From assembly GCA_031271175.1 (NCBI GenBank), contig JAISWE010000190.1:27-64026 (forward strand): a stretch of 64,000 bases of DNA, given 5' to 3'. Each line of letters begins with the position of its first letter. The first letter of the stretch is position 1. This DNA comes from Bacteroidales bacterium (GTDB lineage: Bacteria; Bacteroidota; Bacteroidia; Bacteroidales; UBA4181). Below the pieces are notes generated by a model, which saw only the letters and a list, made by a program, of their open reading frames with translations, made no database searches and had not been told where the DNA came from. Shown in pieces: positions 1-64,000 of this stretch. The position numbers and the translations under genes were made by a program.

Positions 1-305
1 CAGAGAGCATCTTGCCCATGACACTGGTAAACTGCCGGCCCATTGGAGTGTTAAAAATGAGCGATCAAGGCCAGCACGACGAAAAGGTGATTGCTGTTTG
101 TACAGATGACCCCTTCTACAATTCCTACCACAGCATAGAGGAATTGCCCGGGCATCTGTTTGCGGAGATTCGTCATTTTTATGAGGTTTATAAAATGCTG
201 GAAAACAAGCACACCTCAGTAGAAGAGGTTTGCGGTCAAGAGATTGCTGCGGCTATCATTCAAAAAAGCTTGGATGATTATAATAAATTGCAATCACAAA
301 TGTGA
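1..305 (+). CDS. ppa: inorganic pyrophosphatase, family I (C-terminal part; 5' end lies outside the window)
   Basis: The frame is open from position 3. The translation ...CRPIGVLKMSDQGQHDEKVIAV...HLFAEIRHFYEVYKMLE matches the conserved C-terminal half of soluble family I PPases. Confidence 0.85.
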   Translation, partial: ESILPMTLVNCRPIGVLKMSDQGQHDEKVIAVCTDDPFYNSYHSIEELPGHLFAEIRHFYEVYKMLENKHTSVEEVCGQEIAAAIIQKSLDDYNKLQSQM

Positions 306-511
306 TTCATTTTACAGGGACGATGTCGACATCGTCCCATTTTTTTAATTTCGCAGATATGCAGGGTGTGATTTCCGTATCATCCCCTACATTTTTTGAG
401 TGGTTTGACTATATATTCGTGCGTTTATTGTGGTCTTTCTCGCTACCCTATTGCTTTTTTTACCTATACATGGTAAAATATTACTCAAATATTAAAAGAG
501 GAGACCTTCCC

Positions 512-1027
512 ATGAATGTTACAGAAGCCATAAAAAGGCGCAAATCAATCAGAAGCTACAAGGCAGCTGCACCCGTTACAGACGAACAGATTAAATTGCT
601 GCTGGAGGCCGCTATGCTTGCGCCCTCTGCCTGCAATATGCGGCCTTGGGAGTTTGCCGTTATACGCAACAGGGAGCTGCTGGAAAAAATAACAGCTCTG
701 CACCCCTATACCGCTATGCTTAAAACAGCAAGTGCGGCTATAATAGTTCTGGCTGACCTCGAGCTTAAAAACAACATCTCAGAGGGCTTCTTCCCTCAGG
801 ATTGCGGCGCAGCCACACAGAATATCCTCCTGCAGGCTGTAGATCTGGGCTTGGGCACCTGCTGGTGCGGTGTTTACCCCAAAGAGGATAAGGTTGAGGC
901 CTTTCGCAAGCTGCTTGATTTGCCGCAAAATCTTGTGCCCTTTAATGTTATTGCGCTGGGCGTACCCAATGAGGAGGACGGCAGCAGAGGCTTTTATGAG
1001 GAGACAAAGGTGAGGTGGTTTAAGTGA
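512..1027 (+). CDS. nitroreductase family protein (171 aa)
   Basis: The start was moved to the ATG at 512, which follows the SD aaagaggag (495-503). MNVTEAIKRRKSIRSYK...APSACNMRPWEF is a typical nitroreductase N-terminus. The upstream part of the tracked ORF has no SD and looks non-coding. Confidence 0.8.
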   Translation: MNVTEAIKRRKSIRSYKAAAPVTDEQIKLLLEAAMLAPSACNMRPWEFAVIRNRELLEKITALHPYTAMLKTASAAIIVLADLELKNNISEGFFPQDCGAATQNILLQAVDLGLGTCWCGVYPKEDKVEAFRKLLDLPQNLVPFNVIALGVPNEEDGSRGFYEETKVRWFK

Positions 1028-3048
1028 AGCTAAGCCCTAAAAAGCTGTGGGATAAGCCCTGGGTGCGTGCCATTTGTCTTTTTGCTCTTATATCCATCTT
1101 GCTGGAGCTTAGCCTGTTTAATTTCAGGCATTTTATGCCTATGGCTGAACACTACGCTGTCTCAAAGCAAAACACTACCTTTATTAGCGGCTTTGATGCC
1201 AGCGAGGAGTTCCTCACCTCCAAGAGCCGCACCTGTGAGGTTGAGTTTTCTGACATTAATAAACGTGCAGATAATATTTATTTAGATATAGAGACAGGGG
1301 CAGATGTCCGCTGCTTCATATATTACAAGGACGAGGGATCTACGGGCTACTACCGTGACGTACCATCTATAATAGTGGATTCATCTGTTTCAAGAAGTCT
1401 TTACATACCCATGAACCTTTACGGCAAGGCGCAGTCTCTTAAATTCCGCTTTGAGGCTCAAAACGATGCTCCCTTGATATTAAAAGGCATAGAGCTAAAC
1501 CGCTCTGTGCCCTTTCAGGTGCACCCTATAAGACCCCTTGCTATCTTTTTGCTGCTAATGTTTATTTGGCTTTTTAGGCCAAAATCACCGCTGTATTCAA
1601 TAAAGCTTAACCTTAAGAGCATAAAACAGAGGGCGGCTGTTATTGCTGTTATTGCCTTTCAGTTTACAATTATGCTCCTTATTCCTCTGGGCTCAACATC
1701 AATTGACACAGGGGGACAATACCAAAGGCTTACCGACGCCTTTCTGGAGGGTCGAGTGTATATGAAGGATATTCCAGACCCCAAGCTGGAAGCCCTTGAA
1801 AATGTCTATGATTACACCCAACGTGATTCTGTTCAGGCTTATGCGCTGTGGGATTTCTCCTTTTACAATCACAAATATTATATCTATTTTGGCCCTGTGC
1901 CTGTACTTACGGCCTATCTGCCCTATAAGGCGATAACGGGAGAGCATGTAGAATCCCGCTATGTGTATCTGGCCTTTGCCATGCTTGCTATTGTGGGAAT
2001 GTTTGCAATATTCAAGTGCCTGTGCCAGCGATTCTTTAAAAAGTGCCCGCTGCCTGTATTTTTGCTGCTCTATCTGGCTATTGTCAACGGGAGCTTGCTG
2101 CTGTTCTCTTTAAGGGGTGCTATGTTTTATGATTCGGCTACAGCTTCTGGCCTGGCCTTTTCAACCTTTGGGCTGTGGCTATTGCTAGAGAGCTTTAAGG
2201 AAGGCGCAATAAGCCGCAAATCCAATCTGGTAAGGCTTGCTTGCTCGGCACTTTTGATTGCCCTTTCTGTGGGCTGCCGCCCTACGTTTATCTTTATGGC
2301 GGTTTTTGCCGTGGTGCTGTTTGCAGTTGAAATGATTGCAAAACACAGGCTTAAGGACGGAATTAAGCCCTATATAATGCCCTGTGTGTGCTTTTTGATG
2401 CCTTTTATATTGATTGGCGGAGCACTTATGTGGTATAATTATATTCGCTTTGATTCTCCATTTGAGTTTGGAGCAAAATACCAGCTTACCCTTTCAGATA
2501 CACGCCAGTATAAAATAACTCAACTTGGCCGCTTGCCTACAGGGCTTTTTAACTACCTTTTCAACTTCCCCTCCTTTAACTTAGAATTCCCCTTTATTCA
2601 CCCCTCATATACACCTAACTACTTCCGCGGCTACATGTTTGTGTACAACGCCTTCCCCTTGTTTGCCAATCTACTCCCTTGTGCTTTATTTGGATATGTC
2701 TTTTTTGGCAAAGACATGCGCAAGGCAAATAGGCATGGATATTTTATGGGCGTGGGTTTATTGGGAATAGCACTGCTTATGTGTGTTATGACAATTATGT
2801 TTGGCGGCATTAATACCCACTACAGCGAGGATTTCTTCTGGCTCTTCCTGCTCTCGGCCTCTGTTGCAGTTATAATGTGTTATGAACAGGCCAAAAGTGC
2901 AAACACAAAAAAATATCTAAAAGCCTTTGTTATGTCTGCCTGCCTTTTAGGCGTGCTGATAAATATAGCCGTGCCGCTAAACAACAATTTTAACTGGAAA
3001 ATGGACGATTTTATTGCACTTCGGCACATTTTTGCCTTTTGGCTGTAA
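1024..3048 (+). CDS. large polytopic integral membrane protein, function unknown (possibly GT-C-like)
   Basis: 674-aa ORF with a GTG start overlapping the nitroreductase stop. It has one N-terminal TM, a soluble domain of about 130 aa, then many hydrophobic helices. I recognised no catalytic motif. Confidence 0.6.
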   Translation: MKLSPKKLWDKPWVRAICLFALISILLELSLFNFRHFMPMAEHYAVSKQNTTFISGFDASEEFLTSKSRTCEVEFSDINKRADNIYLDIETGADVRCFIYYKDEGSTGYYRDVPSIIVDSSVSRSLYIPMNLYGKAQSLKFRFEAQNDAPLILKGIELNRSVPFQVHPIRPLAIFLLLMFIWLFRPKSPLYSIKLNLKSIKQRAAVIAVIAFQFTIMLLIPLGSTSIDTGGQYQRLTDAFLEGRVYMKDIPDPKLEALENVYDYTQRDSVQAYALWDFSFYNHKYYIYFGPVPVLTAYLPYKAITGEHVESRYVYLAFAMLAIVGMFAIFKCLCQRFFKKCPLPVFLLLYLAIVNGSLLLFSLRGAMFYDSATASGLAFSTFGLWLLLESFKEGAISRKSNLVRLACSALLIALSVGCRPTFIFMAVFAVVLFAVEMIAKHRLKDGIKPYIMPCVCFLMPFILIGGALMWYNYIRFDSPFEFGAKYQLTLSDTRQYKITQLGRLPTGLFNYLFNFPSFNLEFPFIHPSYTPNYFRGYMFVYNAFPLFANLLPCALFGYVFFGKDMRKANRHGYFMGVGLLGIALLMCVMTIMFGGINTHYSEDFFWLFLLSASVAVIMCYEQAKSANTKKYLKAFVMSACLLGVLINIAVPLNNNFNWKMDDFIALRHIFAFWL

Positions 3049-3078
3049 GTTAAAGGCAAGGCAAGAGGCGCATTAATA

Positions 3079-3131
3079 ACCCCAGCCGCAACAATAAGCT
3101 CAAGCTTGTTATTGGGACTGGGGTGTTTTTT
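3079..3131 (+). terminator. intrinsic terminator after the membrane protein gene
   Basis: Long stem with outer arms accccag/ctggggt and an inner aagct-ca-agctt palindrome, followed by a T6 run. Confidence 0.6.
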
Positions 3132-3160
3132 GATTAAAATTTGCGCAGCAAATTTACCTT

Positions 3161-3200
3161 AATTTTCAACTTTCAACTTTCAATTTTCAACTTTCAACTT
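3161..3200. repeat. heptamer-periodic tract (YTTTCAA)n, about 5.5 units
   Basis: The sequence ttttcaa ctttcaa ctttcaa ttttcaa ctttcaa ctt is read directly. The same motif recurs at 25051-25085. Confidence 0.9.
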
Positions 3201-3234
3201 AAAAAAGCGCAGGATTTTTATCTCCTGCGCTTTT
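3201..3234 (-). terminator. intrinsic terminator of the SPFH operon (A6-hairpin-T4, usable in both directions)
   Basis: gcgcagga (3207-3214) pairs with tcctgcgc (3223-3230). On the minus strand the hairpin is followed by a T6 run. Confidence 0.75.
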
Positions 3235-3251
3235 GCTATGCTAAGCAATGT

Positions 3252-4580
3252 TTACTTCTGCACATCATTCTCATCAAATCTATCCCCGCACTCGGGGCAG
3301 AATTTTGGGGGATTCTTTGGGTCGGCGGGCTGCCAGCCGCACTTATCGCACTTGTATAGGGGCTCATTTGCCGGCCTTCTTGAGCCGCAGTCTGTGCAGA
3401 AGTTCCCCTGATTAACCGTGCCGCATTGGGCACAAGCCCAGCCCTCCTGTGCAGCAGGAGCAGGGACGGCGGCTTGAGCAGCGGGAGCGGCCTCAACGGG
3501 GGCTGTGGGCTGCTGTGGGGCTGCTTGCTGCGGGGTAGGCTCTGTGCCCACTCCCAGAGGTTGGCCGTAGGGAGGGGCATTGTAGCCCTGCTGTTGGGGC
3601 ATTTGATACATTTGAGCTGCGTTCATGCCGCCCGCTTGCTGTGCAAAGCCCAAGCCCATAAAGCCTGTCATTGCGCCTGCTTCGTTGCCTGCGGCAGTTT
3701 CCATGGCGTTGGCCTGAGCTGTGCCAAGACGTGCACCCATCATTCTTGCGTCTGTGTACACACGTGATTCCTGGAAGGCGTTAATCTTCTTAACGCTCTC
3801 GCCGTCGGGCGTGACAGAGGCAACCGCAAAGGAGACAACAGAAATGCCCCTCTTTTCAACCCAATCACGGGTTAGCTCTGAGTTAAGCTCAGCGCAGATG
3901 TCCTGTGTAAACAGTGGCAGCTGGTCATAGGGTATGCGCTTAAGAGCTATGCGACCAAAAACGGGCTGGATAGCCGATTGCAGCTCTGCCTTTAGCTGGC
4001 TGTCTATCTTATCACGGGTAAAATCGCTTGTTATATTGCCGCAAACATTGGCATAAAACATAAGCTGATTGGTGATTTTATAGGAGTACTCGCCGTATGA
4101 GCTGAGCTTAATTGAAAAGTTGAACTCGCTGTCACGGAAGGGAACCTCGCCTACGCCCCATTTGTTGGACATAAGCTCCTTGGTGTTGATGTAATAGACA
4201 AGCTGAGTGTTTGTGACCTGACCGCCTGCTATAAAACGCTTGCCAACCTCTTTAAACGAGCCCAGCAAGCCCTTAAAGCCTCCGCTTAGGAGGGAGGGCT
4301 CTGTGCCTGTGTTGTAGATGTACTGGCCAGGCTCGGCGCAAAAATCAACTACACGGCCGTTCTCGACTATAAGCATAAATTGGCCGTCTGCAACGTCCAC
4401 ACGTGAGCCGTCTGTTATAACATTATCCTCACCCTTGTAATTTTGGCTGCGTGCGCTTTGAACCTTTTGCCCCTTACGTGCAATCACGTTCATAGGCATT
4501 GCATCACACCTGATGTACTCTATCCACTGGTCGGCCAAAACACTGCCGACAGAGCCTGTAAAGGCTTTAATTAATCCCAT
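3252..4580 (-). CDS. SPFH/band-7-like protein with a P/Q/A-rich linker and two C-terminal zinc ribbons (COG4260/YdjI-type architecture)
   Basis: 442 aa, with SD aaggag upstream. The N-terminal MGLIKAF... body is followed by the low-complexity stretch PQQQGYNAPPYGQP...AAPQQPTAPVEAAPAAQ. Then come CAQCG...CTDCG and CDKCG...CPECG. Confidence 0.65.
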   Translation of the reverse strand: MGLIKAFTGSVGSVLADQWIEYIRCDAMPMNVIARKGQKVQSARSQNYKGEDNVITDGSRVDVADGQFMLIVENGRVVDFCAEPGQYIYNTGTEPSLLSGGFKGLLGSFKEVGKRFIAGGQVTNTQLVYYINTKELMSNKWGVGEVPFRDSEFNFSIKLSSYGEYSYKITNQLMFYANVCGNITSDFTRDKIDSQLKAELQSAIQPVFGRIALKRIPYDQLPLFTQDICAELNSELTRDWVEKRGISVVSFAVASVTPDGESVKKINAFQESRVYTDARMMGARLGTAQANAMETAAGNEAGAMTGFMGLGFAQQAGGMNAAQMYQMPQQQGYNAPPYGQPLGVGTEPTPQQAAPQQPTAPVEAAPAAQAAVPAPAAQEGWACAQCGTVNQGNFCTDCGSRRPANEPLYKCDKCGWQPADPKNPPKFCPECGDRFDENDVQK

Positions 4581-4610
4581 AGCTATAAATCTCCTTTTTA
4601 AATATAATCT

Positions 4611-5471
4611 TTAATCAACTACTACACCACGGTAATCAATGCTGGTGCTGCCGCTAATGCGCTCTATATCCGACAAAGCCCAGCCGTGGGACTTATCGGT
4701 TATAATGTGCCCGCAGTACTCACATTTGCCGCTGCTGGTGATTTGCACAGGTGCGCCGCATTTGGGGCAGGAGACGCTTTGCTGACCGCCCACTGCCTCG
4801 GCTGTTTTGCTGCCCCTTGCCCGCCTAAAGGTTAGCAGGAACTTGCTGTGCCTATCCATTGTGGGCAGGCCGCTTACAAGCTGCTTGGTGGAGGCATTGA
4901 GTACATACTCTGCCATTCTAGCCGCAAGGTATACAGTCAACTGCTCATACTGAGCGTCCTGCTTAAGCAGGGTAAGATAGGCCTGATTCACATTAACCCG
5001 CTCACGTACGCTCATTTGATTATTGTTAATGAACTCCTGTATGCGACTGCTGTGCTCTGCGAATAGCTCATCTGTCTCAAAGGCACGGAGCCTTTCGGCG
5101 TTGTTGCCTGTAAATGCCTGCTGCAGAGTTATAAACTCCTCCTTAGCCCAGCCTATAAACTTGCCGCTGCTAAAGTTGGGGTCATTTTGGCACAGAGCCG
5201 CCGCTATTTGCACATCGTTGTTAGGGGCAGAGGCACCGTCACCGTAATTTGCAGAGCTTACATTGCCCTGAAAGCCTGTGTCATTTGGATTGACCGCCGC
5301 CTTAACTGCCGCCCTTGCAAGCTGGCTCACGCCGCTGTTAAGGGCATTGTTAACGGCTCTGCCTGCCTTAATAACCAAGCTGCGTATGACAAGGCCTATA
5401 ATTGCAGCAAGTATTATTATCACTGCTAAAGTAATGGCTGAGCTTGAGACGCTTGCTAGTACATAACTCAT
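4611..5471 (-). CDS. membrane-anchored Tim44-like domain protein with C-terminal zinc ribbon
   Basis: 286 aa with an N-terminal TM. The central region is paralogous to the upstream gene (NVNQAYLTLLK.. / LTVYLAARM..). CPKCGAPVQITSSGKCEYCGH lies near the C-terminus. The start overlaps the upstream stop in an ATGA arrangement. Confidence 0.55.
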   Translation of the reverse strand: MSYVLASVSSSAITLAVIIILAAIIGLVIRSLVIKAGRAVNNALNSGVSQLARAAVKAAVNPNDTGFQGNVSSANYGDGASAPNNDVQIAAALCQNDPNFSSGKFIGWAKEEFITLQQAFTGNNAERLRAFETDELFAEHSSRIQEFINNNQMSVRERVNVNQAYLTLLKQDAQYEQLTVYLAARMAEYVLNASTKQLVSGLPTMDRHSKFLLTFRRARGSKTAEAVGGQQSVSCPKCGAPVQITSSGKCEYCGHIITDKSHGWALSDIERISGSTSIDYRGVVVD

Positions 5472-6436
5472 TCTCCGTCCTCCAGAACAACGCCTCTCTT
5501 ATCTATAACAGTGTTGGGCTTAACGCTGTCCAGGTTGCTGAGCACCCAATCATGTTCGCCTGTAGTTATGATGAAATCGCAGTATTCGCACTTTCCTGCA
5601 CTGGTTATTTGAACAGGTGCGCCGCAGTGGGGGCAAGAAACTGTGCTCTTATTGCTGGTTGCGGGATTGGTGAGCACTCCCTTTTTACGCATGAAGGTGA
5701 GCAGATAGTTCATGTAGCAATCCTTGTTTAGGTCACCCTTAAGAACCGCCTTGGTGTTCTCATCTATGATATAATCCGTCATGCGCACAGCCATGTATAC
5801 GGTGAGATACTCAAATTGGGTATCCCTTTTATATAGCGTAAGGTAGGCCTGATTAACGTTGATGCGTCCCATAACATTAATGCGCCCAAGGTTGATATAC
5901 TCCTGAAGCTGAGCCTCGTGCTGGCGGAATAGCTCCTCCTTTTCAAAGGGGCGTATCTTTGACCAGTCACGCTCTGTCCAGGCATTTTGCAGGGTGATAA
6001 ACACCTCTTTAGACCACGCAAGGAACTTATCTGTGCTAAAGTTGGTATCCTCAGCCGCTATAGTTTGAGTTATACGCTGTGTGAAATCCGGAACTAAAGG
6101 CGCGGCCTGAGGAATAACATTGGTGATGTTAGGAATACTGCCGCCCTTGAGAAGGTATTTTCTGATTAAGAAAAATGCAACTACTACAATAATAATGACA
6201 ACCACGGAGCCGCCGCCAACAGAGCCTAAGTCTCCGCTGGAGGAAGAGCCGCTGTCGCTCCAGCTGTAGTCGTTACCGCCGCCCCAGTCTCCGCCACCAC
6301 CGTAATCTCCGCCGCCGTAATCGTTGTGGTTGCCCACATCCAGCGGCAGCTGATATGCCGAAGCATAGGCCGCAAGGGAACTAACGCTAACGCAAATAAT
6401 CAAAACCAAAATAATGCCAAGTAATCGCTTCTTCAT
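5468..6436 (-). CDS. secreted/membrane Tim44-like domain protein with G/D/Y/W-rich region and C-terminal zinc ribbon (paralog of 4611-5471)
   Basis: The start was moved to the ATG at 6436 (MKKRLLGIILVLI..., a signal-like sequence) after a GGGGGTG SD. The protein has the repeat GGGDYGGGGDWGGGNDYSWSD, then a TM, then a Tim44-like body and CPHCGAPVQITSAGKCEYC. Confidence 0.55.
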   Translation of the reverse strand: MKKRLLGIILVLIICVSVSSLAAYASAYQLPLDVGNHNDYGGGDYGGGGDWGGGNDYSWSDSGSSSSGDLGSVGGGSVVVIIIVVVAFFLIRKYLLKGGSIPNITNVIPQAAPLVPDFTQRITQTIAAEDTNFSTDKFLAWSKEVFITLQNAWTERDWSKIRPFEKEELFRQHEAQLQEYINLGRINVMGRINVNQAYLTLYKRDTQFEYLTVYMAVRMTDYIIDENTKAVLKGDLNKDCYMNYLLTFMRKKGVLTNPATSNKSTVSCPHCGAPVQITSAGKCEYCDFIITTGEHDWVLSNLDSVKPNTVIDKRGVVLEDGE

Positions 6437-6476
6437 ATATGCACCCCCATTTTTTGATAACATAAGAACTGAAATT

Positions 6477-6506
6477 ATTATACCATGAATTAAGCAGGAT
6501 AGTCAA
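6477..6506 (-). promoter_or_regulatory. sigma-A type promoter for the Tim44-like/SPFH operon
   Basis: The minus strand reads TTGACT, an 18-nt spacer ending in TGg, then TATAAT. The -10 box lies about 40 nt upstream of the ATG at 6436. Confidence 0.6.
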
Positions 6507-6566
6507 CAATAAATTGCAGGTATTAACAGCTTATGAGCAGCTTTAGTGTTATTTTTGCATAATGTA

Positions 6567-6595
6567 TTGAAAATTTCAGGTTAATGTGATATAAT
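6567..6595 (+). promoter_or_regulatory. sigma-A type promoter (extended -10) for the 6689 gene
   Basis: TTGAAA (6567-6572), a 17-nt spacer with TGa, then TATAAT (6590-6595). Confidence 0.65.
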
Positions 6596-6688
6596 AAACG
6601 TGATATAGATTGTGGGGGCGTAAGTTGGAAGCCCAAACATTCTGCTTACACAACCTTTGGCAATATACTCAATAAAAAGAGGGTTATT

Positions 6689-7141
6689 ATGAAACTTGGT
6701 AAATATTCCGGAATATTACTTAGCTCCTCCGCAATTGTTGGCGTTTTAACTTGGATAGCTTACATGCTGTTTGGTGAAAATATCAATGGCTATATGAACC
6801 CCTCGTATGTTGGCTTGGCTTTTATATTTCTTGTAGGTCCAATACTAAGCTATAAATATATCGCTGCTTATGAAAAGTCTAAATCAAAAGCCGGCTGGTT
6901 ATCCTTTTTAATGCTATCAATTGCTTTTGTTCTTGCTTATGCCATTCCGGCGAACTGGGGACAAACGATATATATGTACAAATCGGGCTTGATTGATAAA
7001 TATAGCCGTTGGATTGGCTATGAGCGTGACATTGCGATGTATTGGCAAATGTGGATTGTATCTGCAATAGCCGTATTGGTTATGATTGTTATGCATATAA
7101 TCGTATGTGCGATTGCTTCAAAAAAGCAACCGCAAGAATAA
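6689..7141 (+). CDS. small integral membrane protein, function unknown
   Basis: 150 aa with four hydrophobic helices and SD aaaagaggg upstream. Confidence 0.6.
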   Translation: MKLGKYSGILLSSSAIVGVLTWIAYMLFGENINGYMNPSYVGLAFIFLVGPILSYKYIAAYEKSKSKAGWLSFLMLSIAFVLAYAIPANWGQTIYMYKSGLIDKYSRWIGYERDIAMYWQMWIVSAIAVLVMIVMHIIVCAIASKKQPQE

Positions 7142-7160
7142 TTATGTATTGATAAAATAT

Positions 7161-7236
7161 GGGGGCGTAGCTCAGCTGGGAGAGCGTACGGTTCGCATCC
7201 GTAAGGTCGAGAGTTCGATCCTCTTCGTCTCCACCA
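7161..7236 (+). tRNA. tRNA-Ala (anticodon CGC), CCA encoded
   Basis: GGGGGCGTAGCTCAGCTGGGAGAGCGTACGGTTCGCATCCGTAAGGTCGAGAGTTCGATCCTCTTCGTCTCCACCA folds as a cloverleaf. It has the G3:U70 alanine identity pair and the anticodon loop TTCGCAT. Confidence 0.9.
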
Positions 7237-7256
7237 AACTTGCCTTTGCAGGCAAG

Positions 7257-7363
7257 AAGAGAAAAGATAAAAGTAAAAAGAGAAGAGAAAAGGTGTGCTT
7301 CGCACAATTAAAAAGGCAAGTTTGTACTCTTCACTTTTCTCTTTTCGTTTTTCACTTTTCACT
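7257..7363. repeat. imperfect purine/pyrimidine inverted repeat with heptad periodicity in the tRNA spacer
   Basis: The purine arm is 7257-7292 (agaagagaaaagataaaagtaaaaagagaagagaaaag). The pyrimidine arm is 7327-7363 (ctcttca cttttct cttttcg tttttca cttttca ct). By eye the arms are about 70% complementary. A small gtgc-ttc-gcac hairpin sits between them. Confidence 0.7.
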
Positions 7364-7480
7364 AACCCGCCCGCAGGCATAGTTGTATCACTGCGTCATT
7401 TTTCTCAAATTTTTTCAAAGAAACAGTTGACAAATCTGCTGCGAATGCGTATAATAATTAAGGTTAAGTTTTTGCCATAC

Positions 7481-7557
7481 GGGCCACTAGCTCAGTTGGT
7501 TAGAGCAACCGGCTCATAACCGGTTGGTCCGGGGTTCGAGTCCCTGGTGGCCCACCA
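7481..7557 (+). tRNA. tRNA with CAU anticodon (Ile2-lysidine type or elongator Met), CCA encoded
   Basis: GGGCCACTAGCTCAGTTGGTTAGAGCAACCGGCTCATAACCGGTTGGTCCGGGGTTCGAGTCCCTGGTGGCCCACCA. The anticodon loop CTCATAA and the D-arm resemble Firmicutes tRNA-Ile2(CAU). Identity cannot be settled by eye. Confidence 0.85.
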
Positions 7558-9283
7558 AAATGTTGTTACTGAAACCGCGACCAAAAAAATGTGATTGGTT
7601 GCGGTTTTGGTAATTATGGGGCAGTAATGCCGCAAAGGACACGGCTTGCCGCTTGCGCGGCAAGCCGTTTTCCATGCCCTGTGAGGCCATTTCCGCGCCC
7701 TGTGGGGCGTTTGTAGCGATAGTTTGGTAACTTACCTGTTGGTTGAAAATCAGCGCGTATGTGGGCGTAAATACGGGCGCAACCGTTATGCCGTTTTTAT
7801 CCAAGCAAACATAGATTTTCTCGAAAAAGGCAAGGTTGTAAATACGCTTTGCCTGTTCGGAGGCGTTGGCATAAAGCGCCCCGCAATCCTCCAAAGCCCC
7901 CATGACTTTCCCAAGCCGCCGCTCCACCTCAGCGCAGTCATTTGTCTGTAACTGGATGCGGCTGTCAATGGCGGCAATGCCATCCGCTAATTTGCGTTGC
8001 TCCTCCTTGAATAAATCGGCGGGGAGCGCGTCAGCATAATACATTTCAAGCAATTTGCGCTGTTGGCGCTCCATTTTCTCTTTTTCCTTTTCCAGTTCCC
8101 GCCGCTGTGCCGCAAAGTCATCGGTGGTCTTGCGGATTTCTTTGAGCAAGGTATCCTCGACATGCTGGCGGTATTCGGACGTAAAGGACAAGCCGCGATA
8201 TAGGTTTTCCACCTGCCTCTCCACTTCTTCAATCAAGACGGATTTTTGCTGACAATCGGTGCGCTTGCTATGCCTACCCGCGCAGGAGAAATAGGGGTAA
8301 CGGATGCCAGAGCGTGACTTTGCGTATTGTATTAGCAACCTCTCCCCGCAACCGCCACAATAGACAATGCTTTTGAGAAAATGCGGGTGTTCGCGTGTGC
8401 GCTCGCCGTTGATGTGGCTTGCCAGCACATCTTGAACCTTTTGCCATGTAGCCTCGTCCGTCAGCGGCTTATGCTTGCCTGGGTGGTATTTGCCCTGGTA
8501 TTTCACCATTCCTTTGTAATAGGGGTTGATGAGGATTTTGTTGAGCGCCCGCCCGTCGATGGGCTTTGAGGGAACGTTGGGCGTGGTGCGAGTGGTAAGT
8601 CCGCGCAATGCCAAGTGGTCAGCCAAATCCTCAACCACCCATTCGCCTGTGGAGAACATATCAAAGGCGAGGGCTACAAGCGCATGGCGGTCTGGGTCTG
8701 GCTCGACATAACGCTCCTCGCGCCCCATTTCATCCACACGGCGCAGATTGAGATAGCCAAGCGGCGCTTTACTGATTGTGCCGCCTTTTTCCACTTTTCC
8801 TCCCATGCCTTTTTTGACCTCGGTCGCAAGGTTATTGGAGTAAAACTCCGCAATAGAAGCCATGATACCGTGTAAAAGCATTCCCGCAGGGGTCTCGTCA
8901 ATACTTTCAGAAGCAGAAACCAGTTTGATGTTTTTCTTGAACAGGGCGCGGGTGATGTCCGCGTCCTCAAAGCGGTTGCGGGCAAGGCGGTCGACCTTGT
9001 GGATAATGAGGTAGTCAATGTCGTCATTTTCTTCGATGTATTTCAGCATTTCCTGTAAATCTTTGCGGTTTATAGACTTTGCCGAAGCACCGCGGTCAAT
9101 AAACTCCTTGACTATTACCGCACCCAAATCCGCCGCCGTTTTGCGCCCGCCGCCACGCTGGGCAGGGATGGAATAGCCCTCATCATCCCCGCCGCCGCGC
9201 TGTGCCTGCTTGCGGGTAGAAACCCGCAAATACAGAATTGCCTTTTTGGGCGTAAATACTGCGTTTATTGTATTTTCTGCCAT
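7514..9283 (-). CDS. large serine recombinase (resolvase domain, recombinase domain, zinc ribbon, coiled coil)
   Basis: The start was set at ATG 9283 after SD ggaaggaggg. ILYLRVSTRKQ contains the catalytic Ser. CGGCGERL...FSCAGRHSKRTDC is the zinc ribbon, and ELEKEKEKMERQQRKLLEMY is the coiled coil. The last ~80 aa are non-conserved and read through two hairpins and 44 nt of the tRNA. Confidence 0.9.
   Translation of the reverse strand: MAENTINAVFTPKKAILYLRVSTRKQAQRGGGDDEGYSIPAQRGGGRKTAADLGAVIVKEFIDRGASAKSINRKDLQEMLKYIEENDDIDYLIIHKVDRLARNRFEDADITRALFKKNIKLVSASESIDETPAGMLLHGIMASIAEFYSNNLATEVKKGMGGKVEKGGTISKAPLGYLNLRRVDEMGREERYVEPDPDRHALVALAFDMFSTGEWVVEDLADHLALRGLTTRTTPNVPSKPIDGRALNKILINPYYKGMVKYQGKYHPGKHKPLTDEATWQKVQDVLASHINGERTREHPHFLKSIVYCGGCGERLLIQYAKSRSGIRYPYFSCAGRHSKRTDCQQKSVLIEEVERQVENLYRGLSFTSEYRQHVEDTLLKEIRKTTDDFAAQRRELEKEKEKMERQQRKLLEMYYADALPADLFKEEQRKLADGIAAIDSRIQLQTNDCAEVERRLGKVMGALEDCGALYANASEQAKRIYNLAFFEKIYVCLDKNGITVAPVFTPTYALIFNQQVSYQTIATNAPQGAEMASQGMENGLPRKRQAVSFAALLPHNYQNRNQSHFFGRGFSNNILVGHQGLEPRTNRL
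7573..7608 (+). terminator. hairpin plus T-run downstream of tRNA(CAU)
   Basis: aaccgcgaccaa (7573-7584) pairs with ttggttgcggtt (7595-7606) in 12 bp including one G-U, followed by TTTT. It lies inside the 3' tail of the recombinase ORF on the other strand. Confidence 0.55.
7641..7671 (+). terminator. perfect 12-bp hairpin plus T-run (second terminator-like structure after the tRNA)
   Basis: acggcttgccgc (7641-7652), loop ttgc, gcggcaagccgt (7657-7668), then ttt. It also lies within the recombinase ORF tail. Confidence 0.5.
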
Positions 9284-9449
9284 AATGCGCCCTCCTTCCT
9301 GCTTGCGCGTCCCCATTCTAACTCCTTTGGCGGGGGAATACAAGCCGCAAAATCCAACAAACTTTTAGGTGTTTTCATGGGGTGAGTTTGACCTGCCATG
9401 CTCTGTGATAAGCCCTTGAAAACAGCGGCTTTTTCGGCTATGTAGAGGC

Positions 9450-9755
9450 TCATTTTGACCCCTCGTCCTCATCGTCCAACTCCGCATCCAGCGCCGCCGC
9501 GATAATGGCGCGGCATAGCCGTTTGGTGTCGGGTTCCTTGCGGAATACTGGTTTGAGATAAATCTCATCCGAGGATTCTCGTCTGCCGAGTTTTTTGGTG
9601 CGGTAGGCTTGTTTTCTGCCCCATGCCCGCCGACACCAGTCGGAGCAGAACTCCTTGGGGCGCCCTTTGCCCATGCGGGCAAAGGGCTTGCCGCAATGCT
9701 TACAGAGGGTTTCCTCCGCGAGCATGTCATAAATATTATCTTGATTTTCTTTCAT
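9450..9755 (-). CDS. small Cys4 zinc-ribbon protein with acidic tail, function unknown (possible recombinase accessory factor)
   Basis: 101 aa with CKHCG...x15...CSDWC. It lies immediately upstream of the recombinase in the same orientation. Any RDF-like role is inference only. Confidence 0.5.
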   Translation of the reverse strand: MKENQDNIYDMLAEETLCKHCGKPFARMGKGRPKEFCSDWCRRAWGRKQAYRTKKLGRRESSDEIYLKPVFRKEPDTKRLCRAIIAAALDAELDDEDEGSK

Positions 9756-9804
9756 ATATCAGTCTCCTTTCGTGATTAGATTTTTTGTGGTGAGCGTGAG
9801 CGTA

Positions 9805-10647
9805 TTACGGCGGATTCACCTTTTTCATGTATTCTTCCACGCCACCCACAACCAGCGTTTCAAGTTCATCGGGCGTGATGACAATGAAAATCTTGGGGTC
9901 GCGGGCGTGCTGGTCGCGGATTTTGCCTTTGAGGTCGGTTTTGCGCTTGTCATTAGGCACAATCCAGAGAACATAGGGGAATACGCCATGCCGTTTCTGC
10001 TCCGCGCCGCTCTGGAAGTAGCGCATATACTGCTCACACTGATTTAGCACCTGTGTGGTGGATTCGGTAGCGCGGTCAAGCTCCATAAACCAGCGGTCTT
10101 CATACCCGCCTCCTTGCGTGATAGCGTATAGGTCGGGACGCATAGTGATTTTTTTGCCCTGCCGCCCTGTATAATGCCGCCATGACATCGGCTCTGGGTC
10201 GGCGGCGGCGAGCGTCATACTGTGCTTATTACAGATTTCAAGCATCTGTAAATACGCCTCGGAGACGAGCAGGGTATGCTCGACATAATGTGCGGACGGC
10301 TCATAAAACCGCTTGCGCCCCGTGTCCTCGCCTTTGTCGAGGTTGAGCAACTTGAAGCCCGCGAGTGTGAGCGACCAGATGAAGCCGCTGCTCCCTGCCC
10401 GAACTCCTCCGATTTGCCGTTTCAAGGTTCCAATGAGTCCATGCTCTCTCAGTCGTTTGAGAACACGGCTTGTAACCCTGATTGCGGCGGTCGGTGTGGA
10501 TAGATTTGTAAAGTGTAACCGCCCAATTTGTTTGGTGGTGAGGTAGCGGCATTTTTGGAGCGAATAGAGTATTGCCTTATCTCTGTCGCTGAGGATTTGA
10601 CACAGTTCCTCAATCTGTTTTTTGGATACGCGAATGTCATTTTTCAT
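9805..10647 (-). CDS. replication-relaxation family-like protein (putative relaxase/initiator of the element)
   Basis: The start was set at ATG 10647 after SD aggag. The N-terminal wHTH-like LSDRDKAILYSLQKCRYLTTKQIGRLHF pattern and its pairing with an upstream TraD/FtsK-like ATPase are typical of Replic_Relax (PF13814) genes. Confidence 0.55.
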   Translation of the reverse strand: MKNDIRVSKKQIEELCQILSDRDKAILYSLQKCRYLTTKQIGRLHFTNLSTPTAAIRVTSRVLKRLREHGLIGTLKRQIGGVRAGSSGFIWSLTLAGFKLLNLDKGEDTGRKRFYEPSAHYVEHTLLVSEAYLQMLEICNKHSMTLAAADPEPMSWRHYTGRQGKKITMRPDLYAITQGGGYEDRWFMELDRATESTTQVLNQCEQYMRYFQSGAEQKRHGVFPYVLWIVPNDKRKTDLKGKIRDQHARDPKIFIVITPDELETLVVGGVEEYMKKVNPP

Positions 10648-10718
10648 AAGCGTCTCCTGTATCTGTGCCTGTGCCACGGATGAGGTCGAGGGCGGTAGGG
10701 CGGCGGTGTGGCGCAGAG

Positions 10719-10745
10719 GTATTTGGCAATGGTATTGCCAAATAC
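10719..10745. promoter_or_regulatory. perfect 12-3-12 palindrome upstream of the relaxase-like gene (oriT or operator candidate)
   Basis: The sequence is gtatttggcaat ggt attgccaaatac. The arms are exact reverse complements. It lies 72-98 nt upstream of the ATG at 10647. Confidence 0.5.
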
Positions 10746-10861
10746 GCCGTTGCCCTTATTTATGAGAAATGTAGATAAATAGGGGGTTTCAGAGGTTTTT
10801 ACAATGACATGAGAGGAACAGCGATAAGTCGCGTTTTTTTGCGCGTTTTTTTTGTTTTTTC

Positions 10862-13000
10862 TCATAACATCCTCCTTCCTATACTGCCGAAACCCTCATC
10901 GGTTGGGGCAACGGCGCGGGTCAATTTCAGCAATGCCAAATACTCGGATTCGGTCTCCTCGGCGGGTTTGCCGTATGCCGCCATGCTTTTTGCGCGGAGT
11001 TCCACAATGTCGCGGGTCGGCGCGATGGGCGGTAACGTCTTGCCCGACACCCAGCCTGTGTTACGCCCATCCACATTGAACGAGGCGTAAATCTGGTAGC
11101 GCGGGAGCGACATAAAATCCACCGCATCCAGTTCGGGAGCCATCGCCGCCATTGCCTTTGCGTCTTCGGCATTCAAGCCGAAAACAATCTTGTTGCGGGC
11201 GTTTGCGTCAATGCCAGAGCGGATTTCAGGCGGCAACTGCCCTCGGTATTGGTGGGCGAGTGTCAACGCTACGCCGAGTCCCCGCGCCTGTGCCAAAGCG
11301 TCCGAGAGGTCGGTGGGTAAAGCGAGATAGTCTTGTAATTCGTCAATATACACGCTGACCATATTTCGCTGGGACTGTGGTATATTGGCGCGGGAGAGCG
11401 CCAGCGTCCAAGTCATGCCCACTATGAGCGACCCAAGCAATCTCGCTGATTCCGCCCCGATAGTCCCTTTATTGAGAGGAACAAGCACGATTTTTTGCTT
11501 TGTGAATAAGTCCATCAGGCTGAACTTTGGCTTGCTCTGACCTAATACATTTCTCAGCCCAGGGCGCAAGAGGAATTGACGGATTTTGTTCAATACGGGG
11601 GCAATCTCAGCCCGCCGCCCCGATTCTTTCATGTCCTCAAAACCCTCCCAGTAAGGCTCCAAACCAATCTTGTCGCGGATACCGCCTGTCACCTTGCGGC
11701 GAAAATCCTCATCGATGAGCAGGGTCGGCAACCATAACAGTGACGCGCCCTCGGTCTGTGCCAGCGTGAGCAAGGCGGCGGATAGAACATCCTGTGAGCG
11801 TATCCCCCAGTTATCTCTAAATATCTCCTTGAACGAAGAGAGAATCGCGTCGGCAATAAGCATGGGGTCGCCGTAATCCTTGAACGCAAAGGGATTGAAT
11901 CCAACGGGGCAGGGGTTGGTCGGGTCGAGTATGACCAAATCGTCCTCGCGCTCTTTTGGTAAGCAAGCGATAATGTCATTCACAAGGTCGGCTTTGGGGT
12001 CAATTACCAGCACACCGCGCCCCGCCTTCATGTCCGCAATAATTTGGTTTTTCATGACGGTAGATTTGCCGCTGCCCGTTGGCCCGATGATGAGGGTATG
12101 CTCCAATGCGTCTTTGGGTGAAATGCTGAGTTTTACATTGCCGCAAGTCGCAAAAGCGCGGTCATCGCTGCCCTCATACCACCTTGGCGGGAGTATCTGC
12201 TTTGGATGTAACCCCGCCGCGCCCGCAAACGCCGTGTCGCCAATCGGGAGCATAAAGAAGCTCGCCAGTTCCTTGACCGATAAATGTAAGGGGAAGTGCC
12301 ACGGGATTTGCGCCTCGTTGATAGCCTCTGGTTTTTCGTTAGCGCAAGTAATCCTTACTCCCGCCGATTCCAGCGTTTTCAGCGCCGACACGATGGTAGA
12401 AAAATAGGCGCTTGACGCGCCTTTGCTGATGCCGATTCTCACGGCGGCGCTAAACTCATGCTGTGACGCTTTGTCGCGGATGGTCGTAAGGCTCTCATTT
12501 GAGGCGGTGCCGACATTGCCAATAGCCACTTGAAACCATGAAGCGTGAGGGTCTGGCATTTCACGCGGGGCGGGGGTGGGCGCGTAGGATTTGCCGAGGA
12601 CAATCTGTAATACTACCTCCGCGCCCTTTGACACGTTGCTCATCGCCGCCAATCCCGCGCGAATTGCGGACAGGGTATAGTCAGTTTTTAGCGATAACAA
12701 TGGCTTTGTGATTTTCAGTTGTTTGGCGGCTACTACCTTTTGATGGTCGCCCTCCTCAGTATCGCTAAAACGGATGTCGCCATGAACAGCGAACAGGTCG
12801 CGTATCTTGCGACAATGCTCCCGCTCACAGCCCAAGCGGTAATGAACCTCGCCATTGCTCCCGCGTATCTCAAAGACAATCGCCCCGCGAGGCACAGTGG
12901 TGGCAATATGGGTAAGCAATTCATGAACATCATCAAGCTCAAACGCCCGTTGCCATGTGACCTCCTGCCACTGTAAATCTGCTTGTCGGGTCATTCGCAT
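10862..13000 (-). CDS. TraD/VirD4-like type IV coupling protein-type P-loop ATPase (no N-terminal TM seen)
   Basis: Walker A is IIGPTGSGKST and Walker B-like is VSVYIDELQDY. LAHQYRGQL...ARNKIVF resembles the T4SS-DNA_transf/TraD C-terminal region. The start may instead be the ATG at 12994. Confidence 0.7.
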   Translation of the reverse strand: MRMTRQADLQWQEVTWQRAFELDDVHELLTHIATTVPRGAIVFEIRGSNGEVHYRLGCEREHCRKIRDLFAVHGDIRFSDTEEGDHQKVVAAKQLKITKPLLSLKTDYTLSAIRAGLAAMSNVSKGAEVVLQIVLGKSYAPTPAPREMPDPHASWFQVAIGNVGTASNESLTTIRDKASQHEFSAAVRIGISKGASSAYFSTIVSALKTLESAGVRITCANEKPEAINEAQIPWHFPLHLSVKELASFFMLPIGDTAFAGAAGLHPKQILPPRWYEGSDDRAFATCGNVKLSISPKDALEHTLIIGPTGSGKSTVMKNQIIADMKAGRGVLVIDPKADLVNDIIACLPKEREDDLVILDPTNPCPVGFNPFAFKDYGDPMLIADAILSSFKEIFRDNWGIRSQDVLSAALLTLAQTEGASLLWLPTLLIDEDFRRKVTGGIRDKIGLEPYWEGFEDMKESGRRAEIAPVLNKIRQFLLRPGLRNVLGQSKPKFSLMDLFTKQKIVLVPLNKGTIGAESARLLGSLIVGMTWTLALSRANIPQSQRNMVSVYIDELQDYLALPTDLSDALAQARGLGVALTLAHQYRGQLPPEIRSGIDANARNKIVFGLNAEDAKAMAAMAPELDAVDFMSLPRYQIYASFNVDGRNTGWVSGKTLPPIAPTRDIVELRAKSMAAYGKPAEETESEYLALLKLTRAVAPTDEGFGSIGRRML

Positions 13001-13010
13001 TCGTCCCCCT

Positions 13011-13202
13011 TCACCATTTCCCTTTTTGCTTCCATACGCGCCACCCGATAATCCCGCCGATTGCGATGACGCAAAGTATAAGCAGAATCCACCATATCTG
13101 CGCCAGCCAAAGAATAGCCAGTCTCACGAGAAAAACGCTCAATGCGAACATCGCGGCAAACTCGGCCATGCGGACGATAAGCCTTTTTGGTTCTTTGTCC
13201 AA
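13011..13202 (-). CDS. small two-TM membrane protein
   Basis: 63 aa, hydrophobic, abutting the methyltransferase stop with no gap. Confidence 0.5.
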   Translation of the reverse strand: MDKEPKRLIVRMAEFAAMFALSVFLVRLAILWLAQIWWILLILCVIAIGGIIGWRVWKQKGKW

Positions 13203-13754
13203 TCATCTCACTCCCTCCTTGTAGTGCGGCACAGGGTAGCCAGGGATGACAATGTCACTCTCGATTTCGTCACCCCATGCGTCCCATTTTGCCTGATTGC
13301 GCCTTGCGAATAATTCCAGATACGGCCCAGGGGAACAACGCTCAATAATGGCATACTGCTCCTCTGGTTTGTGCGAGTGGTCTTGTGTCGGGGCAAAGAG
13401 CCAATTCGGTTGCGAATTGAACAGGATGGGCGCTTTGCCTCGTGTGCCGAAGAGCATAAACTCAGCGGAGTTTCTGAGATAATGCCCCAATCCCATGCGG
13501 GGTTTTACCCATATGAGAATGCTGCGAGGCGTAAATCCCCAAGCCTCCATCAGGTCGTAACTCTCACGGAGCGCGGCCGCCGTTGTCCAGAGCCACAGAT
13601 GAGCGTCTGGCGCGGCGAGGTCGGCAATCGGCATCGCTTTGAGCCGTTCCATAGGCATTAGATTGTAATGCCTATTAGCGCCTTTGCTTCCATGTTGAAG
13701 GACGGTTGTGGGCGGGTCTGCCATGATAGTGGTGTATAATTTTTGTGTAACCAT
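13203..13754 (-). CDS. MT-A70 family (N6-adenine) DNA methyltransferase, orphan
   Basis: IMADPPT is a DPPW-motif variant. LWLWTT...MEAWGF...IWVKPRMGLGHYLRNSAEFMLFGTRGK...HSHKPEE...GPYLELFAR...WDAWGDE matches the MT-A70 pattern. There is no adjacent endonuclease. Confidence 0.8.
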   Translation of the reverse strand: MVTQKLYTTIMADPPTTVLQHGSKGANRHYNLMPMERLKAMPIADLAAPDAHLWLWTTAAALRESYDLMEAWGFTPRSILIWVKPRMGLGHYLRNSAEFMLFGTRGKAPILFNSQPNWLFAPTQDHSHKPEEQYAIIERCSPGPYLELFARRNQAKWDAWGDEIESDIVIPGYPVPHYKEGVR

Positions 13755-13797
13755 ATATTGGTCTCCTTTCCTTGTTAGTTGCTCACACCACCAGTAA

Positions 13798-13898
13798 ATC
13801 CCATGCCGCCATACCTGTGAAGAGGTGTAATATCTGATGTGTCAAGCGACAGGACAGGCGGCGACCTCTTGTCATTCCGCTTTTAGCGGCATGGGATA
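13798..13898 (-). promoter_or_regulatory. long structured region upstream of the methyltransferase gene (12-bp perfect outer stem)
   Basis: atcccatgccgc (13798-13809) pairs exactly with gcggcatgggat (13887-13898). An inner 7-bp stem aagaggt/acctctt lies at 13820-13826/13864-13870. An alternative small hairpin ccgc-tttta-gcgg overlaps the right arm. Confidence 0.5.
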
Positions 13899-13969
13899 AC
13901 TGGGTGTTGTAATTTTTGCGCTTTATGGTATAACCGTAAGCAGTATAGCGGATTTGCCACTACAATAGG

Positions 13970-14071
13970 TCAGCGATAGACGGTAATTACGAGCGGATTT
14001 GCTGCGAAATAGAATGCTGCCGCAAGCAAAATCACGAAACCCGCAATCAGTAGGTAATCAAGTTTTTTCAC
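13970..14071 (-). CDS. 33-aa single-TM micro-protein (not in the supplied ORF track)
   Basis: GTG start preceded by SD gagaggagg at 8 nt. The translation is MKKLDYLLIAGFVILLAAAFYFAANPLVITVYR. Confidence 0.45.
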   Translation of the reverse strand: MKKLDYLLIAGFVILLAAAFYFAANPLVITVYR

Positions 14072-14094
14072 GGTATTGGCCTCCTCTCAAAAGT

Positions 14095-14190
14095 TTATTG
14101 GTAAATCGTCACTTGGACGATACTTGCCGCAATAACGGCCAGCAACAGCAACATCGCGGCGACAAGCATCCAGCGGCCTTGTGGTGTCAT
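14095..14190 (-). CDS. 31-aa single-TM micro-protein (not in the supplied ORF track)
   Basis: The ATG overlaps the stop of the upstream 85-aa ORF in an ATGA arrangement. The translation is MTPQGRWMLVAAMLLLLAVIAASIVQVTIYQ. Confidence 0.45.
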   Translation of the reverse strand: MTPQGRWMLVAAMLLLLAVIAASIVQVTIYQ

Positions 14191-14444
14191 AATCCCGACC
14201 TCCTCTCGCGTTCGGTAGCGTCCTCGGCGGCGCGAATCATGTCGTGAGCCGCCTTATACATCTTGAATCTCATAGCGATTCGCCCAAGCCTCACCCGCAC
14301 AGAGGGCATACGGCGGGCATCGGGTATGCGTTCCCAAATCCAGCCGATAAAACGGGCAACAAAGCTCAGCAGAACGAGCATCCCAACGCCAAATAAGATA
14401 TAGCCAATCACATCAAAAGCGGCGTTTGTAGCGTCATTGAACAT
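14187..14444 (-). CDS. small membrane protein, function unknown
   Basis: 85 aa with one long hydrophobic segment followed by a basic tail. Confidence 0.5.
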   Translation of the reverse strand: MFNDATNAAFDVIGYILFGVGMLVLLSFVARFIGWIWERIPDARRMPSVRVRLGRIAMRFKMYKAAHDMIRAAEDATERERRSGL

Positions 14445-14447
14445 GTC

Positions 14448-14825
14448 TTACCACCTCATCATTCTGTCTCTGGCACTTATGGCGAACCCATCGGCAATCG
14501 CCTTACACCTTGCCGCCGCCTGTGGCACCATGCTTGTGAGATGCGCCTCCAACAAGGTGAGCGCGACCGCGTTTTCCATTGCGCCCTTGGCGAGCAGGGC
14601 GCGGCATTTTTCATGAGCATCCTCCAAAGCCGCGTCTTTCGCCAACTTCTTTTGGGCATACACAGTCACCAGCCCAGGATTTTTGACGATGCTCCCCATG
14701 AGCGTGGGCGAGAGCGTGTTGTCATTCGTGACAACGGAGATTTCTGTGGATGGGATTTGCGGCTCTGCCGTGAGGTCGGCTGTTCCCAGTAGACCGCGCC
14801 CCATCCGATTTCTTCCAAGTTCCAT
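14448..14825 (-). CDS. hypothetical protein (125 aa)
   Basis: SD aaggagtgg lies upstream of ATG 14825. I recognised no motif. It is the first gene of the minus-strand backbone block. Confidence 0.5.
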   Translation of the reverse strand: MELGRNRMGRGLLGTADLTAEPQIPSTEISVVTNDNTLSPTLMGSIVKNPGLVTVYAQKKLAKDAALEDAHEKCRALLAKGAMENAVALTLLEAHLTSMVPQAAARCKAIADGFAISARDRMMRW

Positions 14826-14880
14826 AAAACCACTCCTTTCAAGTTTTCAAGTTTCTCGGTTTTTCTCGGCAATTCTCAGG

Positions 14881-14909
14881 TTGAGTTTTTGCCTTTTCTG
14901 TGTTATACT
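14881..14909 (+). promoter_or_regulatory. sigma-A type promoter (extended -10) for the orphan plus-strand gene
   Basis: TTGAGT (14881-14886), a 17-nt spacer ending in TGt, then TATACT (14904-14909). Confidence 0.55.
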
Positions 14910-15061
14910 TATTACACAAAACCACCCCCTTTCTGCGGCTACTCGAACCTCCTGATAACAGATTAGCAGTTTTTTGAGCCAACTAATATGACGCGAACAG
15001 GTCAATCATTGGTCGGGGGTTGGGTATCTTTTGGACATTTTTTAGACAAGGGGGAAGCACG

Positions 15062-15991
15062 ATGAAACTGTGCTTTGGAACATTTGCGGGCGTGATGCTG
15101 GACAACAAAAATAACAAGTCGGCCAACAGGGAGCGCGTGGTTAGAAAACTGCTCACGATTCTCGACAACAGCGACAAGCAAGGCGAGGAGAGCGGCGTAG
15201 AACTTGAAAACAGCACCGACATTTCAATCGTCTATAAATATCTAAAACGCGAGCGTGACCTCCCCAATGACCTGCTCCAAAAAGAACTGCCCATCCAGTA
15301 TCTGGACAAGCAGTTTGAGAATTATATAGAAAACTATTTGGGTCTGGATTACGATAAAATCCTCTCGGATTTCTTTTACCTCATTATGAGCGACAACACG
15401 CTGGCCCCCAGTGTCAAGGCGAAACTGGCGGTCAAAACGAAGCAGGCGGAGGACAATCTGCCGCATTATCTGGCCGAAATGTTCCGCTTTGTCATCAAGC
15501 ACACCAGCAATGACATTGTAGAAAACGAGGGCGAGCCGATTGAGCGCGATTTAGAGTATGAGCATGTGTTCTATACCGAAATGGTGAGGCTCGGCGTTAT
15601 CCAGCAAAACGCTGAGATTGTAGATTTTGCTATCGCTCCTTTGGGCAATCACGTTTATAGGGAACGAGCCGTGATGAAAATCTCCAACAGCGCGGAATGT
15701 ATGAAAAACCAGAAGTTTAGGGACATTTTTCACCGCGAGCTGTCCCGCATGGTCAATGACAATTACAGATTCAAGGTAATCAACCGCAGTTTAGACCAGA
15801 GCGAATATTTCAAGGCAAATGCGGATGAACTTATTGACGGGCATATAGCCGAAATTGTAAGCGAGGAATATACTTATAATATTCTGGCTCAGTTATGTAA
15901 AATGGAGCGTGGGGATTTGGCGGTAAAGTATGCGGGGCTTCTGACCGATGAGAAGTTCAAGGGTAAGCTCAATGCGGTATTGGGGGAATAA
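15062..15991 (+). CDS. hypothetical protein (309 aa), the only plus-strand gene in the middle of the element
   Basis: The start was set at ATG 15062 after SD aagggggaag. The protein is acidic and helical-looking with no recognisable motif, TM or signal peptide. Confidence 0.6.
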   Translation: MKLCFGTFAGVMLDNKNNKSANRERVVRKLLTILDNSDKQGEESGVELENSTDISIVYKYLKRERDLPNDLLQKELPIQYLDKQFENYIENYLGLDYDKILSDFFYLIMSDNTLAPSVKAKLAVKTKQAEDNLPHYLAEMFRFVIKHTSNDIVENEGEPIERDLEYEHVFYTEMVRLGVIQQNAEIVDFAIAPLGNHVYRERAVMKISNSAECMKNQKFRDIFHRELSRMVNDNYRFKVINRSLDQSEYFKANADELIDGHIAEIVSEEYTYNILAQLCKMERGDLAVKYAGLLTDEKFKGKLNAVLGE

Positions 15992-16058
15992 GGGCATAAA
16001 AAAAGACCGCCTCGGTTGAGACGGCCTTTCATGCTTGCTTGCGATTGCTGAGACTGAA

Positions 16059-16772
16059 CTATTTAGCCTTTGGGGCAATGACGCTCTCGATGTCATTGTT
16101 ATCGGCTGGGCCGAAATATTCAGCGCCAAAGGATATCTTGGTTCCAAGGCTGGCCCCCACTTTTACTCCAACAGACAGAAGGTTGGGGTTATCGATAAGA
16201 ACGCTGTAATAGCCTATGACATCAATGGATTCGCCAGGTTGAACTGTTATATCGTCAATATAGTGAGTCCAATTGTCTTTCTCTATGGGTTCGGCATAAC
16301 CAGAGCCTACAATGGCGATATAAAGAGGCTGTATCCCTCCCGTTCCCGTAACAGAGTTCTTTACATAGGTATAGACCTTGTAAGGTGAATCCGACCCGTT
16401 GGTTAGATGCGCAGAAAACGGAACCATAAAGGCTTCGCTTGCGCGTCCCGCGATGCGATACATGGACTCATTTGAGCCTGGGTGTTTTGCGTTCCCAGCC
16501 ACAAACTTTCCATACCACATCGTGTAATCAACGGTGATACCATCTTTGGTCTCTTGCCCTGTGATTTTCTCCGTCTCAGACCATGTGGTTTGAGCGTTCC
16601 CGCCGTTTTGGCTCGCACCATTCCCATTTGTCCCTGAGTCGTTTCCATTTTGACCACAGCCAGTCAAGAGAACAAGTCCCAAAACCAAGACTGCGGCCAC
16701 AGCAGCAATAGAAGCAAGCAATTTGCCAGATATTTTACCACCTTGGCCAGTGGTTTTCATGATTTTGCTCAT
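16059..16772 (-). CDS. secreted lipoprotein, function unknown
   Basis: The start was set at ATG 16772 after SD aaaggag. The signal peptide has the lipobox LLTGC, followed by an N/G/S-rich linker and then a beta-rich body. Confidence 0.65.
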   Translation of the reverse strand: MSKIMKTTGQGGKISGKLLASIAAVAAVLVLGLVLLTGCGQNGNDSGTNGNGASQNGGNAQTTWSETEKITGQETKDGITVDYTMWYGKFVAGNAKHPGSNESMYRIAGRASEAFMVPFSAHLTNGSDSPYKVYTYVKNSVTGTGGIQPLYIAIVGSGYAEPIEKDNWTHYIDDITVQPGESIDVIGYYSVLIDNPNLLSVGVKVGASLGTKISFGAEYFGPADNNDIESVIAPKAK

Positions 16773-16943
16773 GATTTTCTCCTTTCTGGCCATTATCTGG
16801 CCAATAAACAATTTATGGCCAGCCCCTTTGGTTGACCACTGGACATATAATGCTTATTAGGATTATGTGACCAACGGTCAATCAAAGATGATAAATACTT
16901 GACAAGATATAAAACAGCGAGCCTGTCAAACAGACTTGAAATC

Positions 16944-16972
16944 ATTATAGCATATTTGAGCATATTTTTCAA
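16944..16972 (-). promoter_or_regulatory. consensus sigma-A promoter for the lipoprotein gene
   Basis: The minus strand reads TTGAAA, a 17-nt spacer, then TATAAT. It is followed by a leader of about 165 nt. Confidence 0.65.
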
Positions 16973-17018
16973 TAGTTTTCTGGACATTTTACAAATTAGC
17001 GTTGCCGCTATCATGGCT

Positions 17019-20000
17019 TTACTTCCTGATAATATTGCTTTCTGACGCACATCCGTCTTTGGTGAGGCTAAACCAAAATTGCTTTTTATTGGCATCCGTT
17101 GGCAACACGAAATCATCTGAGAACACCACATTCTTACCGACACAGGACGACCCGAACATCCAGCTCATATCGGGCTTGGCCGCGCTGCTAAATGATGATA
17201 AATCAAAATCTTGTTCGGTATCATATACTTGAAGCCCCGCAAACATGCCAATCATCTTCTCGGCTTTGTCGGTAATTAGAGGGATTTTTGCTATTGGACT
17301 GTATGATATTCCCGAGAACATCCAGCTCATATCCGTGACATTGCCCGTGTCGAAGCCCAATCGCTCATTTATGGGGAGTTCCTCCGAGTCTGTTGGCCGC
17401 GTGTATGGCGTGAAATAAACAATATCCGATTTACTGCCAGCGAACATACCTGCCATATTAGTGACGTTGGAGGTGGTGAAACCTTTGAGGTCAAGCGGCG
17501 CATGGCTAAACTTGGTGAGTTCTTCATTGCGGCTATAAGAATCAATAAGAAGGACTATATCGTCGACATCACTATCTCCGCTTGGAGGCACACACTTATC
17601 CTCATCCTTATTACCAGTGAAGAAATAAACCAATGTTTTTCCAAGTTTTTTGAGTAAATCTTCCTCTTGGTCTTCTATTTGCGAATTGCTGGCTGGAATA
17701 TAAATCTCGGCCACCTTTTGCTCGGGGGAATCTTCTATGCCTTCGCACATCACCCAATTCGTAGCAATCTCAGGCTGGAAGTTGGCAAACATCCAACTCA
17801 TATCGGTCACATTTGTAGTGTTGAAACTGGACACATTGATAGATTGCGTAGCGGGGCCAAGAGCATAAAACATCTCAGCCATAATTGTTACTTTTTCGGT
17901 GTTGAAGCTCGACAGATTCAGAGTGGTGATATTTGACCCGCTAAACATGCCCTTCATATTTGTTACTTCACTGGTGTTGAAACTGGACAAATCCAGTGAG
18001 CCGCCCGATTCAACGTTGAGATACAGGTTCTCGAACATCTGCTGCATGTTCATCACTTTTGCCGTGTTGAAATTGCTGAGGTCTATTTCAGTAAGCGCGC
18101 CGCCAGAGAACATGCCAGCCATATTGACCACATTTGCGGTGTTGAGGTCTTTTATGCCTTGGATTTTCGGTGCTCGAACTGCCATAAACATGTAACTCAT
18201 ATCTTTTACATTTTGAGTGTTTATTCCAGATACGTTGATATTCCGCGCCCCGCGTGTCTCATTGAACATATTGCTCATGTTCAATGCCTTACTGGTGTCC
18301 CAACTGCTGATATCAATACGACATTTATCATTCCCGCAATTAGCCCCAGCATACACCGCGTCCTCACTATCACCGATGTCTTCGGCACATGATTTCCCCC
18401 CGCTGTAATTACACATGCCAAATCGAGAGCCTTGGAATATGCTTGAAAAATCCTCAACGTTCGATGTATCGAAGGACACGTTGAAATCCGCCATATCATT
18501 ATTGTAGTAAAACATGCGGCTCATATTCGTGACATTGCCCGTATCCCTCGCAATAGCGCCCAAAGCGCTGCCGATATTATTGAAGTTCGCCCCCTCAAAC
18601 ATGGAGGTCATATTGGCTACATTTGTAACTTTCAGATTAGATAGCCCTTCGAGCTTAGTAGCGGCAAGCCCCTCATAGCATGAACCAGCCTTATTGTTGA
18701 TTGGGCTTGGGCCGTAGGTATATTCCCGCATATAAGCGCAAACCTTGGTGTTTGTTATTGGAGATGTAAGGGCATTGGCGGCCTCCTTGACAATATCCGA
18801 TATAAAATCAACGGTTGCGCCCACGACTGGGATAGGAAGACTGGGATTATCCCAATCAAACATCTCAAACCATTCCACACTGTTATCTCGCGGAACCAAT
18901 CCACGCCCCAACAAGAAATAATCTGTATTTTGTCCCGTGTAGAAAAACAGATTTGATGAATCTACTGGCGCGTTCACCCAATCCTTTTGACCTATTGTAA
19001 TGTTGTATAAGTTACTGCCATATTGGTAAATGATGGCATCGTTTGAGTTCCAATCCCACTGCTCACCAGAACAGGCTGTATCTGCGCCAAACCATGATAA
19101 GAATCCGCCTATTACACAGCCAACCTTATTGGCTAAACCCGATAGACCAGAAACCAGTCCTTTTAGAACGTCTCCCACGACTCCCGCCTTGATGTCTCCG
19201 ACTTTCAGCGTGCCGTCACCAGCATATTCACCACAGGCAATCACTTGGCCGTCTTGGTGTTCGCCAATATCCCAACAGACCTTCGTATTGCCATACCATT
19301 TTTGCTCGCCTTTGCCTACGGTAGTGTCTGGAACACTATTTTGGAACGTTATTTTTTTTATATTTTCCCGATAAATTGGATGAGGCGCATTCAGCCAGTG
19401 GTGAAACTTGGGGAACTTGTCCTTTACACAGGTTTGCCACTCAGTATATTTATCCTTTTCGTCCTCCGATGGCTTAGTGCCACAGTCTGTTTCATACATG
19501 TCTTGGGTGATTGTGTCGGCGGTTTCTAAATAAGGGCCAACCGTATTATATGTGTTTCCGATTACTTGGTTGTCTTTGCTGGTATCAATGAGCAATTGGG
19601 CGGTAGATACGCTCATCAGCGAGTCGCGCTGGTCATCTCTCCACGCTATATCTACATAATACTCGCCTTCCTCGGCCTCAATATCTGCCGCAATGACAAT
19701 CCGATAATTGTCTGGCTCGGTTTGTGGGGAAGCATTAGCATAAACATGCTCCATCTCCGATGGGAACTCGTCCAGCATAGAACCATCTGGCCTAACCAAG
19801 CTCATCATCACGCGGTTTGACCCCACTGGCTCAGCGGCATATACACTGTCTGGATTCGTTACGCGCTCAAAAGAGGGAGCGGCGGCAAGAACATTATATC
19901 CATTCAGCCAGTTGGTCTTTACATACATATAGTTGTCGGCAACATTGGTGAGGGATTCATCTTTGACAATGTTTATATCAATGACATCTTGTGCGAAAAA

Positions 20001-20294
20001 TACATCTTGTTTAGGGAAGCTCGTATAGAGTATGCCAGCCAAGCCAAGAAGAATCAAAACATTGAAAAGCGCAAAATCTCGGCAGAAACTTGGAGACTTG
20101 TGGTATTTGCGAATTAGATATGTGTATAGATAGGCAATCACCACCAACCCCGCTACGCACGCGATTCCGAGCAACACCCACGGAAGCGCTCGGAAGATGC
20201 CAGCGATGAAGTTGTCCCAATCGCTTGGCATATCCGAAGCCGACTCATAAATATGGACTCTAATCGTTTGCGTGAGAGTGCGGGATTCCAGCAT
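17019..20294 (-). CDS. BspA/DUF285-type leucine-rich-repeat surface protein, N-terminally membrane anchored (1091 aa)
   Basis: Two N-terminal TM helices. There are many copies of the DUF285 signature (VTNMSWMF, TSNVTNMAGMF, NTANVVNMAGMFSG, DTSKALNMSNMF, TSEVTNMKGMFSG). I saw no LPXTG motif. Confidence 0.8.
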   Translation of the reverse strand: MLESRTLTQTIRVHIYESASDMPSDWDNFIAGIFRALPWVLLGIACVAGLVVIAYLYTYLIRKYHKSPSFCRDFALFNVLILLGLAGILYTSFPKQDVFFAQDVIDINIVKDESLTNVADNYMYVKTNWLNGYNVLAAAPSFERVTNPDSVYAAEPVGSNRVMMSLVRPDGSMLDEFPSEMEHVYANASPQTEPDNYRIVIAADIEAEEGEYYVDIAWRDDQRDSLMSVSTAQLLIDTSKDNQVIGNTYNTVGPYLETADTITQDMYETDCGTKPSEDEKDKYTEWQTCVKDKFPKFHHWLNAPHPIYRENIKKITFQNSVPDTTVGKGEQKWYGNTKVCWDIGEHQDGQVIACGEYAGDGTLKVGDIKAGVVGDVLKGLVSGLSGLANKVGCVIGGFLSWFGADTACSGEQWDWNSNDAIIYQYGSNLYNITIGQKDWVNAPVDSSNLFFYTGQNTDYFLLGRGLVPRDNSVEWFEMFDWDNPSLPIPVVGATVDFISDIVKEAANALTSPITNTKVCAYMREYTYGPSPINNKAGSCYEGLAATKLEGLSNLKVTNVANMTSMFEGANFNNIGSALGAIARDTGNVTNMSRMFYYNNDMADFNVSFDTSNVEDFSSIFQGSRFGMCNYSGGKSCAEDIGDSEDAVYAGANCGNDKCRIDISSWDTSKALNMSNMFNETRGARNINVSGINTQNVKDMSYMFMAVRAPKIQGIKDLNTANVVNMAGMFSGGALTEIDLSNFNTAKVMNMQQMFENLYLNVESGGSLDLSSFNTSEVTNMKGMFSGSNITTLNLSSFNTEKVTIMAEMFYALGPATQSINVSSFNTTNVTDMSWMFANFQPEIATNWVMCEGIEDSPEQKVAEIYIPASNSQIEDQEEDLLKKLGKTLVYFFTGNKDEDKCVPPSGDSDVDDIVLLIDSYSRNEELTKFSHAPLDLKGFTTSNVTNMAGMFAGSKSDIVYFTPYTRPTDSEELPINERLGFDTGNVTDMSWMFSGISYSPIAKIPLITDKAEKMIGMFAGLQVYDTEQDFDLSSFSSAAKPDMSWMFGSSCVGKNVVFSDDFVLPTDANKKQFWFSLTKDGCASESNIIRK

Positions 20295-20302
20295 TTTTCA
20301 GA

Positions 20303-22591
20303 CTATCTTTTACTTTGTTTGTGAGCATTGATAGCGTTCAGCGCATCAGCAGAGGTAGTTCCTGAGACTTGTCGTTTTATATCAGCAGTAATCGTAGCGT
20401 TACGTTGCGTGCTTGCCGCCTTTGCCACTTGGAGCGTATTAGCATTTGTCGCAGATAGATTGTTTCTGACGTTTGCGTTTGCCGCCGCCTCATTGCCGAG
20501 ACGAGTTAGCGCGTCTTCCGCCTTCACCGCAGTGCTGGTCTGTGCCATTGTTGTTGCGCCAAGTATTGTTGAAGATTCCGTCTGGTTTGCGAGGTTCTTG
20601 AGTTCGGTGACAACCTTATCATCTCCCGCCATTGCTTGCGGGGACATACTGCTGACTTTTTCTACAAATCCAGTAGATAGACTTGCTTCCGTAGCAGTGC
20701 CATCAAGAACACTGGCTCTCATTGAATTAGAGAATCCACCGCCAAATCGCGTAGCCAAGCCCTCAGAAACAGCCATGTTCTGGGCTTCTGCTGCGGCCAG
20801 TTCGGGGCCTTTGAGCGTGCTGACATCCTGTATCATATTTCCTACACCCAATTTATTGACATAGCCCTTTTCTCTTGCCAATGTGAATGCTGCTTGCTGT
20901 TGAGCGACATTCTTTGGCCTCACTCGACCCTCTACAATGTCCCTGATTGCCCCCTCTCCCTTGGATGACAGCCCTATGGTCTCGGTAGCGACATCGTCAT
21001 TGTGCATCTGTGTTCTCAGCGCGTTTGCCTGTGAGGAATCTCCCTGACCCGTGGCCTCATAGTTAGCAAGTGTTCTTTCTTTATTGGCACGTTCTTGAGT
21101 GCTCAGTTTCATATCGCGTTTGATATCGCCCTTTGATTTGATGCCACGGGATGCTTTTTCTTGCTTATATTTATCCATTTGCGGCATGACAGACTTGCCC
21201 ATATCTGTCTGTCGGAAGGCGGCACCAGCGCCACCTTTGAGTGCGCCCATTGCCCCAGCGGACATACCGCCAGTCGCAATACCAACACCCACCATAGCGG
21301 CGGCTGAAACAGCGCCTTGAACCGCATTAGCGGCGGCGGCCATCAATGAACTACATTTTTTCATTAGCGGCTTTACAAACAAGATAGGGGCCGCTATCGC
21401 TACAAACATCCCGACAACTTGTATAATGAACGAACCCAAATTATCATGCGGCAGATTTTGGATTACCATTGACGCAATACTTGAAATGCCTACTATTGCC
21501 CCAAACGCTGGGTATATGAGCAATAAGCCGCCAAAGTTCTTGAACCAGATAAAGAAATACTTTTGGCCTTTCGGGTGAAGCCACAGCACGAAAGCCAACG
21601 GCGATACTATTGTCAAGGCTATCAGAAAAATCAGGCGTATGGAAGTGTATATGGTCGCCATAATAACGGCGTATATCTCAAACAAAACCAAAACCACTAC
21701 AATCACCGCTAAAATCAACCAGATAAACTGTGCGTTTGCCAGCACCGCTAAACTTTTCGCACCCTCTTCAACAGCGGCGCTTGGATTGATAGAGCTTTCA
21801 ATGAGTTCTTTTTGTTTGGCATCTGGCAATCTGCTAAAAACTCCATTCACGGCCATACACTGGTCATAGTCAGCGCCAGTCAGTTTGTAGTTGCTGCCAC
21901 ATAAAATCTTTGCCTGTGCCTCTCCTCCCGCACCCTCAATCAGATTGGCAATAGCTCCACCAGCAATGTTCGATACATCTACCAGCAAAACGCAGATATA
22001 AAACGACAGATTTATGGCAATGGCGGTTATCGCTATTTTCGGCGCAAGTTTTTTCAAGTGGTAGTTCGATATACCGATAGAAGTTATCATTGAGATAATG
22101 GCAATCAGCAGAATGATTATAAATATAATATTTGCCATGGTGGTAAATGCCCCCGTAACATCCCGCATAACCGTAAATGAATCGCCATTATTGAAAATAC
22201 GAACAGTAAACATCCCATTCATTAGGCTGATAAGTGCTTGCGTTACCCCTTTGGACATCAGAATAAACGGACACAGCATAAACGCCATCATAAATCCCGC
22301 GCCCTTTGACCATGTGGATATACAGTTACCAAGCTCAACTATGGCGTCAACAAAGTTTTTGATGCCTTTTATAATATTCACGAGGGTATCAATACCCCAA
22401 ATACCGACATGTCCAGCCGATACGCCGAGTAGTGGTGTTGTATCAGCACCCGCCTCTATGTATGCTGCCGCTTCTTCCTCCATGCTGAGCGCATTGGCAT
22501 TAGATACAGCCAACAGCGGGGATACCAGCATGTTGGCGAGCAACACGACTGGTAGAAAAATAGTGAGTGCCTTTTTTATTCGGTTTTTCAT
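20303..22591 (-). CDS. polytopic membrane protein with long polar C-terminal extension, VirB6/TrbL-like (tentative)
   Basis: 762 aa with a signal peptide, about 8 hydrophobic helices over about 430 aa, a G/A-rich segment and a hydrophilic tail. The stop lies 8 nt upstream of the LRR gene start. The family call rests on architecture only. Confidence 0.45.
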   Translation of the reverse strand: MKNRIKKALTIFLPVVLLANMLVSPLLAVSNANALSMEEEAAAYIEAGADTTPLLGVSAGHVGIWGIDTLVNIIKGIKNFVDAIVELGNCISTWSKGAGFMMAFMLCPFILMSKGVTQALISLMNGMFTVRIFNNGDSFTVMRDVTGAFTTMANIIFIIILLIAIISMITSIGISNYHLKKLAPKIAITAIAINLSFYICVLLVDVSNIAGGAIANLIEGAGGEAQAKILCGSNYKLTGADYDQCMAVNGVFSRLPDAKQKELIESSINPSAAVEEGAKSLAVLANAQFIWLILAVIVVVLVLFEIYAVIMATIYTSIRLIFLIALTIVSPLAFVLWLHPKGQKYFFIWFKNFGGLLLIYPAFGAIVGISSIASMVIQNLPHDNLGSFIIQVVGMFVAIAAPILFVKPLMKKCSSLMAAAANAVQGAVSAAAMVGVGIATGGMSAGAMGALKGGAGAAFRQTDMGKSVMPQMDKYKQEKASRGIKSKGDIKRDMKLSTQERANKERTLANYEATGQGDSSQANALRTQMHNDDVATETIGLSSKGEGAIRDIVEGRVRPKNVAQQQAAFTLAREKGYVNKLGVGNMIQDVSTLKGPELAAAEAQNMAVSEGLATRFGGGFSNSMRASVLDGTATEASLSTGFVEKVSSMSPQAMAGDDKVVTELKNLANQTESSTILGATTMAQTSTAVKAEDALTRLGNEAAANANVRNNLSATNANTLQVAKAASTQRNATITADIKRQVSGTTSADALNAINAHKQSKR

Positions 22592-22616
22592 TTACTGTTT
22601 CCTGTTCATGCTTATT

Positions 22617-22667
22617 CTAATAGTAATAGACCAAAAACAAAAAAGCAATAGAACTATTGAGTTTCAC
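22617..22667 (-). CDS. candidate 16-aa leader mini-ORF (or an ATG-TGA start-stop) behind a very strong SD
   Basis: The minus strand reads ggaggaggacataATGTGAaactc... Reading from GTG gives MKLNSSIAFLFLVYYY. It lies between the leader terminator and the main ATG at 22591. Confidence 0.3.
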   Translation of the reverse strand: MKLNSSIAFLFLVYYY

Positions 22668-22683
22668 ATTATGTCCTCCTCCA

Positions 22684-22715
22684 AACAAAAACCGCCTCTA
22701 AATCAAATGAGGCAG
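22684..22715 (-). terminator. intrinsic terminator inside the 5' leader of the VirB6-like/LRR operon
   Basis: The minus strand reads ctgcctc atttgattta gaggcgg followed by tttttgttt. No minus-strand CDS lies upstream of it. Confidence 0.6.
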
Positions 22716-22740
22716 TTGATATATAGCGCAATAACATGAA

Positions 22741-22804
22741 TCCCCTAAAACGTAACTATGTCCAACTGAAATAGGAATAAATCAAATGGGACCGTTTTAG
22801 GGGA
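22741..22804 (-). promoter_or_regulatory. 12-bp perfect-stem hairpin in the operon leader
   Basis: tcccctaaaacg (22741-22752) pairs exactly with cgttttagggga (22793-22804), with a 40-nt loop. Confidence 0.6.
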
Positions 22805-22839
22805 ATGTAAAACATCTGAATATCAGATATTTCCTCTTG

Positions 22840-22868
22840 ATTCTATATGCTCCTTTATGTGCTGTCAA
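22840..22868 (-). promoter_or_regulatory. sigma-A type promoter driving the leader and the VirB6-like/LRR operon
   Basis: The minus strand reads TTGACA (22868-22863), a 17-nt spacer, then TAGAAT (22845-22840). Confidence 0.55.
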
Positions 22869-23180
22869 TAATGATTATTCGCATAGTGTCAAATACTGGA
22901 TTGGATAATCATCAGGGGTTGAGACTTATAGGGCTTTCTACTAAATATGTCTTTATTTGTAGGCACCGCACAGGAGTGAGCGCCCCATCCTCGCTTGACA
23001 CCAATTGAAAGTAAAAATCACAACACTCAATCCACGCCGCCGCTAATTGTATTCTTGCCTCTGTAATACCGTGTCGCCTCGCTCATAATTACCCCTATTT
23101 CACCCCTATTCTCGCCCCATATTCCATGTAACAATGTCTTTGAGCCGAAAGGCATCGCACATTGAAAGGTGGAATACACA

Positions 23181-24083
23181 ATGAGAATCCAAGTCAATCT
23201 GGGAACCCGCAAGCGCAAGGAATTGGCTGAGGCGGTCGGTGAAATCATCGGTCAAGACAGCCGCTACCAAGGAGCGCCGACCTACGCCTATGAAATTGGG
23301 CGTGTGACGGTGGAACGCGATGGGACGCTCTCTTTTGAGAGTAAGCACATTCGGGACGCAGCATTTACGCACAGGCTGTTGGAGGGTTTGCGTGGGAGAG
23401 GCTTTGCTCCAGAAGTGATTGAGGGACATCTGCCTCAAGGATTAGAAGAGGTAGTGTCCGATGAAGTGTCGGCAACCGCCGCCGAAAACGCTCCTGAGCC
23501 ACCCGCCGAGACAGAACCTGACAAACTCGTTATCCAAATACCGCTTGAAGATTTCAGCAGTAACGCGATTGAAAATCTGCGACTATTGGTGGCGAGCAAG
23601 GCAACCCTCATCAAAAAAGCGCTCAAAGTCAGCGACCTCACCATTCGCCAGACCGAGGATACTCTCGACTTTCCGTGGTTTGACACGATGCCTGAGGCGT
23701 TAGCAATCAAAGTTTATACGCAGTTTATCGAGCAACTGTGTAACATGGCAAAAACGCAGACACGGATTATCGCGGTAGAAAAGCCCACGGACAACGACAA
23801 GTTTGTGATGCGGCTGTTTCTCGTGCGACTCGGCATGAAAGGTGACAAGTATGCCGATGCCAGACGCATATTGCTCCGCGACCTCACAGGTAACGGTTCG
23901 GTCAAGGACGCGAACGCAGTCAGACCGACAGCGCGGGTGGATTCAGCAGAGGGCGCGGAGGCAATGTCAAACAGCGCACACTACCCGCCCGAACGCAATC
24001 AACTCCCATGCCGTAAGTTCTTCCGCAAGTTCATTGAGTATCTTCTCTCTGAGGATGAAGATGATGGAGAGTTTTTGCCGTAA
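23181..24083 (+). CDS. hypothetical conjugative-element protein (300 aa) with acidic C-terminus
   Basis: The ATG at 23181 follows SD gaaaggtgg. The N-terminal RIQVNLGTRKRKELAEAVGEIIG...YQGAPTYAYEIG resembles uncharacterised ORFs I recall from Clostridia mobile elements. That recollection is unverified. Confidence 0.5.
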   Translation: MRIQVNLGTRKRKELAEAVGEIIGQDSRYQGAPTYAYEIGRVTVERDGTLSFESKHIRDAAFTHRLLEGLRGRGFAPEVIEGHLPQGLEEVVSDEVSATAAENAPEPPAETEPDKLVIQIPLEDFSSNAIENLRLLVASKATLIKKALKVSDLTIRQTEDTLDFPWFDTMPEALAIKVYTQFIEQLCNMAKTQTRIIAVEKPTDNDKFVMRLFLVRLGMKGDKYADARRILLRDLTGNGSVKDANAVRPTARVDSAEGAEAMSNSAHYPPERNQLPCRKFFRKFIEYLLSEDEDDGEFLP

Positions 24084-24101
24084 AGTCACCGCAACCACCC
24101 A

Positions 24102-24134
24102 AAAAATCCCGCCATATCGCATGACGGGATTTTT
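24102..24134. terminator. bidirectional intrinsic terminator between convergent genes
   Basis: aaaaatcccg (24102-24111) pairs with cgggattttt (24125-24134). Confidence 0.7.
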
Positions 24135-24153
24135 ACACAGCAATAGAACGAAA

Positions 24154-24621
24154 TCAGTAATCCCACCTCGTCCGCATTTCTACGCCGCTATCATGTAATA
24201 GGCGGGCTATGGTAGTATGCCCTACGCCAAACCGCCCCGCTATTTCATCAGTTTTTGTGCCGCTGTTGTATAGGGCAATAATTTCCGCGCTGTGTTTTGC
24301 TATTTTGCTGTGCGTTACCGTGACCCCACGCTTTTTGAGGTGCTTGCTAATAGCATTGCGCCCACAGCCGTATTTTTTGGCAAGAGCATAAGTGGACGCG
24401 CCCTGCTGGTATTCCGCTACAATGCCGTCTATTTCCGCCGCCGTTAGCCGCTTTTGTGGTTGCTGGATTTTCCGCGCGGCAATTTCGCCATGTTCATCTA
24501 CAAAAGTTTTGCTTGACCCCGCCTCTTCGGTTGTGCTATTATATGGGGTAGATAGGGCATTTTGGCGGTAACGCAATAAGCGGTCAAATTGGTTTTCGTC
24601 AAGTGCCGATAGGGCCACCAA
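24154..24621 (-). CDS. DNA-binding protein with two tandem Hin/resolvase-type HTH motifs
   Basis: GASTYALAKKYGCGRNAISKHLKKRG and TKTDEIAGRFGVGHTTIARLLHDSG are the two motifs. The only possible starts are TTG/GTG at 24621/24618 and neither has an SD, so the start is uncertain or the gene is 5'-truncated. Confidence 0.6.
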   Translation of the reverse strand: MVALSALDENQFDRLLRYRQNALSTPYNSTTEEAGSSKTFVDEHGEIAARKIQQPQKRLTAAEIDGIVAEYQQGASTYALAKKYGCGRNAISKHLKKRGVTVTHSKIAKHSAEIIALYNSGTKTDEIAGRFGVGHTTIARLLHDSGVEMRTRWDY

Positions 24622-24640
24622 AACCGGCGATAAATCGCCA

Positions 24641-24727
24641 AAGTGAAAAGAGAAGAGTGAAGAGTGAAAAACAAGAACGGGTTTGCCGTTTTGTGCTCTT
24701 CACTCTTTTCATTTTTCACTCCCACTC
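24641..24727. repeat. purine/pyrimidine heptad inverted repeat, related to 7257-7363
   Basis: The purine arm is aagtgaaaagagaagagtgaagagtgaaaaacaagaa. The central hairpin is aacgg-gtttg-ccgtt. The pyrimidine arm is ctcttca ctctttt cattttt cactccc. An 11-bp stem agagtgaagag/ctcttcactct can form. Confidence 0.7.
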
Positions 24728-24779
24728 ATCACTGGCTGTGTGATGGGACTTTTCATGTAATACTAACGGAGGCCAAGTT

Positions 24780-24974
24780 ATGAAGGATGTAATATTTACT
24801 GTAAGCTTCATTTTGTCATTTTTGTTGTTGGGAGTTATATGGCTGTGCGAAAAGAAAAAAATCAAATTTATTAATCTAAAATATCAAAGAATCATAGGAA
24901 TAACAGCGATAATATTGTGGGCTGTTTGGAGTATATCTGACCTTGTAGACTTTTTGAAGGATGTTTTTGCCTAA
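24780..24974 (+). CDS. small two-TM membrane protein in an AT-rich patch
   Basis: 64 aa with SD ggagg 9 nt upstream. It has two hydrophobic helices separated by KKKIKFINLKYQR. Confidence 0.55.
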   Translation: MKDVIFTVSFILSFLLLGVIWLCEKKKIKFINLKYQRIIGITAIILWAVWSISDLVDFLKDVFA

Positions 24975-24990
24975 CCCCCGCAACCACCAC

Positions 24991-25023
24991 AAAAAAGCCG
25001 CACCAATTGGTGCGGCTTAAAAA
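24991..25023 (-). terminator. minus-strand-oriented intrinsic terminator with no minus-strand gene to its right
   Basis: agccgcacc-aatt-ggtgcggct (24996-25017). A T6 run follows the hairpin only on the minus strand. On the plus strand the hairpin is followed by taaaaaaa. Confidence 0.55.
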
Positions 25024-25050
25024 AACGAAAGAAACAAAGAGCTATAAAAA

Positions 25051-25085
25051 CTTTCAACTTTCAACTTTCAACTTTCAACTTTCAA
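25051..25085. repeat. (CTTTCAA)x5 perfect heptamer tandem repeat at the junction
   Basis: ctttcaa is read five times without interruption. The tract ends 9 nt before the SusD stop codon. Confidence 0.95.
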
Positions 25086-25094
25086 TTGTTTATG

Positions 25095-26873
25095 TCATTC
25101 CCATCCGGTATTTTGCCAATTGACGCCGGTATGCGTTCTCATTTTGATGGCTTCGCTTTGCGGCAGGGGATAGAGGTAATATTTTTCCTGCCAGGAGGCG
25201 CGTTCAAATCCGATCCTGGTATAGGTCAGGTTGCTGCCGTTTTGGGTGATGCTCATTCCCGTGAGGTAATGTTCCGTTTCTTCGAGTATTTTCCATCTCC
25301 TGACGTCGAAGTAGCGATGTTCTTCAAAAGCAAATTCTATCCGTCGTTCATTGCGGTATTTTTTTTCAAACGCTTCTTTCGACAGGCCTGCCGGGAAAAT
25401 TTTCATGCCAGCCCTGTCGCGCACGGCGTTTACTGCATCGCAGGCGCTGAAGCGGTAGTTCCGTCCTATCTCTATTTTTTCGTCGGGGCCATGCGACTGG
25501 TAGGCCGTTTCGGCAAAATTGAGGTATATCTCGGCCATTCGGAGCAGGCGTACTGCCCCGTCGGCATTGTTGTCGCGCTCGGATTTCCAGTTGTTGTACT
25601 TTCTCAGGTAATAGCCCGTGCGGGTGGTTCGGCGGTCGGCGACGGTAATGCCGTCGGGTTCGCCCACGCAGGTGTTCACCGTCGGCGCGCCGGCGGCAGG
25701 CAGCGTTCTCGGCGCTCCGTTATAATAGATGGTGGCATAAAAACGGGGATCGCGTCCTTCGTAGGGATGGTCGGGATCGTATCCGGAAGCGGCGTTGATG
25801 ATGGGGTTCAGGTGCTGTTCGTCCCTGTAGCCGGTGATGGGCGGTTCGCCCGTTGCCAGCATTTCGTAGCTGTCCACCAGTTCCTGCGTAGGACAGGGGC
25901 CGGCTTTGAGCTGTCCGGGCGTAGAAGGCATTCCTGCGGAACTCCACACTTCCACCGCCGTTCTGCCGTAGATGGTTTCCTTGTCGTAGGCCCGCTGTTC
26001 GTCGGGGCGGGTGATGAAATAGAGCGCATAGCTGTTTTGCGCGATAGCCGGCTTCGGCGTGTCCTCAAAGAGTTCGTATCCGTGGCTGAGGCACTGGTAG
26101 AGCGCTTCGCCGGTGATTTTGGTAGCTTCCTCCAAGCTATAGCCTCCATCGTTCCACAGGGGGCTTATGGCGTAAGTGACGGCCTGCGACTTGATGGCAT
26201 GGGCGACAGCCCGCGTCATGATGCCCGCCTGCCCGTAGAAGACGTTCCACGAAAAACCCCGTTGTACGTCCGGACGCGCCAGGGCGGAATCGCAGTCGGC
26301 CAGAATCTGCTTTACCACTTCCCCGAAAGGCGCCCGAGTGTCGGCGCCGTAATCGTGATCGACGGTATAAGCCTCCGTGATAATGGGAACGGCGCCATAT
26401 CGCTTGATCAGCTGAAGATAATAAAACGCCCGCAAGGTATAAACTTCCGCACTCATCCCGCTGACTTCCGCTTCCGTGAGCATCACGTCTTCCGCCACCA
26501 CATGGCGGATGTTGGCCAGGAAGATATTGCACTTGCGAATGCCTTCGAAATAGCTGCTCCACGGATTGCCGTCGGTAGCGGAAAAGGAAGCGGCATTGTA
26601 CACGTTGCCGTACCAGTAGCTGTACAGCGAGTTGGCAAAATTACCGTCGGCTTCCTGCGCATCGTCGCAAAGCGCCGAACGGTTGTAGTGGGTTACCGGC
26701 ACGTAGAGGTAACAGGCGTTACGGTACGCGCCGATGCCCCCTTTGGTGGCAAACACTTTCGGTATCGTGCTTCGCCCGTCGTTTTCCATTTCCAGCAGGT
26801 CGTTGCAGGAGGTGTAAATGAGTCCTGCACCGACCGAGAACCATACCATCACATATTTTTTCATTGCATCCAT
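25095..26873 (-). CDS. SusD/RagB-family nutrient-binding outer-membrane lipoprotein
   Basis: 592 aa with the lipoprotein signal MKKYVMVWFSVGAGLIYTSC. It has SusD-like helical repeats and ends ...NWQNTGWE. It lies directly downstream of a susC fragment. Confidence 0.85.
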   Translation of the reverse strand: MDAMKKYVMVWFSVGAGLIYTSCNDLLEMENDGRSTIPKVFATKGGIGAYRNACYLYVPVTHYNRSALCDDAQEADGNFANSLYSYWYGNVYNAASFSATDGNPWSSYFEGIRKCNIFLANIRHVVAEDVMLTEAEVSGMSAEVYTLRAFYYLQLIKRYGAVPIITEAYTVDHDYGADTRAPFGEVVKQILADCDSALARPDVQRGFSWNVFYGQAGIMTRAVAHAIKSQAVTYAISPLWNDGGYSLEEATKITGEALYQCLSHGYELFEDTPKPAIAQNSYALYFITRPDEQRAYDKETIYGRTAVEVWSSAGMPSTPGQLKAGPCPTQELVDSYEMLATGEPPITGYRDEQHLNPIINAASGYDPDHPYEGRDPRFYATIYYNGAPRTLPAAGAPTVNTCVGEPDGITVADRRTTRTGYYLRKYNNWKSERDNNADGAVRLLRMAEIYLNFAETAYQSHGPDEKIEIGRNYRFSACDAVNAVRDRAGMKIFPAGLSKEAFEKKYRNERRIEFAFEEHRYFDVRRWKILEETEHYLTGMSITQNGSNLTYTRIGFERASWQEKYYLYPLPQSEAIKMRTHTGVNWQNTGWE

Positions 26874-26876
26874 GAT

Positions 26877-28397
26877 TTAGAATTTTATACTTAATCCGAT
26901 ATTGTAAATCCGGTACACCGGGATGGACATAAAGTGTCCTTCCGGGCCGTAGTCGTCTGTGTCTAAGTGGTGCCACGTGAGCAGATTTTGTCCGCTCAGC
27001 AGCAGCCGTACCTTTTCCGCGCCGATGAGCCTTGCCGCCCTGTCGGGAAAGGTATAGCCTATTTCGAGGTTTTTCAGCCGCAGATACGATTTGTTTTCCA
27101 GCCAGAACTCTCCTGCTTCGTGGTTGGCGTTGGCTTTGGTGGAGAGCGCGGGAAAAGTGATCTTTTCGCCTTTGGCATAACGTTCTTCCGTCCATGCATT
27201 GCGGTGCAGTGTGCCGTACACGCCTTCAAAGCTGTATTCCACGCGGCCGTCGCCCTGTAATATTCCGTAGAGGCCGCCCACTCCCTGAAACATGACGTTC
27301 AGGTCGAAATTGCCGAAGGTCGCTCCTGCATGAAAGGCATAGGTGTAGAGCGGTTGGCTGCCGAACCCGATCGGCGCCTTGTCCTTTTCGTTGATGATGC
27401 CGTCATTGTTCAGGTCGTAATATTTCAGGTCGCCCACTCTCGGCGTTCCTATTTCATACAGCAGGCCGCTTCCGATCAGTTCTTCCGCGCTGTTGAAATA
27501 GCCGTTGCCGTTGTGCCGGTCTGTCAGGTAGCCGAACTGCTGTCCCACAGGATAGCCTTCTTCCCATTTGCGCCAGGCATAATCTTCCGCCCGTTCGCTT
27601 TCGTCCGAAAAAATGATCCTGTTTTCGGTATGCGCCAGCCATCCTCCGAGATGGAAAGAAAAGCGGCGGTTCACGGTTTTGATGTAATCGGCTGCCAATT
27701 CGTAGCCTTTGTTTTCAAAGAGGCCGTTGTTCACTTTCGGGAAATTATCCAGTGGGACGCCCTGGTAAAGCGGGGTAACGGATATTCCGCCACAGATCAT
27801 GTTGTTGATTTTTTCCCTGAAAATGTCTGCCGAGAAGGATATGTTTCCCCACAGGGAGAGGTCGATCCCGTAGTTTTGGCGGACGGATATTTCCGGCATC
27901 AGGTTGGGGTTGGCGATCTGTCCTTCGTAAGCGTATCCGCTGGTAAGGGAGATATTGTCCAAGTAGGTATATCTTCCCAGCCCGCACTGGTCATTGGCGG
28001 CCTGTCCGTAAGAGGCTCTCAGTTTGAGCAGGCTGAGCCATGAAAGGTCGCCGGCGAAGGCTTCTTCCGACACCACCCATCCCACCGCGACCGCTTGTAC
28101 CGGCGTAAACCGTTTTTTTCTGGAATACTGGTCAGACCCGCTATATCCCAGATCGTATTTGACCAGATAGCGTCCGTTATATGCATAGGCTAATTCCAGC
28201 CCTGTGTTCACCCGTTTGTAGGGAAACACTTCGGTGGGCGTCACCAAGTTCTGGAAATGGGAAAAGGCGAAAGCAGCGATGTCATGTTTGCCGAAGCTGC
28301 GTTTGTAGTCAAGTACGCCCTTGTAGTTCAGGTTATAGTAGAATGAGGATGTTTTTCCGTAGGACAGCGGCGTGTCCACCGCCGTAACAACCGACAT
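26877..28397 (-). pseudogene. C-terminal half (about 506 aa) of a SusC/RagA TonB-dependent transporter; 5' half missing
   Basis: The beta-barrel-type sequence ends ...YRIYNIGLSIKF. There is no plug, CarboxypepD_reg domain or signal peptide. The frame closes at a TGA just upstream of 28397. Confidence 0.7.
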
Positions 28398-31326
28398 AGA
28401 CGGCAGTTTTACTATTAGTGTAAAGCCTGAGGATCAGTTGGAAGTGTCCTTTGTCGGTTACGAGTCGCAAACCGTTGCGGTGGGCGAACGGAAAGTGATC
28501 GCCGTGCAGCTCAAACCCAAAGCCGACGAACTGGAAGAGGTGACCATCGTGGCCTTCGGCAAACAGAAAAAGGAAAGCGTGGTGGCATCCGTTACCACCA
28601 TCAACCCTGCCGAACTGAAAGTGCCTTCCAGCAACCTGACCACTGCCCTGGCAGGCAACATGGCGGGGGTGATCGCCTACCAGCGAAGCGGAGAGCCGGG
28701 AAAGGACAATGCCGACTTCTTTGTCAGGGGCATCACCACTTTCGGAACCAACACAAGCCCGCTGATCCTCATTGACGGTATCGAGCTGACCTCTACCGAT
28801 CTGGCGCGACTGCAACCCGACGACATCGCCAGCTTTTCCATCATGAAAGATGCTACTGCTACTGCCTTATACGGCGCGCGCGGAGCCAACGGCGTCATAT
28901 TGGTGACCACCAAACAGGGCGCCGCCGGGCCGGCAAAAATCTCCCTGCGTGTGGAAAATTCCCTTTCCATGCCCACCCGCAACGTGGAACTGGCCGATCC
29001 GATCACCTATATGCAATTGCACAACGAGGCTGTGCTTACCCGCGAACCGCTGGCAAGGCTTCCCTATTCGGACGACAAAATCCGATATACCGCCGAAGGC
29101 AAGTATCCGCTTTATTATCCGCAAACCGACTGGATGGACATGTTACTCAAAAATTATACCATGAACCAGCGGGCCAATCTGAGTGTCAGCGGGGGCGCAG
29201 ACATCGCCAAATACTATGTGGCCGCTTCCTTCGCCAAAGACAACGGCATCCTGAAAGTGGACAAACGCCAGAATTTCAACAACAACATCGACAACAAATC
29301 TTATACCCTGCGCGCCAATGTCAATATCAACCTGACGAAAACCACCGAACTGGCGGTACGCTTAAGCGGCTCCTTCGACGATTACAGCGGGCCGCTCACC
29401 GGCGGAACAGATATGTACAACCTGATCATGCATACCAATCCCGTACTTTTTCCCGCTTATTTCCCCGTAACGGAGGACAGCAAATTTATCAACCATATCA
29501 TGTTCGGCAACCATCCGGACGGATATACCAATCCCTACGCCGAAATGGTACGGGGCTACAAAGACTGGTCGCGTTCGCAACTGCTGGCGCAGTTGGAAGC
29601 AAAGCAGGATATGAACTTCCTTACCGAAGGGCTTTCTGTCAGGGCAATGCTGAATATTTCGCGTTTGGCGCAGTTTTCCGTCAACCGTTTTTACATTCCC
29701 ACCTATTACGCTATCGGCAGCTTTGATAAAATGACGGGCGAATATAGCCTGAAGCGGCTGAACGAAAACGGAACGGAGTATCTGGATTACGGCGAAAACC
29801 CGGGCGACAGGATGATCAACTCCACCTTCTATTTTGAAGGAATGCTCAACTATGCGCGCGACTTTGCCGAAAAGCACAGCGTGAGCGGTTTGCTCGTTTT
29901 CATGGCGCGCAACGAACTGTATGCCAACGCCGGTACCCTGCAACTGTCGCTCCCCTCGCGCAATCTCGGACTGTCGGGACGCCTGACCTACGGCTACGAC
30001 AAGCGCTACTACACCGAGCTTAACTTCGGCTACAACGGCTCCGAGCGTTTCCACCCCGACCACCGTTTCGGCTTTTTCCCTTCGGGGGGCATTGCATGGA
30101 ACCTTTCCAACGAAACATTCTGGGAACCGCTCAAACCGGTGGTATCCAACCTGAAGCTGCGCTATTCCTACGGACTGGTGGGCAATGACCAGATAGGAGC
30201 CGCAACGGACAGGTTCTTTTACCTTTCGGAAGTGAGCATGAACGATCCGGCAAAAAGTCGGACTTTCGGCAGGGAAAAGGGAGAAAGCCTGAACGGCGTG
30301 ACCGTCAATCGGTATGCCAATCCCGACATTAGCTGGGAGGTGGCCGTCAAACAAAATTTCGCCCTGGAACTGGGGTTGTGGGAAAAGCTCAGCATCATTG
30401 CCGAATATTTCATCGAATACCGCAAGAATATCCTGATGGCGAGGGCTTCCATACCCTCGACCATGGGACTGTCGGAGGTGATGAAAGCCAATGTGGGAGA
30501 AGCTTCGGGACATGGCGTGGACATCAGCCTGGAATACCAGCAGAACTGGACTACGGAGTTCTGGACTTCGGCGCGCGCCAATTTCACCTACGCTTCCAGT
30601 CGCTACGAGGTATATGAAGAACCGCAATATCAGGAATACTGGCGCCTGCACGAAGGCAAAAAGCTTTCCCAGGAATACGGCTACATTGCCGAGCGGCTGT
30701 TCATCGACGACAAAGAGGCCGCCAACTCGCCGCCGCAGGAAATAGGCAATGAACCCTATGGGGGAGGCGACATCAAATATACCGATGTGAGCGGCGACAA
30801 AAAAGTCAATACGGCAGACGTCGTGCCGATCGGCAATCCTCTCGTCCCGGAAATCGTATATGGGTTCGGCTTCTCCACAGGCTACAAGGGATGGGATGTA
30901 TCGGTATTTTTTCAAGGCGCCGCCAACGAATCATTTTGGATCGACGCGGCGAGCACTGCTCCCTTCCAGTCACACACCCAGTTGCTGAAAGCTTATGCCG
31001 ACAGCCACTGGAGCGAAGCCGACCAGGACGAATATGCCCTCTGGCCGCGACTGAGTAACAAACTGGTCAGCAATAATGTCGCCCGCAGCACATGGTTCAT
31101 GCGCGACGGAGCCTTTTTGAGGCTCAAACAGGCGGAAATCGGTTATACGATCCCCGGCAAATGGCAACAAAAACTGCGAATCGGACAGTTGAGATGCTAT
31201 CTCAGCGGAACCAACCTGTGGCTGTTGAGCAAATTCAAACTTTGGGATGTGGAAATGGCCGGCAACGGATTGGGGTATCCCATCCAGAAAGTATTCAATA
31301 TAGGATTAAATGTAACTTTTAATTAA
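28372..31326 (+). CDS. SusC/RagA TonB-dependent transporter lacking its first ~60-70 aa (no signal peptide); probably inactive as it stands
   Basis: The ORF opens right after an in-frame TAG (28360-28362), in the middle of the CarboxypepD_reg-like domain (..TTDIDGSFTISVKPEDQLEVSFVGYESQ..). The plug (FGKQKKESVVASVTTI) and barrel are complete and end ...NIGLNVTFN. Confidence 0.75.
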   Translation: MSTAVTTDIDGSFTISVKPEDQLEVSFVGYESQTVAVGERKVIAVQLKPKADELEEVTIVAFGKQKKESVVASVTTINPAELKVPSSNLTTALAGNMAGVIAYQRSGEPGKDNADFFVRGITTFGTNTSPLILIDGIELTSTDLARLQPDDIASFSIMKDATATALYGARGANGVILVTTKQGAAGPAKISLRVENSLSMPTRNVELADPITYMQLHNEAVLTREPLARLPYSDDKIRYTAEGKYPLYYPQTDWMDMLLKNYTMNQRANLSVSGGADIAKYYVAASFAKDNGILKVDKRQNFNNNIDNKSYTLRANVNINLTKTTELAVRLSGSFDDYSGPLTGGTDMYNLIMHTNPVLFPAYFPVTEDSKFINHIMFGNHPDGYTNPYAEMVRGYKDWSRSQLLAQLEAKQDMNFLTEGLSVRAMLNISRLAQFSVNRFYIPTYYAIGSFDKMTGEYSLKRLNENGTEYLDYGENPGDRMINSTFYFEGMLNYARDFAEKHSVSGLLVFMARNELYANAGTLQLSLPSRNLGLSGRLTYGYDKRYYTELNFGYNGSERFHPDHRFGFFPSGGIAWNLSNETFWEPLKPVVSNLKLRYSYGLVGNDQIGAATDRFFYLSEVSMNDPAKSRTFGREKGESLNGVTVNRYANPDISWEVAVKQNFALELGLWEKLSIIAEYFIEYRKNILMARASIPSTMGLSEVMKANVGEASGHGVDISLEYQQNWTTEFWTSARANFTYASSRYEVYEEPQYQEYWRLHEGKKLSQEYGYIAERLFIDDKEAANSPPQEIGNEPYGGGDIKYTDVSGDKKVNTADVVPIGNPLVPEIVYGFGFSTGYKGWDVSVFFQGAANESFWIDAASTAPFQSHTQLLKAYADSHWSEADQDEYALWPRLSNKLVSNNVARSTWFMRDGAFLRLKQAEIGYTIPGKWQQKLRIGQLRCYLSGTNLWLLSKFKLWDVEMAGNGLGYPIQKVFNIGLNVTFN

Positions 31327-31334
31327 AAAACAGC

Positions 31335-33275
31335 ATGAAAAAAAGTAAAAAAACACCGAACGTACGGCGCAGCTATGCCGCACGCGGCATAGGATGTCTC
31401 ATCATGGCGCTGGCCTGCTGGTGCATGGCCTGCAACAAATGGATAGACGTAGTGCCGGAAGGTATCAGCGAACTGGGCAATGCTTTCTCCCTTAGAAGCG
31501 AAGCCAAAAAATACCTCTACACCTGTTATTCCTACATGCCTGCACACGGCAATCCAGAGGGCGATCCCTCCATAACGGGCGGAGACGAACTGTTCCACGT
31601 TTTCGACTATGGCTGGACATGGGTATCGAACGCAGGCGGTTACCTTTCCCGGGGGCAGCAACATGCGGGCAATGTGCTGTTCAACGACTGGGGGGGGATG
31701 TACCGGGGTATCAGGGACTGCAATATTTTCCTGGAAAATGTGGCTTCCGTACCCGACCTCCGGCAAACGGAAAGAGACCGGTGGATAGCAGAAGCGAACT
31801 TCCTGAAAGCCTATTACCACTTTTGGTTGCTGCGCAAATACGGCCCCATACCGCTTATCAGGGAGAACCTGCCGATCAGCGCCGGAGTGGAGGAAGTGCG
31901 GGTGTGGCGCGAGCCTGTGGACACCTGCGCCAACTATATCATACGGCTGATTGAACGGGCAATACCGTCGCTTCCGCTGTTTATCACCAATGAAACGGAG
32001 GAGCTGGGACGCATCACGCAAGTGATAGCCCGCGCCGCCAAAGCCAAAATATTAGTGACCATGGCCAGCCCGCTCTTCAACGGCAACACCGACCAGGCCA
32101 CCCTGCGCAACAGCCCCGACGAGCCGTCGCTTTTCGATCAGGAGTCACGGATCGAAAAATGGAACAGGGCGCTGCAAGCCTGCGAAGAAGCCATTGCCGC
32201 CTGCGAAGAAGCCGGCATCAACCGCCTCTACAGGTATCCGGGCAACCCGCGCTACACCCTTTCCAACGAAATCATACAGCAACTCACCCTGCAATGCGCC
32301 TTTACCGAAAAATGGAACGAGGAAATAATCTGGGGCGACTCGGGACAGGCGATCCACCTCGGTCTGGTTCTCTCCTGTTTGACGGCGCTGAACCCCAGTT
32401 TCGCCACCAATATCAACTATTTTAAAAACGATATGGCTGTCCCGTTGAAAATAGCCGAAATGTTTTACTCTAAAAACGGCGTACCCATCAACGAAGACAA
32501 AACCTGGAATTACGGACTGAGAAACGAACTTCGGACGGCCGGAGCAAACGAAAAAATGTACATCCGGCAGGGGGAAACTACCGCCAACCTGCATTTCGAC
32601 CGCGAACCCCGCTTCTATGCATTCATAGGCTTCGATCGGGGAATATGGTACGGACACGGACAATATGAAGATTCCAAAACAAGCGACCTGTTTTATGCCA
32701 AATATCGGCTGGGAGAACTCACCGCCGGAGAAAGCCGCGCCACTTGTGCTGCAAAAAAATACGACCATTTTGAGAACGAACAAACCAAAGTCAATGACTA
32801 TGGAGGGCCAATCACCGTATGGCCGGTGATGCGCCTGAGCGACCTCTACCTGCTGTATGCCGAAGCCCTGAACGAAGCCGCCGATTCGGAAACCAACAGA
32901 GCCTTGGCACGGCAATATCTGAACCGCATCCGGGATCGCGCCGGATTAGGCACGGTGGAACGCTGCTGGGACGACTTCTCTTCCACCCCCGACAAATACA
33001 AAACGCAAGCCGATTTGCGGAATATCATCCGGCAGGAACGGACGATAGAACTGGCCTTTGAAGGACAGCGTTTCTGGGACATCCGCAGGTGGAAAACAGC
33101 CGCTCAGGAATACGAAACACCCATTGAAGGATGGAACTGGGAAGGAATAGGACTGCTGTTCTATCGACGGCAGTTCATCTTCAAACAGCAGTTCGGAATA
33201 AAGGATTATTTCTGGCCGATCGCCAACAGCGAACGGGACGTCAACCCCAACTTAGTGCAAAACATCGGATGGTAA
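31335..33275 (+). CDS. SusD/RagB-family lipoprotein
   Basis: 646 aa with signal Cys (MACNKW). It has SusD-like motifs (LRKYGPIPLI, RFWDIRRWK) and lies immediately after susC. Confidence 0.85.
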   Translation: MKKSKKTPNVRRSYAARGIGCLIMALACWCMACNKWIDVVPEGISELGNAFSLRSEAKKYLYTCYSYMPAHGNPEGDPSITGGDELFHVFDYGWTWVSNAGGYLSRGQQHAGNVLFNDWGGMYRGIRDCNIFLENVASVPDLRQTERDRWIAEANFLKAYYHFWLLRKYGPIPLIRENLPISAGVEEVRVWREPVDTCANYIIRLIERAIPSLPLFITNETEELGRITQVIARAAKAKILVTMASPLFNGNTDQATLRNSPDEPSLFDQESRIEKWNRALQACEEAIAACEEAGINRLYRYPGNPRYTLSNEIIQQLTLQCAFTEKWNEEIIWGDSGQAIHLGLVLSCLTALNPSFATNINYFKNDMAVPLKIAEMFYSKNGVPINEDKTWNYGLRNELRTAGANEKMYIRQGETTANLHFDREPRFYAFIGFDRGIWYGHGQYEDSKTSDLFYAKYRLGELTAGESRATCAAKKYDHFENEQTKVNDYGGPITVWPVMRLSDLYLLYAEALNEAADSETNRALARQYLNRIRDRAGLGTVERCWDDFSSTPDKYKTQADLRNIIRQERTIELAFEGQRFWDIRRWKTAAQEYETPIEGWNWEGIGLLFYRRQFIFKQQFGIKDYFWPIANSERDVNPNLVQNIGW

Positions 33276-33325
33276 GCACAAAACAGTAAAAAATCATCAT
33301 TAAATAATACTAAAAAATAACAGGT

Positions 33326-34543
33326 ATGAAAAAAGGTATGAAAAAAGTATGGATCATCGCTGCAGGCGTCCTCTTGTGGGCGGGATATGCCTGCAATCAT
33401 CGGGACGAAGCGGCGCAGGACGACGCCGGCGCGCCGGCGCCCCTGAGCGGGAACGTAAACGTGACCAATTTCCCCGGAGGCGCTATTCTGCAATACGAAT
33501 TGCCCAACGACCCCAATGTGCTCTACATACAGGCCGAATATGAAATCCGGCCGGGCGTGCTTCATCGCACCAAAGTGTCGTTTTATTGCGATACGATACG
33601 CGTGGACGGTTTCGGCGCCGTCGGGCGCTATCCGGTAAACCTCTATTGTGTAGGCAGGAACGGGAAAAAATCGGACCCCAGGGTGGAGTTTGTCGAACCC
33701 GAAACACCCCCGGTAGCGCTGGCTTTCGCCGGCCTGTCGGTGGTAGAAGCCTTCGCCGGGGTGAGGGTGTTTTTCCGTAACGAAGCCGAAGCAGGGTTAA
33801 CCATCGAAGTGTTGATCGATTCGCTCGGAACGGGCATTTGGGAACCTTTGGACAATTTTCCCACCAAGCAGCCGGAAGGTTCTTTCCTTGTGGGAGGCTT
33901 GGAAAGTAAGGAACAGCATGTAGCCGTTTACGTACGCGACCGGTGGGGCAACAAATCGGATACTTTGGAAGCGTGGGTGACCCCCCGCTTTCAGGAGCAT
34001 ATCCCCAAACCTTACGCCCCTTACCATCTCCTTTCCGATGTCGACGAGCCTCTCGACAACAAGGATGAATTTAAAATCAATTCCCTGTGGGACAACCAAT
34101 ACTATGTCTTTTACGCGAAAGTAGCTCCTTTTCCCCGTACTTTCACTATCGACTTGCAGGTGAGCGCTATTCTGAACAGCATCAATATCAAGCACTGGGA
34201 CCTTGTCGGCGCCATGTACGCGAGCGTATGTCTGAAAATATTTGAAGTCTGGGGATCCAATGTACCCGCTCCCAAAGACGACCTGTGGGGCGGCGACTGG
34301 GTACAGCTCGGTATTTTTGAAACCATTAAGCCGTCGGGGAAAGACGGGCCGGTGACGGCCGAAGACCACGAATACGGCTGGACCAAAGGCGACACTCACG
34401 AGATTGTTCCCTTTGAAGGCAACAGCAACCCGTATGTCCCTGTGCGTTATGTCCGTTTCCGCGTACTGGAAACCTTCGGGAGTTCGATAACCGGAACCCT
34501 TGCCGAACGTGAAATGGACTTTTACGGTCAAATCCAACGATAA
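33326..34543 (+). CDS. PUL-associated surface lipoprotein, DUF4959/DUF5126/DUF5000-like with discoidin-like C-terminal domain
   Basis: Lipobox WAGYAC. The position after susD, the ~400-aa size and the C-terminal galactose-binding-like segment fit this family. The DUF names come from memory of the typical architecture. Confidence 0.5.
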   Translation: MKKGMKKVWIIAAGVLLWAGYACNHRDEAAQDDAGAPAPLSGNVNVTNFPGGAILQYELPNDPNVLYIQAEYEIRPGVLHRTKVSFYCDTIRVDGFGAVGRYPVNLYCVGRNGKKSDPRVEFVEPETPPVALAFAGLSVVEAFAGVRVFFRNEAEAGLTIEVLIDSLGTGIWEPLDNFPTKQPEGSFLVGGLESKEQHVAVYVRDRWGNKSDTLEAWVTPRFQEHIPKPYAPYHLLSDVDEPLDNKDEFKINSLWDNQYYVFYAKVAPFPRTFTIDLQVSAILNSINIKHWDLVGAMYASVCLKIFEVWGSNVPAPKDDLWGGDWVQLGIFETIKPSGKDGPVTAEDHEYGWTKGDTHEIVPFEGNSNPYVPVRYVRFRVLETFGSSITGTLAEREMDFYGQIQR

Positions 34544-34595
34544 AACAGCATTAAAAAATAAACCTTTTCAATAGTTACCCTAAAAAAATAATAAA

Positions 34596-35285
34596 ATGAA
34601 ACGTTATATCATCATCATCGCTTTAGGCGTCTTTGTTGGTGCGGGAATGTTTTCCTGTGCCGAGATGGACGATCCCTATCGAGAACTGATCGTCCCCAAC
34701 GGTATTTTCTATCCGGCCAAGGTGAGGGAGGCCAAAGTAAAGCCCGGTTTCTACCGCGCCGCGATAGACCTGATGCCCAACGCCGATCTGAGCGTAGTAA
34801 AAGCCCGCATCTACTGGAACAATTATACCGAGTGGGCGGAATTTGACATACCGGCGGGAGCGGATTCGGTGCGGTGCGAAGTGGACAGCCTGTCCGAAAC
34901 CACCTATACCTTTATGATCCACACCCGCGACATCAACGGCAACGAATCGGTGCCGACAGAAGCAAGCGGAAGCGTTTACGGCGACTTGTATGCCGGCATG
35001 CTCTATCCGCGAAGCGTTGCCTCATCCGTACTCACCGGCCAGCAACTGGCCATCACCTGGCAGGATGCGCAGGGAGCCACGATGCTCTATTCCACCGTAT
35101 CCTATACGGATCATACCAATCCTTCCGCGCCTGTCAGGAAGAACTATCGCGTCCAAAACACGCAGTCCACCACGATCCTTACGGGCGTCAAGAGCGGCGA
35201 ATCGTTCAGCGTGGTTTCCGTGTTCCTGCCCGAAAAAGGCCTCGACCCTGTGGAAAGCAGAGCCGTAAGCTACCACAGTGAATAG
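34596..35285 (+). CDS. PUL-associated lipoprotein, DUF4998-like (tentative)
   Basis: 229 aa with lipobox GMFSC. Its position after a DUF4959-like gene fits. It looks beta-sandwich-like. Confidence 0.4.
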   Translation: MKRYIIIIALGVFVGAGMFSCAEMDDPYRELIVPNGIFYPAKVREAKVKPGFYRAAIDLMPNADLSVVKARIYWNNYTEWAEFDIPAGADSVRCEVDSLSETTYTFMIHTRDINGNESVPTEASGSVYGDLYAGMLYPRSVASSVLTGQQLAITWQDAQGATMLYSTVSYTDHTNPSAPVRKNYRVQNTQSTTILTGVKSGESFSVVSVFLPEKGLDPVESRAVSYHSE

Positions 35286-35391
35286 TGTATATCAATAATT
35301 CTAAATATCAATAATTCTATTTTTTAATTTAATTTTTTTAATTTTTTTTAATTTTTTTTAATTCTATTTTTTAATTTAATTTTTTTTTAAT
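35286..35391. repeat. extremely AT-rich repeat block with T7-T9 tracts directly upstream of the Big_2 gene
   Basis: tatcaataattcta occurs twice and attctattttttaatttaattttttt twice, plus repeated taattttttt units. The block ends at the ATG at 35392. Confidence 0.8.
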
Positions 35392-36951
35392 ATGAAAACA
35401 TCAATATCTATTAGAAAAGTGGCTGTTACCCTATTGATCGGTGTAATGGCAATGGCGTCCTGTAAGAAGGACGAAGAAGTAGCAGTAAGTGGCATTACGC
35501 TAAACAAAAGCGCCCTGCCGCTTGTAGTAGGGACGCAAGAGAAGCTCACTGCTACCGTGACACCTCAAAACGCAAGCCATGCGGAGGTGAGTTGGAGCAG
35601 CGATAATCCCGAGATCGCTAGCGTTACTGCCGGCACGGTGAAAGCGGTGAAAGCCGGTAGCGCCGTCGTTACGGCTGCCGCAGGCGGCAAAAGCGCCACC
35701 TGTACGGTGACCGTTACTAATGCCGTTGTGGCTGTTACCGGCGTTACCGTGACGCCGGTAAGCAAGGAACTGACCGTCGGCGAAGTCTTCACGCTCGAAG
35801 CCGTCGTAGCTCCCGACAATGCCACCAATCCTGCCGTAAGCTGGAGCAGCAACAATACGGATGCAGCCACAGTGAACCCTGCTACCGGTGAAATAAGCGC
35901 AGAGGCTGCCGGAACGGCTGTGATTACCGCCACTACGGCCGACGGCGGAAAAACGGCGTCCTGCACCGTTACCGTCAACGACCCGGCCATTATGGTTACG
36001 GATGTGGCGGTATATCCCGAAAACTATGAACTGGTAATGGGAGAAACATTTACGCCTGTGGCAACCGTGTATCCTGCCGAAGCCAGCAATAAAACCGTAA
36101 CATGGAGCAGCGACAATACGGATGCAGCCACAGTGAACCCCGCTACCGGCGAAGTGACGCCCGTAGCCCCCGGAACGGCTGAGATTATCGCCACCACAGA
36201 GGACGGCGGAAAAACGGAGTCCTGCACCGTTACCGTGATCAACGTCAAGGTGGAAAGCGTTGCGCTGGACCTGACGGAAAAAACAGTCAATATGGACGCT
36301 GACCCACAGACATTTTCGCTCACAGCGACCGTCTCGCCGACGCAAGCCGACCCAACGGTAACATGGAGCAGCGACCATCCCAAATTGGTATCGGTGGATG
36401 AAACAAGCGGGCTGATCACCGTTCACGCCCCGGGCGAAGCGATCATCACCGCTACGGCAGGCAACAACAAAACAGCCACCTGTACGGTCAACGTAACCAA
36501 AAGCAGCGGACGAAGCTCATGGACGATAGCCGGCTTTTCCTCTGAAAATGGTATCTACACACCGGCAGATGCCGTTCTGGCGGCGGACTTCAGCTCATTT
36601 GGTCATGCATGGTACACGTCATTCGGAGCATCCTTTCCGCAATGGATTGCTATTAACATGGCGCAACCGCAGATTATTTCCGGTATTGTGCTGTATAATG
36701 CAACTTCAGATCCCACAGTACAGTGGCCTGGAAATGTCAGCATAGAAACCAGTAATGACAATAGCACATGGGATAAGCATGTAGACAATATAGCCATCCC
36801 AACCAGTAATGTGGCGGGCTACGACAACATAGTAAGGATTCCTTTGCCTGAGCCGGTGACAGCCCAGTATTTCAAGCTAACCATACATAGCTGCCAGCCT
36901 AATGGTGGCGGGCATACCAGCGTTTCAAGGTTAAAAATATTCGGGGATTGA
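35392..36951 (+). CDS. surface lipoprotein with four Big_2 (bacterial Ig-like) repeats and a C-terminal F5/8 type C (discoidin)-like domain
   Basis: Lipobox MASC. There are four ~85-aa repeats ending ..GGKxAxCTVTV. The C-terminus contains QWIAINM...YFKLTIHS. Confidence 0.75.
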   Translation: MKTSISIRKVAVTLLIGVMAMASCKKDEEVAVSGITLNKSALPLVVGTQEKLTATVTPQNASHAEVSWSSDNPEIASVTAGTVKAVKAGSAVVTAAAGGKSATCTVTVTNAVVAVTGVTVTPVSKELTVGEVFTLEAVVAPDNATNPAVSWSSNNTDAATVNPATGEISAEAAGTAVITATTADGGKTASCTVTVNDPAIMVTDVAVYPENYELVMGETFTPVATVYPAEASNKTVTWSSDNTDAATVNPATGEVTPVAPGTAEIIATTEDGGKTESCTVTVINVKVESVALDLTEKTVNMDADPQTFSLTATVSPTQADPTVTWSSDHPKLVSVDETSGLITVHAPGEAIITATAGNNKTATCTVNVTKSSGRSSWTIAGFSSENGIYTPADAVLAADFSSFGHAWYTSFGASFPQWIAINMAQPQIISGIVLYNATSDPTVQWPGNVSIETSNDNSTWDKHVDNIAIPTSNVAGYDNIVRIPLPEPVTAQYFKLTIHSCQPNGGGHTSVSRLKIFGD

Positions 36952-37078
36952 TCATAAACCCTCCAACGGCGATACCACCTCCGGCAGGCGACAAATCCTG
37001 CCGGAGGAAACCGTCGGAAATGATTGATAATTCATCCTTCATATCATGCAAAATATCATTTCAATTTTATTCAAGTAT

Positions 37079-39538
37079 ATGAAAGCAATCGCTTTTCTTT
37101 GTCTTTTTTGCCTGTTGGCCGTGCCGCGGGCTTATTCCCAAACTGTCCCGCCGTTAGATGTGAAGCCCGACACATGGCATGCCGTGGATGGCCTGGGACG
37201 GACATTGTCCACCTACGATGCGGGCGATGCCGATTATTACAGCGCCAACGGGGTGGGCAGCCCAAAAAACAGATACGTCGGTATCTACTATTTTACCGCG
37301 CAGGGGTATCATTCCACCTACACATGGCCGTACAACATTACCGAACGGCTGAACTCCGTTTCGCCGGAAGTGGCGGCAGCGGCTACGCATGATTATTACC
37401 ACAGCCTGTGGCAAACAGACCAAGCGCCCAGCTGGATATGGGACGAGCCGGTGTTTGGCTATTACTCCACCAACGACGCTTTCGTCCTCCGCAAACATGC
37501 GGAATTGCTGGCAGATGCCGGAGTGGACGTCATCTTTTTCGACTGCACGGTGGGATTAACCACCACGGCCTCCTACAAGGATGTTTTTAACGCCTTTTCC
37601 GCGGCGCAGCAGGACGGAGTCCGCGTGCCGAAAATCGCTTTTATGCTGCCGATGGGCGACCTTGTGAGCAATGTGACGTACCTGAGGCAACTGTGGGACG
37701 AAATGTACAGCACAGGACTTCACCAGGATTTGTGGTTCTACTGGAAAAATAAACCGTTGATACTGGCGTACGACAATAATTTGCGGAGTTCCTCAGACCC
37801 GATCGATCAGCAGATTCTCAATTTCTTTACCTTTCGGAAAGGCGAGGGCATGCCATGGGTGGTGGGGGAGACATTCATGGGTACAACCCCCATCACCCCG
37901 ATGTGGGACTGGCTGTGCCCCTATCCGACGCCCAAACGCTACATCGACGGCAATCTGGAGGAAATGTCGGTGAGCGTGGCGCAAAACCTCGACGTGGTAA
38001 GCCGCACTCCCGCGGCCATGAACGGAACGGGCTACAATGGCGTAATCGTTGGCGGACGCAGCTATTCGAAAGGCAACTACAGCTATTCGTTCAACTCGGC
38101 GGGCGCCAAAATAACCGCCTCTTCCGCCATGCAGCAGTCCGAACTGTACGGCATCAACTTCCAGCAACAATGGGATTATGCCCGCAATGCCGGCCCCGAT
38201 TTCATCTTTGTCACCGGATGGAACGAATGGGCGGTAGGACGCTACCAAAATTTTGCAGGAATACCCAATGGCTTTCCCGACCAGTACAATACGGAATACA
38301 GCAGGGATGCGGAGCCTTCGGCCGGGATTTTGAAAGACCACTATTATTACCAGTTGACGGAAAACATCCGCCGTTTCAAGGGAGTGAGCCGGCCGGAGCC
38401 GGCGGATGTCATGAAAACCGTCAATATCAGGGGCGACCTGTCGCAATGGAACGATGTACCGTCCTTCGACCATTACCTGAGAAGCACGCAGGAGCGGTCA
38501 AGAGGCGGATATCAGGGGACGCTCTATGTAAATCATACCATGCGGAACGACATCATTCGCGCAAAAGTAACCTACGATGCGGAAAACCTCTATTTCTACG
38601 TCCAAACAGCCGGTAACCTCACCGCTTACACAGACCCCGCATGGATGCGGCTGTTCCTGGATACCGACTTTACCGGAACCGTCGATCACTGGGAAGGCTT
38701 TGAATACGTGATCAACCGTCCCAGCCCGTCGGCTACAAAAGTGACGGTGGAACGCTCCACAGGCGTGGCACAGGGCGTGTGGCAGTGGGAAACCGTGGGA
38801 ACGGCGGACTACGTCAGAACCGCAAAAGCGCTCCAGATAGCAGTGCCGAGAGCGATGCTCGGACTGAACAAAAAAGACATCACTTTCAACTTCAAATGGT
38901 CGGACAACATGCAGAACGAGGGCGACATCCTGGATTTCTACCGCTATGGCGACGTGGCGCCGGGAGGACGGTTTACTTTTCATTTTTCCGCCCAGGACGC
39001 CGGCGTGCAGAGCGCAGAACTGAAAAATATCTCCGTAAGCGAGGGTACGCTGCTGCCGCTTTTTAGCCCGAATGTCACCGAATACGAGTTGATCCTCCCT
39101 TCATGGGTGAAAAAGCTGACCCTGACAGGCATCCCCGAACAGGCCAATGCCACTGTCACCGGTAATATCACCGAGCAGTCCGTTGCCGCCGGAGGAGTCA
39201 TTCACCTGACCGTTATATCCGCAGACAACAGCCTGACTAAAACCTACACCATCACGGTGGGCGGAACTTCAACCGGCATGGCCGATGCGGAAAAACAGAC
39301 CGTCAAACTCTATCCGAATCCCCTGGGCGGAAATCAAATCCTGCACCTGGAATTAGACCGACATTACGAACAGGTGCATGTAAAAGTGTATAATACGGCG
39401 GGAATCCTGCTGGCAGACTACCGCTCGCAGGGGCAACGGATAGACCTGTCCCTGGCCTCTTTCGCCAAGGGCGTATATCCTGTATCGGTTGTGCTGAACG
39501 AAAAGAAATTAATGACAAGTAAAGTAGTCATTGAATGA
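37079..39538 (+). CDS. secreted glycoside-hydrolase-like protein with cadherin-like beta-sandwich and T9SS C-terminal sorting domain
   Basis: Signal peptide MKAIAFLCLFCLLAVPRAYSQ. The N-terminal ~600 aa are paralogous to 50946-52979 (DTWHAVDGLGR / RYVGIYYF / AELLADAGVDVIFFD / FKWSDNMQNEGDILDF). LKNISVSEGTLLPLFSPNVTEYEL is the cadherin-like part. The C-terminal VKLYPNP...KVVIE is a Por_Secre_tail-type domain. I could not assign a GH family by eye. Confidence 0.6.
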   Translation: MKAIAFLCLFCLLAVPRAYSQTVPPLDVKPDTWHAVDGLGRTLSTYDAGDADYYSANGVGSPKNRYVGIYYFTAQGYHSTYTWPYNITERLNSVSPEVAAAATHDYYHSLWQTDQAPSWIWDEPVFGYYSTNDAFVLRKHAELLADAGVDVIFFDCTVGLTTTASYKDVFNAFSAAQQDGVRVPKIAFMLPMGDLVSNVTYLRQLWDEMYSTGLHQDLWFYWKNKPLILAYDNNLRSSSDPIDQQILNFFTFRKGEGMPWVVGETFMGTTPITPMWDWLCPYPTPKRYIDGNLEEMSVSVAQNLDVVSRTPAAMNGTGYNGVIVGGRSYSKGNYSYSFNSAGAKITASSAMQQSELYGINFQQQWDYARNAGPDFIFVTGWNEWAVGRYQNFAGIPNGFPDQYNTEYSRDAEPSAGILKDHYYYQLTENIRRFKGVSRPEPADVMKTVNIRGDLSQWNDVPSFDHYLRSTQERSRGGYQGTLYVNHTMRNDIIRAKVTYDAENLYFYVQTAGNLTAYTDPAWMRLFLDTDFTGTVDHWEGFEYVINRPSPSATKVTVERSTGVAQGVWQWETVGTADYVRTAKALQIAVPRAMLGLNKKDITFNFKWSDNMQNEGDILDFYRYGDVAPGGRFTFHFSAQDAGVQSAELKNISVSEGTLLPLFSPNVTEYELILPSWVKKLTLTGIPEQANATVTGNITEQSVAAGGVIHLTVISADNSLTKTYTITVGGTSTGMADAEKQTVKLYPNPLGGNQILHLELDRHYEQVHVKVYNTAGILLADYRSQGQRIDLSLASFAKGVYPVSVVLNEKKLMTSKVVIE

Positions 39539-39697
39539 AAACAAATAGACGCTTTCATCCGTATCACGCACAATGCCTAACCTGCTGGATCCGGGCAACG
39601 GCAGTATCGCAAAGCCGGATACTTACCGCTTCCGGATACATCCGTATTCCGCAGTATTTGTCTCGGTAATCGGCGCACAATAATACGATCAAAAGCA

Positions 39698-40450
39698 TCA
39701 CATGATGCTTTTGATTTTCCTGCCCATTCCGGAGGCGAATACAAAATTGTCGAGATGTTGGTTTTGACTATGGAGAATGTCGTCTTTTGTACCTTCCCAC
39801 TCAATATGTCCTTCATGGATATAGGTGACCTTTTCGCCGATTTCGAGTACGGAGTTCATGTCGTGGGTGTTGATGATGGTAGTCATGTTGTATTCTTCCG
39901 TGATTTCCTTAATAAGATTGTCTATCACGATAGACGTCTGCGGATCAAGTCCCGAATTAGGTTCATCGCAGAGGAGATATTTCGGATTTAGCGATATGGC
40001 GCGGGCTATCGCTACCCGTTTCTTCATACCTCCGCTCAATTCCGCAGGCGACAGATGGTTGACGTTTTCCAGATTAACGCGATTCAGGCAGAAATTCACT
40101 CTTTCCCGCTTGCCCTGCAAATCCATGTCGGAGAACATGTCCAGCGGAAACATCACGTTCTGCTCCACGTTCATCGAATCGAACAGGGCGCTACCCTGAA
40201 AAATCATTCCGATTTGCCGGCGTATTTCTTTTTGTCCATAGAAATCCAGTTTATTGAAGACAATATTGTCGAACAGTATTTCTCCCTGAGTCACTTGCAG
40301 CAGCCCGACGATGGATTTCAGCAGGACGGTTTTGCCGGATCCGCTTCTTCCGATGATCAGATTGGTCTTTCCGCGGGCAAAAACCGCAGATATGTGGTCG
40401 AGTACCGTTTTATTGCCGAACGACATCACAATATCTTTCACTTCTATCAT
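39698..40450 (-). CDS. ABC transporter ATP-binding protein, MlaF-like
   Basis: The start was set at ATG 40450, overlapping the permease stop. Walker A is GRSGSGKT, the signature is LSGGMKKR and Walker B is LLCDEP. Confidence 0.8.
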   Translation of the reverse strand: MIEVKDIVMSFGNKTVLDHISAVFARGKTNLIIGRSGSGKTVLLKSIVGLLQVTQGEILFDNIVFNKLDFYGQKEIRRQIGMIFQGSALFDSMNVEQNVMFPLDMFSDMDLQGKRERVNFCLNRVNLENVNHLSPAELSGGMKKRVAIARAISLNPKYLLCDEPNSGLDPQTSIVIDNLIKEITEEYNMTTIINTHDMNSVLEIGEKVTYIHEGHIEWEGTKDDILHSQNQHLDNFVFASGMGRKIKSIM

Positions 40451-41187
40451 GACAGTAGCAGTTGAGTTATGATAACATCCACCGACAGGATCAGTATGCT
40501 GCAATATACAACCGAACGGGTGCTGGCCTTGCCCACCTCAAGCGATCCTCCTTCCACATAATAGCCGTGATACGCCGGTACGGTAGAAATGATAAAAGCG
40601 TATATCATCATTTTAACGCAGGAATAGAAGATGTAATAAGGGATGAAAGCATACCGGATGCCTGAAATATAGTCTTCCGGGGTAATGACATTCAGGAGGA
40701 TACATACCATCCAGCCGCCGATTACGCCGATAACCATGCTCAAAATGGTGAGAATGGGGAAAAAGAATACGTTGGCAATGATTTTGGGAAGGATGAGATA
40801 GCCTGCGGAATTGACGCCCATGATTTCCAGCGCATCGATTTGTTCGGTGACGCGCATGGTGCCGATTTCCGATGAAATGCTCGATCCCACTTTTCCGGCA
40901 AGAATCAGCGCTATCATAGTGGAGGCAAATTCCAGCAGCATGGTATCGCGTGCAGTCAGTCCTACCATGTAGCGGGGTATAAACGGATTTTCAATGTTAT
41001 AGGCGGTCTGCATGGTGATCACCGCACCGATGAAGACCGATACCAGAGCGACAATCCCCAGCGAATTTAATCCCAGCAATTCTATCTCCCTGAGTGTTTT
41101 ACGATAGTAGATGGAGAACTTTTCCGGTCGGGAAAAGATTTTTCCCACCAGCAAGTAATATTTTCCAAAATGGTATAAAAATTTCAC
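40447..41187 (-). CDS. ABC transporter permease, MlaE-like
   Basis: 246 aa and multi-TM, with GTMRVTEQIDALEIMG typical of the MlaE/YrbE family. Confidence 0.75.
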   Translation of the reverse strand: MKFLYHFGKYYLLVGKIFSRPEKFSIYYRKTLREIELLGLNSLGIVALVSVFIGAVITMQTAYNIENPFIPRYMVGLTARDTMLLEFASTMIALILAGKVGSSISSEIGTMRVTEQIDALEIMGVNSAGYLILPKIIANVFFFPILTILSMVIGVIGGWMVCILLNVITPEDYISGIRYAFIPYYIFYSCVKMMIYAFIISTVPAYHGYYVEGGSLEVGKASTRSVVYCSILILSVDVIITQLLLS

Positions 41188-41217
41188 TTTGCGGAAATGG
41201 CTATTTATGATTGTTTT

Positions 41218-41766
41218 TCAAAGAAAGCTTGTTATTTCTTCGCTAAGAGGTTTTACGCCCGAAGAGAAGAATTGCAGCAGATTCCCTTTGCTGTCGATCA
41301 GATACTTACAGAAGTTCCATTTCGGTTCTTTCGTGTTCCATCCGTTTTTGGATTTGTCTGTCAGCCATTGATACACTGCGTTTTTGTGTTTCCCCTTGAC
41401 AGACGACTTTTCCATCATCAGAAAGCGGACGCCATAATTTTCGCTGCAAAAGAGCGCTATTTCCCCGTTGGTACCGGGTTCCTGTTTTCCAAAGTCGTTG
41501 CTCGGAAATCCGATCACTACCAATTTGCCTTCGTATTGTTCCGAAAGTCGTTGCAAATCGGCATATTGAGAAGTATAACCGCATTTGGACGCCGTATTGA
41601 CAATCAACACGTTCTTTCCTTTAAAATCGGAAAAATCGACTTTTGCCCCATCCAGTGCGACAAAACTCAACTGGTAAAAACCGGAAGATTTGCCTTCTTT
41701 GACCTGTGCTTCCGAAGGGTTAATATTCAACAACAAGATGAATATTAATAGCTTAAATGCTTTCAT
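41218..41766 (-). CDS. glutathione peroxidase family protein with signal peptide
   Basis: The start was set at ATG 41766 (MKAFKLLIFILLLN..). NVLIVNTASKCGYT...VIGFPSNDFGKQEPG is the GPx active-site region. Confidence 0.85.
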   Translation of the reverse strand: MKAFKLLIFILLLNINPSEAQVKEGKSSGFYQLSFVALDGAKVDFSDFKGKNVLIVNTASKCGYTSQYADLQRLSEQYEGKLVVIGFPSNDFGKQEPGTNGEIALFCSENYGVRFLMMEKSSVKGKHKNAVYQWLTDKSKNGWNTKEPKWNFCKYLIDSKGNLLQFFSSGVKPLSEEITSFL

Positions 41767-41837
41767 ACGTCCGTTATTTAGGATGAATTTAATGTCAAAG
41801 ATATTGAAAAATGGGCAAAATTGCAATTTTTTTTTAC

Positions 41838-41965
41838 GGAACACCCCCTGTTGTCATCTATTTCCTGTTTTTTCACTTTTTTCTGGTTGTTTTTAGATCG
41901 GTTTAATATCAATTAGTTACCAGAAAGTTTTTTGTTTTTTGGGTATCCCATTGAGGGAGACAGGA
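41838..41965. repeat. left copy of a ~100-125-bp direct repeat flanking the tandem array
   Basis: 41864-41965 aligns with 42371-42473 at roughly 85-90% identity by eye. ggaacaccccctgttgtcatctattt (41838-41863) recurs at 42475-42500. Confidence 0.8.
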
Positions 41966-41970
41966 GTCCC

Positions 41971-42369
41971 TTTGGGGAAAAGGTATATAGGTTTTGGGGA
42001 AAAGGTATATAGGTTTTAGGGGAAAGGTATATAGGTTTTAGGGAAAAGGTATATAGGTTTTGGGGAAAAGGTATATAGGTTTTAGGAAAAAGGTATATAG
42101 GTTTTAGGGAAAAGGTATATAGGTTTTAGGGAAAAGGTATATAGGTTTTAGGGAAAAGGTATATAGGTTTTAGGGAAAAGGTATATAGGTTTTAGGAAAA
42201 AGGTATATAGGTTTTAGGAAAAAGGTATATAGGTTTTAGGAAAAAGGTATATAGGTTTTGGGGAAAAGGTATATAGGTTTTGGGGAAAAGGTATATAGGT
42301 TTTAGGAAAAAGGTATATAGGTTTTGGGGAAAAGGTATATAGGTTTTAGGGGAAAGGTATATAGGTTTT
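41971..42369. repeat. 18 tandem copies of a 22-bp unit TTTT[GGGGAAAA/AGGGGAAA/AGGGAAAA/AGGAAAAA]GGTATATAGG
   Basis: I counted 18 ggtatatagg cores at strict 22-bp spacing. Only the 8-nt purine block varies, in four variants. There are no spacers, so this is not a CRISPR array. Confidence 0.95.
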
Positions 42370-42370
42370 T

Positions 42371-42500
42371 CCTGTTTTTCTCACTTTTTTCTCGTTGTTC
42401 TCAGATCAGTTTAATATCAATTAGCTACCAGAAAGTCTTTTGTCTTTTGGGTGTCCCATTGAGAAAAACAGGACGGAACACCTCTGTTGTCATCTATTTT
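42371..42500. repeat. right copy of the flanking direct repeat
   Basis: See 41838-41965. This copy is complete and ends in cggaacacctctgttgtcatctatttt. Confidence 0.8.
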
Positions 42501-42720
42501 GTTTATTTCGCATCCTTTACATGAACAGGGTACAAACGTCCATCTGTGCCAAAAACATGGAAAATTCCATATTTTTTTATGAAAATATACATTGTAAGAT
42601 ATAGCATAAGACCCGTTAAATTTTTCTAATTTTGTGCCAAAATTATATTTGGTATGAAACAATGCCTTTCAGGCCATCTTTATACCTTATTTATTTGCAT
42701 CACTATATCGGTAATTAAAA

Positions 42721-43671
42721 ATGAAAGATATCATTGCACCTGTCGATAAGCGGCTCTTATTAAATGAATTGACTCCGGACAAGTTTTTGCGTAAAACCAA
42801 CAAACTTAACAACGATCTGTATGTAGTTTCGGCTCATGATTCTCCGAACGTGATGAGAGAGATAGGACGTTTGCGCGAATTGTCGTTCCGTTATGCCGGC
42901 GGAGGCACCGGCGAAGAAATAGATATGGATCATTACGACGTTGCCGAAAATCCATACAGGCAATTGATCGTGTGGAACAACACGGAACAGGAAATCCTTG
43001 GCGGTTACCGGTTTCATATTTGCGACGAGTCGCACGTCGGCAAGGATGGTAAAATCAATTTGGCGACAGCAGAACTGTTTCATTTTTCCGATACCTTCAT
43101 CAGGGAATACTTGCCGTACACCATTGAATTGGGACGTTCGTTCGTACAGCCCGCCTTTCAATCCACCAATCGTTTCGGGAAAGGGATGTACTCGCTGGAC
43201 AATTTGTGGGACGGCTTGGGAGCCTTGGTGGTGCGGAATCCCGACAAACGCTATTTCCTCGGAAAAGCCACCATGTACACATCCTACAACATAAATGCCC
43301 GCAACATGATTCTTTTCTTCCTCAACAAACATTTCGGTGACAGGGAACGGTTGATCTATCCTCACGAAACCCTTTCCCTTCAACCGGATATGCATGAAGA
43401 TGAAATGAACAAAATCTTCATCGGCAACAGTTATGAGGAAGATTATCGAATCCTTTTCCAGAAGGTAAGAAGCTACGGAGAAAATATTCCGCCCATGATT
43501 CATTCCTACATGAACCTGTCGCCATCCATGCGGATTTTTGGGACGGCACGCAATCCTTTCTTCGGCGGTGTGGAAGAAACCGGCCTGCTGATTACCATCA
43601 ACGATATATACGGAAATAAAGTGGAACGCCACATCTCAACCTATCAAAACAATAACGAAAAGCAAATATGA
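42721..43671 (+). CDS. OlsB/hemolysin-like GNAT N-acyltransferase (glsB-like, N-acyl amino acid lipid synthesis)
   Basis: 316 aa. REIGRLRELSFRYAGGGTGEEIDMDHYD and GYRFHI are typical of the OlsB-like acyltransferases found in Bacteroidota. It is translationally coupled to an acyltransferase gene. Confidence 0.6.
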   Translation: MKDIIAPVDKRLLLNELTPDKFLRKTNKLNNDLYVVSAHDSPNVMREIGRLRELSFRYAGGGTGEEIDMDHYDVAENPYRQLIVWNNTEQEILGGYRFHICDESHVGKDGKINLATAELFHFSDTFIREYLPYTIELGRSFVQPAFQSTNRFGKGMYSLDNLWDGLGALVVRNPDKRYFLGKATMYTSYNINARNMILFFLNKHFGDRERLIYPHETLSLQPDMHEDEMNKIFIGNSYEEDYRILFQKVRSYGENIPPMIHSYMNLSPSMRIFGTARNPFFGGVEETGLLITINDIYGNKVERHISTYQNNNEKQI

Positions 43672-45038
43672 TCAGTTTCGAGAACATCAGCAAAACCAAC
43701 ATTCATTACCGGATACTCTATCATTACGTTAATTTTGTCCACAATTTTATTTATTATTCCCGTTACTATGTACTGCACAAAGAACGGATTCCCCGTGGAG
43801 AGCCTATCGTCGCCGTGAGCAACCACCAAAACGGCTTGACGGATGCTTTGGGAGTCCTGTTTTCATTCGGACGGGACGGACGCTACGTGGTATTCATCGC
43901 GCGGGCAGACATTTTCCGGTACAAAATAGCAGCCATTCTGCTGCGCTGGCTGAAAATCATGCCCGCTTTCCGTTCGGTGGATGTCGGTAAGGAAGGACTT
44001 GAAGACAATGCCGAAATTTTCGCACAGTCGGCAAAAGTGCTCGTCGATAACGGTGTGGTATGCCTGTTCCCGGAAGCAGGACATGAAGATTGTCACCATC
44101 TTGGGACATTCAAGAAAGGTTTCGCTCGCATCGCCTTTAAAGCGGCGGAAATGACGAACTATGAAAAACGAATCCACATCCTGCCCATGTCCAACCACTA
44201 TTCCGATTATTTCGGAGTACAGAACAAACTGATCATTACCGTCGGCGAACCCTTTACATTTGAAGACCTGTACGAAACCTACCAACAACACCCTCAACGC
44301 GCCCAAAAAATACTGACCGACCGCGCTCGGGAAAAAGTAAAAGCGTTGATGCTCGACATCGAAGACAAGTCACTGTATGAAGAATATAACATACTCCGCA
44401 CCATATATGACTGGAACTACCTGCGGAAAAGAGGAAAATCCGTACGATATTTCCCGAACATACTGCAAGCCGACAAGGAAATTGTAGCATCAGTAAGTCT
44501 GCTACGCGAACAGAACCCCTCCTGCTACGATAAATTATTAAAAACAGCCAAAGAATATAGCCTGCTATTGGACAAACTATACCTGCACGACTGGATTTTC
44601 CGACAAAAACTCTCCTTCGGCACTTTCCTGCTGCGCTTCCTCTTGGCTTTACTGGTTATTCCATTCATTGTTTATGGGTTTATACTTAATGCGATTCCAT
44701 TCAACACAAGTACCTTGGTCACGCGGCGTATCAAAGACCAGATGCTGCATTCCTCGTTCCATTTCGTAATCGGCGTACTGTTTGCGTTCCCGATATGGTA
44801 TATGGCGCTGTTTATTACGGCATGGTGTGTGACATGCAAGCTATGGATGGCGCTCCTGTTTCTGGTAACCCTTCCCGTCAGCCTGGTGATCTATATTCAC
44901 AGCAAAATTATTGTCGGAAAACAATTCAACCGCTTCCGCCGTTTTCGCTTCTGGTTTCGTGGCGACCGTTTCTACCTGCGCGCTATTGAACTGCGAAAAG
45001 AGATTGTAGGGATGCTGGACGAATTATTGCCGGTATAA
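43668..45038 (+). CDS. lysophospholipid/1-acyl-glycerol-3-phosphate-type O-acyltransferase with C-terminal TM region (glsA-like)
   Basis: The HX4D motif is NHQNGLTDAL, and FPEAGH is also present. There are C-terminal hydrophobic helices. The start overlaps the upstream stop. Confidence 0.6.
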   Translation: MISFENISKTNIHYRILYHYVNFVHNFIYYSRYYVLHKERIPRGEPIVAVSNHQNGLTDALGVLFSFGRDGRYVVFIARADIFRYKIAAILLRWLKIMPAFRSVDVGKEGLEDNAEIFAQSAKVLVDNGVVCLFPEAGHEDCHHLGTFKKGFARIAFKAAEMTNYEKRIHILPMSNHYSDYFGVQNKLIITVGEPFTFEDLYETYQQHPQRAQKILTDRAREKVKALMLDIEDKSLYEEYNILRTIYDWNYLRKRGKSVRYFPNILQADKEIVASVSLLREQNPSCYDKLLKTAKEYSLLLDKLYLHDWIFRQKLSFGTFLLRFLLALLVIPFIVYGFILNAIPFNTSTLVTRRIKDQMLHSSFHFVIGVLFAFPIWYMALFITAWCVTCKLWMALLFLVTLPVSLVIYIHSKIIVGKQFNRFRRFRFWFRGDRFYLRAIELRKEIVGMLDELLPV

Positions 45039-45142
45039 CATTCCGTAAACAGCGATTCTCTTTAAAAAGTTATTAACATTTTTACATATTGAATATTAAT
45101 ACTTTTAAGGTATGGCATGTTCATTTTTCACCCTTTGGATGA

Positions 45143-45173
45143 TTTGGGAAAAACAAAATCCAAATTATCTTTG
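45143..45173 (+). promoter_or_regulatory. Bacteroidota-type promoter (TTTG-N19-TAnnTTTG) for parC
   Basis: TTTG lies at 45143-45146 and TATCTTTG at 45166-45173, 20 nt upstream of the ATG. Confidence 0.55.
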
Positions 45174-45193
45174 CAAATCCAATGTGATTTTGT

Positions 45194-47881
45194 ATGTCCG
45201 AAGAAAAAGATAAATTAGAAGGTTTAGAAAATGCTGAAATACAGGACGATGAGTCGAATGACATCTCCGAAGTAGCCGACGGTGCGGGCAAGTTTGATGC
45301 ATTACTGAACATTGATGAAGGCAAAACACACCACATATCGGGGATGTTTCGCGACTGGTTTCTTGATTATGCGTCGTATGTCATTCTTGAGCGTGCTGTG
45401 CCGCACATTGAGGATGGATTGAAACCTGTACAGCGGCGCATTCTCCATGCCATGTTCCGGTTGGACGACGGCCGTTTTAACAAAGTGGCCAACATCATCG
45501 GATTTACTATGCAGTTCCACCCGCATGGCGACGCCTCCATAGGCGACGCGCTGGTACAGCTCGGCCAGAAAGAACTGTTAATAGAAACGCAGGGAAATTT
45601 CGGCAATATCCTTACAGGTGATGAAGCCGCCGCACCCCGTTACATCGAAGCAAGGCTGTCGAAATTTGCTCTGGAAGTGGCTATTAATCCCAAAATCACC
45701 GAATGGATGTCATCTTACGACGGACGCAACAAGGAGCCGGTGACGCTTCCGATGAAATTCCCACTGTTGCTGGCGCAAGGTGTGGAAGGTATCGCCGTAG
45801 GGCTTGCTTCCAAAATCCTACCACACAACTTCAATGAACTGACGGACGCCGCCATTGCCTTTCTCAGGGAAGAGCCTTTCAAACTTTTTCCCGATTTTCC
45901 TACAGGCGGACTTGCCGACTGTGCCGCCTATAACGACGGCGCTCGAGGAGGAAAGGTAAAAGTAAGGGCGCGTATCAATAAGGTGGACAGCAAAACGCTG
46001 GTGATCAGTGAAATACCTTTCGGGCTGGATACATCCAAACTCATGGATTCCATCGTTAAGGCCAACGACAGAGGCAAAATCAAAATCAAAAAAGTGGATG
46101 ACAACACGGCACAAAATGCCGAAATCGTCATACAGCTACCCAACGACGTGTCGCCGGATTTGACCATTGATGCGCTCTATGCCTTCACCGACTGCGAAAT
46201 TTCGATATCCACCTATGCTTGCGTGATAAAAGACAACAAGCCGGTGTTTCTCAGCGTGTCGGACATCCTGAGAATCACTACCGGCCAAACGATGGCATTG
46301 TTGCGAAAAGAATTGGAAATTCGACTCAGCGAGCTGGAAGAAGATTGGCATTACTCATCGCTTGAAAAGATTTTCTTCGAACAGCGGATTTATCACGAAC
46401 TGGAAAAAGATTCCGCAACGTGGGAAGACCAGTTAGCCGCCATCGACAAAGCTTTTAACCCGTTCCGTCCGTTGCTTCGCAAGGAAATAAGCGCCGAAGA
46501 TATTGTCAAACTGACCGAAAAACCGGTTCGCCGTATTTCCAAGTTTGATATCAAAAAAGCGGATGAACACATTCGCTCCGTTGAAGATGAAATGGAAAAA
46601 GTAAAAAACGACCTGGGCAATCTGGTGCGTTATACCATCGACTATTTTAAACGCATCAAAAAGAAATACGGCGCGGGACACGAACGAAAAACCGAATTGC
46701 GCAGCTTCGAGACCATCTCCGCCACCCGCGTGGTGATGGCCAACGAAAAACTCTACGTCAACTGGGAAGAAGGTTTTGCCGGTTACGGCTTAAAAAAAGA
46801 CCAGTATGTTTGCGATTGCTCGGATATGGATGAAATTATCGTTGTTCGCAAAGATGGCACTTATCTGGTAAACAAAATCAGCGAAAAGGCGTTTGTCGGG
46901 AAAAACCTCCAATATGTAAATATTTTCCAGCGGAATGACAATCGAACGATATACAATATCATCTATCGCGACGGACGCAACGGCCCCGTCATGGTCAAAC
47001 GATGCGCCATTCCCGTCATCACGCGCGAGAAGGAATACCATCTGACCAAAGGCACCCCGGGTTCCCAGCTGTTGTATTTCAGCGCCAACCCCAACGGAGA
47101 AGCCGAATTGCTGCGTGTAACACTCAAGCCCCGTCCACGCCTGAAACACCTTAGCATGGATGTCAATTTTGCCGATATTGCCATCAAAGGACGCGATGCA
47201 CAAGGCAATATCCTCACCCGCTTTGCCATTCACAAAATAGCGGTGAAGGAACGCGGTATTTCTACGCTCGGCGGGAAACAAATATGGTGGGATGCCGACG
47301 TGCAACGCCTCAACGAAGAAGGACGAGGCATGCTGCTGGGTGAATTTAATCCGAGCGACAAATTGCTGGCGGTCTTTGCCGACGGTACGTTCCGCACTTC
47401 CGGCTTCGAGGTGTCACTCCATTTTGAAGACAACATCCGTTTGATTGAAAAGTTCGACGGCACGGCGATCTATACGGCAGTGTACTACGAGTCTGAGGCC
47501 AAACAGTGGTACCTCAAACGCTTCCCGTTTGAGCAGACGACACAAGCCATCTCCTTCATCGGAGAAGGCAAGCGGGAATTAAAATGCCTGAGCCGCGAAA
47601 TCCGGCCACGCTTCAACATCTTTTTCGGTGGACTGTCAAAATATAAGCCACAGGAAACCCTTGTCGCCGATGAGTTTATTTCCGTAAAAAGCCTTCGTGC
47701 GAAAGGCAAACGCCTGTCAACTTTTGAAATTGCCAAAGTAGAAGAAATAGCGCCATTGCCTCCATCAGCGACGGTTCAGCCGGAAAATGCCCCACCGGAA
47801 CCACCCGCCGCCGACCGCCCTCCCGAAACAAAACGCAAAGCAGGCAACGGAAAAGCAGAACAAATGACTTTGGAACTGTAA
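45194..47881 (+). CDS. parC: DNA topoisomerase IV subunit A
   Basis: 895 aa. ERAVPHIEDGLKPVQRRILHAM and QFHPHGDASIGDALVQLGQ fit the type IIA A-subunit N-terminal domain, in the Bacteroidota ParC style rather than GyrA. There is a P/A-rich tail. Confidence 0.8.
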   Translation: MSEEKDKLEGLENAEIQDDESNDISEVADGAGKFDALLNIDEGKTHHISGMFRDWFLDYASYVILERAVPHIEDGLKPVQRRILHAMFRLDDGRFNKVANIIGFTMQFHPHGDASIGDALVQLGQKELLIETQGNFGNILTGDEAAAPRYIEARLSKFALEVAINPKITEWMSSYDGRNKEPVTLPMKFPLLLAQGVEGIAVGLASKILPHNFNELTDAAIAFLREEPFKLFPDFPTGGLADCAAYNDGARGGKVKVRARINKVDSKTLVISEIPFGLDTSKLMDSIVKANDRGKIKIKKVDDNTAQNAEIVIQLPNDVSPDLTIDALYAFTDCEISISTYACVIKDNKPVFLSVSDILRITTGQTMALLRKELEIRLSELEEDWHYSSLEKIFFEQRIYHELEKDSATWEDQLAAIDKAFNPFRPLLRKEISAEDIVKLTEKPVRRISKFDIKKADEHIRSVEDEMEKVKNDLGNLVRYTIDYFKRIKKKYGAGHERKTELRSFETISATRVVMANEKLYVNWEEGFAGYGLKKDQYVCDCSDMDEIIVVRKDGTYLVNKISEKAFVGKNLQYVNIFQRNDNRTIYNIIYRDGRNGPVMVKRCAIPVITREKEYHLTKGTPGSQLLYFSANPNGEAELLRVTLKPRPRLKHLSMDVNFADIAIKGRDAQGNILTRFAIHKIAVKERGISTLGGKQIWWDADVQRLNEEGRGMLLGEFNPSDKLLAVFADGTFRTSGFEVSLHFEDNIRLIEKFDGTAIYTAVYYESEAKQWYLKRFPFEQTTQAISFIGEGKRELKCLSREIRPRFNIFFGGLSKYKPQETLVADEFISVKSLRAKGKRLSTFEIAKVEEIAPLPPSATVQPENAPPEPPAADRPPETKRKAGNGKAEQMTLEL

Positions 47882-47887
47882 GCCGAA

Positions 47888-48460
47888 CTATTTAGGGATG
47901 ATCAGCAGCTTCTCAATTACTGCCGGAAAATGTTCATATTCCAGCGCATGTATTTTCTTTGCCAGCGTATCAGGCGTATCCTCCCGATCGACACAACATT
48001 TTGCCTGAAAAATGATGTCGCCTTCATCATAATTTTCATTAACATAATGAATGGTAATGCCCGATTCCGTATCCCCGTGCGCAAGAACAGCGCGGTGAAC
48101 ATGTTCGCCATACATCCCTTTGCCCCCATATCTCGGTAAAAGCGCCGGATGGATATTCACAATTTTCCCGGGAAACGCATGAATAATATTCTCCGGAATC
48201 TTCCATAAAAAACCTGCCAGCACAATTAAATCGGGCGAAAGCGATTGCAATGCACAAAGAACGGCATCCGACCGGTACAGGGCGTCTTTGCCGAATACTG
48301 CCGTCGGAATACCGAACTGCTCAGCCCGCTTCAACGCCAACGCATCCGGGCGGTTGCAAAAAACCTTCGCCACGCAAACTTGCCCTCTCCCACGGAAATA
48401 TTCAACGATTCGCTGCATATTCGAACCCGATCCGGAAACAAATATTACAATATCACGCAT
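47888..48460 (-). CDS. purN: phosphoribosylglycinamide formyltransferase
   Basis: 190 aa. IVIFVSGSGSNMQ and IVNIHPALLPRYGGKGMYGEHVH...GITIHYV match PurN motifs. Confidence 0.85.
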   Translation of the reverse strand: MRDIVIFVSGSGSNMQRIVEYFRGRGQVCVAKVFCNRPDALALKRAEQFGIPTAVFGKDALYRSDAVLCALQSLSPDLIVLAGFLWKIPENIIHAFPGKIVNIHPALLPRYGGKGMYGEHVHRAVLAHGDTESGITIHYVNENYDEGDIIFQAKCCVDREDTPDTLAKKIHALEYEHFPAVIEKLLIIPK

Positions 48461-48545
48461 GCTGTCAAGAAAAAAAAATTATGCAAAAATACTATTAATC
48501 CCGGAAAAGATAAATATCTTTGCAATTTATTTCATCCTTCGCGGG

Positions 48546-49193
48546 ATGAGCGTAAATTTGATTTTTATGTTAAAAAACGAGTTAAACGAAAAAAACAGGA
48601 TCAGGAAAGAAATCAAACTCAGGGTGAGCAACGGCGAACCCAAACAGGATATCTTGGAAGACATGTCGAAAAAGTACAGGAACAATATGTTTATCATAAA
48701 GACATTGGAATCAACTCCGTCCGTGGCAGTAAAAAAGAAGTATTTCTATTGCAATATCGCGGTGTTTATCCTTTTACTGTCGATATTTGTGTTTGACCTG
48801 ATGCTGCTGGCGAAACTGTTTTTCCCCGACCGGTTCTACTCCTCCGATTCGGCCTTTGCCGGCGAACTTGAATTTTTGAACCTTTCTTTCGCTTTCTTCA
48901 ACCTGTTGCTGGATATCTTTCTGTTGGTCGGTATCGCCCTATACCGTATGGAGGCCTACAGTTGGATCGCGGCGCGTGCAATCATATCTCTGCTTCAAAT
49001 TATTGCCGTGAATGCTGTTTACCATTTTATCGACCCGCTTTCATATTACACGCTGGGACTGTTGCTAATCTCTTTTATTGCCGGACTGTTCATGAGCGTC
49101 AAGTTAAGTCCCCGGCGTGTTCCCAAAGTCATTGAACTGGTGGACGGCAATAACGAAACGATAAAAAAGACCATTTATGTTTTTCCCGATTGA
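48546..49193 (+). CDS. membrane protein, function unknown
   Basis: The start was set at ATG 48546. The upstream part of the tracked ORF overlaps purN antisense. A TATCTTTG -7 box lies at 48515-48522. There are four hydrophobic helices. Confidence 0.5.
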   Translation: MSVNLIFMLKNELNEKNRIRKEIKLRVSNGEPKQDILEDMSKKYRNNMFIIKTLESTPSVAVKKKYFYCNIAVFILLLSIFVFDLMLLAKLFFPDRFYSSDSAFAGELEFLNLSFAFFNLLLDIFLLVGIALYRMEAYSWIAARAIISLLQIIAVNAVYHFIDPLSYYTLGLLLISFIAGLFMSVKLSPRRVPKVIELVDGNNETIKKTIYVFPD

Positions 49194-50002
49194 ATATGAC
49201 CAAAGATAAAGACCATACGAAGCATCAACCCGCACTGGAATCTTTCGGGCGGCTGATGGACATCATGGACGAGTTGCGCGAAAAATGTCCGTGGGACAAA
49301 AAACAAACTTTTGAAAGCCTGCGACATCTCACCATCGAGGAAACTTACGAACTTGCCGGCGCCATTCTTGAAAGAAACATGGACGATATCCGCAAAGAAT
49401 TGGGAGACATTCTGCTGCACATCGTTTTTTATGCCAAAATCGCTTCCGAAACGGGCGATTTTACTATCAAGGAGGTCATCGACGGGCTGTGCGAAAAACT
49501 GATTTTCCGCCATCCCCATGTATTCGGAGATGTACCGGTCAATGACGAGTTGGAGGTGAAAAGCAATTGGGAAAACCTGAAAATAAAGGAAGGCAGCCGG
49601 TCTATACTTGCGGGCGTGCCGGAATCGCTGCCTGCCATGGTGAAAGCGCTGCGAATACAAGACAAGGTGCGGGCTGTAGGGTTCGACTGGGATCAACGCG
49701 AACAGGTATGGGACAAAGTGAACGAGGAACTTGATGAACTAAAACAGGAAATGGAGCGGATGGATGCCGGCAAAGCGGAAAACGAACTGGGAGACCTGCT
49801 CTTTTCGATCATCAATACAGCGCGTTTGTACGGTTTTGATCCGGAATCAGCCCTTGAACGCACCAATCGAAAATTTATCAAACGTTTCAACTACCTCGAA
49901 CAGAAAACCATTCGTGCAGGCAGACCGTTGACCGCTATGTCGCTGGACGAAATGAACGTCATCTGGGAAGAAGCGAAAAAAAACGACGACCGGTCATCCT
50001 AA
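49190..50002 (+). CDS. mazG: nucleoside triphosphate pyrophosphohydrolase MazG
   Basis: 270 aa. LREKCPWDKKQTFESLRHLTIEETYELAGAI and a second EXXE repeat (ELGDLLFSIIN) are typical of MazG. Confidence 0.85.
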   Translation: MNMTKDKDHTKHQPALESFGRLMDIMDELREKCPWDKKQTFESLRHLTIEETYELAGAILERNMDDIRKELGDILLHIVFYAKIASETGDFTIKEVIDGLCEKLIFRHPHVFGDVPVNDELEVKSNWENLKIKEGSRSILAGVPESLPAMVKALRIQDKVRAVGFDWDQREQVWDKVNEELDELKQEMERMDAGKAENELGDLLFSIINTARLYGFDPESALERTNRKFIKRFNYLEQKTIRAGRPLTAMSLDEMNVIWEEAKKNDDRSS

Positions 50003-50048
50003 ATCCTCATTTGTCATTATCCCATCATCGTTCATTAAGGAAGAAGCT

Positions 50049-50915
50049 TTGCGCATCGGTTTTGCCGATTGCCGCATTGCACAGGCAACAGACCTGATGG
50101 TCGAAATGCGGCATCTGAACTGCTGGCTGGACGCCGGAATGCATGGAACAATGACCTACATGGCGCGCAACCTCGAAAAACGCATCCGCCCCGCACTACT
50201 GGCGGAACATACCCGAACGGTGGCCTCATTAGCGGTAAACTACTTTCCGCGCGTGCGGCAACATCCCGAACTGCCTCAAATCGCCAAATATGCCTATGGA
50301 AAGGACTATCACCCTGTAGTAAAAAAAATGCTGCACCGCTTGTTGGCATCCCTCCGCAATCGCTATGGGAAAGTATTGGGACGAGCGTTTACCGACTCCG
50401 CTCCGGTAATGGAACATGCATGGGCGGAACGAAGCGGACTGGGCTGGACGGGCAAACATTCGCTGACCATTCACCCGCGCTTCGGATCGTATATCTTTCT
50501 CGGCGAACTGTTTCTCGACCTCGACCTCGAACCGGATACCCCTCTTGCCAACCGTTGCGGATCGTGCACACGCTGCATGGATGCCTGTCCGGTAAAGGCA
50601 ATTGTCGCACCCCGTGTAGTGGACGCACGCCGCTGCCTCTCCTGCCTGACCATCGAACACAAAGGCGACTTACCCCCGCACTTGTCGCTGCACCGGCAAC
50701 TGTTCGGCTGCGACATCTGTCAGAATGTCTGTCCCTGGAACAAAAGGGCGCAACCCACCCTGATCCCCGAATTTGAACCGAACAAGGCCTTGCTGGAAAA
50801 AACCGCCGATGAATGGATGCAACTCTCAGAAAACGAATTTAACCTGCTGACCGCAGCATCGCCGCTGCAACGCGCCGGATTTGTCGCCATCAAACGAAAC
50901 CTCGGCATCCTCTAA
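50049..50915 (+). CDS. queG: tRNA epoxyqueuosine(34) reductase QueG; true start probably upstream of the tracked TTG
   Basis: CGSCTRCMDACP and FGCDICQNVCPWN are the 4Fe-4S motifs. The in-frame residues ..IIPSSFIKEEAL just upstream (50016-50048) look like the conserved QueG N-terminus, but no ATG/GTG/TTG precedes them. Confidence 0.8.
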   Translation: MRIGFADCRIAQATDLMVEMRHLNCWLDAGMHGTMTYMARNLEKRIRPALLAEHTRTVASLAVNYFPRVRQHPELPQIAKYAYGKDYHPVVKKMLHRLLASLRNRYGKVLGRAFTDSAPVMEHAWAERSGLGWTGKHSLTIHPRFGSYIFLGELFLDLDLEPDTPLANRCGSCTRCMDACPVKAIVAPRVVDARRCLSCLTIEHKGDLPPHLSLHRQLFGCDICQNVCPWNKRAQPTLIPEFEPNKALLEKTADEWMQLSENEFNLLTAASPLQRAGFVAIKRNLGIL

Positions 50916-50945
50916 TCCAAACCACGGTACGGGTGAGTACCGGTT

Positions 50946-52979
50946 TTAATCGGTTTTCAAAACATACCGGTATCTGAAACGTGCGTTGGGCGCCGTATCC
51001 CCGTGATCCATAAAATCACGGATATCGCCGTTTTGAAGCATGTTATCCGCCCATTTGAAGTCGAAAACCGGTGTGGCGGAAAGCCCTAAACGCTGCAAAG
51101 GAATGGACAGTTCGATGCAGCGGTTTGTAACGCTACAGGGAACATCCATCACTTTTTCCCAATCCCAGCCGCCTTTGGAAACATGCAAACCGGCCTTGTT
51201 GCCGGGCAAGATGTTGACCATATACCGAAAGCCCTCCCATGAAACACCTCCCTGGTCGGTTCCGATAAACAGTTGTACCGGCGCTCCTGCATCCAGAACA
51301 ACATTCTGGGCGGTTGTTGCAAGAAAGTAAACATTTTCGTCGTCATTGGTTGCCTGCGCCGACACGAAATCGTTGCGTCCGGCAGTATTGGACAGCGAGC
51401 CGATGCGTCCCCAACCGAAATGGCTGCGGGGAGTGATGTCGCCGGTATCGTCGTAATAGGAAAGCGCGACAGCCCCCCAATCCTGCGCATTGCCATCAAC
51501 GGTAACGGTATGTTTCCTTTCCGAAACGGGAAGCTGCGGGACGCCTTTAAAACGACGGATCATGTCCGCCATCTGGTAATAATAGTTGTCGCCGAAACCT
51601 CCGCGCATCGGTTCTATGTCGCGGCTGTATTCTTCGTTATACTGATCGACGAAATAGGTGTCGCCGTTCGCGATGGGTTTTCCGCACATCTGGCTGGCTC
51701 CGCCGTTGGTGAAGCGCATGGCCACCCATTCGTTCCATCCGGTGATAAAGATAAATTCCGGATCGACGGATAACGCCCGCCCCCATTGTTCGTCAAAGAA
51801 AAGCCCTTCGCCCGACTTCAGCGTCGCCGGCTGTTGGCCGTTACTGTAGCTGCGTCCGATATTGGAGGTAGGATGCGTGGCGGCGGCTACCGATATTTGT
51901 TCGGCTTTGCCGGCGTCGTGCCATCCGTACTCTTGGGGAAAATAGTCGGCCCACGCCCATTTATCCTTGCCGTTGCCGAACCAGCTACCCCCCGTATCGA
52001 ACCATGAATGGCGCAGGGTGAAGAAATTGAGACATTCCGTCGAAAGACCTTCTGAGGAGCAGAGCGCCAGCGGTTCTCCTTTCCATTCGAACCAGAAGTC
52101 GCGATATTTTCTGGGGGCATAAAAGTCGTTGTACAGCCGCTGAAGGGTGGCGGGCGCGCTGCTGTTGAAGATGCTTGCGATTTTCAAGGTAGCGCGTCCC
52201 TGCGCTTTCATGCGTTCCATCACCCTGCATATTGTTTCGATGTTCTGTTGATAAATGTAACCGTTGGTATTATCGAGAATCAATACATCCACGCCGGCGT
52301 CGGTCAATAGCTGCACATGTTTCTCGATCACCCATTCGTCATTGGACACATAATAGCCGAAATGAGGCTCCGCCCAGTGATGAAACGCATGAACCGGCCC
52401 ATACTGCGGAGCGGACGGATTGGCAGCGAGCAATTTGGAAATATCATACGGGCTTCGCGTATCGGAAGTTTTAGGAAGCTGCACCGTTTCATGGTCTTCA
52501 TGAAGATCGTATCCGTGCGCTCCCAGCCACAGGAAATAGAAGATGCCTACATAACGCTGTTTTACGTTTCCGTAGGTTTCCCATGTCCCTATTTTCCGGC
52601 CGAGCGCATCCACGGCCACCCATGTATCGGCTTTGGAAACAGTGCTGGCGGACGCGATGCCAACCGACACGTCAACAGACCGTATATGATTGTTCACCAT
52701 AATGGTTATTTTTGCGGAACCTTCTCCGGTAGCAGTAATCAATCCCGTTTCGGACACAGTGGCAACGGATTTGTCACTTGGCGAATAGCTCACCGTTACG
52801 GAAATGTCCGGAGGATTGGTGGTTACCTCAAGTTGCTGCGTATTGGGCGTTCCTCCGTACACTAAGTTTACGGATTCGGGCGATACGCTGAAACTGTTCA
52901 ATTCGACTTTCTTGTCTTTGCATCCGCAGATACCGACTATTGCTACAAGGATGCATCCTATTTTCATATATTTTAACAT
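50946..52979 (-). CDS. glycoside-hydrolase-like lipoprotein with N-terminal Big_2 domain (paralog of 37079-39538 without T9SS domain)
   Basis: Lipobox GICGC, then a Big_2-like segment (FSVSPESVNLVYGG...). Next come DTWVAVDALGR, RYVGIFYFLWLG, VQLLTDAGVDVLILDNTNG and FKWADNMLQNGDIRDF. Confidence 0.6.
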   Translation of the reverse strand: MLKYMKIGCILVAIVGICGCKDKKVELNSFSVSPESVNLVYGGTPNTQQLEVTTNPPDISVTVSYSPSDKSVATVSETGLITATGEGSAKITIMVNNHIRSVDVSVGIASASTVSKADTWVAVDALGRKIGTWETYGNVKQRYVGIFYFLWLGAHGYDLHEDHETVQLPKTSDTRSPYDISKLLAANPSAPQYGPVHAFHHWAEPHFGYYVSNDEWVIEKHVQLLTDAGVDVLILDNTNGYIYQQNIETICRVMERMKAQGRATLKIASIFNSSAPATLQRLYNDFYAPRKYRDFWFEWKGEPLALCSSEGLSTECLNFFTLRHSWFDTGGSWFGNGKDKWAWADYFPQEYGWHDAGKAEQISVAAATHPTSNIGRSYSNGQQPATLKSGEGLFFDEQWGRALSVDPEFIFITGWNEWVAMRFTNGGASQMCGKPIANGDTYFVDQYNEEYSRDIEPMRGGFGDNYYYQMADMIRRFKGVPQLPVSERKHTVTVDGNAQDWGAVALSYYDDTGDITPRSHFGWGRIGSLSNTAGRNDFVSAQATNDDENVYFLATTAQNVVLDAGAPVQLFIGTDQGGVSWEGFRYMVNILPGNKAGLHVSKGGWDWEKVMDVPCSVTNRCIELSIPLQRLGLSATPVFDFKWADNMLQNGDIRDFMDHGDTAPNARFRYRYVLKTD

Positions 52980-53228
52980 GTTGATCTTATGTTTATTTTA
53001 ATAATAACGACAAAGATAATGATTTTTTGAATACAAATTTTCTTGTTGTCCGCTAAAAGCGAAAAAGCCATATAATTTATCTGTTACAGAATGATAATCA
53101 GTGGTATTTTTAAGGCAGTAATGAAAAATTTTCGGAAATATTTTTTCGCCTAAAAGAAAAAAAGAGTATATTTGTCGGATAATTTTTGTTATTTTTGAAT
53201 TTCATCATTTTTTAAACATTAAGCAATT

Positions 53229-53960
53229 ATGCATCGGATTAGTATGTTAGCAGGCGCTCTGTTGATGGCGGGCGTCCTGTCTGCGCAGGAGTGGAAGCCG
53301 GAAAGTACGGAATGGTATTATCCCGCCCCACCGGTAGTGAAACCCGGAAAAACGCTCGGTCAGCCTCCTTCGGATGCCGTCGTTCTGTTTGACGGGAAGG
53401 ATCTGTCCCAGTGGGTATCGGTCAATGACGAAGAAGCCAAATGGAAAGTAGTTAACGGTGAAATGATCGTTGTACCCGGCACCGGCGGCGTCAAAACCAA
53501 AGCATATTTCGGCGACTGTCAGCTGCACATTGAGTTCAAGTCGCCCCCGGCCGAAAAATACAACGGACAGGGACGCGGCAACAGCGGAGTATTTCTGCAA
53601 AGTCGCTATGAAGTGCAAATATTAGACGGCGACAACAATCACACGTATGTCAACGGCATGGTAGGCAGCATCTACAAGCAAAGCGCTCCTTCCGCCAATG
53701 CCTATACCAGAAACGGCGAATGGCAGGTGTATGATATTTACTGGAAAGCCCCCAGATTCGGAACTGCCGGCGTGCTGGAAGAACCGGCGCGTATCACGGT
53801 GACGCTGAACGGCATCCTGATACAAAACAACTATGTGGTAAAAGGACATACCCCCTACGTCGGTTTGCCCGAATACCACGCCCACGGCCGCCTTCCGCTG
53901 ATGTTGCAAGATCACGGGACAGCCGTTGCTTTCAGGAACATCTGGATTAGAAATCTGTAA
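53229..53960 (+). CDS. DUF1080 / 3-keto-disaccharide hydrolase family protein (secreted)
   Basis: Signal peptide. WKVVNGEMIV, GDCQLHIEFK, GNSGVFLQSRYEVQILD and LMLQDHGTAVAFRNIWIR match the PF06439 pattern. Confidence 0.75.
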   Translation: MHRISMLAGALLMAGVLSAQEWKPESTEWYYPAPPVVKPGKTLGQPPSDAVVLFDGKDLSQWVSVNDEEAKWKVVNGEMIVVPGTGGVKTKAYFGDCQLHIEFKSPPAEKYNGQGRGNSGVFLQSRYEVQILDGDNNHTYVNGMVGSIYKQSAPSANAYTRNGEWQVYDIYWKAPRFGTAGVLEEPARITVTLNGILIQNNYVVKGHTPYVGLPEYHAHGRLPLMLQDHGTAVAFRNIWIRNL

Positions 53961-53981
53961 CTTTTATAAACGAACACCATA

Positions 53982-55280
53982 ATGATTAACAGGAGAAATT
54001 TTATCCGTTCGTCGTCGGCCATTGCCGCAGGAATGGCAATGTCCCTGCCTGGCGGCGCCGCCTCAAGAAAAACAGCTCCCAGCGACCGCCTCCATGCGGC
54101 GCTGATAGGATGCAGAAACATGGGATGGGGTAATTTGAGAGACCTCCTTCAGCACGGGGGAGTAAAATGCCTTGCTTTATGCGATATAGACCAGAAGATA
54201 CTCCATTCCCGTGCCGAAGAAATCGACAGGGACTACGGCTATCGACCGGACACTTACGGCGACTACCGCAAGATCATCGACCGGAAAGATATTGACATCG
54301 TGGTCATCGGTACCCCCGACCACTGGCACTGCCTGCCGTTTGTCGATGCCTGCCGGGCAGGAAAGGACATCTATGTGGAAAAACCCATTGCCAACAGCAT
54401 TGCCGAGTGCGATGTGATGGTAGCCGCCGCCGGGAAGTATAACCGCATCGTACAGGTAGGACAGCAACAAAGGAGCAGCCGGCATTTCGCAGACATGGTG
54501 GAATACCTGCGGTCGGGAAAACTCGGCAGCATAGGCCGAGTTCACGTGTGGGCTAATTTCAACTATGCAGCCATGTCCCCCCTTGTCCCGGATTCACCCG
54601 TACCGGAAGGCGTTGATTTCGACATGTGGCTGGGGCCTGCGCCACAGACGAGCTTTAACAGCAACCGCTTCCACGGTTCATGGCGCATGTTCTGGGATTA
54701 TGGCGGAGGACTGCTTACCGACTGGGGCGTCCACCTGATCGACATGGGACTGTGGGGAATGGATGTAAAAACCATGCCCCTGAAAGTAGCCGCAACAGGC
54801 GGCAAATACCTCTATCCCGACGGCGCTCACCAAACCTTTGATAGCCTGTCGGTCACCTATCAGTTCAAGGACTTTATTCTTGAATGGGAAAACAACGCGG
54901 GAGTGGAAACAGGCCCTTACGGGAAAAACTATGGCATACTGTTCCTCGGCACCAACGGCACGCTGGTTGCCAACCGGGACGACTGGAGTGTATATCCCGA
55001 AAAGGGCAAATTACCGGAAATAACGGTAAAAGCCGATCACCGCGAACGCCAGACCCATATCGCCAACTTCCTCGAATGCGTGAAAACCCGCAACCCCCAT
55101 ACCGCCTGTACCATTGAAAACGGCAGCCTCTGCGCCAAGTATGCACAGTTAGGCAACATCGCAGCCAAAGTGGGCGAAACACTGGTATATGACGACAAAG
55201 CCGGGAAATTCAACCGCCGGGAAGCCGACAAATACCTGAAACCGACATACCGCAGTCCGTGGAAATTCCCACAGGTATAG
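53982..55280 (+). CDS. Gfo/Idh/MocA family oxidoreductase with twin-arginine signal
   Basis: MINRRNFIRSSSAIAAGMA is a TAT motif. The Rossmann segment is LHAALIGCRNMGWGN, and EKPIANSIAE is also present. Confidence 0.8.
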   Translation: MINRRNFIRSSSAIAAGMAMSLPGGAASRKTAPSDRLHAALIGCRNMGWGNLRDLLQHGGVKCLALCDIDQKILHSRAEEIDRDYGYRPDTYGDYRKIIDRKDIDIVVIGTPDHWHCLPFVDACRAGKDIYVEKPIANSIAECDVMVAAAGKYNRIVQVGQQQRSSRHFADMVEYLRSGKLGSIGRVHVWANFNYAAMSPLVPDSPVPEGVDFDMWLGPAPQTSFNSNRFHGSWRMFWDYGGGLLTDWGVHLIDMGLWGMDVKTMPLKVAATGGKYLYPDGAHQTFDSLSVTYQFKDFILEWENNAGVETGPYGKNYGILFLGTNGTLVANRDDWSVYPEKGKLPEITVKADHRERQTHIANFLECVKTRNPHTACTIENGSLCAKYAQLGNIAAKVGETLVYDDKAGKFNRREADKYLKPTYRSPWKFPQV

Positions 55281-55289
55281 CCGCCATAT

Positions 55290-56015
55290 ATGATAGAAGT
55301 AATTCCCGCCATTGATTTAATAGACGGCAAGTGTGTAAGGCTGTCACAGGGCGATTATTCCCGAAAAGCCATCTACAGTGAAAACCCGGTGGAAGTGGCC
55401 GCCCGTTTTGCAGCCGCCGGCATCCGCCGGTTGCATCTGGTAGATCTGGACGGAGCAAAGGCGCAGCACATCGTCAATCATCGCATATTGTATGCCATCG
55501 CACGGCAAACTTCCCTGTGCATCGATTTCGGCGGCGGCCTCAAGACGGATGACGACCTGCGCATTGCCTTCGAAAACGGGGCGGCAATGGTAACAGGCGG
55601 AAGTATCGCCGTAAAAGACAGGGAGACCTTCACCCGGTGGATCACCGTTTACGGGGCGGAGAAAATCATCCTTGGCGCCGACGCCCGCGATGGAAAAATC
55701 GCCGTAAGCGGATGGACGGAAACCGTCGCGCTCGACCTGATACCGTTTATCGCATCTTATCGTGAAAAGGGCATCCGCCGGATCATCTGTACGGATATCA
55801 GTCGCGACGGCATGTTACAAGGACCCGCCACCAACCTGTACCGACAATTGCTGGAACATTTCCCCGAACTGCATGTAACAGCCAGCGGCGGCGTTGCTTC
55901 CGCAGCCGATATCCTCGCCTTACAGGACGCCGGCATTCCTGCCGTCATCACAGGAAAAGCCCTCTACGAAGGAAAAATTACCCTGAAGGAAATATCCGCC
56001 ATCGCTGGGGGATAA
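55290..56015 (+). CDS. hisA: 1-(5-phosphoribosyl)-5-[(5-phosphoribosylamino)methylideneamino]imidazole-4-carboxamide isomerase
   Basis: The N-terminus MIEVIPAIDLIDGKCVRLSQGDY and the GGGL/GGSIA phosphate-binding motifs fit HisA. Confidence 0.8.
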   Translation: MIEVIPAIDLIDGKCVRLSQGDYSRKAIYSENPVEVAARFAAAGIRRLHLVDLDGAKAQHIVNHRILYAIARQTSLCIDFGGGLKTDDDLRIAFENGAAMVTGGSIAVKDRETFTRWITVYGAEKIILGADARDGKIAVSGWTETVALDLIPFIASYREKGIRRIICTDISRDGMLQGPATNLYRQLLEHFPELHVTASGGVASAADILALQDAGIPAVITGKALYEGKITLKEISAIAGG

Positions 56016-56090
56016 AAATAAAAGCAGTTGTCGTAACAGCACACGGCCGCGAACATTCGGGCAGTACGCCCGCCGACGAGAAGAATGATG

Positions 56091-56477
56091 CTACGCGATT
56101 TTGATGCTTCCGCCTACCTTTTCCTGTTGTTCTACAGGCCATTCCATGGCACAGGTTCCCACAAACTTACAGCCCGGCTCAATAGAAAGTTTGTTGGTCA
56201 CGATGTCGCCCTTCACGTTGGCGGTATCCTTAAGCGCCAGCAGTTCCTCCACTTTTATCTTGCCCTCCATCTTCCCAAAAATGTCGGAATTTTTGCAGGT
56301 GAGGGTTCCTTCCAGTTTTCCAGCCGGTCCGATAACTACTTTCCCCTTTACGGTAAGGTTGCCTTTCAACAGCCCGTCCAGGCGGATGTCGCCGGTCGAT
56401 GTAATGTCGCCGATCACTTCCGTAGTGCGGGTGATGATATTGTGCGACAGCGTACGGTCTTCTATTTCTTTTGCCAT
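56091..56477 (-). CDS. bactofilin family polymer-forming protein
   Basis: 128 aa. The repetitive beta-helix pattern GDITSTGDIRLDGLLKGNLTVKGKVVIGPAGKLEGTL... fits bactofilin. Confidence 0.75.
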   Translation of the reverse strand: MAKEIEDRTLSHNIITRTTEVIGDITSTGDIRLDGLLKGNLTVKGKVVIGPAGKLEGTLTCKNSDIFGKMEGKIKVEELLALKDTANVKGDIVTNKLSIEPGCKFVGTCAMEWPVEQQEKVGGSIKIA

Positions 56478-56576
56478 AGGTCTAAATTTCTAACAGATTG
56501 CGACGTCAAAAGTACATGAAAATTTTGAATTTTCAAGAACGTGTAGATGAAAAGTTTTTTACAAGAGAAAGTACCG

Positions 56577-57623
56577 CTATTTTCCCGGCCGCAGTTTACG
56601 GACTTGTTCTCCGGCTCTCCACAGTTCGGATTCGCGCAGTTCTTTCAGCTCTTTTTCCAGTTCAGCTCTGTAATTGGGGCCTCCGGTTGATTCAAGCACG
56701 CGCGTACATTCGCGTCCGTCTTTCACCCGTGCATACAGGTCTTCAAATACGGGCATTACAGCGGCGGAGAACCGGGGACGCCAATCCAGCGCTCCTCGCT
56801 GGGCAGTGACGGAACAGTTGGCATACATCCAGTCCATTCCATTTTCATCTACCAATCGGATGAGGCTTTGCGTCAGTTCTTCCACCGTTTCGTTGAAAGC
56901 TTCGCTGGGGCTGTGGCCGTTGTCGCGCAATACCTTGTACTGTGCATCCATGATGCCTGCCAGCGCTCCCATCAGCACGCCACGTTCGCCGGTAAGATCG
57001 CTGAACACTTCCTGTTCGAAAGTAGTGGGAAACAGGTATCCCGATCCGATGGCAATGCCGATGGCAAGCGTCCTGTCCAAAGCGCGCCCCGTAGCATCGC
57101 GGAAGACGGCATAGCTGGAATTGATACCGGTGCCGGCAAGGAAATTGCGTCGTACGCTGGTTCCCGACCCTTTGGGAGCTACCAGAATCACATCAATATC
57201 TTCCGAAGGAATCACGCCTGTCTGTTCCTTATAAGTAATCGAAAAACCGTGAGAGAAATACAGCGCATTTCCCGGCTTCAGATGGGGTTTTAATTTAGGC
57301 CACAAGGCGCGCTGCGCCGCATCGGACACTAAATATTGAATGATGGTCGCCTTCTGTGCCGCTTCTTCTATAGGAAAGAGCGTTTCGCCCGGCACCCAGC
57401 CGTCGGCCACCGCTTTGTCCCAGTCTGACTTGAACTCCGGCGCCTGTCCGATTATCACTTTGAACCCGTTGTCGCGCATATTGAGCGATTGTGCAGGCCC
57501 TTGAACACCATAGCCAATCACAGCAATGGTTTCACCTTTTAGAATTTCATGAGCCTTGCTCATCGAAAATTCCTCGCGGGTTACTACATCTTCGATAACC
57601 CCTCCAAAATTTATCTTTGCCAT
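56577..57623 (-). CDS. ilvC: ketol-acid reductoisomerase (class I)
   Basis: 348 aa. IAVIGYGVQGPAQSLNMRDNG is the NADP-binding site, and the conserved C-terminal knot-domain residues are present. Confidence 0.9.
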   Translation of the reverse strand: MAKINFGGVIEDVVTREEFSMSKAHEILKGETIAVIGYGVQGPAQSLNMRDNGFKVIIGQAPEFKSDWDKAVADGWVPGETLFPIEEAAQKATIIQYLVSDAAQRALWPKLKPHLKPGNALYFSHGFSITYKEQTGVIPSEDIDVILVAPKGSGTSVRRNFLAGTGINSSYAVFRDATGRALDRTLAIGIAIGSGYLFPTTFEQEVFSDLTGERGVLMGALAGIMDAQYKVLRDNGHSPSEAFNETVEELTQSLIRLVDENGMDWMYANCSVTAQRGALDWRPRFSAAVMPVFEDLYARVKDGRECTRVLESTGGPNYRAELEKELKELRESELWRAGEQVRKLRPGK

Positions 57624-57669
57624 TTTTAATCAATTATATAAAATGATACGTATCAATAATTATTTTGCG

Positions 57670-57700
57670 CAAAGTTAAATCTTATTTTTTATCCCGCAAA
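57670..57700 (-). promoter_or_regulatory. Bacteroidota-type promoter (TTTG-N19-TAACTTTG) for ilvC
   Basis: The minus strand has TTTG (57700-57697), a 19-nt spacer, then TAACTTTG (57677-57670). This is about 45 nt upstream of the ATG at 57623. Confidence 0.55.
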
Positions 57701-57714
57701 AGTTATTTTATCCT

Positions 57715-59199
57715 TTAATAGACATATTTCTTTTCTATTCCCAGCCGCCTGCACGCTTCTTCGTTCGGATGCGGCGTCTTGTCCCGCTCGTTGGAATAGG
57801 GCGCTCCGTCCCAAATTAATTTTCCGCCGGACAGACGTGGGTCTTTTGTTCGCAACAGGTAATCCTTCAGACGGATTTCCAATTCCCTTTTCACTGCCGC
57901 AAAAGAGGTATCGGCAGCCAAGTTGCATAACTGGAAGGGGTCGGTACGCACGCAGTACAGTTCTTCGGCAGGCCGTTTGGCGAAACACAGGTCATAGAAC
58001 GGTTTCACCTCCGATTCATTTCGGTGTTCCAGGATATGGATTTTGGAGGGCGAGCTGTAGTGCAGCATGTGAGCGTCCACATCTCCGTAAAGCGGCGGAT
58101 CGCCGGCCGGCCATCGGTCTGGTTCTGCGTTGATGATATAAAGGAACTCCCGGGTGCGGATAGCCCGTCCGGGATATCCCAGGCCTCCCTTCCTTGCATA
58201 GGCATGACGTTCGCGTGCCAGGAATACGCAATCGTTCTCCTGCCTGTCTTTTTGATGATTCAGCAGAGGCAGCAGGCTACGGGCAGTCATCTCTTCCGGA
58301 ACAGATAATCCGGCCAGTGCGAGGAAAGTAGGAGCCAAATCATTCAGATTGACCAGTTCGTCCGCGGTTTCCCCTGATGTTTTTCCCGGCCATACGATAA
58401 TGAGCGGCACGCGCGAGCCGGAATCATACAGGTTGGCTAATCCGCGGGGCATCTGCCAGCCATTGTCGCTACACACCACGATGACCGTGTTATCGTACTG
58501 TCCAGAGATTTTCAACAGCCGGACGATTTCACCCACTTCCCTGTCAAAATGTTCGATGGCCGTATAATAATCGCAAATATCCTTCCGCACATCCTCGCAG
58601 TCGGGCAGATAGGGCGGAATGTCCACCTGTTGAGCGACGGGATAGTAATCCGTTCCGTCGGGATACGGCCTGTGCGGTTCGCGGCTACTGAACCAGTAAT
58701 GCCACGGTTTTCCGGGGACTGTTTTCGACAGGAAAGCTTCAAAATTTTCGTAACGGTCGCCACCGGGGTTCCTGTGCCTCCCGACAGTTTTAAACTCTCC
58801 CGGTCCCCAGCCTTTTCCCTGTATTCCGCACAAGTAGCCGAATGTTTCCAGCAGGTCGGGATAAGTAGTGAATTTGGGGGAAAGCGGCCCGTAAAGGCTG
58901 GCGGCCTCTTCCAGTCGCCAGATATCCTGTCCCGTGAGCATTGCCGCTCTTGCCGGCGAAGATGAAGGCGCGGCGCAAAACGCATGAGTGAAACGAACGC
59001 CCTGTTGTGCCAGCAAGTCGATGTGGGGCGTTTTGACTACCTTGTCTCCATAACAGCCCAGATGACTCCACAGTTGGTTGTCGGACATCAGCAGCAGGAT
59101 ATTGGGTCTTTGCCGGTGTGGGGAACAGCCGGCCAGCGCTGTCACGGCAACAGCAGCAACAGTTTTGCAAGCGATTTTTTGAAACGGGATGTGTTTCAT
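57715..59199 (-). CDS. type I sulfatase, Ser-type formylglycine motif
   Basis: PNILLLMSDN is the metal site. The signature P-S-S-S-P-A-R-A-A-M-L-T-G has Ser at the FGly position. The protein is lipoprotein-like (LAGCS). The start overlaps the susD stop. Confidence 0.8.
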   Translation of the reverse strand: MKHIPFQKIACKTVAAVAVTALAGCSPHRQRPNILLLMSDNQLWSHLGCYGDKVVKTPHIDLLAQQGVRFTHAFCAAPSSSPARAAMLTGQDIWRLEEAASLYGPLSPKFTTYPDLLETFGYLCGIQGKGWGPGEFKTVGRHRNPGGDRYENFEAFLSKTVPGKPWHYWFSSREPHRPYPDGTDYYPVAQQVDIPPYLPDCEDVRKDICDYYTAIEHFDREVGEIVRLLKISGQYDNTVIVVCSDNGWQMPRGLANLYDSGSRVPLIIVWPGKTSGETADELVNLNDLAPTFLALAGLSVPEEMTARSLLPLLNHQKDRQENDCVFLARERHAYARKGGLGYPGRAIRTREFLYIINAEPDRWPAGDPPLYGDVDAHMLHYSSPSKIHILEHRNESEVKPFYDLCFAKRPAEELYCVRTDPFQLCNLAADTSFAAVKRELEIRLKDYLLRTKDPRLSGGKLIWDGAPYSNERDKTPHPNEEACRRLGIEKKYVY

Positions 59200-60839
59200 T
59201 CGTATCGGGGATTTTGGATGATGACATTTTGTGTTTCGCGGATTTCAGCCTCCGGTATGGGGTAGAGCTCATGTTTCCCTGCGGTGAATTTTGTGCCGGC
59301 ATCCCAAGTGTAGTTTTTCAGTATTCCGTCGGCTATTTCCTGCCCGAACTGCGTAAAAAAATCGGAGATGGTGCTTCCCAGCCTGTTCCAGCGAATGAGG
59401 TCGAATCGCCGGAATCCTTCGAAACACAGTTCTCTGGCTCTTTCCGTGTAGAGATATTCCCTGACGCTTTGCTGATCGGGAAAATCGGTCATTTTGAAAT
59501 CCAGTTCGCTATCGGCCGCTGTTAGCGGCTTTCCGTAGGCTCTGCGCCTCACCCTGTTGATGCCTTCCAGCGCCAACAGGTCCAGGTGTCCGTCATACTC
59601 GTTGACTGCTTCGGCATACATTAGCAGTACGTCTGCGTAACGTATCAGCACATAATTCACGTCTGTGTTGGCCTGGGTTTTGGGCTTTCCGGCCACCCAG
59701 TTGCGCCGCCATTTTCCCGGCGCCCAGTTATAACTTTCGTTATAGGGAATGGGGATAACGACATCGTCTTTATCTATCTTGAAATCGCCGATAGCAGTGG
59801 CATACCTCAGGTCGCCCTGCGTATAGTATTTTGAAAAGATGCCGTTGGTCTTGATGAATGAATTGCCCCGGCCAAAGGACGACTGATCGCTTATTTCGGG
59901 AGAATTGTACGCGCCTACCTGCCCGGAATGTTCTTCGCCACCTGTCGGATTGTAGAATTGTATCTCGTACATGGATTCTTCCGGTTCGAAAATATATTCG
60001 CAATGGTTTCTGAACACCCTTTCGTAGCTGGGGTTTAGGGAATGTTTTCCGGAGGCGATGATGTCAGCACAGACTTCCTTCGCGCGCCTGTAGGACTCTT
60101 TGTAGTTGTCGGGGCGTTTCATCACGCCGTCCTGCCGTAATGAGTAGCCTGCGCGAAAGATGTATGCCCGCGCCAGTATGCCCAGGGCGCCGCCTTTGGA
60201 TATCCGCCCTTGATAGGGATTTACTTCGTCTGCCCAGGGGAGGTCGGGTATGGCTTCTTTCAGGTCGGTGACAATCCGGTCGTACACGAGGTCTCTGTCT
60301 GTCCGGGGAATAGAGAAATTATCCGAAGAGCCGGAAGGTTCCTTTTTCAGGGGTACATCGCCCCACATCCGCACCAGGTCGAAGTAGCACACTGCTCTCA
60401 CAAATTTGGCTTCGGCAATCAGCGTTTTGAAAACGGTTTCGTCATCTTCACCGGAACGGGCTACCTTTTCCTTATTAGCCAGAATCAGGTTTACACGGTC
60501 AATACCCTTATAATACAGCCCCCACGCTTCCTGTAGCCATCCATGCGAGGCGTAAGCGTTGTAATGTCCGAGGTCGCGCGCCTGATGTCCCGTACCCGGA
60601 GCTTTAATATGGCTCAGGTCGGTGTCGCAATCGGTGACCAACATGAAATGTCCGTAAGTACGTTGGTGGCTAAGCACTTCGAAGGCGCCATTGACAGCCA
60701 TACGCAATTCGGAAGTGTTTTTAAAGAAATTAGTTTCGCTGTAAAAATCAAGCGGAATTTCTTCCAGATAGTCTGCGCATGAGGTAAAAGACAGTAGCAT
60801 TATCGCAATGCTGCCAAACAGGATATTTTGCTTTTTCAT
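59196..60839 (-). CDS. SusD/RagB-family lipoprotein
   Basis: 547 aa with lipobox FTSC. RFDLIRWNR-type motifs are present and the gene lies downstream of susC. Confidence 0.85.
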   Translation of the reverse strand: MKKQNILFGSIAIMLLSFTSCADYLEEIPLDFYSETNFFKNTSELRMAVNGAFEVLSHQRTYGHFMLVTDCDTDLSHIKAPGTGHQARDLGHYNAYASHGWLQEAWGLYYKGIDRVNLILANKEKVARSGEDDETVFKTLIAEAKFVRAVCYFDLVRMWGDVPLKKEPSGSSDNFSIPRTDRDLVYDRIVTDLKEAIPDLPWADEVNPYQGRISKGGALGILARAYIFRAGYSLRQDGVMKRPDNYKESYRRAKEVCADIIASGKHSLNPSYERVFRNHCEYIFEPEESMYEIQFYNPTGGEEHSGQVGAYNSPEISDQSSFGRGNSFIKTNGIFSKYYTQGDLRYATAIGDFKIDKDDVVIPIPYNESYNWAPGKWRRNWVAGKPKTQANTDVNYVLIRYADVLLMYAEAVNEYDGHLDLLALEGINRVRRRAYGKPLTAADSELDFKMTDFPDQQSVREYLYTERARELCFEGFRRFDLIRWNRLGSTISDFFTQFGQEIADGILKNYTWDAGTKFTAGKHELYPIPEAEIRETQNVIIQNPRYE

Positions 60840-60869
60840 GATGTTTTTATTTTATCGGTTTTTAAAAGG

Positions 60870-63800
60870 TTAAAAGGTAATATTGGCTCCGAAAACGTAT
60901 GTTTTTGCGGAAGGATAGGCTCCCCAGTCGATTCCGGGGGTCAAACCGCTATTGGGGACGGTGTTTACTTCGGGGTCATAGCCTGCATATTTTGTGAAGG
61001 TATGCAGGTTATATGCCGTTAGATAGAAGCGAACGGCGGAGATGTGAATTTTTCCCGTCCATGTTTTCGGAAGGGTATAACCCAGGGAAACAGTGTTGAT
61101 TTTCAGGAAGGAGCCGTCTTCCACATATCCGGAGTGGAAATAGAGGTCGGAACTTTTCCTGACGGAAGCCAGCGTTTTTCCTTCATTGATTTCGGCCAGC
61201 CGTTGAGGATCGTTGAAAATGTTGTTGCCTTGCGCGTCGATATGTGAAAAGCGGTTTTTAGCCAAATCCAACGAATTACGGTGTTTGTTGTTCAGTTTGG
61301 TATAATACATTTTGTTGGCGCTGTATATGTCATTTCCTATGGAAAAATTGAGGAAAATGTTCAAATCAAATCCTTTGTAAACAATAGTATTGGTAATGCC
61401 GCCCAACAAATCCGGAATGGCATTGCCGATCACTGTTTTATCGTCGAACGAGATTTCGCCCTCGTTTTCTCCGGCGATATCCCTGAATTTCCACGAGCCG
61501 GGTTCTGGGTAATAGGCAGGATCATAGGGGACACCGTCTTTCACTTCGTATTTTGAAGTGCCGGCGTTGTAATTGAAATCATTTACGACATAGATACCGT
61601 CCAGTACGTACCCGTACATTTGTCCCAGCGGTTCGCCCACGCGAATGATATAATCGCTTTTGTTAAATTCGGAAAGGACAGCCCATTCGGATACGATTTC
61701 CCTGTAATCGGTCTTGTACAGGGCTTGTACGGTGTTTTTATTGTGCGACAGGTTGAGGGTGGTTGTCCACCGGAAATGGCTGTCAACAATATTGTGTGAG
61801 GTAAGCGACAGTTCAATGCCCCGGTTTCTGGTGGCGCCCGCGTTGACCATTGTAGAGGCGTAGCCGGAGAGCATCGGCACCGGAGCTTCGAGTAGCAGGT
61901 CGTCGGTATCGGTGTTATACAGGTCAACCGTCAATTGCAGTCTGCCTTTCAGTAGGGCAAAGTCAATACCCAGGTTAGCGGTGATGTTTTTTTCCCATCT
62001 CAGGTCGGGATTTTGCAGTTGTTTGCTTGCGAATCCCGCTTCTATGCCCTGTCCTTCCGGAATCCATAGCGATCCCATACGCGACAGCGACAGATAATTG
62101 GGAATCCTGTTATTGCCTGCAATACCGTAACTCAACCGCAATTTGGCATCGCTGAAGACGGTTTGCTGCTGCATAAAGTTTTCTTCGGACAGTCTCCATG
62201 CGAAAGATGCGGAAGGGAAGTAGCCCCATTTGTGATTCTTACCGAATTTGGTGGAGCCGTCCGTACGCAGAGAAGCGGTTAGCAGGTATTTATTGCGGAA
62301 ACCGTAATTGAACCGTCCGAAAAACGAGAGCAATTTTTCGTTTTTGTTTACTGTTTCCGGGATTTCTGCAACGCTTGCCAGCGACATGTCGTTCAGTCCG
62401 AAATGCTGTTCGGGAAAACCGGTTGCACCGGTTCGCAGGTATCTGGAATCCTGCTTGAGCAGTTCCTGTCCTGCCAGTACGGTAAGCTGATGCTGTCCCA
62501 ATTCTCTGTTAAAAGTCAGCACATTGTTGAACATGAAACTTTCATCGTCGGTAACGCTTTTGTGTCCGTAGGGCGTGCCGGCGTTTTTTGCCTGTTTGGA
62601 ACGCACATCATAGAATACATCGTTGTTGTACATGCGTTTGCGGACGCCTGCCGAACCGCGATAGGACAGCCACGGGAAGATTTTTATTTCCACATCCCCG
62701 TTGATGTTCAGTATCCGGTTTCGTTTATCATTGGTTTCGCCTTCAATTGACGCCAGCGGGCTTTGCGTCTGGCTGGAGCCTTCCGTCAGCAGAATGGGGT
62801 CCTGGTCATCAATGAGCAACTGCGTATCATCGCCGGCTTTGCCCATGATGGGACGGTACTGCACCACGTGCTGCATCTTGCTGAAATAACCTCCTTCCTG
62901 CAATGCGGTGATTCCCGTGGTGGCTTCGTCTGTATAACTGACGCCGGCCGACAGTTGTAGCCATGAAGATGCCTTTTGGTTGATTTTTGCGCGGAAATTA
63001 TTGCGCGTCAGACCGCTTTTGTACCATATTCCTTTGTCGGCATTGCGGGTGAAGGTGAAGAAATACCGGGTATTTTCATCACCTCCATCAATACTGAATT
63101 TATGCTGCTGGGTACTTGTCCGGTGCTTTTCGAAAACTTCCTGCTGCCAGTTGATGCCTTTTCGTTCGGCATAAAGCGTGTGATATTCGTCAAAGTTACC
63201 GTAATAGGGGATCATGATGTTTGCCATTCCGGCCGCATCGTACAGAAATCTTTCATATTCCAGCAGAACGAAATCTTCAGGGGCAAGCACTTTTAATTCT
63301 TTGGTGATTTTTTTAACACCATAATACATGTCATAACTGATGTTCAGTTGGTTTTTCTTTCCGCTTTTGGTGGTTACCAGCACCACTCCGTTCGCGCCTC
63401 TTGCTCCGTATATTGCTGTGGACGAAGCGTCTTTCAGGATGTCAATGGATTCGATATCGCCGGCTTCTATCTCTTTCAAACCGTCTTCTATGGGGAAACC
63501 GTCAATGATGTACAGCGGTTCGTTGCTTTGCGTGATGGATGTTCCTCCTCTGATTTTGATGGAAATATCCGCATCCGGAGATCCCTGGGAGCGAATTATC
63601 TGCACGCCGGCCACTTTGCCGCTCAATGACTGGGTAACATCCGATATGGGCGCCATACGGATATCGTTGCCGGTAATCGACGATACGGCTCCTGTGATAT
63701 TTTTTCGCGATACGGTGCCATATCCCACAACTACCACCTCATCCAGCACATGACTGCTTTCACTCAGCACGACAGAGATGACGGAGTGGTCGCCGACAAT

Positions 63801-64000
63801 GATTTCCTGTCTGCCGTATCCCACGAAAGAAAACACCAACACGGCATCACGATCGGGAACACGGATGGAATATTTGCCGTTTCTGTCTGTTATTACACCT
63901 GTAGCAGTACCTTCCACTACCACGTTCACTCCCGGAAGGGGCGTTTCGCTTTCATCGGTAACAGTACCGGTAACAGGGATACCTTGCCGGGCTAAAACCG
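60870..64000 (-). CDS. SusC/RagA TonB-dependent transporter (N-terminus beyond the window edge)
   Basis: The frame stays open upstream of the tracked start to 64000 (..QGIPVTGTVTDESETPLPGVNVVVEG.., the CarboxypepD_reg domain). The plug and barrel end ..VFGANITF. Confidence 0.85.
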   Translation of the reverse strand, partial: VLARQGIPVTGTVTDESETPLPGVNVVVEGTATGVITDRNGKYSIRVPDRDAVLVFSFVGYGRQEIIVGDHSVISVVLSESSHVLDEVVVVGYGTVSRKNITGAVSSITGNDIRMAPISDVTQSLSGKVAGVQIIRSQGSPDADISIKIRGGTSITQSNEPLYIIDGFPIEDGLKEIEAGDIESIDILKDASSTAIYGARGANGVVLVTTKSGKKNQLNISYDMYYGVKKITKELKVLAPEDFVLLEYERFLYDAAGMANIMIPYYGNFDEYHTLYAERKGINWQQEVFEKHRTSTQQHKFSIDGGDENTRYFFTFTRNADKGIWYKSGLTRNNFRAKINQKASSWLQLSAGVSYTDEATTGITALQEGGYFSKMQHVVQYRPIMGKAGDDTQLLIDDQDPILLTEGSSQTQSPLASIEGETNDKRNRILNINGDVEIKIFPWLSYRGSAGVRKRMYNNDVFYDVRSKQAKNAGTPYGHKSVTDDESFMFNNVLTFNRELGQHQLTVLAGQELLKQDSRYLRTGATGFPEQHFGLNDMSLASVAEIPETVNKNEKLLSFFGRFNYGFRNKYLLTASLRTDGSTKFGKNHKWGYFPSASFAWRLSEENFMQQQTVFSDAKLRLSYGIAGNNRIPNYLSLSRMGSLWIPEGQGIEAGFASKQLQNPDLRWEKNITANLGIDFALLKGRLQLTVDLYNTDTDDLLLEAPVPMLSGYASTMVNAGATRNRGIELSLTSHNIVDSHFRWTTTLNLSHNKNTVQALYKTDYREIVSEWAVLSEFNKSDYIIRVGEPLGQMYGYVLDGIYVVNDFNYNAGTSKYEVKDGVPYDPAYYPEPGSWKFRDIAGENEGEISFDDKTVIGNAIPDLLGGITNTIVYKGFDLNIFLNFSIGNDIYSANKMYYTKLNNKHRNSLDLAKNRFSHIDAQGNNIFNDPQRLAEINEGKTLASVRKSSDLYFHSGYVEDGSFLKINTVSLGYTLPKTWTGKIHISAVRFYLTAYNLHTFTKYAGYDPEVNTVPNSGLTPGIDWGAYPSAKTYVFGANITF

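Follow-up and report, generated by a model that had tools for sequence, protein, structure and literature searches.

The analysed stretch of 64,000 nucleotides (hereafter the window) is very probably an assembly chimera, in which Oscillospiraceae/Clostridia-like DNA (positions 1 to ~25,048) was joined to Bacteroidales DNA (~25,086 to 64,000) across a (CTTTCAA)n microsatellite. The phylum-level switch within the sequence is real and lies at ~25,049–25,097. The false join is deduced from the sequence, and we attribute it almost certainly to assembly error rather than to inter-phylum gene transfer. The window comes from a short-read-type MAG contig of 64,063 bp, labelled 'MAG: Bacteroidales bacterium' in NCBI and IMG (LBS03_ tags), and is continuous (0 Ns). 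All window proteins that we tested, those of the left side included, occur in NCBI and/or IMG on this source contig and on no other. The junction is known from this one contig, with no independent copy. The original prediction had allowed for a binning chimera as well as a misassembly; the former is impossible, because both halves lie on one contig.

At a single point in the contig, the oligonucleotide composition changes together with the expression signals and the taxonomic affinity. Tetranucleotide usage correlates at 0.71–0.86 among 4-kb chunks from 24,001 rightwards and at 0.17–0.63 between these chunks and those left of 24,001, so the comparison of the two sides suggested in the original prediction turned out as it had anticipated. 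A third-order Markov log-likelihood ratio flips sign between the intervals 24,950–25,099 and 25,000–25,149. On the left, AGGAGG-type SD motifs lie 5–12 nt before a plausible start in ~11–13 of 19 genes, and a perfect TTGACA-N17-TATAAT promoter is found at 7429–7457. On the right, none of 26 genes has an SD motif of ≥5 nt at its first start, the upstream regions are A/T-rich, and TTTG-N19-TAnnTTTG promoters are present at 45143–45173 and, on the minus strand, at 57670–57700. These signals had been described correctly for both sides, as had the left-hand ppa with two tRNAs and the gene content of the right-hand side. The abrupt switch itself, placed at ~25,086, is borne out by tetranucleotide usage, SD motifs, promoters and Markov likelihoods; its exact position is not, since it falls inside 25,049–25,085 or on the left border of that interval.

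The left 25 kb had been called Clostridia-like throughout. The affinity holds, but the segment is not uniform: host chromosome (1–7560) is followed by a mobile element (7561–24614) and then by host DNA again (24615–~25048). As a whole, positions 1–25,048 read as a coherent piece of an Oscillospiraceae/Clostridia-like chromosome, not as an island. Its features are as follows.

3–281, plus strand: partial ppa (inorganic pyrophosphatase), C-terminal 93 residues, truncated by the left contig end (tblastn)
302–7141: block A, Clostridia/Oscillospiraceae-like chromosomal genes (Pfam, SD motifs)
3163–3200: imperfect (CTTTCAA)5 array between two convergent terminators, in block A
7161–7236, plus strand: tRNA-Ala(CGC) (ARAGORN, Rfam)
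7481–7557, plus strand: tRNA-Met(CAT), with its own TTGACA-N17-TATAAT promoter at 7429–7457 (ARAGORN, Rfam, sequence)
7552–7560, plus strand: left 9-bp direct repeat CCACCAAAA (tRNA 3' end plus AAA), putative attL core, a 9-mer common with 24615–24623
7561–24614: element B, ~17.05 kb, integrative mobilizable or conjugative, Firmicutes type (Pfam, nucleotide homology, composition)
7514–9283, minus strand: large serine recombinase (Resolvase, Recombinase and Zn_ribbon_recom; Pfam)
9805–10647: Replic_Relax protein of element B (Pfam)
10862–13000: T4SS coupling protein of element B, TrwB-type (Pfam)
13203–13754: MT-A70 methylase of element B (Pfam)
17019–20294: DUF285 surface protein of element B (Pfam)
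24154–24618: HTH protein of element B
24615–24623, plus strand: right 9-bp direct repeat CCACCAAAA, putative attR core, displaced tRNA 3' end
24624–25048: segment A', ~430 bp of block-A host DNA resuming after element B (alignment, SD, Markov likelihood)
24780–24974: 64-aa ORF with GGAGG SD, in A'
25018–24995, minus strand: terminator (terminator scan)

The partial ppa matches that of a Clostridia-like relative, L016, at 52% identity (tblastn, E 7e-28). Block A encodes a nitroreductase, a 674-aa protein, an SPFH protein, two Tim44-like genes and a 150-aa membrane protein, with SD motifs and sigma70-type promoters. The best SPFH homologues are 65–69% identical and adjoin Tim44, and one or another of their contigs carries ppa, IF3-L35-L20 or a SleB-type Hydrolase_2. 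The tRNA-Ala is followed by a long hairpin (~7250–7365) with one purine-rich and one pyrimidine-rich arm. The tRNA-Met core shares 98% identity with a sequence of Monoglobus pectinilyticus. Rfam reported the two tRNAs and nothing else in the window, and megablast of 7,400–25,200 against plasmids and phages returned no match except the tRNA.

Element B brings together a terminal large serine recombinase, flanking direct repeats and transfer genes, and tRNA-Met is its integration target. The recombinase is presumably akin to those of the Tn4451/Tn5397 type. The element further encodes a 762-aa membrane protein and a 304-aa protein; L022, the closest contig for the latter, stops before the right border of the element. 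In the scanned ORFs of the element (≥100 aa), Pfam found neither a VirB4/TraE-type ATPase nor a classical MOB relaxase, and several large ORFs are without a Pfam match, so that a divergent mating-pair system may be encoded; a complete one would mark the element as an ICE and not an IME. Positions 7481–14968 are ~76–85% identical at the nucleotide level to L026, L027 and L028 (82% over 7481–13736). In L026, an Oscillospiraceae MAG contig, and in L027, the 82%-identical element sits behind a different tRNA, and homology begins exactly after CCACCA, which confirms the left border of element B. We placed the right border, seen in this single copy, from the repeat and the host-like flank.

Apart from the serine recombinase, the left 25 kb contains no recombinase, so that this enzyme explains element B rather than the join, 460 nt beyond the element's end. 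Element B could still have acted as a bridge if it were present in both genomes, the assembler having walked from A to B and then from B to C, in which case the B/C junction would be a true insertion site. Its composition, a separate tetranucleotide block with intermediate correlations of ~0.5 to both block A and block C (the Bacteroidales DNA on the right), would fit this, as would the multi-copy occurrence of B-like elements in the related JGI/Logan samples (L026–L028). We nevertheless give this reading practically no weight. The element terminates at the direct repeat 24615–24623, 460 nt short of the join, and the 430 nt between element B and the array are block-A-like, neither element nor Bacteroidales DNA. 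The named relatives of the B proteins are Oscillospiraceae, the B-like element of L026 lies on a contig that also bears SpoIIP, and all B genes have SDs.

Segment A' contains a small hairpin and, at 24642–24714, a long hairpin with purine and pyrimidine arms that is paralogous to the spacer after tRNA-Ala (alignment with 7225–7375). A false join further left, within 24,624–25,048, would make the terminator, the 64-aa ORF or the hairpin Bacteroidales DNA. The orientation of the terminator suits susD, and in the Bacteroidales MAG L001 the array after susD is followed by a purine-rich GTGAAGA-type run and a hairpin that loosely resemble 24,642–24,714. Yet 24,606–24,740 aligns with the post-tRNA-Ala spacer of block A, a remnant of the tRNA 3' end included, the 64-aa ORF has its GGAGG SD, and the Markov likelihood prefers block A over block C across 24,700–25,099. 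No repeat that might nucleate a join was seen within 24,624–25,048. We therefore consider a join in this segment extremely unlikely, and place it probably in the array at 25,049–25,085.

The features from the array rightwards are as follows.

25049–25085: perfect (CTTTCAA)5.3 array, 37 nt, reading (TTGAAAG)n in the susD sense (TRF)
25095–26873, minus strand: SusD_b, RagB/SusD family, 592 aa, MDR1667870 (Pfam)
26877–28385, minus strand: SusC_b, C-terminal 502 codons only (blastn/tblastn against L001, L002, L024 and L025)
28366–28386: second abnormal junction, mid-susC; homology to intact SusC_b ends at 28,385/6
28372–31326, plus strand: SusC_a, without ~55 N-terminal residues (signal peptide and start of CarboxypepD_reg)
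31335–33275: SusD_a, after SusC_a; the remainder of block C (Bacteroidales) extends from here to 64,000

A SusD scan of GTDB genomes and JGI metagenomes yielded relatives of ≤85% amino acid identity only, SusD_b being 85% identical to its counterpart in L001. Cluster look-ups provided two relatives with 95% nucleotide identity over SusD_b, L024 (JGI 3300042590) and L025 (Logan SRR14710918), both of which are 95.3% identical to window positions 25,049–28,386. In both, the susD stop is followed by the same 9-nt spacer and the same heptamer unit as in the window. The closeness of stop and array had been taken as abnormal; its presence in two independent contigs contradicts this, and the spacer and array after susD are native to the Bacteroidales side. 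The orthologous array of L024 has at least 16.9 copies (at least 118 nt) and reaches the contig end, and the L025 contig also terminates in the array. Because both independent contigs of the Bacteroidales locus end within it, the array is a proven assembly-breaker, and the sequence that truly follows susD lies beyond both. Short-read assembly thus fails on the very low-complexity repeat at which the join lies.

The (CTTTCAA)5 pattern occurs in the window at 3163–3200 and 25,051–25,085 only, with 0 occurrences expected by chance. The unit is therefore found in the Oscillospiraceae-like and the Bacteroidales parts, and also in related Bacteroidales contigs from other samples. A de Bruijn graph would merge all perfect arrays of one 7-nt unit that are longer than k into a single cycle of seven nodes, so that perfect microsatellites with the same unit would act as graph hubs. 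The assembler may have reached this cycle along one genome and exited along the other, which would leave an array of minimal length, 37 nt; no biological process would have acted at the junction. At k = 33, a minimal pass through a period-7 cycle is expected to give 33–39 nt, a range that includes the 37-nt array, and 33 is the smallest k in JGI's usual metaSPAdes setting. This scenario assumes a perfect (CTTTCAA)n at the A' end in the Clostridia-like genome, by extension from the imperfect array at 3163–3200. The Clostridia-like part itself is a piece of chromosome in which a 17-kb mobile element has integrated at a tRNA.

Several lines of evidence support the misjoin. Composition, SD usage, promoter types and Markov likelihood ratios agree on a switch at ~25,000–25,100; neither a recombinase nor an att site is found at the join; and the left segment is not flanked by Bacteroidales DNA, the contig starting inside ppa. 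With a coherent left fragment, an array that breaks assemblies and no second copy of the junction, a misassembly nucleated at a low-complexity repeat remains the best reading, as first proposed. Against it, the copy number of microsatellites is naturally variable, so 5.3 copies may be genuine, and the terminator would suit susD were the contig correct. This terminator had been noted as oriented for a minus-strand gene that was absent. The terminator was found again, but a gene is not missing: in the assembled contig susD is the upstream minus-strand gene, 75 nt away.

Were the junction genuine, a Bacteroidales chromosome would carry at least 25 kb of Oscillospiraceae-type DNA beside susD through recent inter-phylum transfer, which we regard as very improbable. 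The unbroken sequence and the position and orientation of the terminator speak for it, and the recurrence of the junction array unit inside block A could be read as the signature of one genome. L001, a Bacteroidales relative, likewise has heptamer arrays and purine-rich runs, and at the equivalent place after susD its heptamer array is a different one. However, period-7 arrays number five in ~8 kb of left host DNA and zero in the 39 kb of block C, so the arrays are not a genome signature common to both sides. The left segment retains the full set of Firmicutes-type SDs and promoters together with housekeeping genes, a left Bacteroidales flank is absent, and the junction is seen in a single contig. 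The features of a genomic island or ICE are likewise lacking. Recipient DNA does not occur on both flanks, as the contig begins within the foreign segment at the partial ppa. At the join there is neither an integrase nor an att site; the sole recombinase of the left 25 kb is that of element B, whose repeats start at 7552 and 24615, the latter 460 nt inside the segment. Rather than accessory cargo, the segment carries ppa, tRNA-Ala and tRNA-Met with its own sigma70-type promoter. In a variant of this reading, foreign DNA would have been taken up at the hypervariable (TTGAAAG)n after susD, perhaps by recombination between identical arrays of both phyla; this too we hold to be very unlikely. We thus retain the misjoin across the array as the explanation of the contig.

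The sequence from ~25,086 to 64,000 reads as Bacteroidales PUL and housekeeping DNA, with three SusC/SusD pairs, a T9SS sorting domain, a ParC/GyrA-family gene and a GNAT plus acyltransferase pair. It contains a second abnormal junction in the middle of susC. SusC_b lacks 518–519 N-terminal codons relative to the intact L024 gene (~570 by the longer gene call in L001) and, compared with full-length P0225, is cut at codon 519–520 of 1020. Beyond 28,385/6 the gene gives way, head-to-head, to a different SusC, SusC_a. The missing N-terminal half of SusC_b was found on a 7,585-nt contig, source of the proteins MDR1666463 and MDR1666464, that is broken at the same codon and, judged from accession numbers, belongs to the same MAG. 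The N-terminal loss of SusC_a is seen in its Pfam match, which begins at profile position 26, and in a tblastn offset against SusC1 of L001.

Three origins were considered for this second junction. A SusC/SusD shufflon was rejected: the cut falls at codon 519–520 of 1020 and not in the 5' region, and the head-to-head abutment of SusC_b and SusC_a leaves neither gene with a start or promoter. A k-mer common to both susC genes at 28,366–28,385 (~17–20 nt) was unsupported, as P0224 diverges right after codon T519; the P0224 tail, PVAFPFI, was not found in a six-frame search of the window and all loci. An inverted chimera of the MDA type was also considered.

As a most likely artefact, the junction carries no biological weight as a finding; its value is for quality control. 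A 64-kb contig of a public MAG that bears a Bacteroidales label includes ~25 kb of Clostridia-type DNA, and Clostridia-type proteins (SPFH, Tim44-like, recombinase, T4CP, DUF285 and others) stand in NCBI nr under this label. From such mislabelled proteins, spurious claims of gene transfer between phyla and incorrect taxonomic profiles can arise. A concrete failure mode is also apparent here, in which perfect heptamer microsatellites with one unit in unrelated genomes would become hubs of the assembly graph.

Comparison with known systems sets element B apart from the join. Like tRNA-targeting Firmicutes IMEs and ICEs, element B has a terminal large serine recombinase, a T4SS coupling protein, a replication-relaxation protein and short direct repeats, one of which is the tRNA 3' end. 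This likeness concerns element B only, related copies of which lie at another tRNA in an Oscillospiraceae MAG, and does not extend to the join. Genuine Firmicutes-to-Bacteroides transfers are represented by conjugative transposons with Gram-positive erm genes, such as CTnBST and CTnGERM1, in which a Bacteroides-type element, equipped with its own integrase and bordered by host DNA on either side, carries accessory cargo. The window resembles these cases in having Gram-positive-type DNA beside Bacteroidales genes. It differs in that the foreign part is chromosomal (ppa, tRNAs) and has neither a left flank nor an integration module at its border. With inter-genome chimeras from short-read de Bruijn assembly, the window shares the abrupt change, at one position, in composition, taxonomic affinity and signals for expression, a join at a perfect tandem repeat that ends independent assemblies of the locus, the absence of a mobile-element boundary at the join, and occurrence in a single contig. 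Unlike the long shared genes (rRNA, IS) found at such misjoins, the repeat here is a 7-nt microsatellite, spanning 37 nt in the contig.

By tetranucleotide usage the window falls into three blocks: 1 to ~7,500 (block A), ~7,500 to ~25,000 (block B) and 25,000 to 64,000 (block C). Chunks from 24,001 rightwards correlate with one another at 0.71–0.86, versus 0.17–0.35 with A and 0.27–0.63 with B, and a third-order Markov likelihood ratio flips sign between test windows 24,950–25,099 and 25,000–25,149. Shine–Dalgarno motifs precede most left-hand genes; on the right they precede 0 of 26, and the upstream regions are A/T-rich. tRNA-Met has a perfect TTGACA-N17-TATAAT promoter upstream, and on the right TTTG-N19-TAnnTTTG promoters lie upstream of the ParC-family gene (45194–47881) and the ketol-acid reductoisomerase gene (56577–57623, minus strand). 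Gene content changes at the same place: partial ppa, nitroreductase, SPFH, two Tim44-like genes, two tRNAs and a mobile element on the left; three SusC/SusD pairs, DUF4959/DUF5126/DUF5000, a T9SS-tailed protein, MlaE/ABC, the ParC-family gene, a sulfatase and Pfam matches of PurN, MazG, QueG, HisA/F and IlvC types on the right. Composition, expression signals and gene content together confirm the phylum-level switch that the original prediction placed at about 25,086.

Block C also carries a 22-nt tandem array (TTTAGGGAAAAGGTATATAGGT; ~18 copies, 95% matches) at 41971–42369, with direct repeats of ~100 nt on either side (41866–41965 and 42370–42475). The array lies in a stretch of low GC content that separates a glutathione peroxidase gene from a GNAT/acyltransferase pair, and had no match in Rfam.

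The left 25 kb is Clostridia-type throughout. The closest relatives of its SPFH protein (65–69% identical) adjoin a Tim44-like gene, in neighbourhoods that also hold ppa, IF3-L35-L20, DprA and TopA (contig L016) or a SleB-type cortex hydrolase (L019–L021), a Clostridia-type setting. Over its core, tRNA-Met shares 98% identity with a Monoglobus pectinilyticus sequence. Block B encodes a large serine recombinase, a TrwB-type coupling protein (T4CP), an MT-A70 methylase, an HTH protein, a DUF285 surface protein and a replication-relaxation protein; the last shares at least 90% identity with its counterpart in an Oscillospiraceae MAG. Window 7,481–14,968 shares ~76–85% nucleotide identity (82% over 7,481–13,736) with contigs L026, L027 and L028; L026, from the same Oscillospiraceae MAG, also encodes SpoIIP. 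The 9-mer CCACCAAAA occurs at both 7552–7560 and 24615–24623, and the recombinase ORF crosses the element border ~45 nt into tRNA-Met, antisense to it. Block B is therefore a ~17.05-kb integrative element at the 3′ end of tRNA-Met in the block-A genome. Homology with the L026/L027 element starts exactly after the tRNA CCACCA; because that relative, 82% identical, lies downstream of tRNA-Ala(CGC), the family seems to target a generic tRNA 3′ end, ...CCACCA.

Downstream of the second 9-mer copy lies a paralogue of the block-A spacer that follows tRNA-Ala, with a small hairpin as well as a purine-rich and a pyrimidine-rich run separated by a loop; the Markov test also assigns this DNA to block A. 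Host DNA (A′) thus resumes at 24,624. Since the element is bounded by the 9-mer repeats and followed by block-A-like DNA, 1–25,048 is a single coherent Oscillospiraceae/Clostridia-like chromosome fragment. Bridging of the contig through a mobile element common to two genomes is ruled out by the return of host DNA, and the sole recombinase in the left 25 kb, belonging to an insertion inside the block-A genome, is unrelated to the join. Long hairpins with purine-rich or pyrimidine-rich heptamer-like arms (GTGAAGA/GAGAAAA-type units) occur at window 7250–7365 and 24642–24714 and at L026 18090–18169. Found after tRNA genes and in intergenic positions in Oscillospiraceae-like DNA and this relative, they may represent a lineage-specific terminator or spacer style.

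On the other side of the join, window 25,097–28,385 is colinear with Bacteroidales MAG contig L001 (84% nucleotide identity), and two independent contigs, L024 (JGI 3300042590) and L025 (Logan SRR14710918), match 25,049–28,386 at 95.3% identity. In L024 and L025 alike, the ~10-nt spacer seen in the window comes directly after the susD stop and gives way to (TTGAAAG)n, the susD-sense reading of the (CTTTCAA)5.3 array at the join. Perfect or near-perfect heptamer arrays directly follow susD stops at these positions:

Window 25049–25085, array at the join, downstream of the minus-strand susD
L024 5046–5084 and 9934–10051
L025 196–241 and 5091–5118
L001 454–478, 11268–11303 and 11547–11585

The post-susD array of L024 runs for at least 16.9 copies to the last base of the contig, and L025 likewise ends inside (TTGAAAG)n; in these relatives the array is long enough to halt short-read assemblers. 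A second such array in L024 spans the entire gap from the first susD stop to the start of susC_b, the susC gene that adjoins the join-side susD in the window. L001 has (AATTAAG)5 at the orthologous post-susD position. The short distance of 9 nt between the susD stop and the tract, leaving no 3′ UTR, had been taken as abnormal; L024 and L025 reveal it as the native state of the lineage. Array units in this lineage are TTGAAAG, TTGAAAA and AATTAAG, varying between 85%-identical relatives, with up to at least 17 copies; the TGA or TAA inside them places stops in all three frames.

Elsewhere in the window the CTTTCAA unit occurs only at 3163–3200, in block A between two convergent terminators, with 0 matches expected by chance in the window; the unit is thus common to the Oscillospiraceae-like block and the post-susD site of the Bacteroidales part. 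Five period-7 arrays lie on the left, all in host DNA and none in the element, and the 39 kb on the right hold none. In IMG/VR, (CTTTCAA)4 is rare (7 of 2.9 million contigs).

These arrays suggest how the contig arose. In a de Bruijn graph, perfect arrays of one heptamer that are longer than k would collapse into one and the same 7-node cycle, which any locus with such an array, whatever its genome, would enter and exit. A path in from the A′ flank and out to the susD flank would leave an array of minimal length, between k and k+6 bases, and the 37-nt array at the join is compatible with k=33, the lowest value in the metaSPAdes settings that JGI customarily uses, which may differ from those used for this sample. 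A chimeric contig made at low k would be carried to higher-k rounds if the true array exceeded the read span. The proposed misassembly nucleated at a low-complexity repeat is supported and fits this mechanism. Its position needs amending: the array is native to, or shared with, the Bacteroidales side, which places the probable false join inside 25,049–25,085 or at its left edge.

A real transfer, placing Clostridia-type DNA beside Bacteroidales DNA, would make the junction genuine, and we consider this very improbable. The contig starts inside ppa, so no Bacteroidales DNA is present left of the foreign segment; its right border has no integration module; its cargo includes housekeeping genes and tRNAs whose Firmicutes-type signals are intact; and it was observed once only. 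The window is essentially the whole of a 64,063-bp MAG contig, each window protein tested by exact-sequence match (LBS03_092xx–093xx, MDR1667850–76, entered as 'MAG: ... [Bacteroidales bacterium]'; also in JGI/IMG) was on this contig only, and no independent copy of the junction was found in the sequence collections searched.

A second junction lies 3.3 kb to the right. Homology to intact susC_b (L001, L002, L024 and L025) ends at 28,385/6, at codon 519–520 of 1020, and beyond this point lies another susC, susC_a, in head-to-head orientation and lacking ~55 N-terminal residues:

Window 28366–28386, head-to-head fusion of the C-terminal half of susC_b (minus strand) with 5′-truncated susC_a (plus strand)

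The absent N-terminal half of susC_b is found on a 7,585-nt contig (P0224, MDR1666464), apparently from the same MAG, judging by accession numbers, where it adjoins MDR1666463, an orthologue of the first susD in L024. MDR1666464 departs from intact susC_b at the same codon as the window break and ends in the tail PVAFPFI and a stop. The junction could be a second misassembly, although a coincident clean break in both contigs fits poorly with a simple shared-k-mer misjoin; it could also be a real rearrangement in the strain. The break means that the 3.3-kb susC′–susD fragment by the join meets non-native sequence at both ends.

Our analysis supports the chimera reading, with its details corrected: the join is most likely an artefact and no biological feature. 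About 20 Clostridia-type proteins from window 1–25048 stand in NCBI nr under '[Bacteroidales bacterium]', among them (MDR1667850–69) SPFH, 'zinc-ribbon transport protein', '39S ribosomal protein L45', the recombinase, the replication-relaxation protein and DUF285. These labels are probably taxonomic mislabels due to the chimera, and a contamination warning is due for this public MAG and for its proteins in nr.

Follow-up and report, generated by a model that had tools for sequence, protein, structure and literature searches.

Results

The window (the whole 64-kb stretch of Bacteroidales DNA analyzed here) contains two divergently oriented genes separated by an intergenic tandem-repeat array. 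On the minus strand lies gpx, encoding a glutathione peroxidase (41218–41766; PF00255 GSHPx, E = 5e-35) with a likely ATG at 41766. On the plus strand, a glsB-like gene for a GNAT N-acyltransferase (42721–43671; PF13444) is followed by a gene for an acyltransferase (43668–45038; PF01553), and homologues keep this same gene pair. These assignments agree with the gene names and divergent layout given in the first-pass annotation. The spacer upstream of glsB measures 955 bp, as compared with about 127–300 bp in relatives. The Bacteroidota −7 consensus is TAnnTTTG, and a motif scan yielded a candidate −7 box for gpx (TATCTTTG, 41796–41803, minus strand) and another for the glsB-like gene (TATATTTG, 42644–42651, plus strand; alternative candidate TAATTTTG, 42627–42634), all located outside the element described below. 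A sigma-70 scan returned counts at or below shuffle level, that consensus being uninformative for Bacteroidota.

The array itself is a minisatellite of 18 units of 22 bp (41974–42369, plus strand), each unit opening with an 8-nt purine block and closing with the invariant GGTATATAGGTTTT. TRF reported a single array at 41971–42369 with a period of 22, 18.1 copies, 95% matches, no indels, and a score of 707, by far the top tandem repeat of the window. Read in register, the purine block takes four forms, GGGGAAAA, AGGGGAAA, AGGGAAAA, and AGGAAAAA (forms 1–4), arranged 1-1-2-3-1-4-3-3-3-3-4-4-4-1-1-4-1-2 along the array. The copy number, the unit length, the invariant 14-nt part, and the order of the four forms all reproduce the initial description exactly. 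That description also had the forms occurring in runs, for which the support is marginal: identical adjacent unit pairs number 7 of 17, versus 4.0 expected (permutation, p = 0.07), and clustering is suggestive only. All 18 exact occurrences of GGTATATAGGTTTT in the window fall within the array, and tolerating up to two mismatches gave 20 matches, versus 0.42 expected from shuffled sequence.

Neighboring units abut without spacers, and variation is confined to 3 of the 22 positions. A CRISPR array, already discounted in the first-pass annotation, was rejected because unique spacers of about 25–40 nt between the repeats are lacking. The initial judgment that no ORF is credible also held, as stop codons break all six frames and no ORF of at least 40 aa crosses the array on either strand. 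The longest exact repeat inside the region is 87 bp and all 99-mers in the region are unique, so short-read assembly could have resolved the array; the figure of 18 is the count in the assembled contig, in which a run of identical units may have collapsed.

Two further properties had been proposed for the repeats. Curvature is indeed predicted, to a moderate rather than a strong degree, with an estimated end-to-end/contour ratio of 0.59 for the tract versus a genomic mean of 0.86. The resemblance of TAGGTTTT to the −7 box was likewise borne out as a one-mismatch match (7 of 8 positions, in 18/18 units). TTTG is expected about 19–21 nt upstream of a −7 box, whereas the nearest one here lies 13 or 35 nt upstream, making a promoter role for TAGGTTTT unlikely. 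The motif scan detected no canonical Bacteroidota promoter within the element.

On either side of the minisatellite stands a copy of one terminal module, or head, in direct orientation. Head 1 occupies 41864–41965 (plus strand; about 102–103 bp, its start being ambiguous by 1 nt, 41863/4), and head 2 occupies 42370–42473 (plus strand; 104 bp). The two are identical at 92 of 104 positions (88.5%), confirming the pair of similar heads around the array and lying within the 85–90% originally claimed. An 8-bp linker, GTCCCTTT (41966–41973, plus strand), joins head 1 to the array and appears to be what is left of a degenerate unit end. Head 2 is bounded by a perfect 14-bp inverted repeat, TCCTGTTTTTCTCA / TGAGAAAAACAGGA (42370–42383 and 42460–42473), while in head 1 the terminal inverted repeat is partly decayed. 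The inverted repeat closing head 2 was absent from the first-pass annotation. Since each head is bounded by inverted repeats, the element as a whole terminates in TCCTGTTTTTCTCA ... TGAGAAAAACAGGA. The element, comprising head, linker, array, and head, thus spans 41864–42473 (611 bp, non-coding), as delimited by the head and array anatomy and by the boundaries of the second copy described below. No further head or terminal inverted repeat was found elsewhere in the 64-kb window, nor was a transposase or an autonomous insertion sequence (IS) with matching terminal inverted repeats seen there. Abutting the left end of the element is a 27-nt sequence, CGGAACACCCCCTGTTGTCATCTATTT (41837–41863, plus strand), which is repeated beyond the right end as the 26-nt CGGAACACCTCTGTTGTCATCTATTT (42474–42499, plus strand); a single substitution and a 1-nt indel separate these two "tails".

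Searching other genomes for the array core, as the first-pass annotation had suggested, yielded one further copy of the element. It was located, by scanning a genome collection for pairs of cores spaced 22 bp apart, in the Bacteroidales MAG Nc350_bin140 (locus L026), where a head, the linker GTCCCTTTGGGGAAAAGGTA, six perfect and three degenerate units, and a second head lie between hisIE and rnhA, a site different from that between gpx and glsB in the window. By blastn, only the element aligns between the two sequences (L026 5707–6102; window 41861–42473; 88–90% identity), and the similarity stops exactly at the outer head ends, with 42473 as the right limit. The linker junction, ACAGGA-GTCCCTTTGGGGAAAAGGTA, is the same in both copies, and the perfect 14-bp inverted repeat is present in three of the four heads (window head 2 and both L026 heads). 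Against both L026 heads, window head 1 is 90% identical and window head 2 is 91–92% identical. The two L026 heads are 97% identical to one another, compared with 88.5% for the window pair, and the window heads share one window-specific site. With 18 units in one copy and six perfect plus three degenerate units in the other, the repeat is variable in number, as had been surmised.

The tails behave differently from the heads. The 26/27-bp tail of the window is absent from the L026 copy, which is flanked instead by a different direct duplication of 115–121 bp that includes the last 42 nt (14 codons) of rnhA. The occurrence of the same heads, linker, and array with different tails argues that the tails are duplicated target DNA, in other words locus-specific flank duplications, and that head–array–head is a discrete, transposable-looking unit. 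The earlier layout, in which head and tail formed one larger local repeat with the array in place of the tail, is contradicted by the entirely different tails of L026 (a duplicated rnhA 3′ end). The flank duplications are long and unequal between copies (26/27 bp versus 115–121 bp); such lengths are far outside those of ordinary target-site duplications and are atypical of DDE transposases. At the level of sequence comparison, these data establish the anatomy of the element, the existence of a second copy at a non-homologous site with sharp boundaries and a different flank duplication, and a difference in repeat number.

Two copies of the element are known, one per genome, from 64 kb of the window genome and 6.9 kb of L026. 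The head pattern GTTTAATATCAATTAGNTACCA gave 0 matches in JGI metagenome contigs and 0 in viral contigs, blastn of the whole block against 72,556 plasmid and 50,697 phage records found nothing, and the translated head used as a protein query matched no called ORF. The translated array, used likewise, matched only arrays of the general family described next. No other contig with an exactly identical GlsB protein was found. The closest GlsB relatives (79–88% identical) have other upstream neighbors, and alignment of their spacers extends no further than about 170 bp from the ATG. No empty site was obtained, either for this locus or for that of L026.

The 22-bp unit belongs to a wider set of repeats. 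From 50 distinct units, we derived a family unit consisting of an 18-bp core, RAnAGGTATATAGGTTTY, plus four free positions; in these terms, the window unit reads RAAAGGTATATAGGTTTT plus 4 nt. All 18 window units score at least 17 of 18 against the family consensus, and the three variable window positions all coincide with low-information positions of the family. Porphyromonas, oral taxon 274, Porphyromonadaceae, and gut Bacteroidales all share the conserved core; the 4-nt spacers, by comparison, vary even from one unit to the next. Family arrays are strictly intergenic, occur in every gene orientation, and differ by whole units between strains in related arrays. The units are quasi-palindromic, occur in both orientations and in small mosaics, and reach high copy number in some genomes, with one gut MAG having many arrays; a Mu-like prophage of Porphyromonas gingivicanis contains two units. 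Elsewhere, arrays range from 2 to 8 units, the commonest size being 4 (seen in 19 of 36 distinct arrays), and a typical cassette of about four units often ends in an inverted or palindromic unit. The window array, by comparison, has 18 direct units and no inverted one, and no other family unit occurs in the 64-kb window outside it. Matches in metagenomes to GGTATATAGG-N12-GGTATATAGG included many unrelated G-rich or 11-bp-period repeats, which were set aside.

Between strains, variable sites are about 3-fold less frequent in the core than in the flanks (9/424 versus 61/960, p = 7e-4), after removal of the positions fixed by the search pattern. Judged from these alignments, the window array is a member of this family and the core appears to be constrained. 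A literature search for the family core returned the strings only in primers and unrelated sequences, and one for 22-bp tandem repeats in Bacteroidales returned nothing; this 22-bp GGTATATAGG intergenic repeat family is apparently previously undescribed. The first-pass annotation had named membership in a known repeat family or a mobile-element terminus as an outcome that would refute it, and this is essentially what emerged, though the family had not been described before.

Discussion

We propose that 41864–42473 is probably a non-autonomous, non-coding, MITE-like element carrying an expanded internal minisatellite. It displays several of the features by which MITEs are recognized: small size (611 bp, under about 1 kb), lack of coding capacity, terminal inverted repeats, and copies at non-homologous sites. 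The element consists of two heads of about 104 bp in direct orientation, with the 8-bp linker and the minisatellite between them, and would have inserted between the divergent gpx and glsB promoters, where it is flanked by the 26/27-bp local direct duplication. Transposition may have been carried out by a trans-acting enzyme that produces long, variable target duplications. Subsequent growth of the array to 18 copies could have proceeded through slippage or unequal recombination between units, which would account for an invariant core together with runs of identical variants. The core may serve as a protein recognition site. For gpx and glsB, the effect would be limited to promoters set about 640 bp further apart and to a moderately curved tract between them. 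A dedicated gpx/glsB regulatory region, one of the roles initially envisaged, is unlikely, given the unrelated genes around the L026 copy and the occurrence of family arrays in every gene orientation. Another recombinational route could also yield direct duplications nested as flank, head, array, head, flank.

Several other explanations were weighed against this one. An array functioning mainly as binding sites for a Bacteroidales DNA-binding or nucleoid-associated protein is unlikely: at 22 bp, or two helical turns, successive units would lie on one helix face and form an architectural or regulatory module, an arrangement compatible with mobility. The cross-genus core with free spacers, the reduced core polymorphism, the stereotyped four-unit cassette, the restriction of window variation to the free positions of the family, and the moderate predicted curvature all point in this direction. 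However, gene conversion between units could also lower core polymorphism, no candidate protein is at hand, the position and orientation of arrays relative to genes are inconsistent, and 18 near-identical units resemble a recent neutral expansion. The lack of any other unit in 64 kb further makes a genome-wide architectural role unlikely in this organism. The protein-binding role put forward in the first-pass annotation is therefore plausible, in view of the conserved core and its roughly 3-fold lower polymorphism, but its iteron-like aspect is not. That aspect would make the array an iteron- or centromere-like origin or partition site of plasmid or phage type, integrated in the chromosome. 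The R6K plasmid has 22-bp iterons, and the spacer-less direct repeats here share with them unit length, direct tandem order, and a conserved core; the two family units in the P. gingivicanis prophage would also fit. Yet no rep, par, or integrase gene adjoins the array, whose neighbors are gpx, MlaE/MlaF, and acyltransferases, and DnaA boxes number 19 window-wide versus 14 expected, with none in the spacer and no cluster. Unlike R6K-type iterons, these arrays have no Rep gene, DnaA boxes, or plasmid context and are dispersed over chromosomes, at many intergenic sites per genome. With no initiator gene, DnaA-box cluster, or match among the plasmid and phage records, an iteron-type replication origin was rejected, and we regard an integrated origin or partition site of any such type as the least credible of the readings considered.

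It is very unlikely that the locus is a purely local product, with head plus tail duplicated in place and a variable-number repeat grown at the junction, as the original layout implied. Direct duplications do flank the array on both sides, and the heads are closest to each other within each genome, as seen in their mutual identities and in the site shared by the window pair. Against this, the same block occurs in L026 between other genes and with another outer duplication, the flank–head–array–head–flank order is nested rather than tandem, and an independent origin of 100-bp heads that are 88–90% identical, with an identical linker, is not credible. An assembly artefact, in the array or in its length, is slightly less probable again. 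The contig is metagenomic, near-identical 22-bp units are hard to count by short reads, and the region holds the 87-bp exact internal repeat; yet the independent assembly of L026 has the same architecture, the unique 99-mers make the variant order resolvable, and the non-periodic order of four variants is unlike a collapsed loop. We consider remote the prospect that the element encodes a non-coding RNA, such as a sponge RNA built of repeats or a structured small RNA derived from a head. Folding z-scores of −3.4 to −3.7 for the heads and of −7.5 and −10.9 for array self-folding would favor it, but such values are a trivial outcome of a terminal inverted repeat and a quasi-palindromic unit. The ensemble is diffuse, with an MFE frequency of about 0 and a nearly unpaired centroid; there is no Rfam match at the gathering score in the window or at E ≤ 1 in 41700–42730; the element has no canonical internal promoter; and the four heads offer no compensatory-change support for an internal stem.

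Returning to the MITE-like interpretation, the initial statement that no described equivalent exists needs amending, because the minisatellite-bearing MITEs BrickBuilt and PgRS, unrelated in sequence, are known in Porphyromonas gingivalis (PMC4596501). BrickBuilt (Klein et al. 2015) is a strictly intergenic, non-coding MITE with a 23-nt unit, AGAYCATARTATCCTCTCRTRTG, present at 1 to 22.8 units per copy, an array that can confound assembly (PMC4596501). Confined to P. gingivalis and P. gulae, at 19 copies per genome, it has a leader and a tail that are distinct from each other and bear IS5-like terminal inverted repeats, GAGACCTTTGCA; putative target duplications measure 2–5 bp where they occur at all (PMC4596501). 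The likeness extends to the order Bacteroidales, a minisatellite without spacers whose units each span about two helical turns, and flanking modules with short terminal inverted repeats. In contrast, our element has a 22-nt unit with no similarity by eye to the published 23-nt consensus, two direct copies of a single head, the terminal inverted repeat TCCTGTTTTTCTCA rather than GAGACCTTTGCA, and a unit that is also found in free-standing arrays across many genera. Because neither the unit sequence nor the terminal inverted repeats agree, membership in BrickBuilt was rejected. PgRS / MITE464 of P. gingivalis is similarly MITE-like, with internal 41-nt tandem direct repeats and repetitive flanking segments (PMC4596501). 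It resembles the present element in being MITE-like with internal tandem repeats but differs, in a comparison made with its published consensus only, in unit length and sequence and in having IS5-type terminal inverted repeats.

The flank duplications find their only described match in the behavior of IS1549 / IS1634, which produce variable direct repeats of 8–514 bp upon insertion (PMC2266710), a range that accommodates both 26/27 bp and 115–121 bp. CCTGTTTT agrees weakly with C-----YT, the consensus for the ends of the IS1634 family, a correspondence expected about 1 in 32 times by chance. These are, however, 1.5–2-kb autonomous elements encoding a transposase, and neither such a gene nor a matching full-length IS was found here. 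The 22-bp family as a whole recalls the REP/BIME sequences of Proteobacteria in being short, quasi-palindromic, strictly intergenic, present in both orientations and in small mosaics, and sometimes high in copy number. It differs in being mostly direct, with a fixed 22-bp register and a 4-nt free spacer, in having no linked RAYT-type transposase, and in belonging to another phylum.

A bolder version of the proposal is also unlikely. In it, an undescribed Bacteroidales system for DNA binding or transposition would recognize the 18-bp core, and selection would maintain four-unit cassettes at hundreds of intergenic positions in certain gut species. The element would spread with target duplications of 26 to about 120 bp, both heads being regenerated at each insertion, a mode without a described bacterial model. 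If the MITE-like interpretation itself is correct, the element represents a second, sequence-unrelated type of minisatellite-carrying MITE in Bacteroidales, and its two heads in direct orientation with very long, unequal flank duplications would point to an uncharacterized insertion mechanism. The 955-bp gpx–glsB spacer would then be mostly insertion rather than regulatory DNA. The family is common to oral and gut Bacteroidales, and its constrained core and stereotyped cassette make it a suitable bait for a DNA-binding protein. In metagenome assemblies, its arrays are likely to cause breaks and copy-number errors, and they may be of use as strain markers.

Architecture of the repeat locus

Tandem Repeats Finder, together with a reading of 41500–42900, recovered a single, indel-free array at 41971–42369 (period, 22; copies, 18.1; matches, 95%). 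Set in register at 41974, the contig holds 18 units, each consisting of an 8-nt purine block followed by the invariant GGTATATAGGTTTT. This 14-mer has 18 mismatch-free matches in the window, every one within the array, versus a shuffle expectation of 0.42 matches with two mismatches permitted. The first-pass annotation had described an 18-copy, 22-bp array with an invariant 14-nt part and four block types; these features were confirmed, and our order of block types was identical. Its statement that no credible ORF is present also held, as stop codons occur in all frames and no ORF of at least 40 aa crosses the array.

The duplicated heads and tails reported around the array were likewise recovered. 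Head 1 (41863/4–41965) and head 2 (42370–42473) are 88.5% identical, and the ends of head 2 form a perfect 14-bp inverted repeat (TCCTGTTTTTCTCA/TGAGAAAAACAGGA) that had not been annotated previously. The tail copies (41837–41863 and 42474–42499) are the same apart from one substitution and an indel of 1 nt. On one side lies a minus-strand glutathione peroxidase gene (gpx, PF00255), with MlaE and ABC ATPase genes beyond it; on the other, a plus-strand GNAT acyltransferase gene (glsB-like, PF13444) is followed by an acyltransferase gene (PF01553). The DNA comes from an uncultured member of the Bacteroidales; the closest homologue of the window GlsB is only 88% identical. In that relative (L002), direct and inverted copies of GTGACCTACATCACA, a repeat different from that of the window, occupy 95–175 within a long glsB upstream region, the contig ending 780 bp upstream of glsB. 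Repeats may settle recurrently in this glsB upstream spacer.

A second copy of the element

We scanned GTDB representatives, one genome per species, for two GGTATATAGG cores spaced 22 bp apart, which returned 26 loci, nearly all from Bacteroidales. A second copy of the element is present in the Bacteroidales MAG Nc350_bin140 (L026), where a head, the junction ACAGGA-GTCCCTTTGGGGAAAAGGTA (identical to that of the window), six perfect and three degenerate 22-bp units, and a second head in direct orientation follow one another. By blastn, similarity between the two loci is confined to the element (88–90% identity), with the alignment breaking off precisely at the outer limits of the heads (L026 5707–6102; window 41861–42473). 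The L026 copy sits between hisIE and rnhA rather than gpx and glsB, and is bordered by its own direct duplication of ~115–121 bp, which takes in the end of rnhA (its final 14 codons plus the stop). These flank copies are 91% identical across the aligned stretch, with one 6-bp indel. Since this duplication differs from that in the window, the window tails are its local counterpart and lie outside the repeated unit, contrary to the earlier proposal that the tail belongs to a larger one. The 14-bp inverted repeat is perfect in three of the four heads and decayed in head 1 of the window. Each head is most closely related to the other head of the same genome (97% in L026, 88.5% in the window).

Another array lying between duplicated flanks was seen in L006 (1481–1954). 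Its 7–9 units are flanked by exact 19-bp copies of TTTATCGGACAGCAATAAT, in direct orientation at 1616 and 1936; a further copy, at 1481, is inverted.

A wider 22-bp repeat family

Scans of the GTDB representatives and of metagenome contigs revealed arrays of aaaGGTATATAGGtttc followed by four variable nucleotides. Carriers include Bacteroidetes oral taxon 274, a Porphyromonadaceae MAG, and Porphyromonas gingivicanis; the main carrier is the human-gut MAG MGYG-HGUT-03813, with 15 loci among those returned and second arrays within many 8-kb loci. A count matrix of 50 distinct units gave the 18-bp core RAnAGGTATATAGGTTTC, in which positions outside the search pattern are 74–100% conserved, while the four positions after the core carry 0–0.4 bits. 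All 18 window units match this core at ≥17 of 18 positions. The three positions that vary in the window array all fall among the five family positions under least constraint (the R at position 1 of the unit plus the four free ones), for which we calculate a chance probability of ~0.0065 (10/1540 ways).

Family arrays lie between genes in every case, with all orientations relative to those genes represented. Exactly four units are present in 19 of 36 distinct arrays, and the maximum is eight, making the 18 units of the window an outlier. Between-strain differences among orthologous arrays come in whole units (for example, L005 versus L060 and L066 versus L089). Across eight sets of orthologous alleles, with core positions fixed by the search pattern left out, variable sites numbered 9/424 in the core versus 61/960 in flanking intergenic sequence (Fisher p = 7e-4), indicating that the core is constrained, whether through selection or through units homogenising one another.

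The gut species (MGYG-HGUT-03813: L004–L005, L011, L013, L015, L017–L024, L027, plus many metagenome loci within L030–L130) carries roughly one array per 13 kb, as estimated from second arrays within 8-kb loci. Most are exactly-four-unit cassettes; often the final unit is an inverted or palindromic one (GGTATATACC) that makes a long hairpin, with a T-run after it. Runs of ~11-nt-period repeats (TCGGATTRR / TCTGATTAG) often directly precede these cassettes (L005, L017, L019, L060, L121, L123), which suggests composite repeat mosaics. In P. gingivicanis, two units (AAAAGGTATATAGGTTTT, 22 bp apart; L001 7043–7082, equivalent to L028 975–1014) lie within a Mu-like prophage between transposase ORFs and a MuB-like ATPase gene, and a four-unit array with CCTATATAGG cores at both ends lies elsewhere in the genome (L010). 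Many pattern matches were set aside as unrelated: some are G-rich arrays repeating every 11 bp, and others belong to a hairpin type from Prevotellaceae or to a Porphyromonas type of 23 nt. Other families sharing the GGTATATAGG core (L009, L039, L041, L050, L068, L071, L124, L127, L133; L008) include a 22-bp unit from Prevotellaceae that contains a hairpin, GGTATATAGGcgATATACCatc, and a 23-nt unit of a Porphyromonas MAG, GGTATATAGGtaggacatctgta.

Origin and possible function

The evidence best supports a non-autonomous element of MITE-like kind. It would have been inserted by an enzyme acting in trans that makes long target duplications of variable length. We identified no transposase for the element. 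To our knowledge, such duplications are described only for IS1549 and IS1634. Upon insertion, these generate duplications of 8–514 bp, for which no mechanistic model is available (PMC2266710). The array itself may have grown by slippage or unequal exchange, as suggested by cores that do not vary, by runs of one block type (3-3-3-3, 4-4-4, and 1-1), and by a marginal clustering of neighbouring unit types (p = 0.07). The first-pass interpretation is partly supported: its observation stands, whereas its local head-plus-tail unit does not. A purely local duplication plus VNTR is contradicted by the L026 copy, and the same architecture in that independent assembly argues against an assembly artefact, as does the uniqueness of all 99-mers of the array region; the count of 18 units is that of the assembled contig.

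As the main alternative emphasis, the units could form a functional array of protein-binding sites, which fits the constraint on the core; against this, there is no candidate protein and no other unit in the 64-kb window of this genome. We rejected an origin or partition site, given the lack of rep or par genes, of a DnaA-box cluster, and of any match among plasmid or phage records. A non-coding RNA is also unlikely: folding z-scores were favourable, but the terminal inverted repeat and the quasi-palindromic unit account for these, the ensembles are diffuse, and Rfam gave no match.

The closest described systems to this MITE-like element are BrickBuilt and PgRS/MITE464 of P. gingivalis, intergenic MITE-like elements with spacer-less internal minisatellites of variable copy number (PMC4596501; review PMC10969869). 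The present element differs from BrickBuilt in unit sequence, terminal inverted repeats, and leader/tail design, and is thus an analogue rather than a member. The kind of object is already known, but three traits set this element apart from all described cases: a single head, bounded by inverted repeats, is present twice in direct orientation; the duplications at the flanks are long and differ in length; and the 22-bp unit also occurs free-standing, as constrained cassettes, in several genera. Two features merit follow-up by specialists in bacterial repeats or Bacteroidales genomics, namely the flank duplications and the apparently undescribed 22-bp family, with its four-unit cassettes.

Curvature and promoters

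Locally, the insertion would chiefly push the divergent promoters ~640 bp further apart. Candidate −7 boxes lie outside the element at 41803–41796 (minus strand, TATCTTTG) and 42644 (TATATTTG). Bacteroidota promoters combine a −7 box, TAnnTTTG, with a TTTG ~19–21 nt upstream. As noted previously, TAGGTTTT in every unit is one mismatch from this box (7/8 positions); the TTTG closest to it lies 13 or 35 nt upstream, so no promoters are predicted within the units. The array had also been expected to be strongly curved. In a wedge model, whose figures are approximate, its end-to-end/contour ratio was 0.59, compared with a genomic mean of 0.86 (5th percentile, 0.64) and 0.30 for an ideal phased A6 control; the array is thus curved, but not strongly.

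Other repeats in the window

Two identical heptamer microsatellites, (AACTTTC)x5, occur at 3164–3200 and 25049–25085, each adjoining a terminator-like hairpin (3203–3235 and 24992–25024), and the stretch from tRNA-Ala to tRNA-Met contains a related ACTTTTC repeat (7326–7363). An AT-rich low-complexity tract (35312–35387; TTTAA/TTTAATTTTT-type repeats) separates two genes of a SusC/SusD-type polysaccharide-utilisation cluster.
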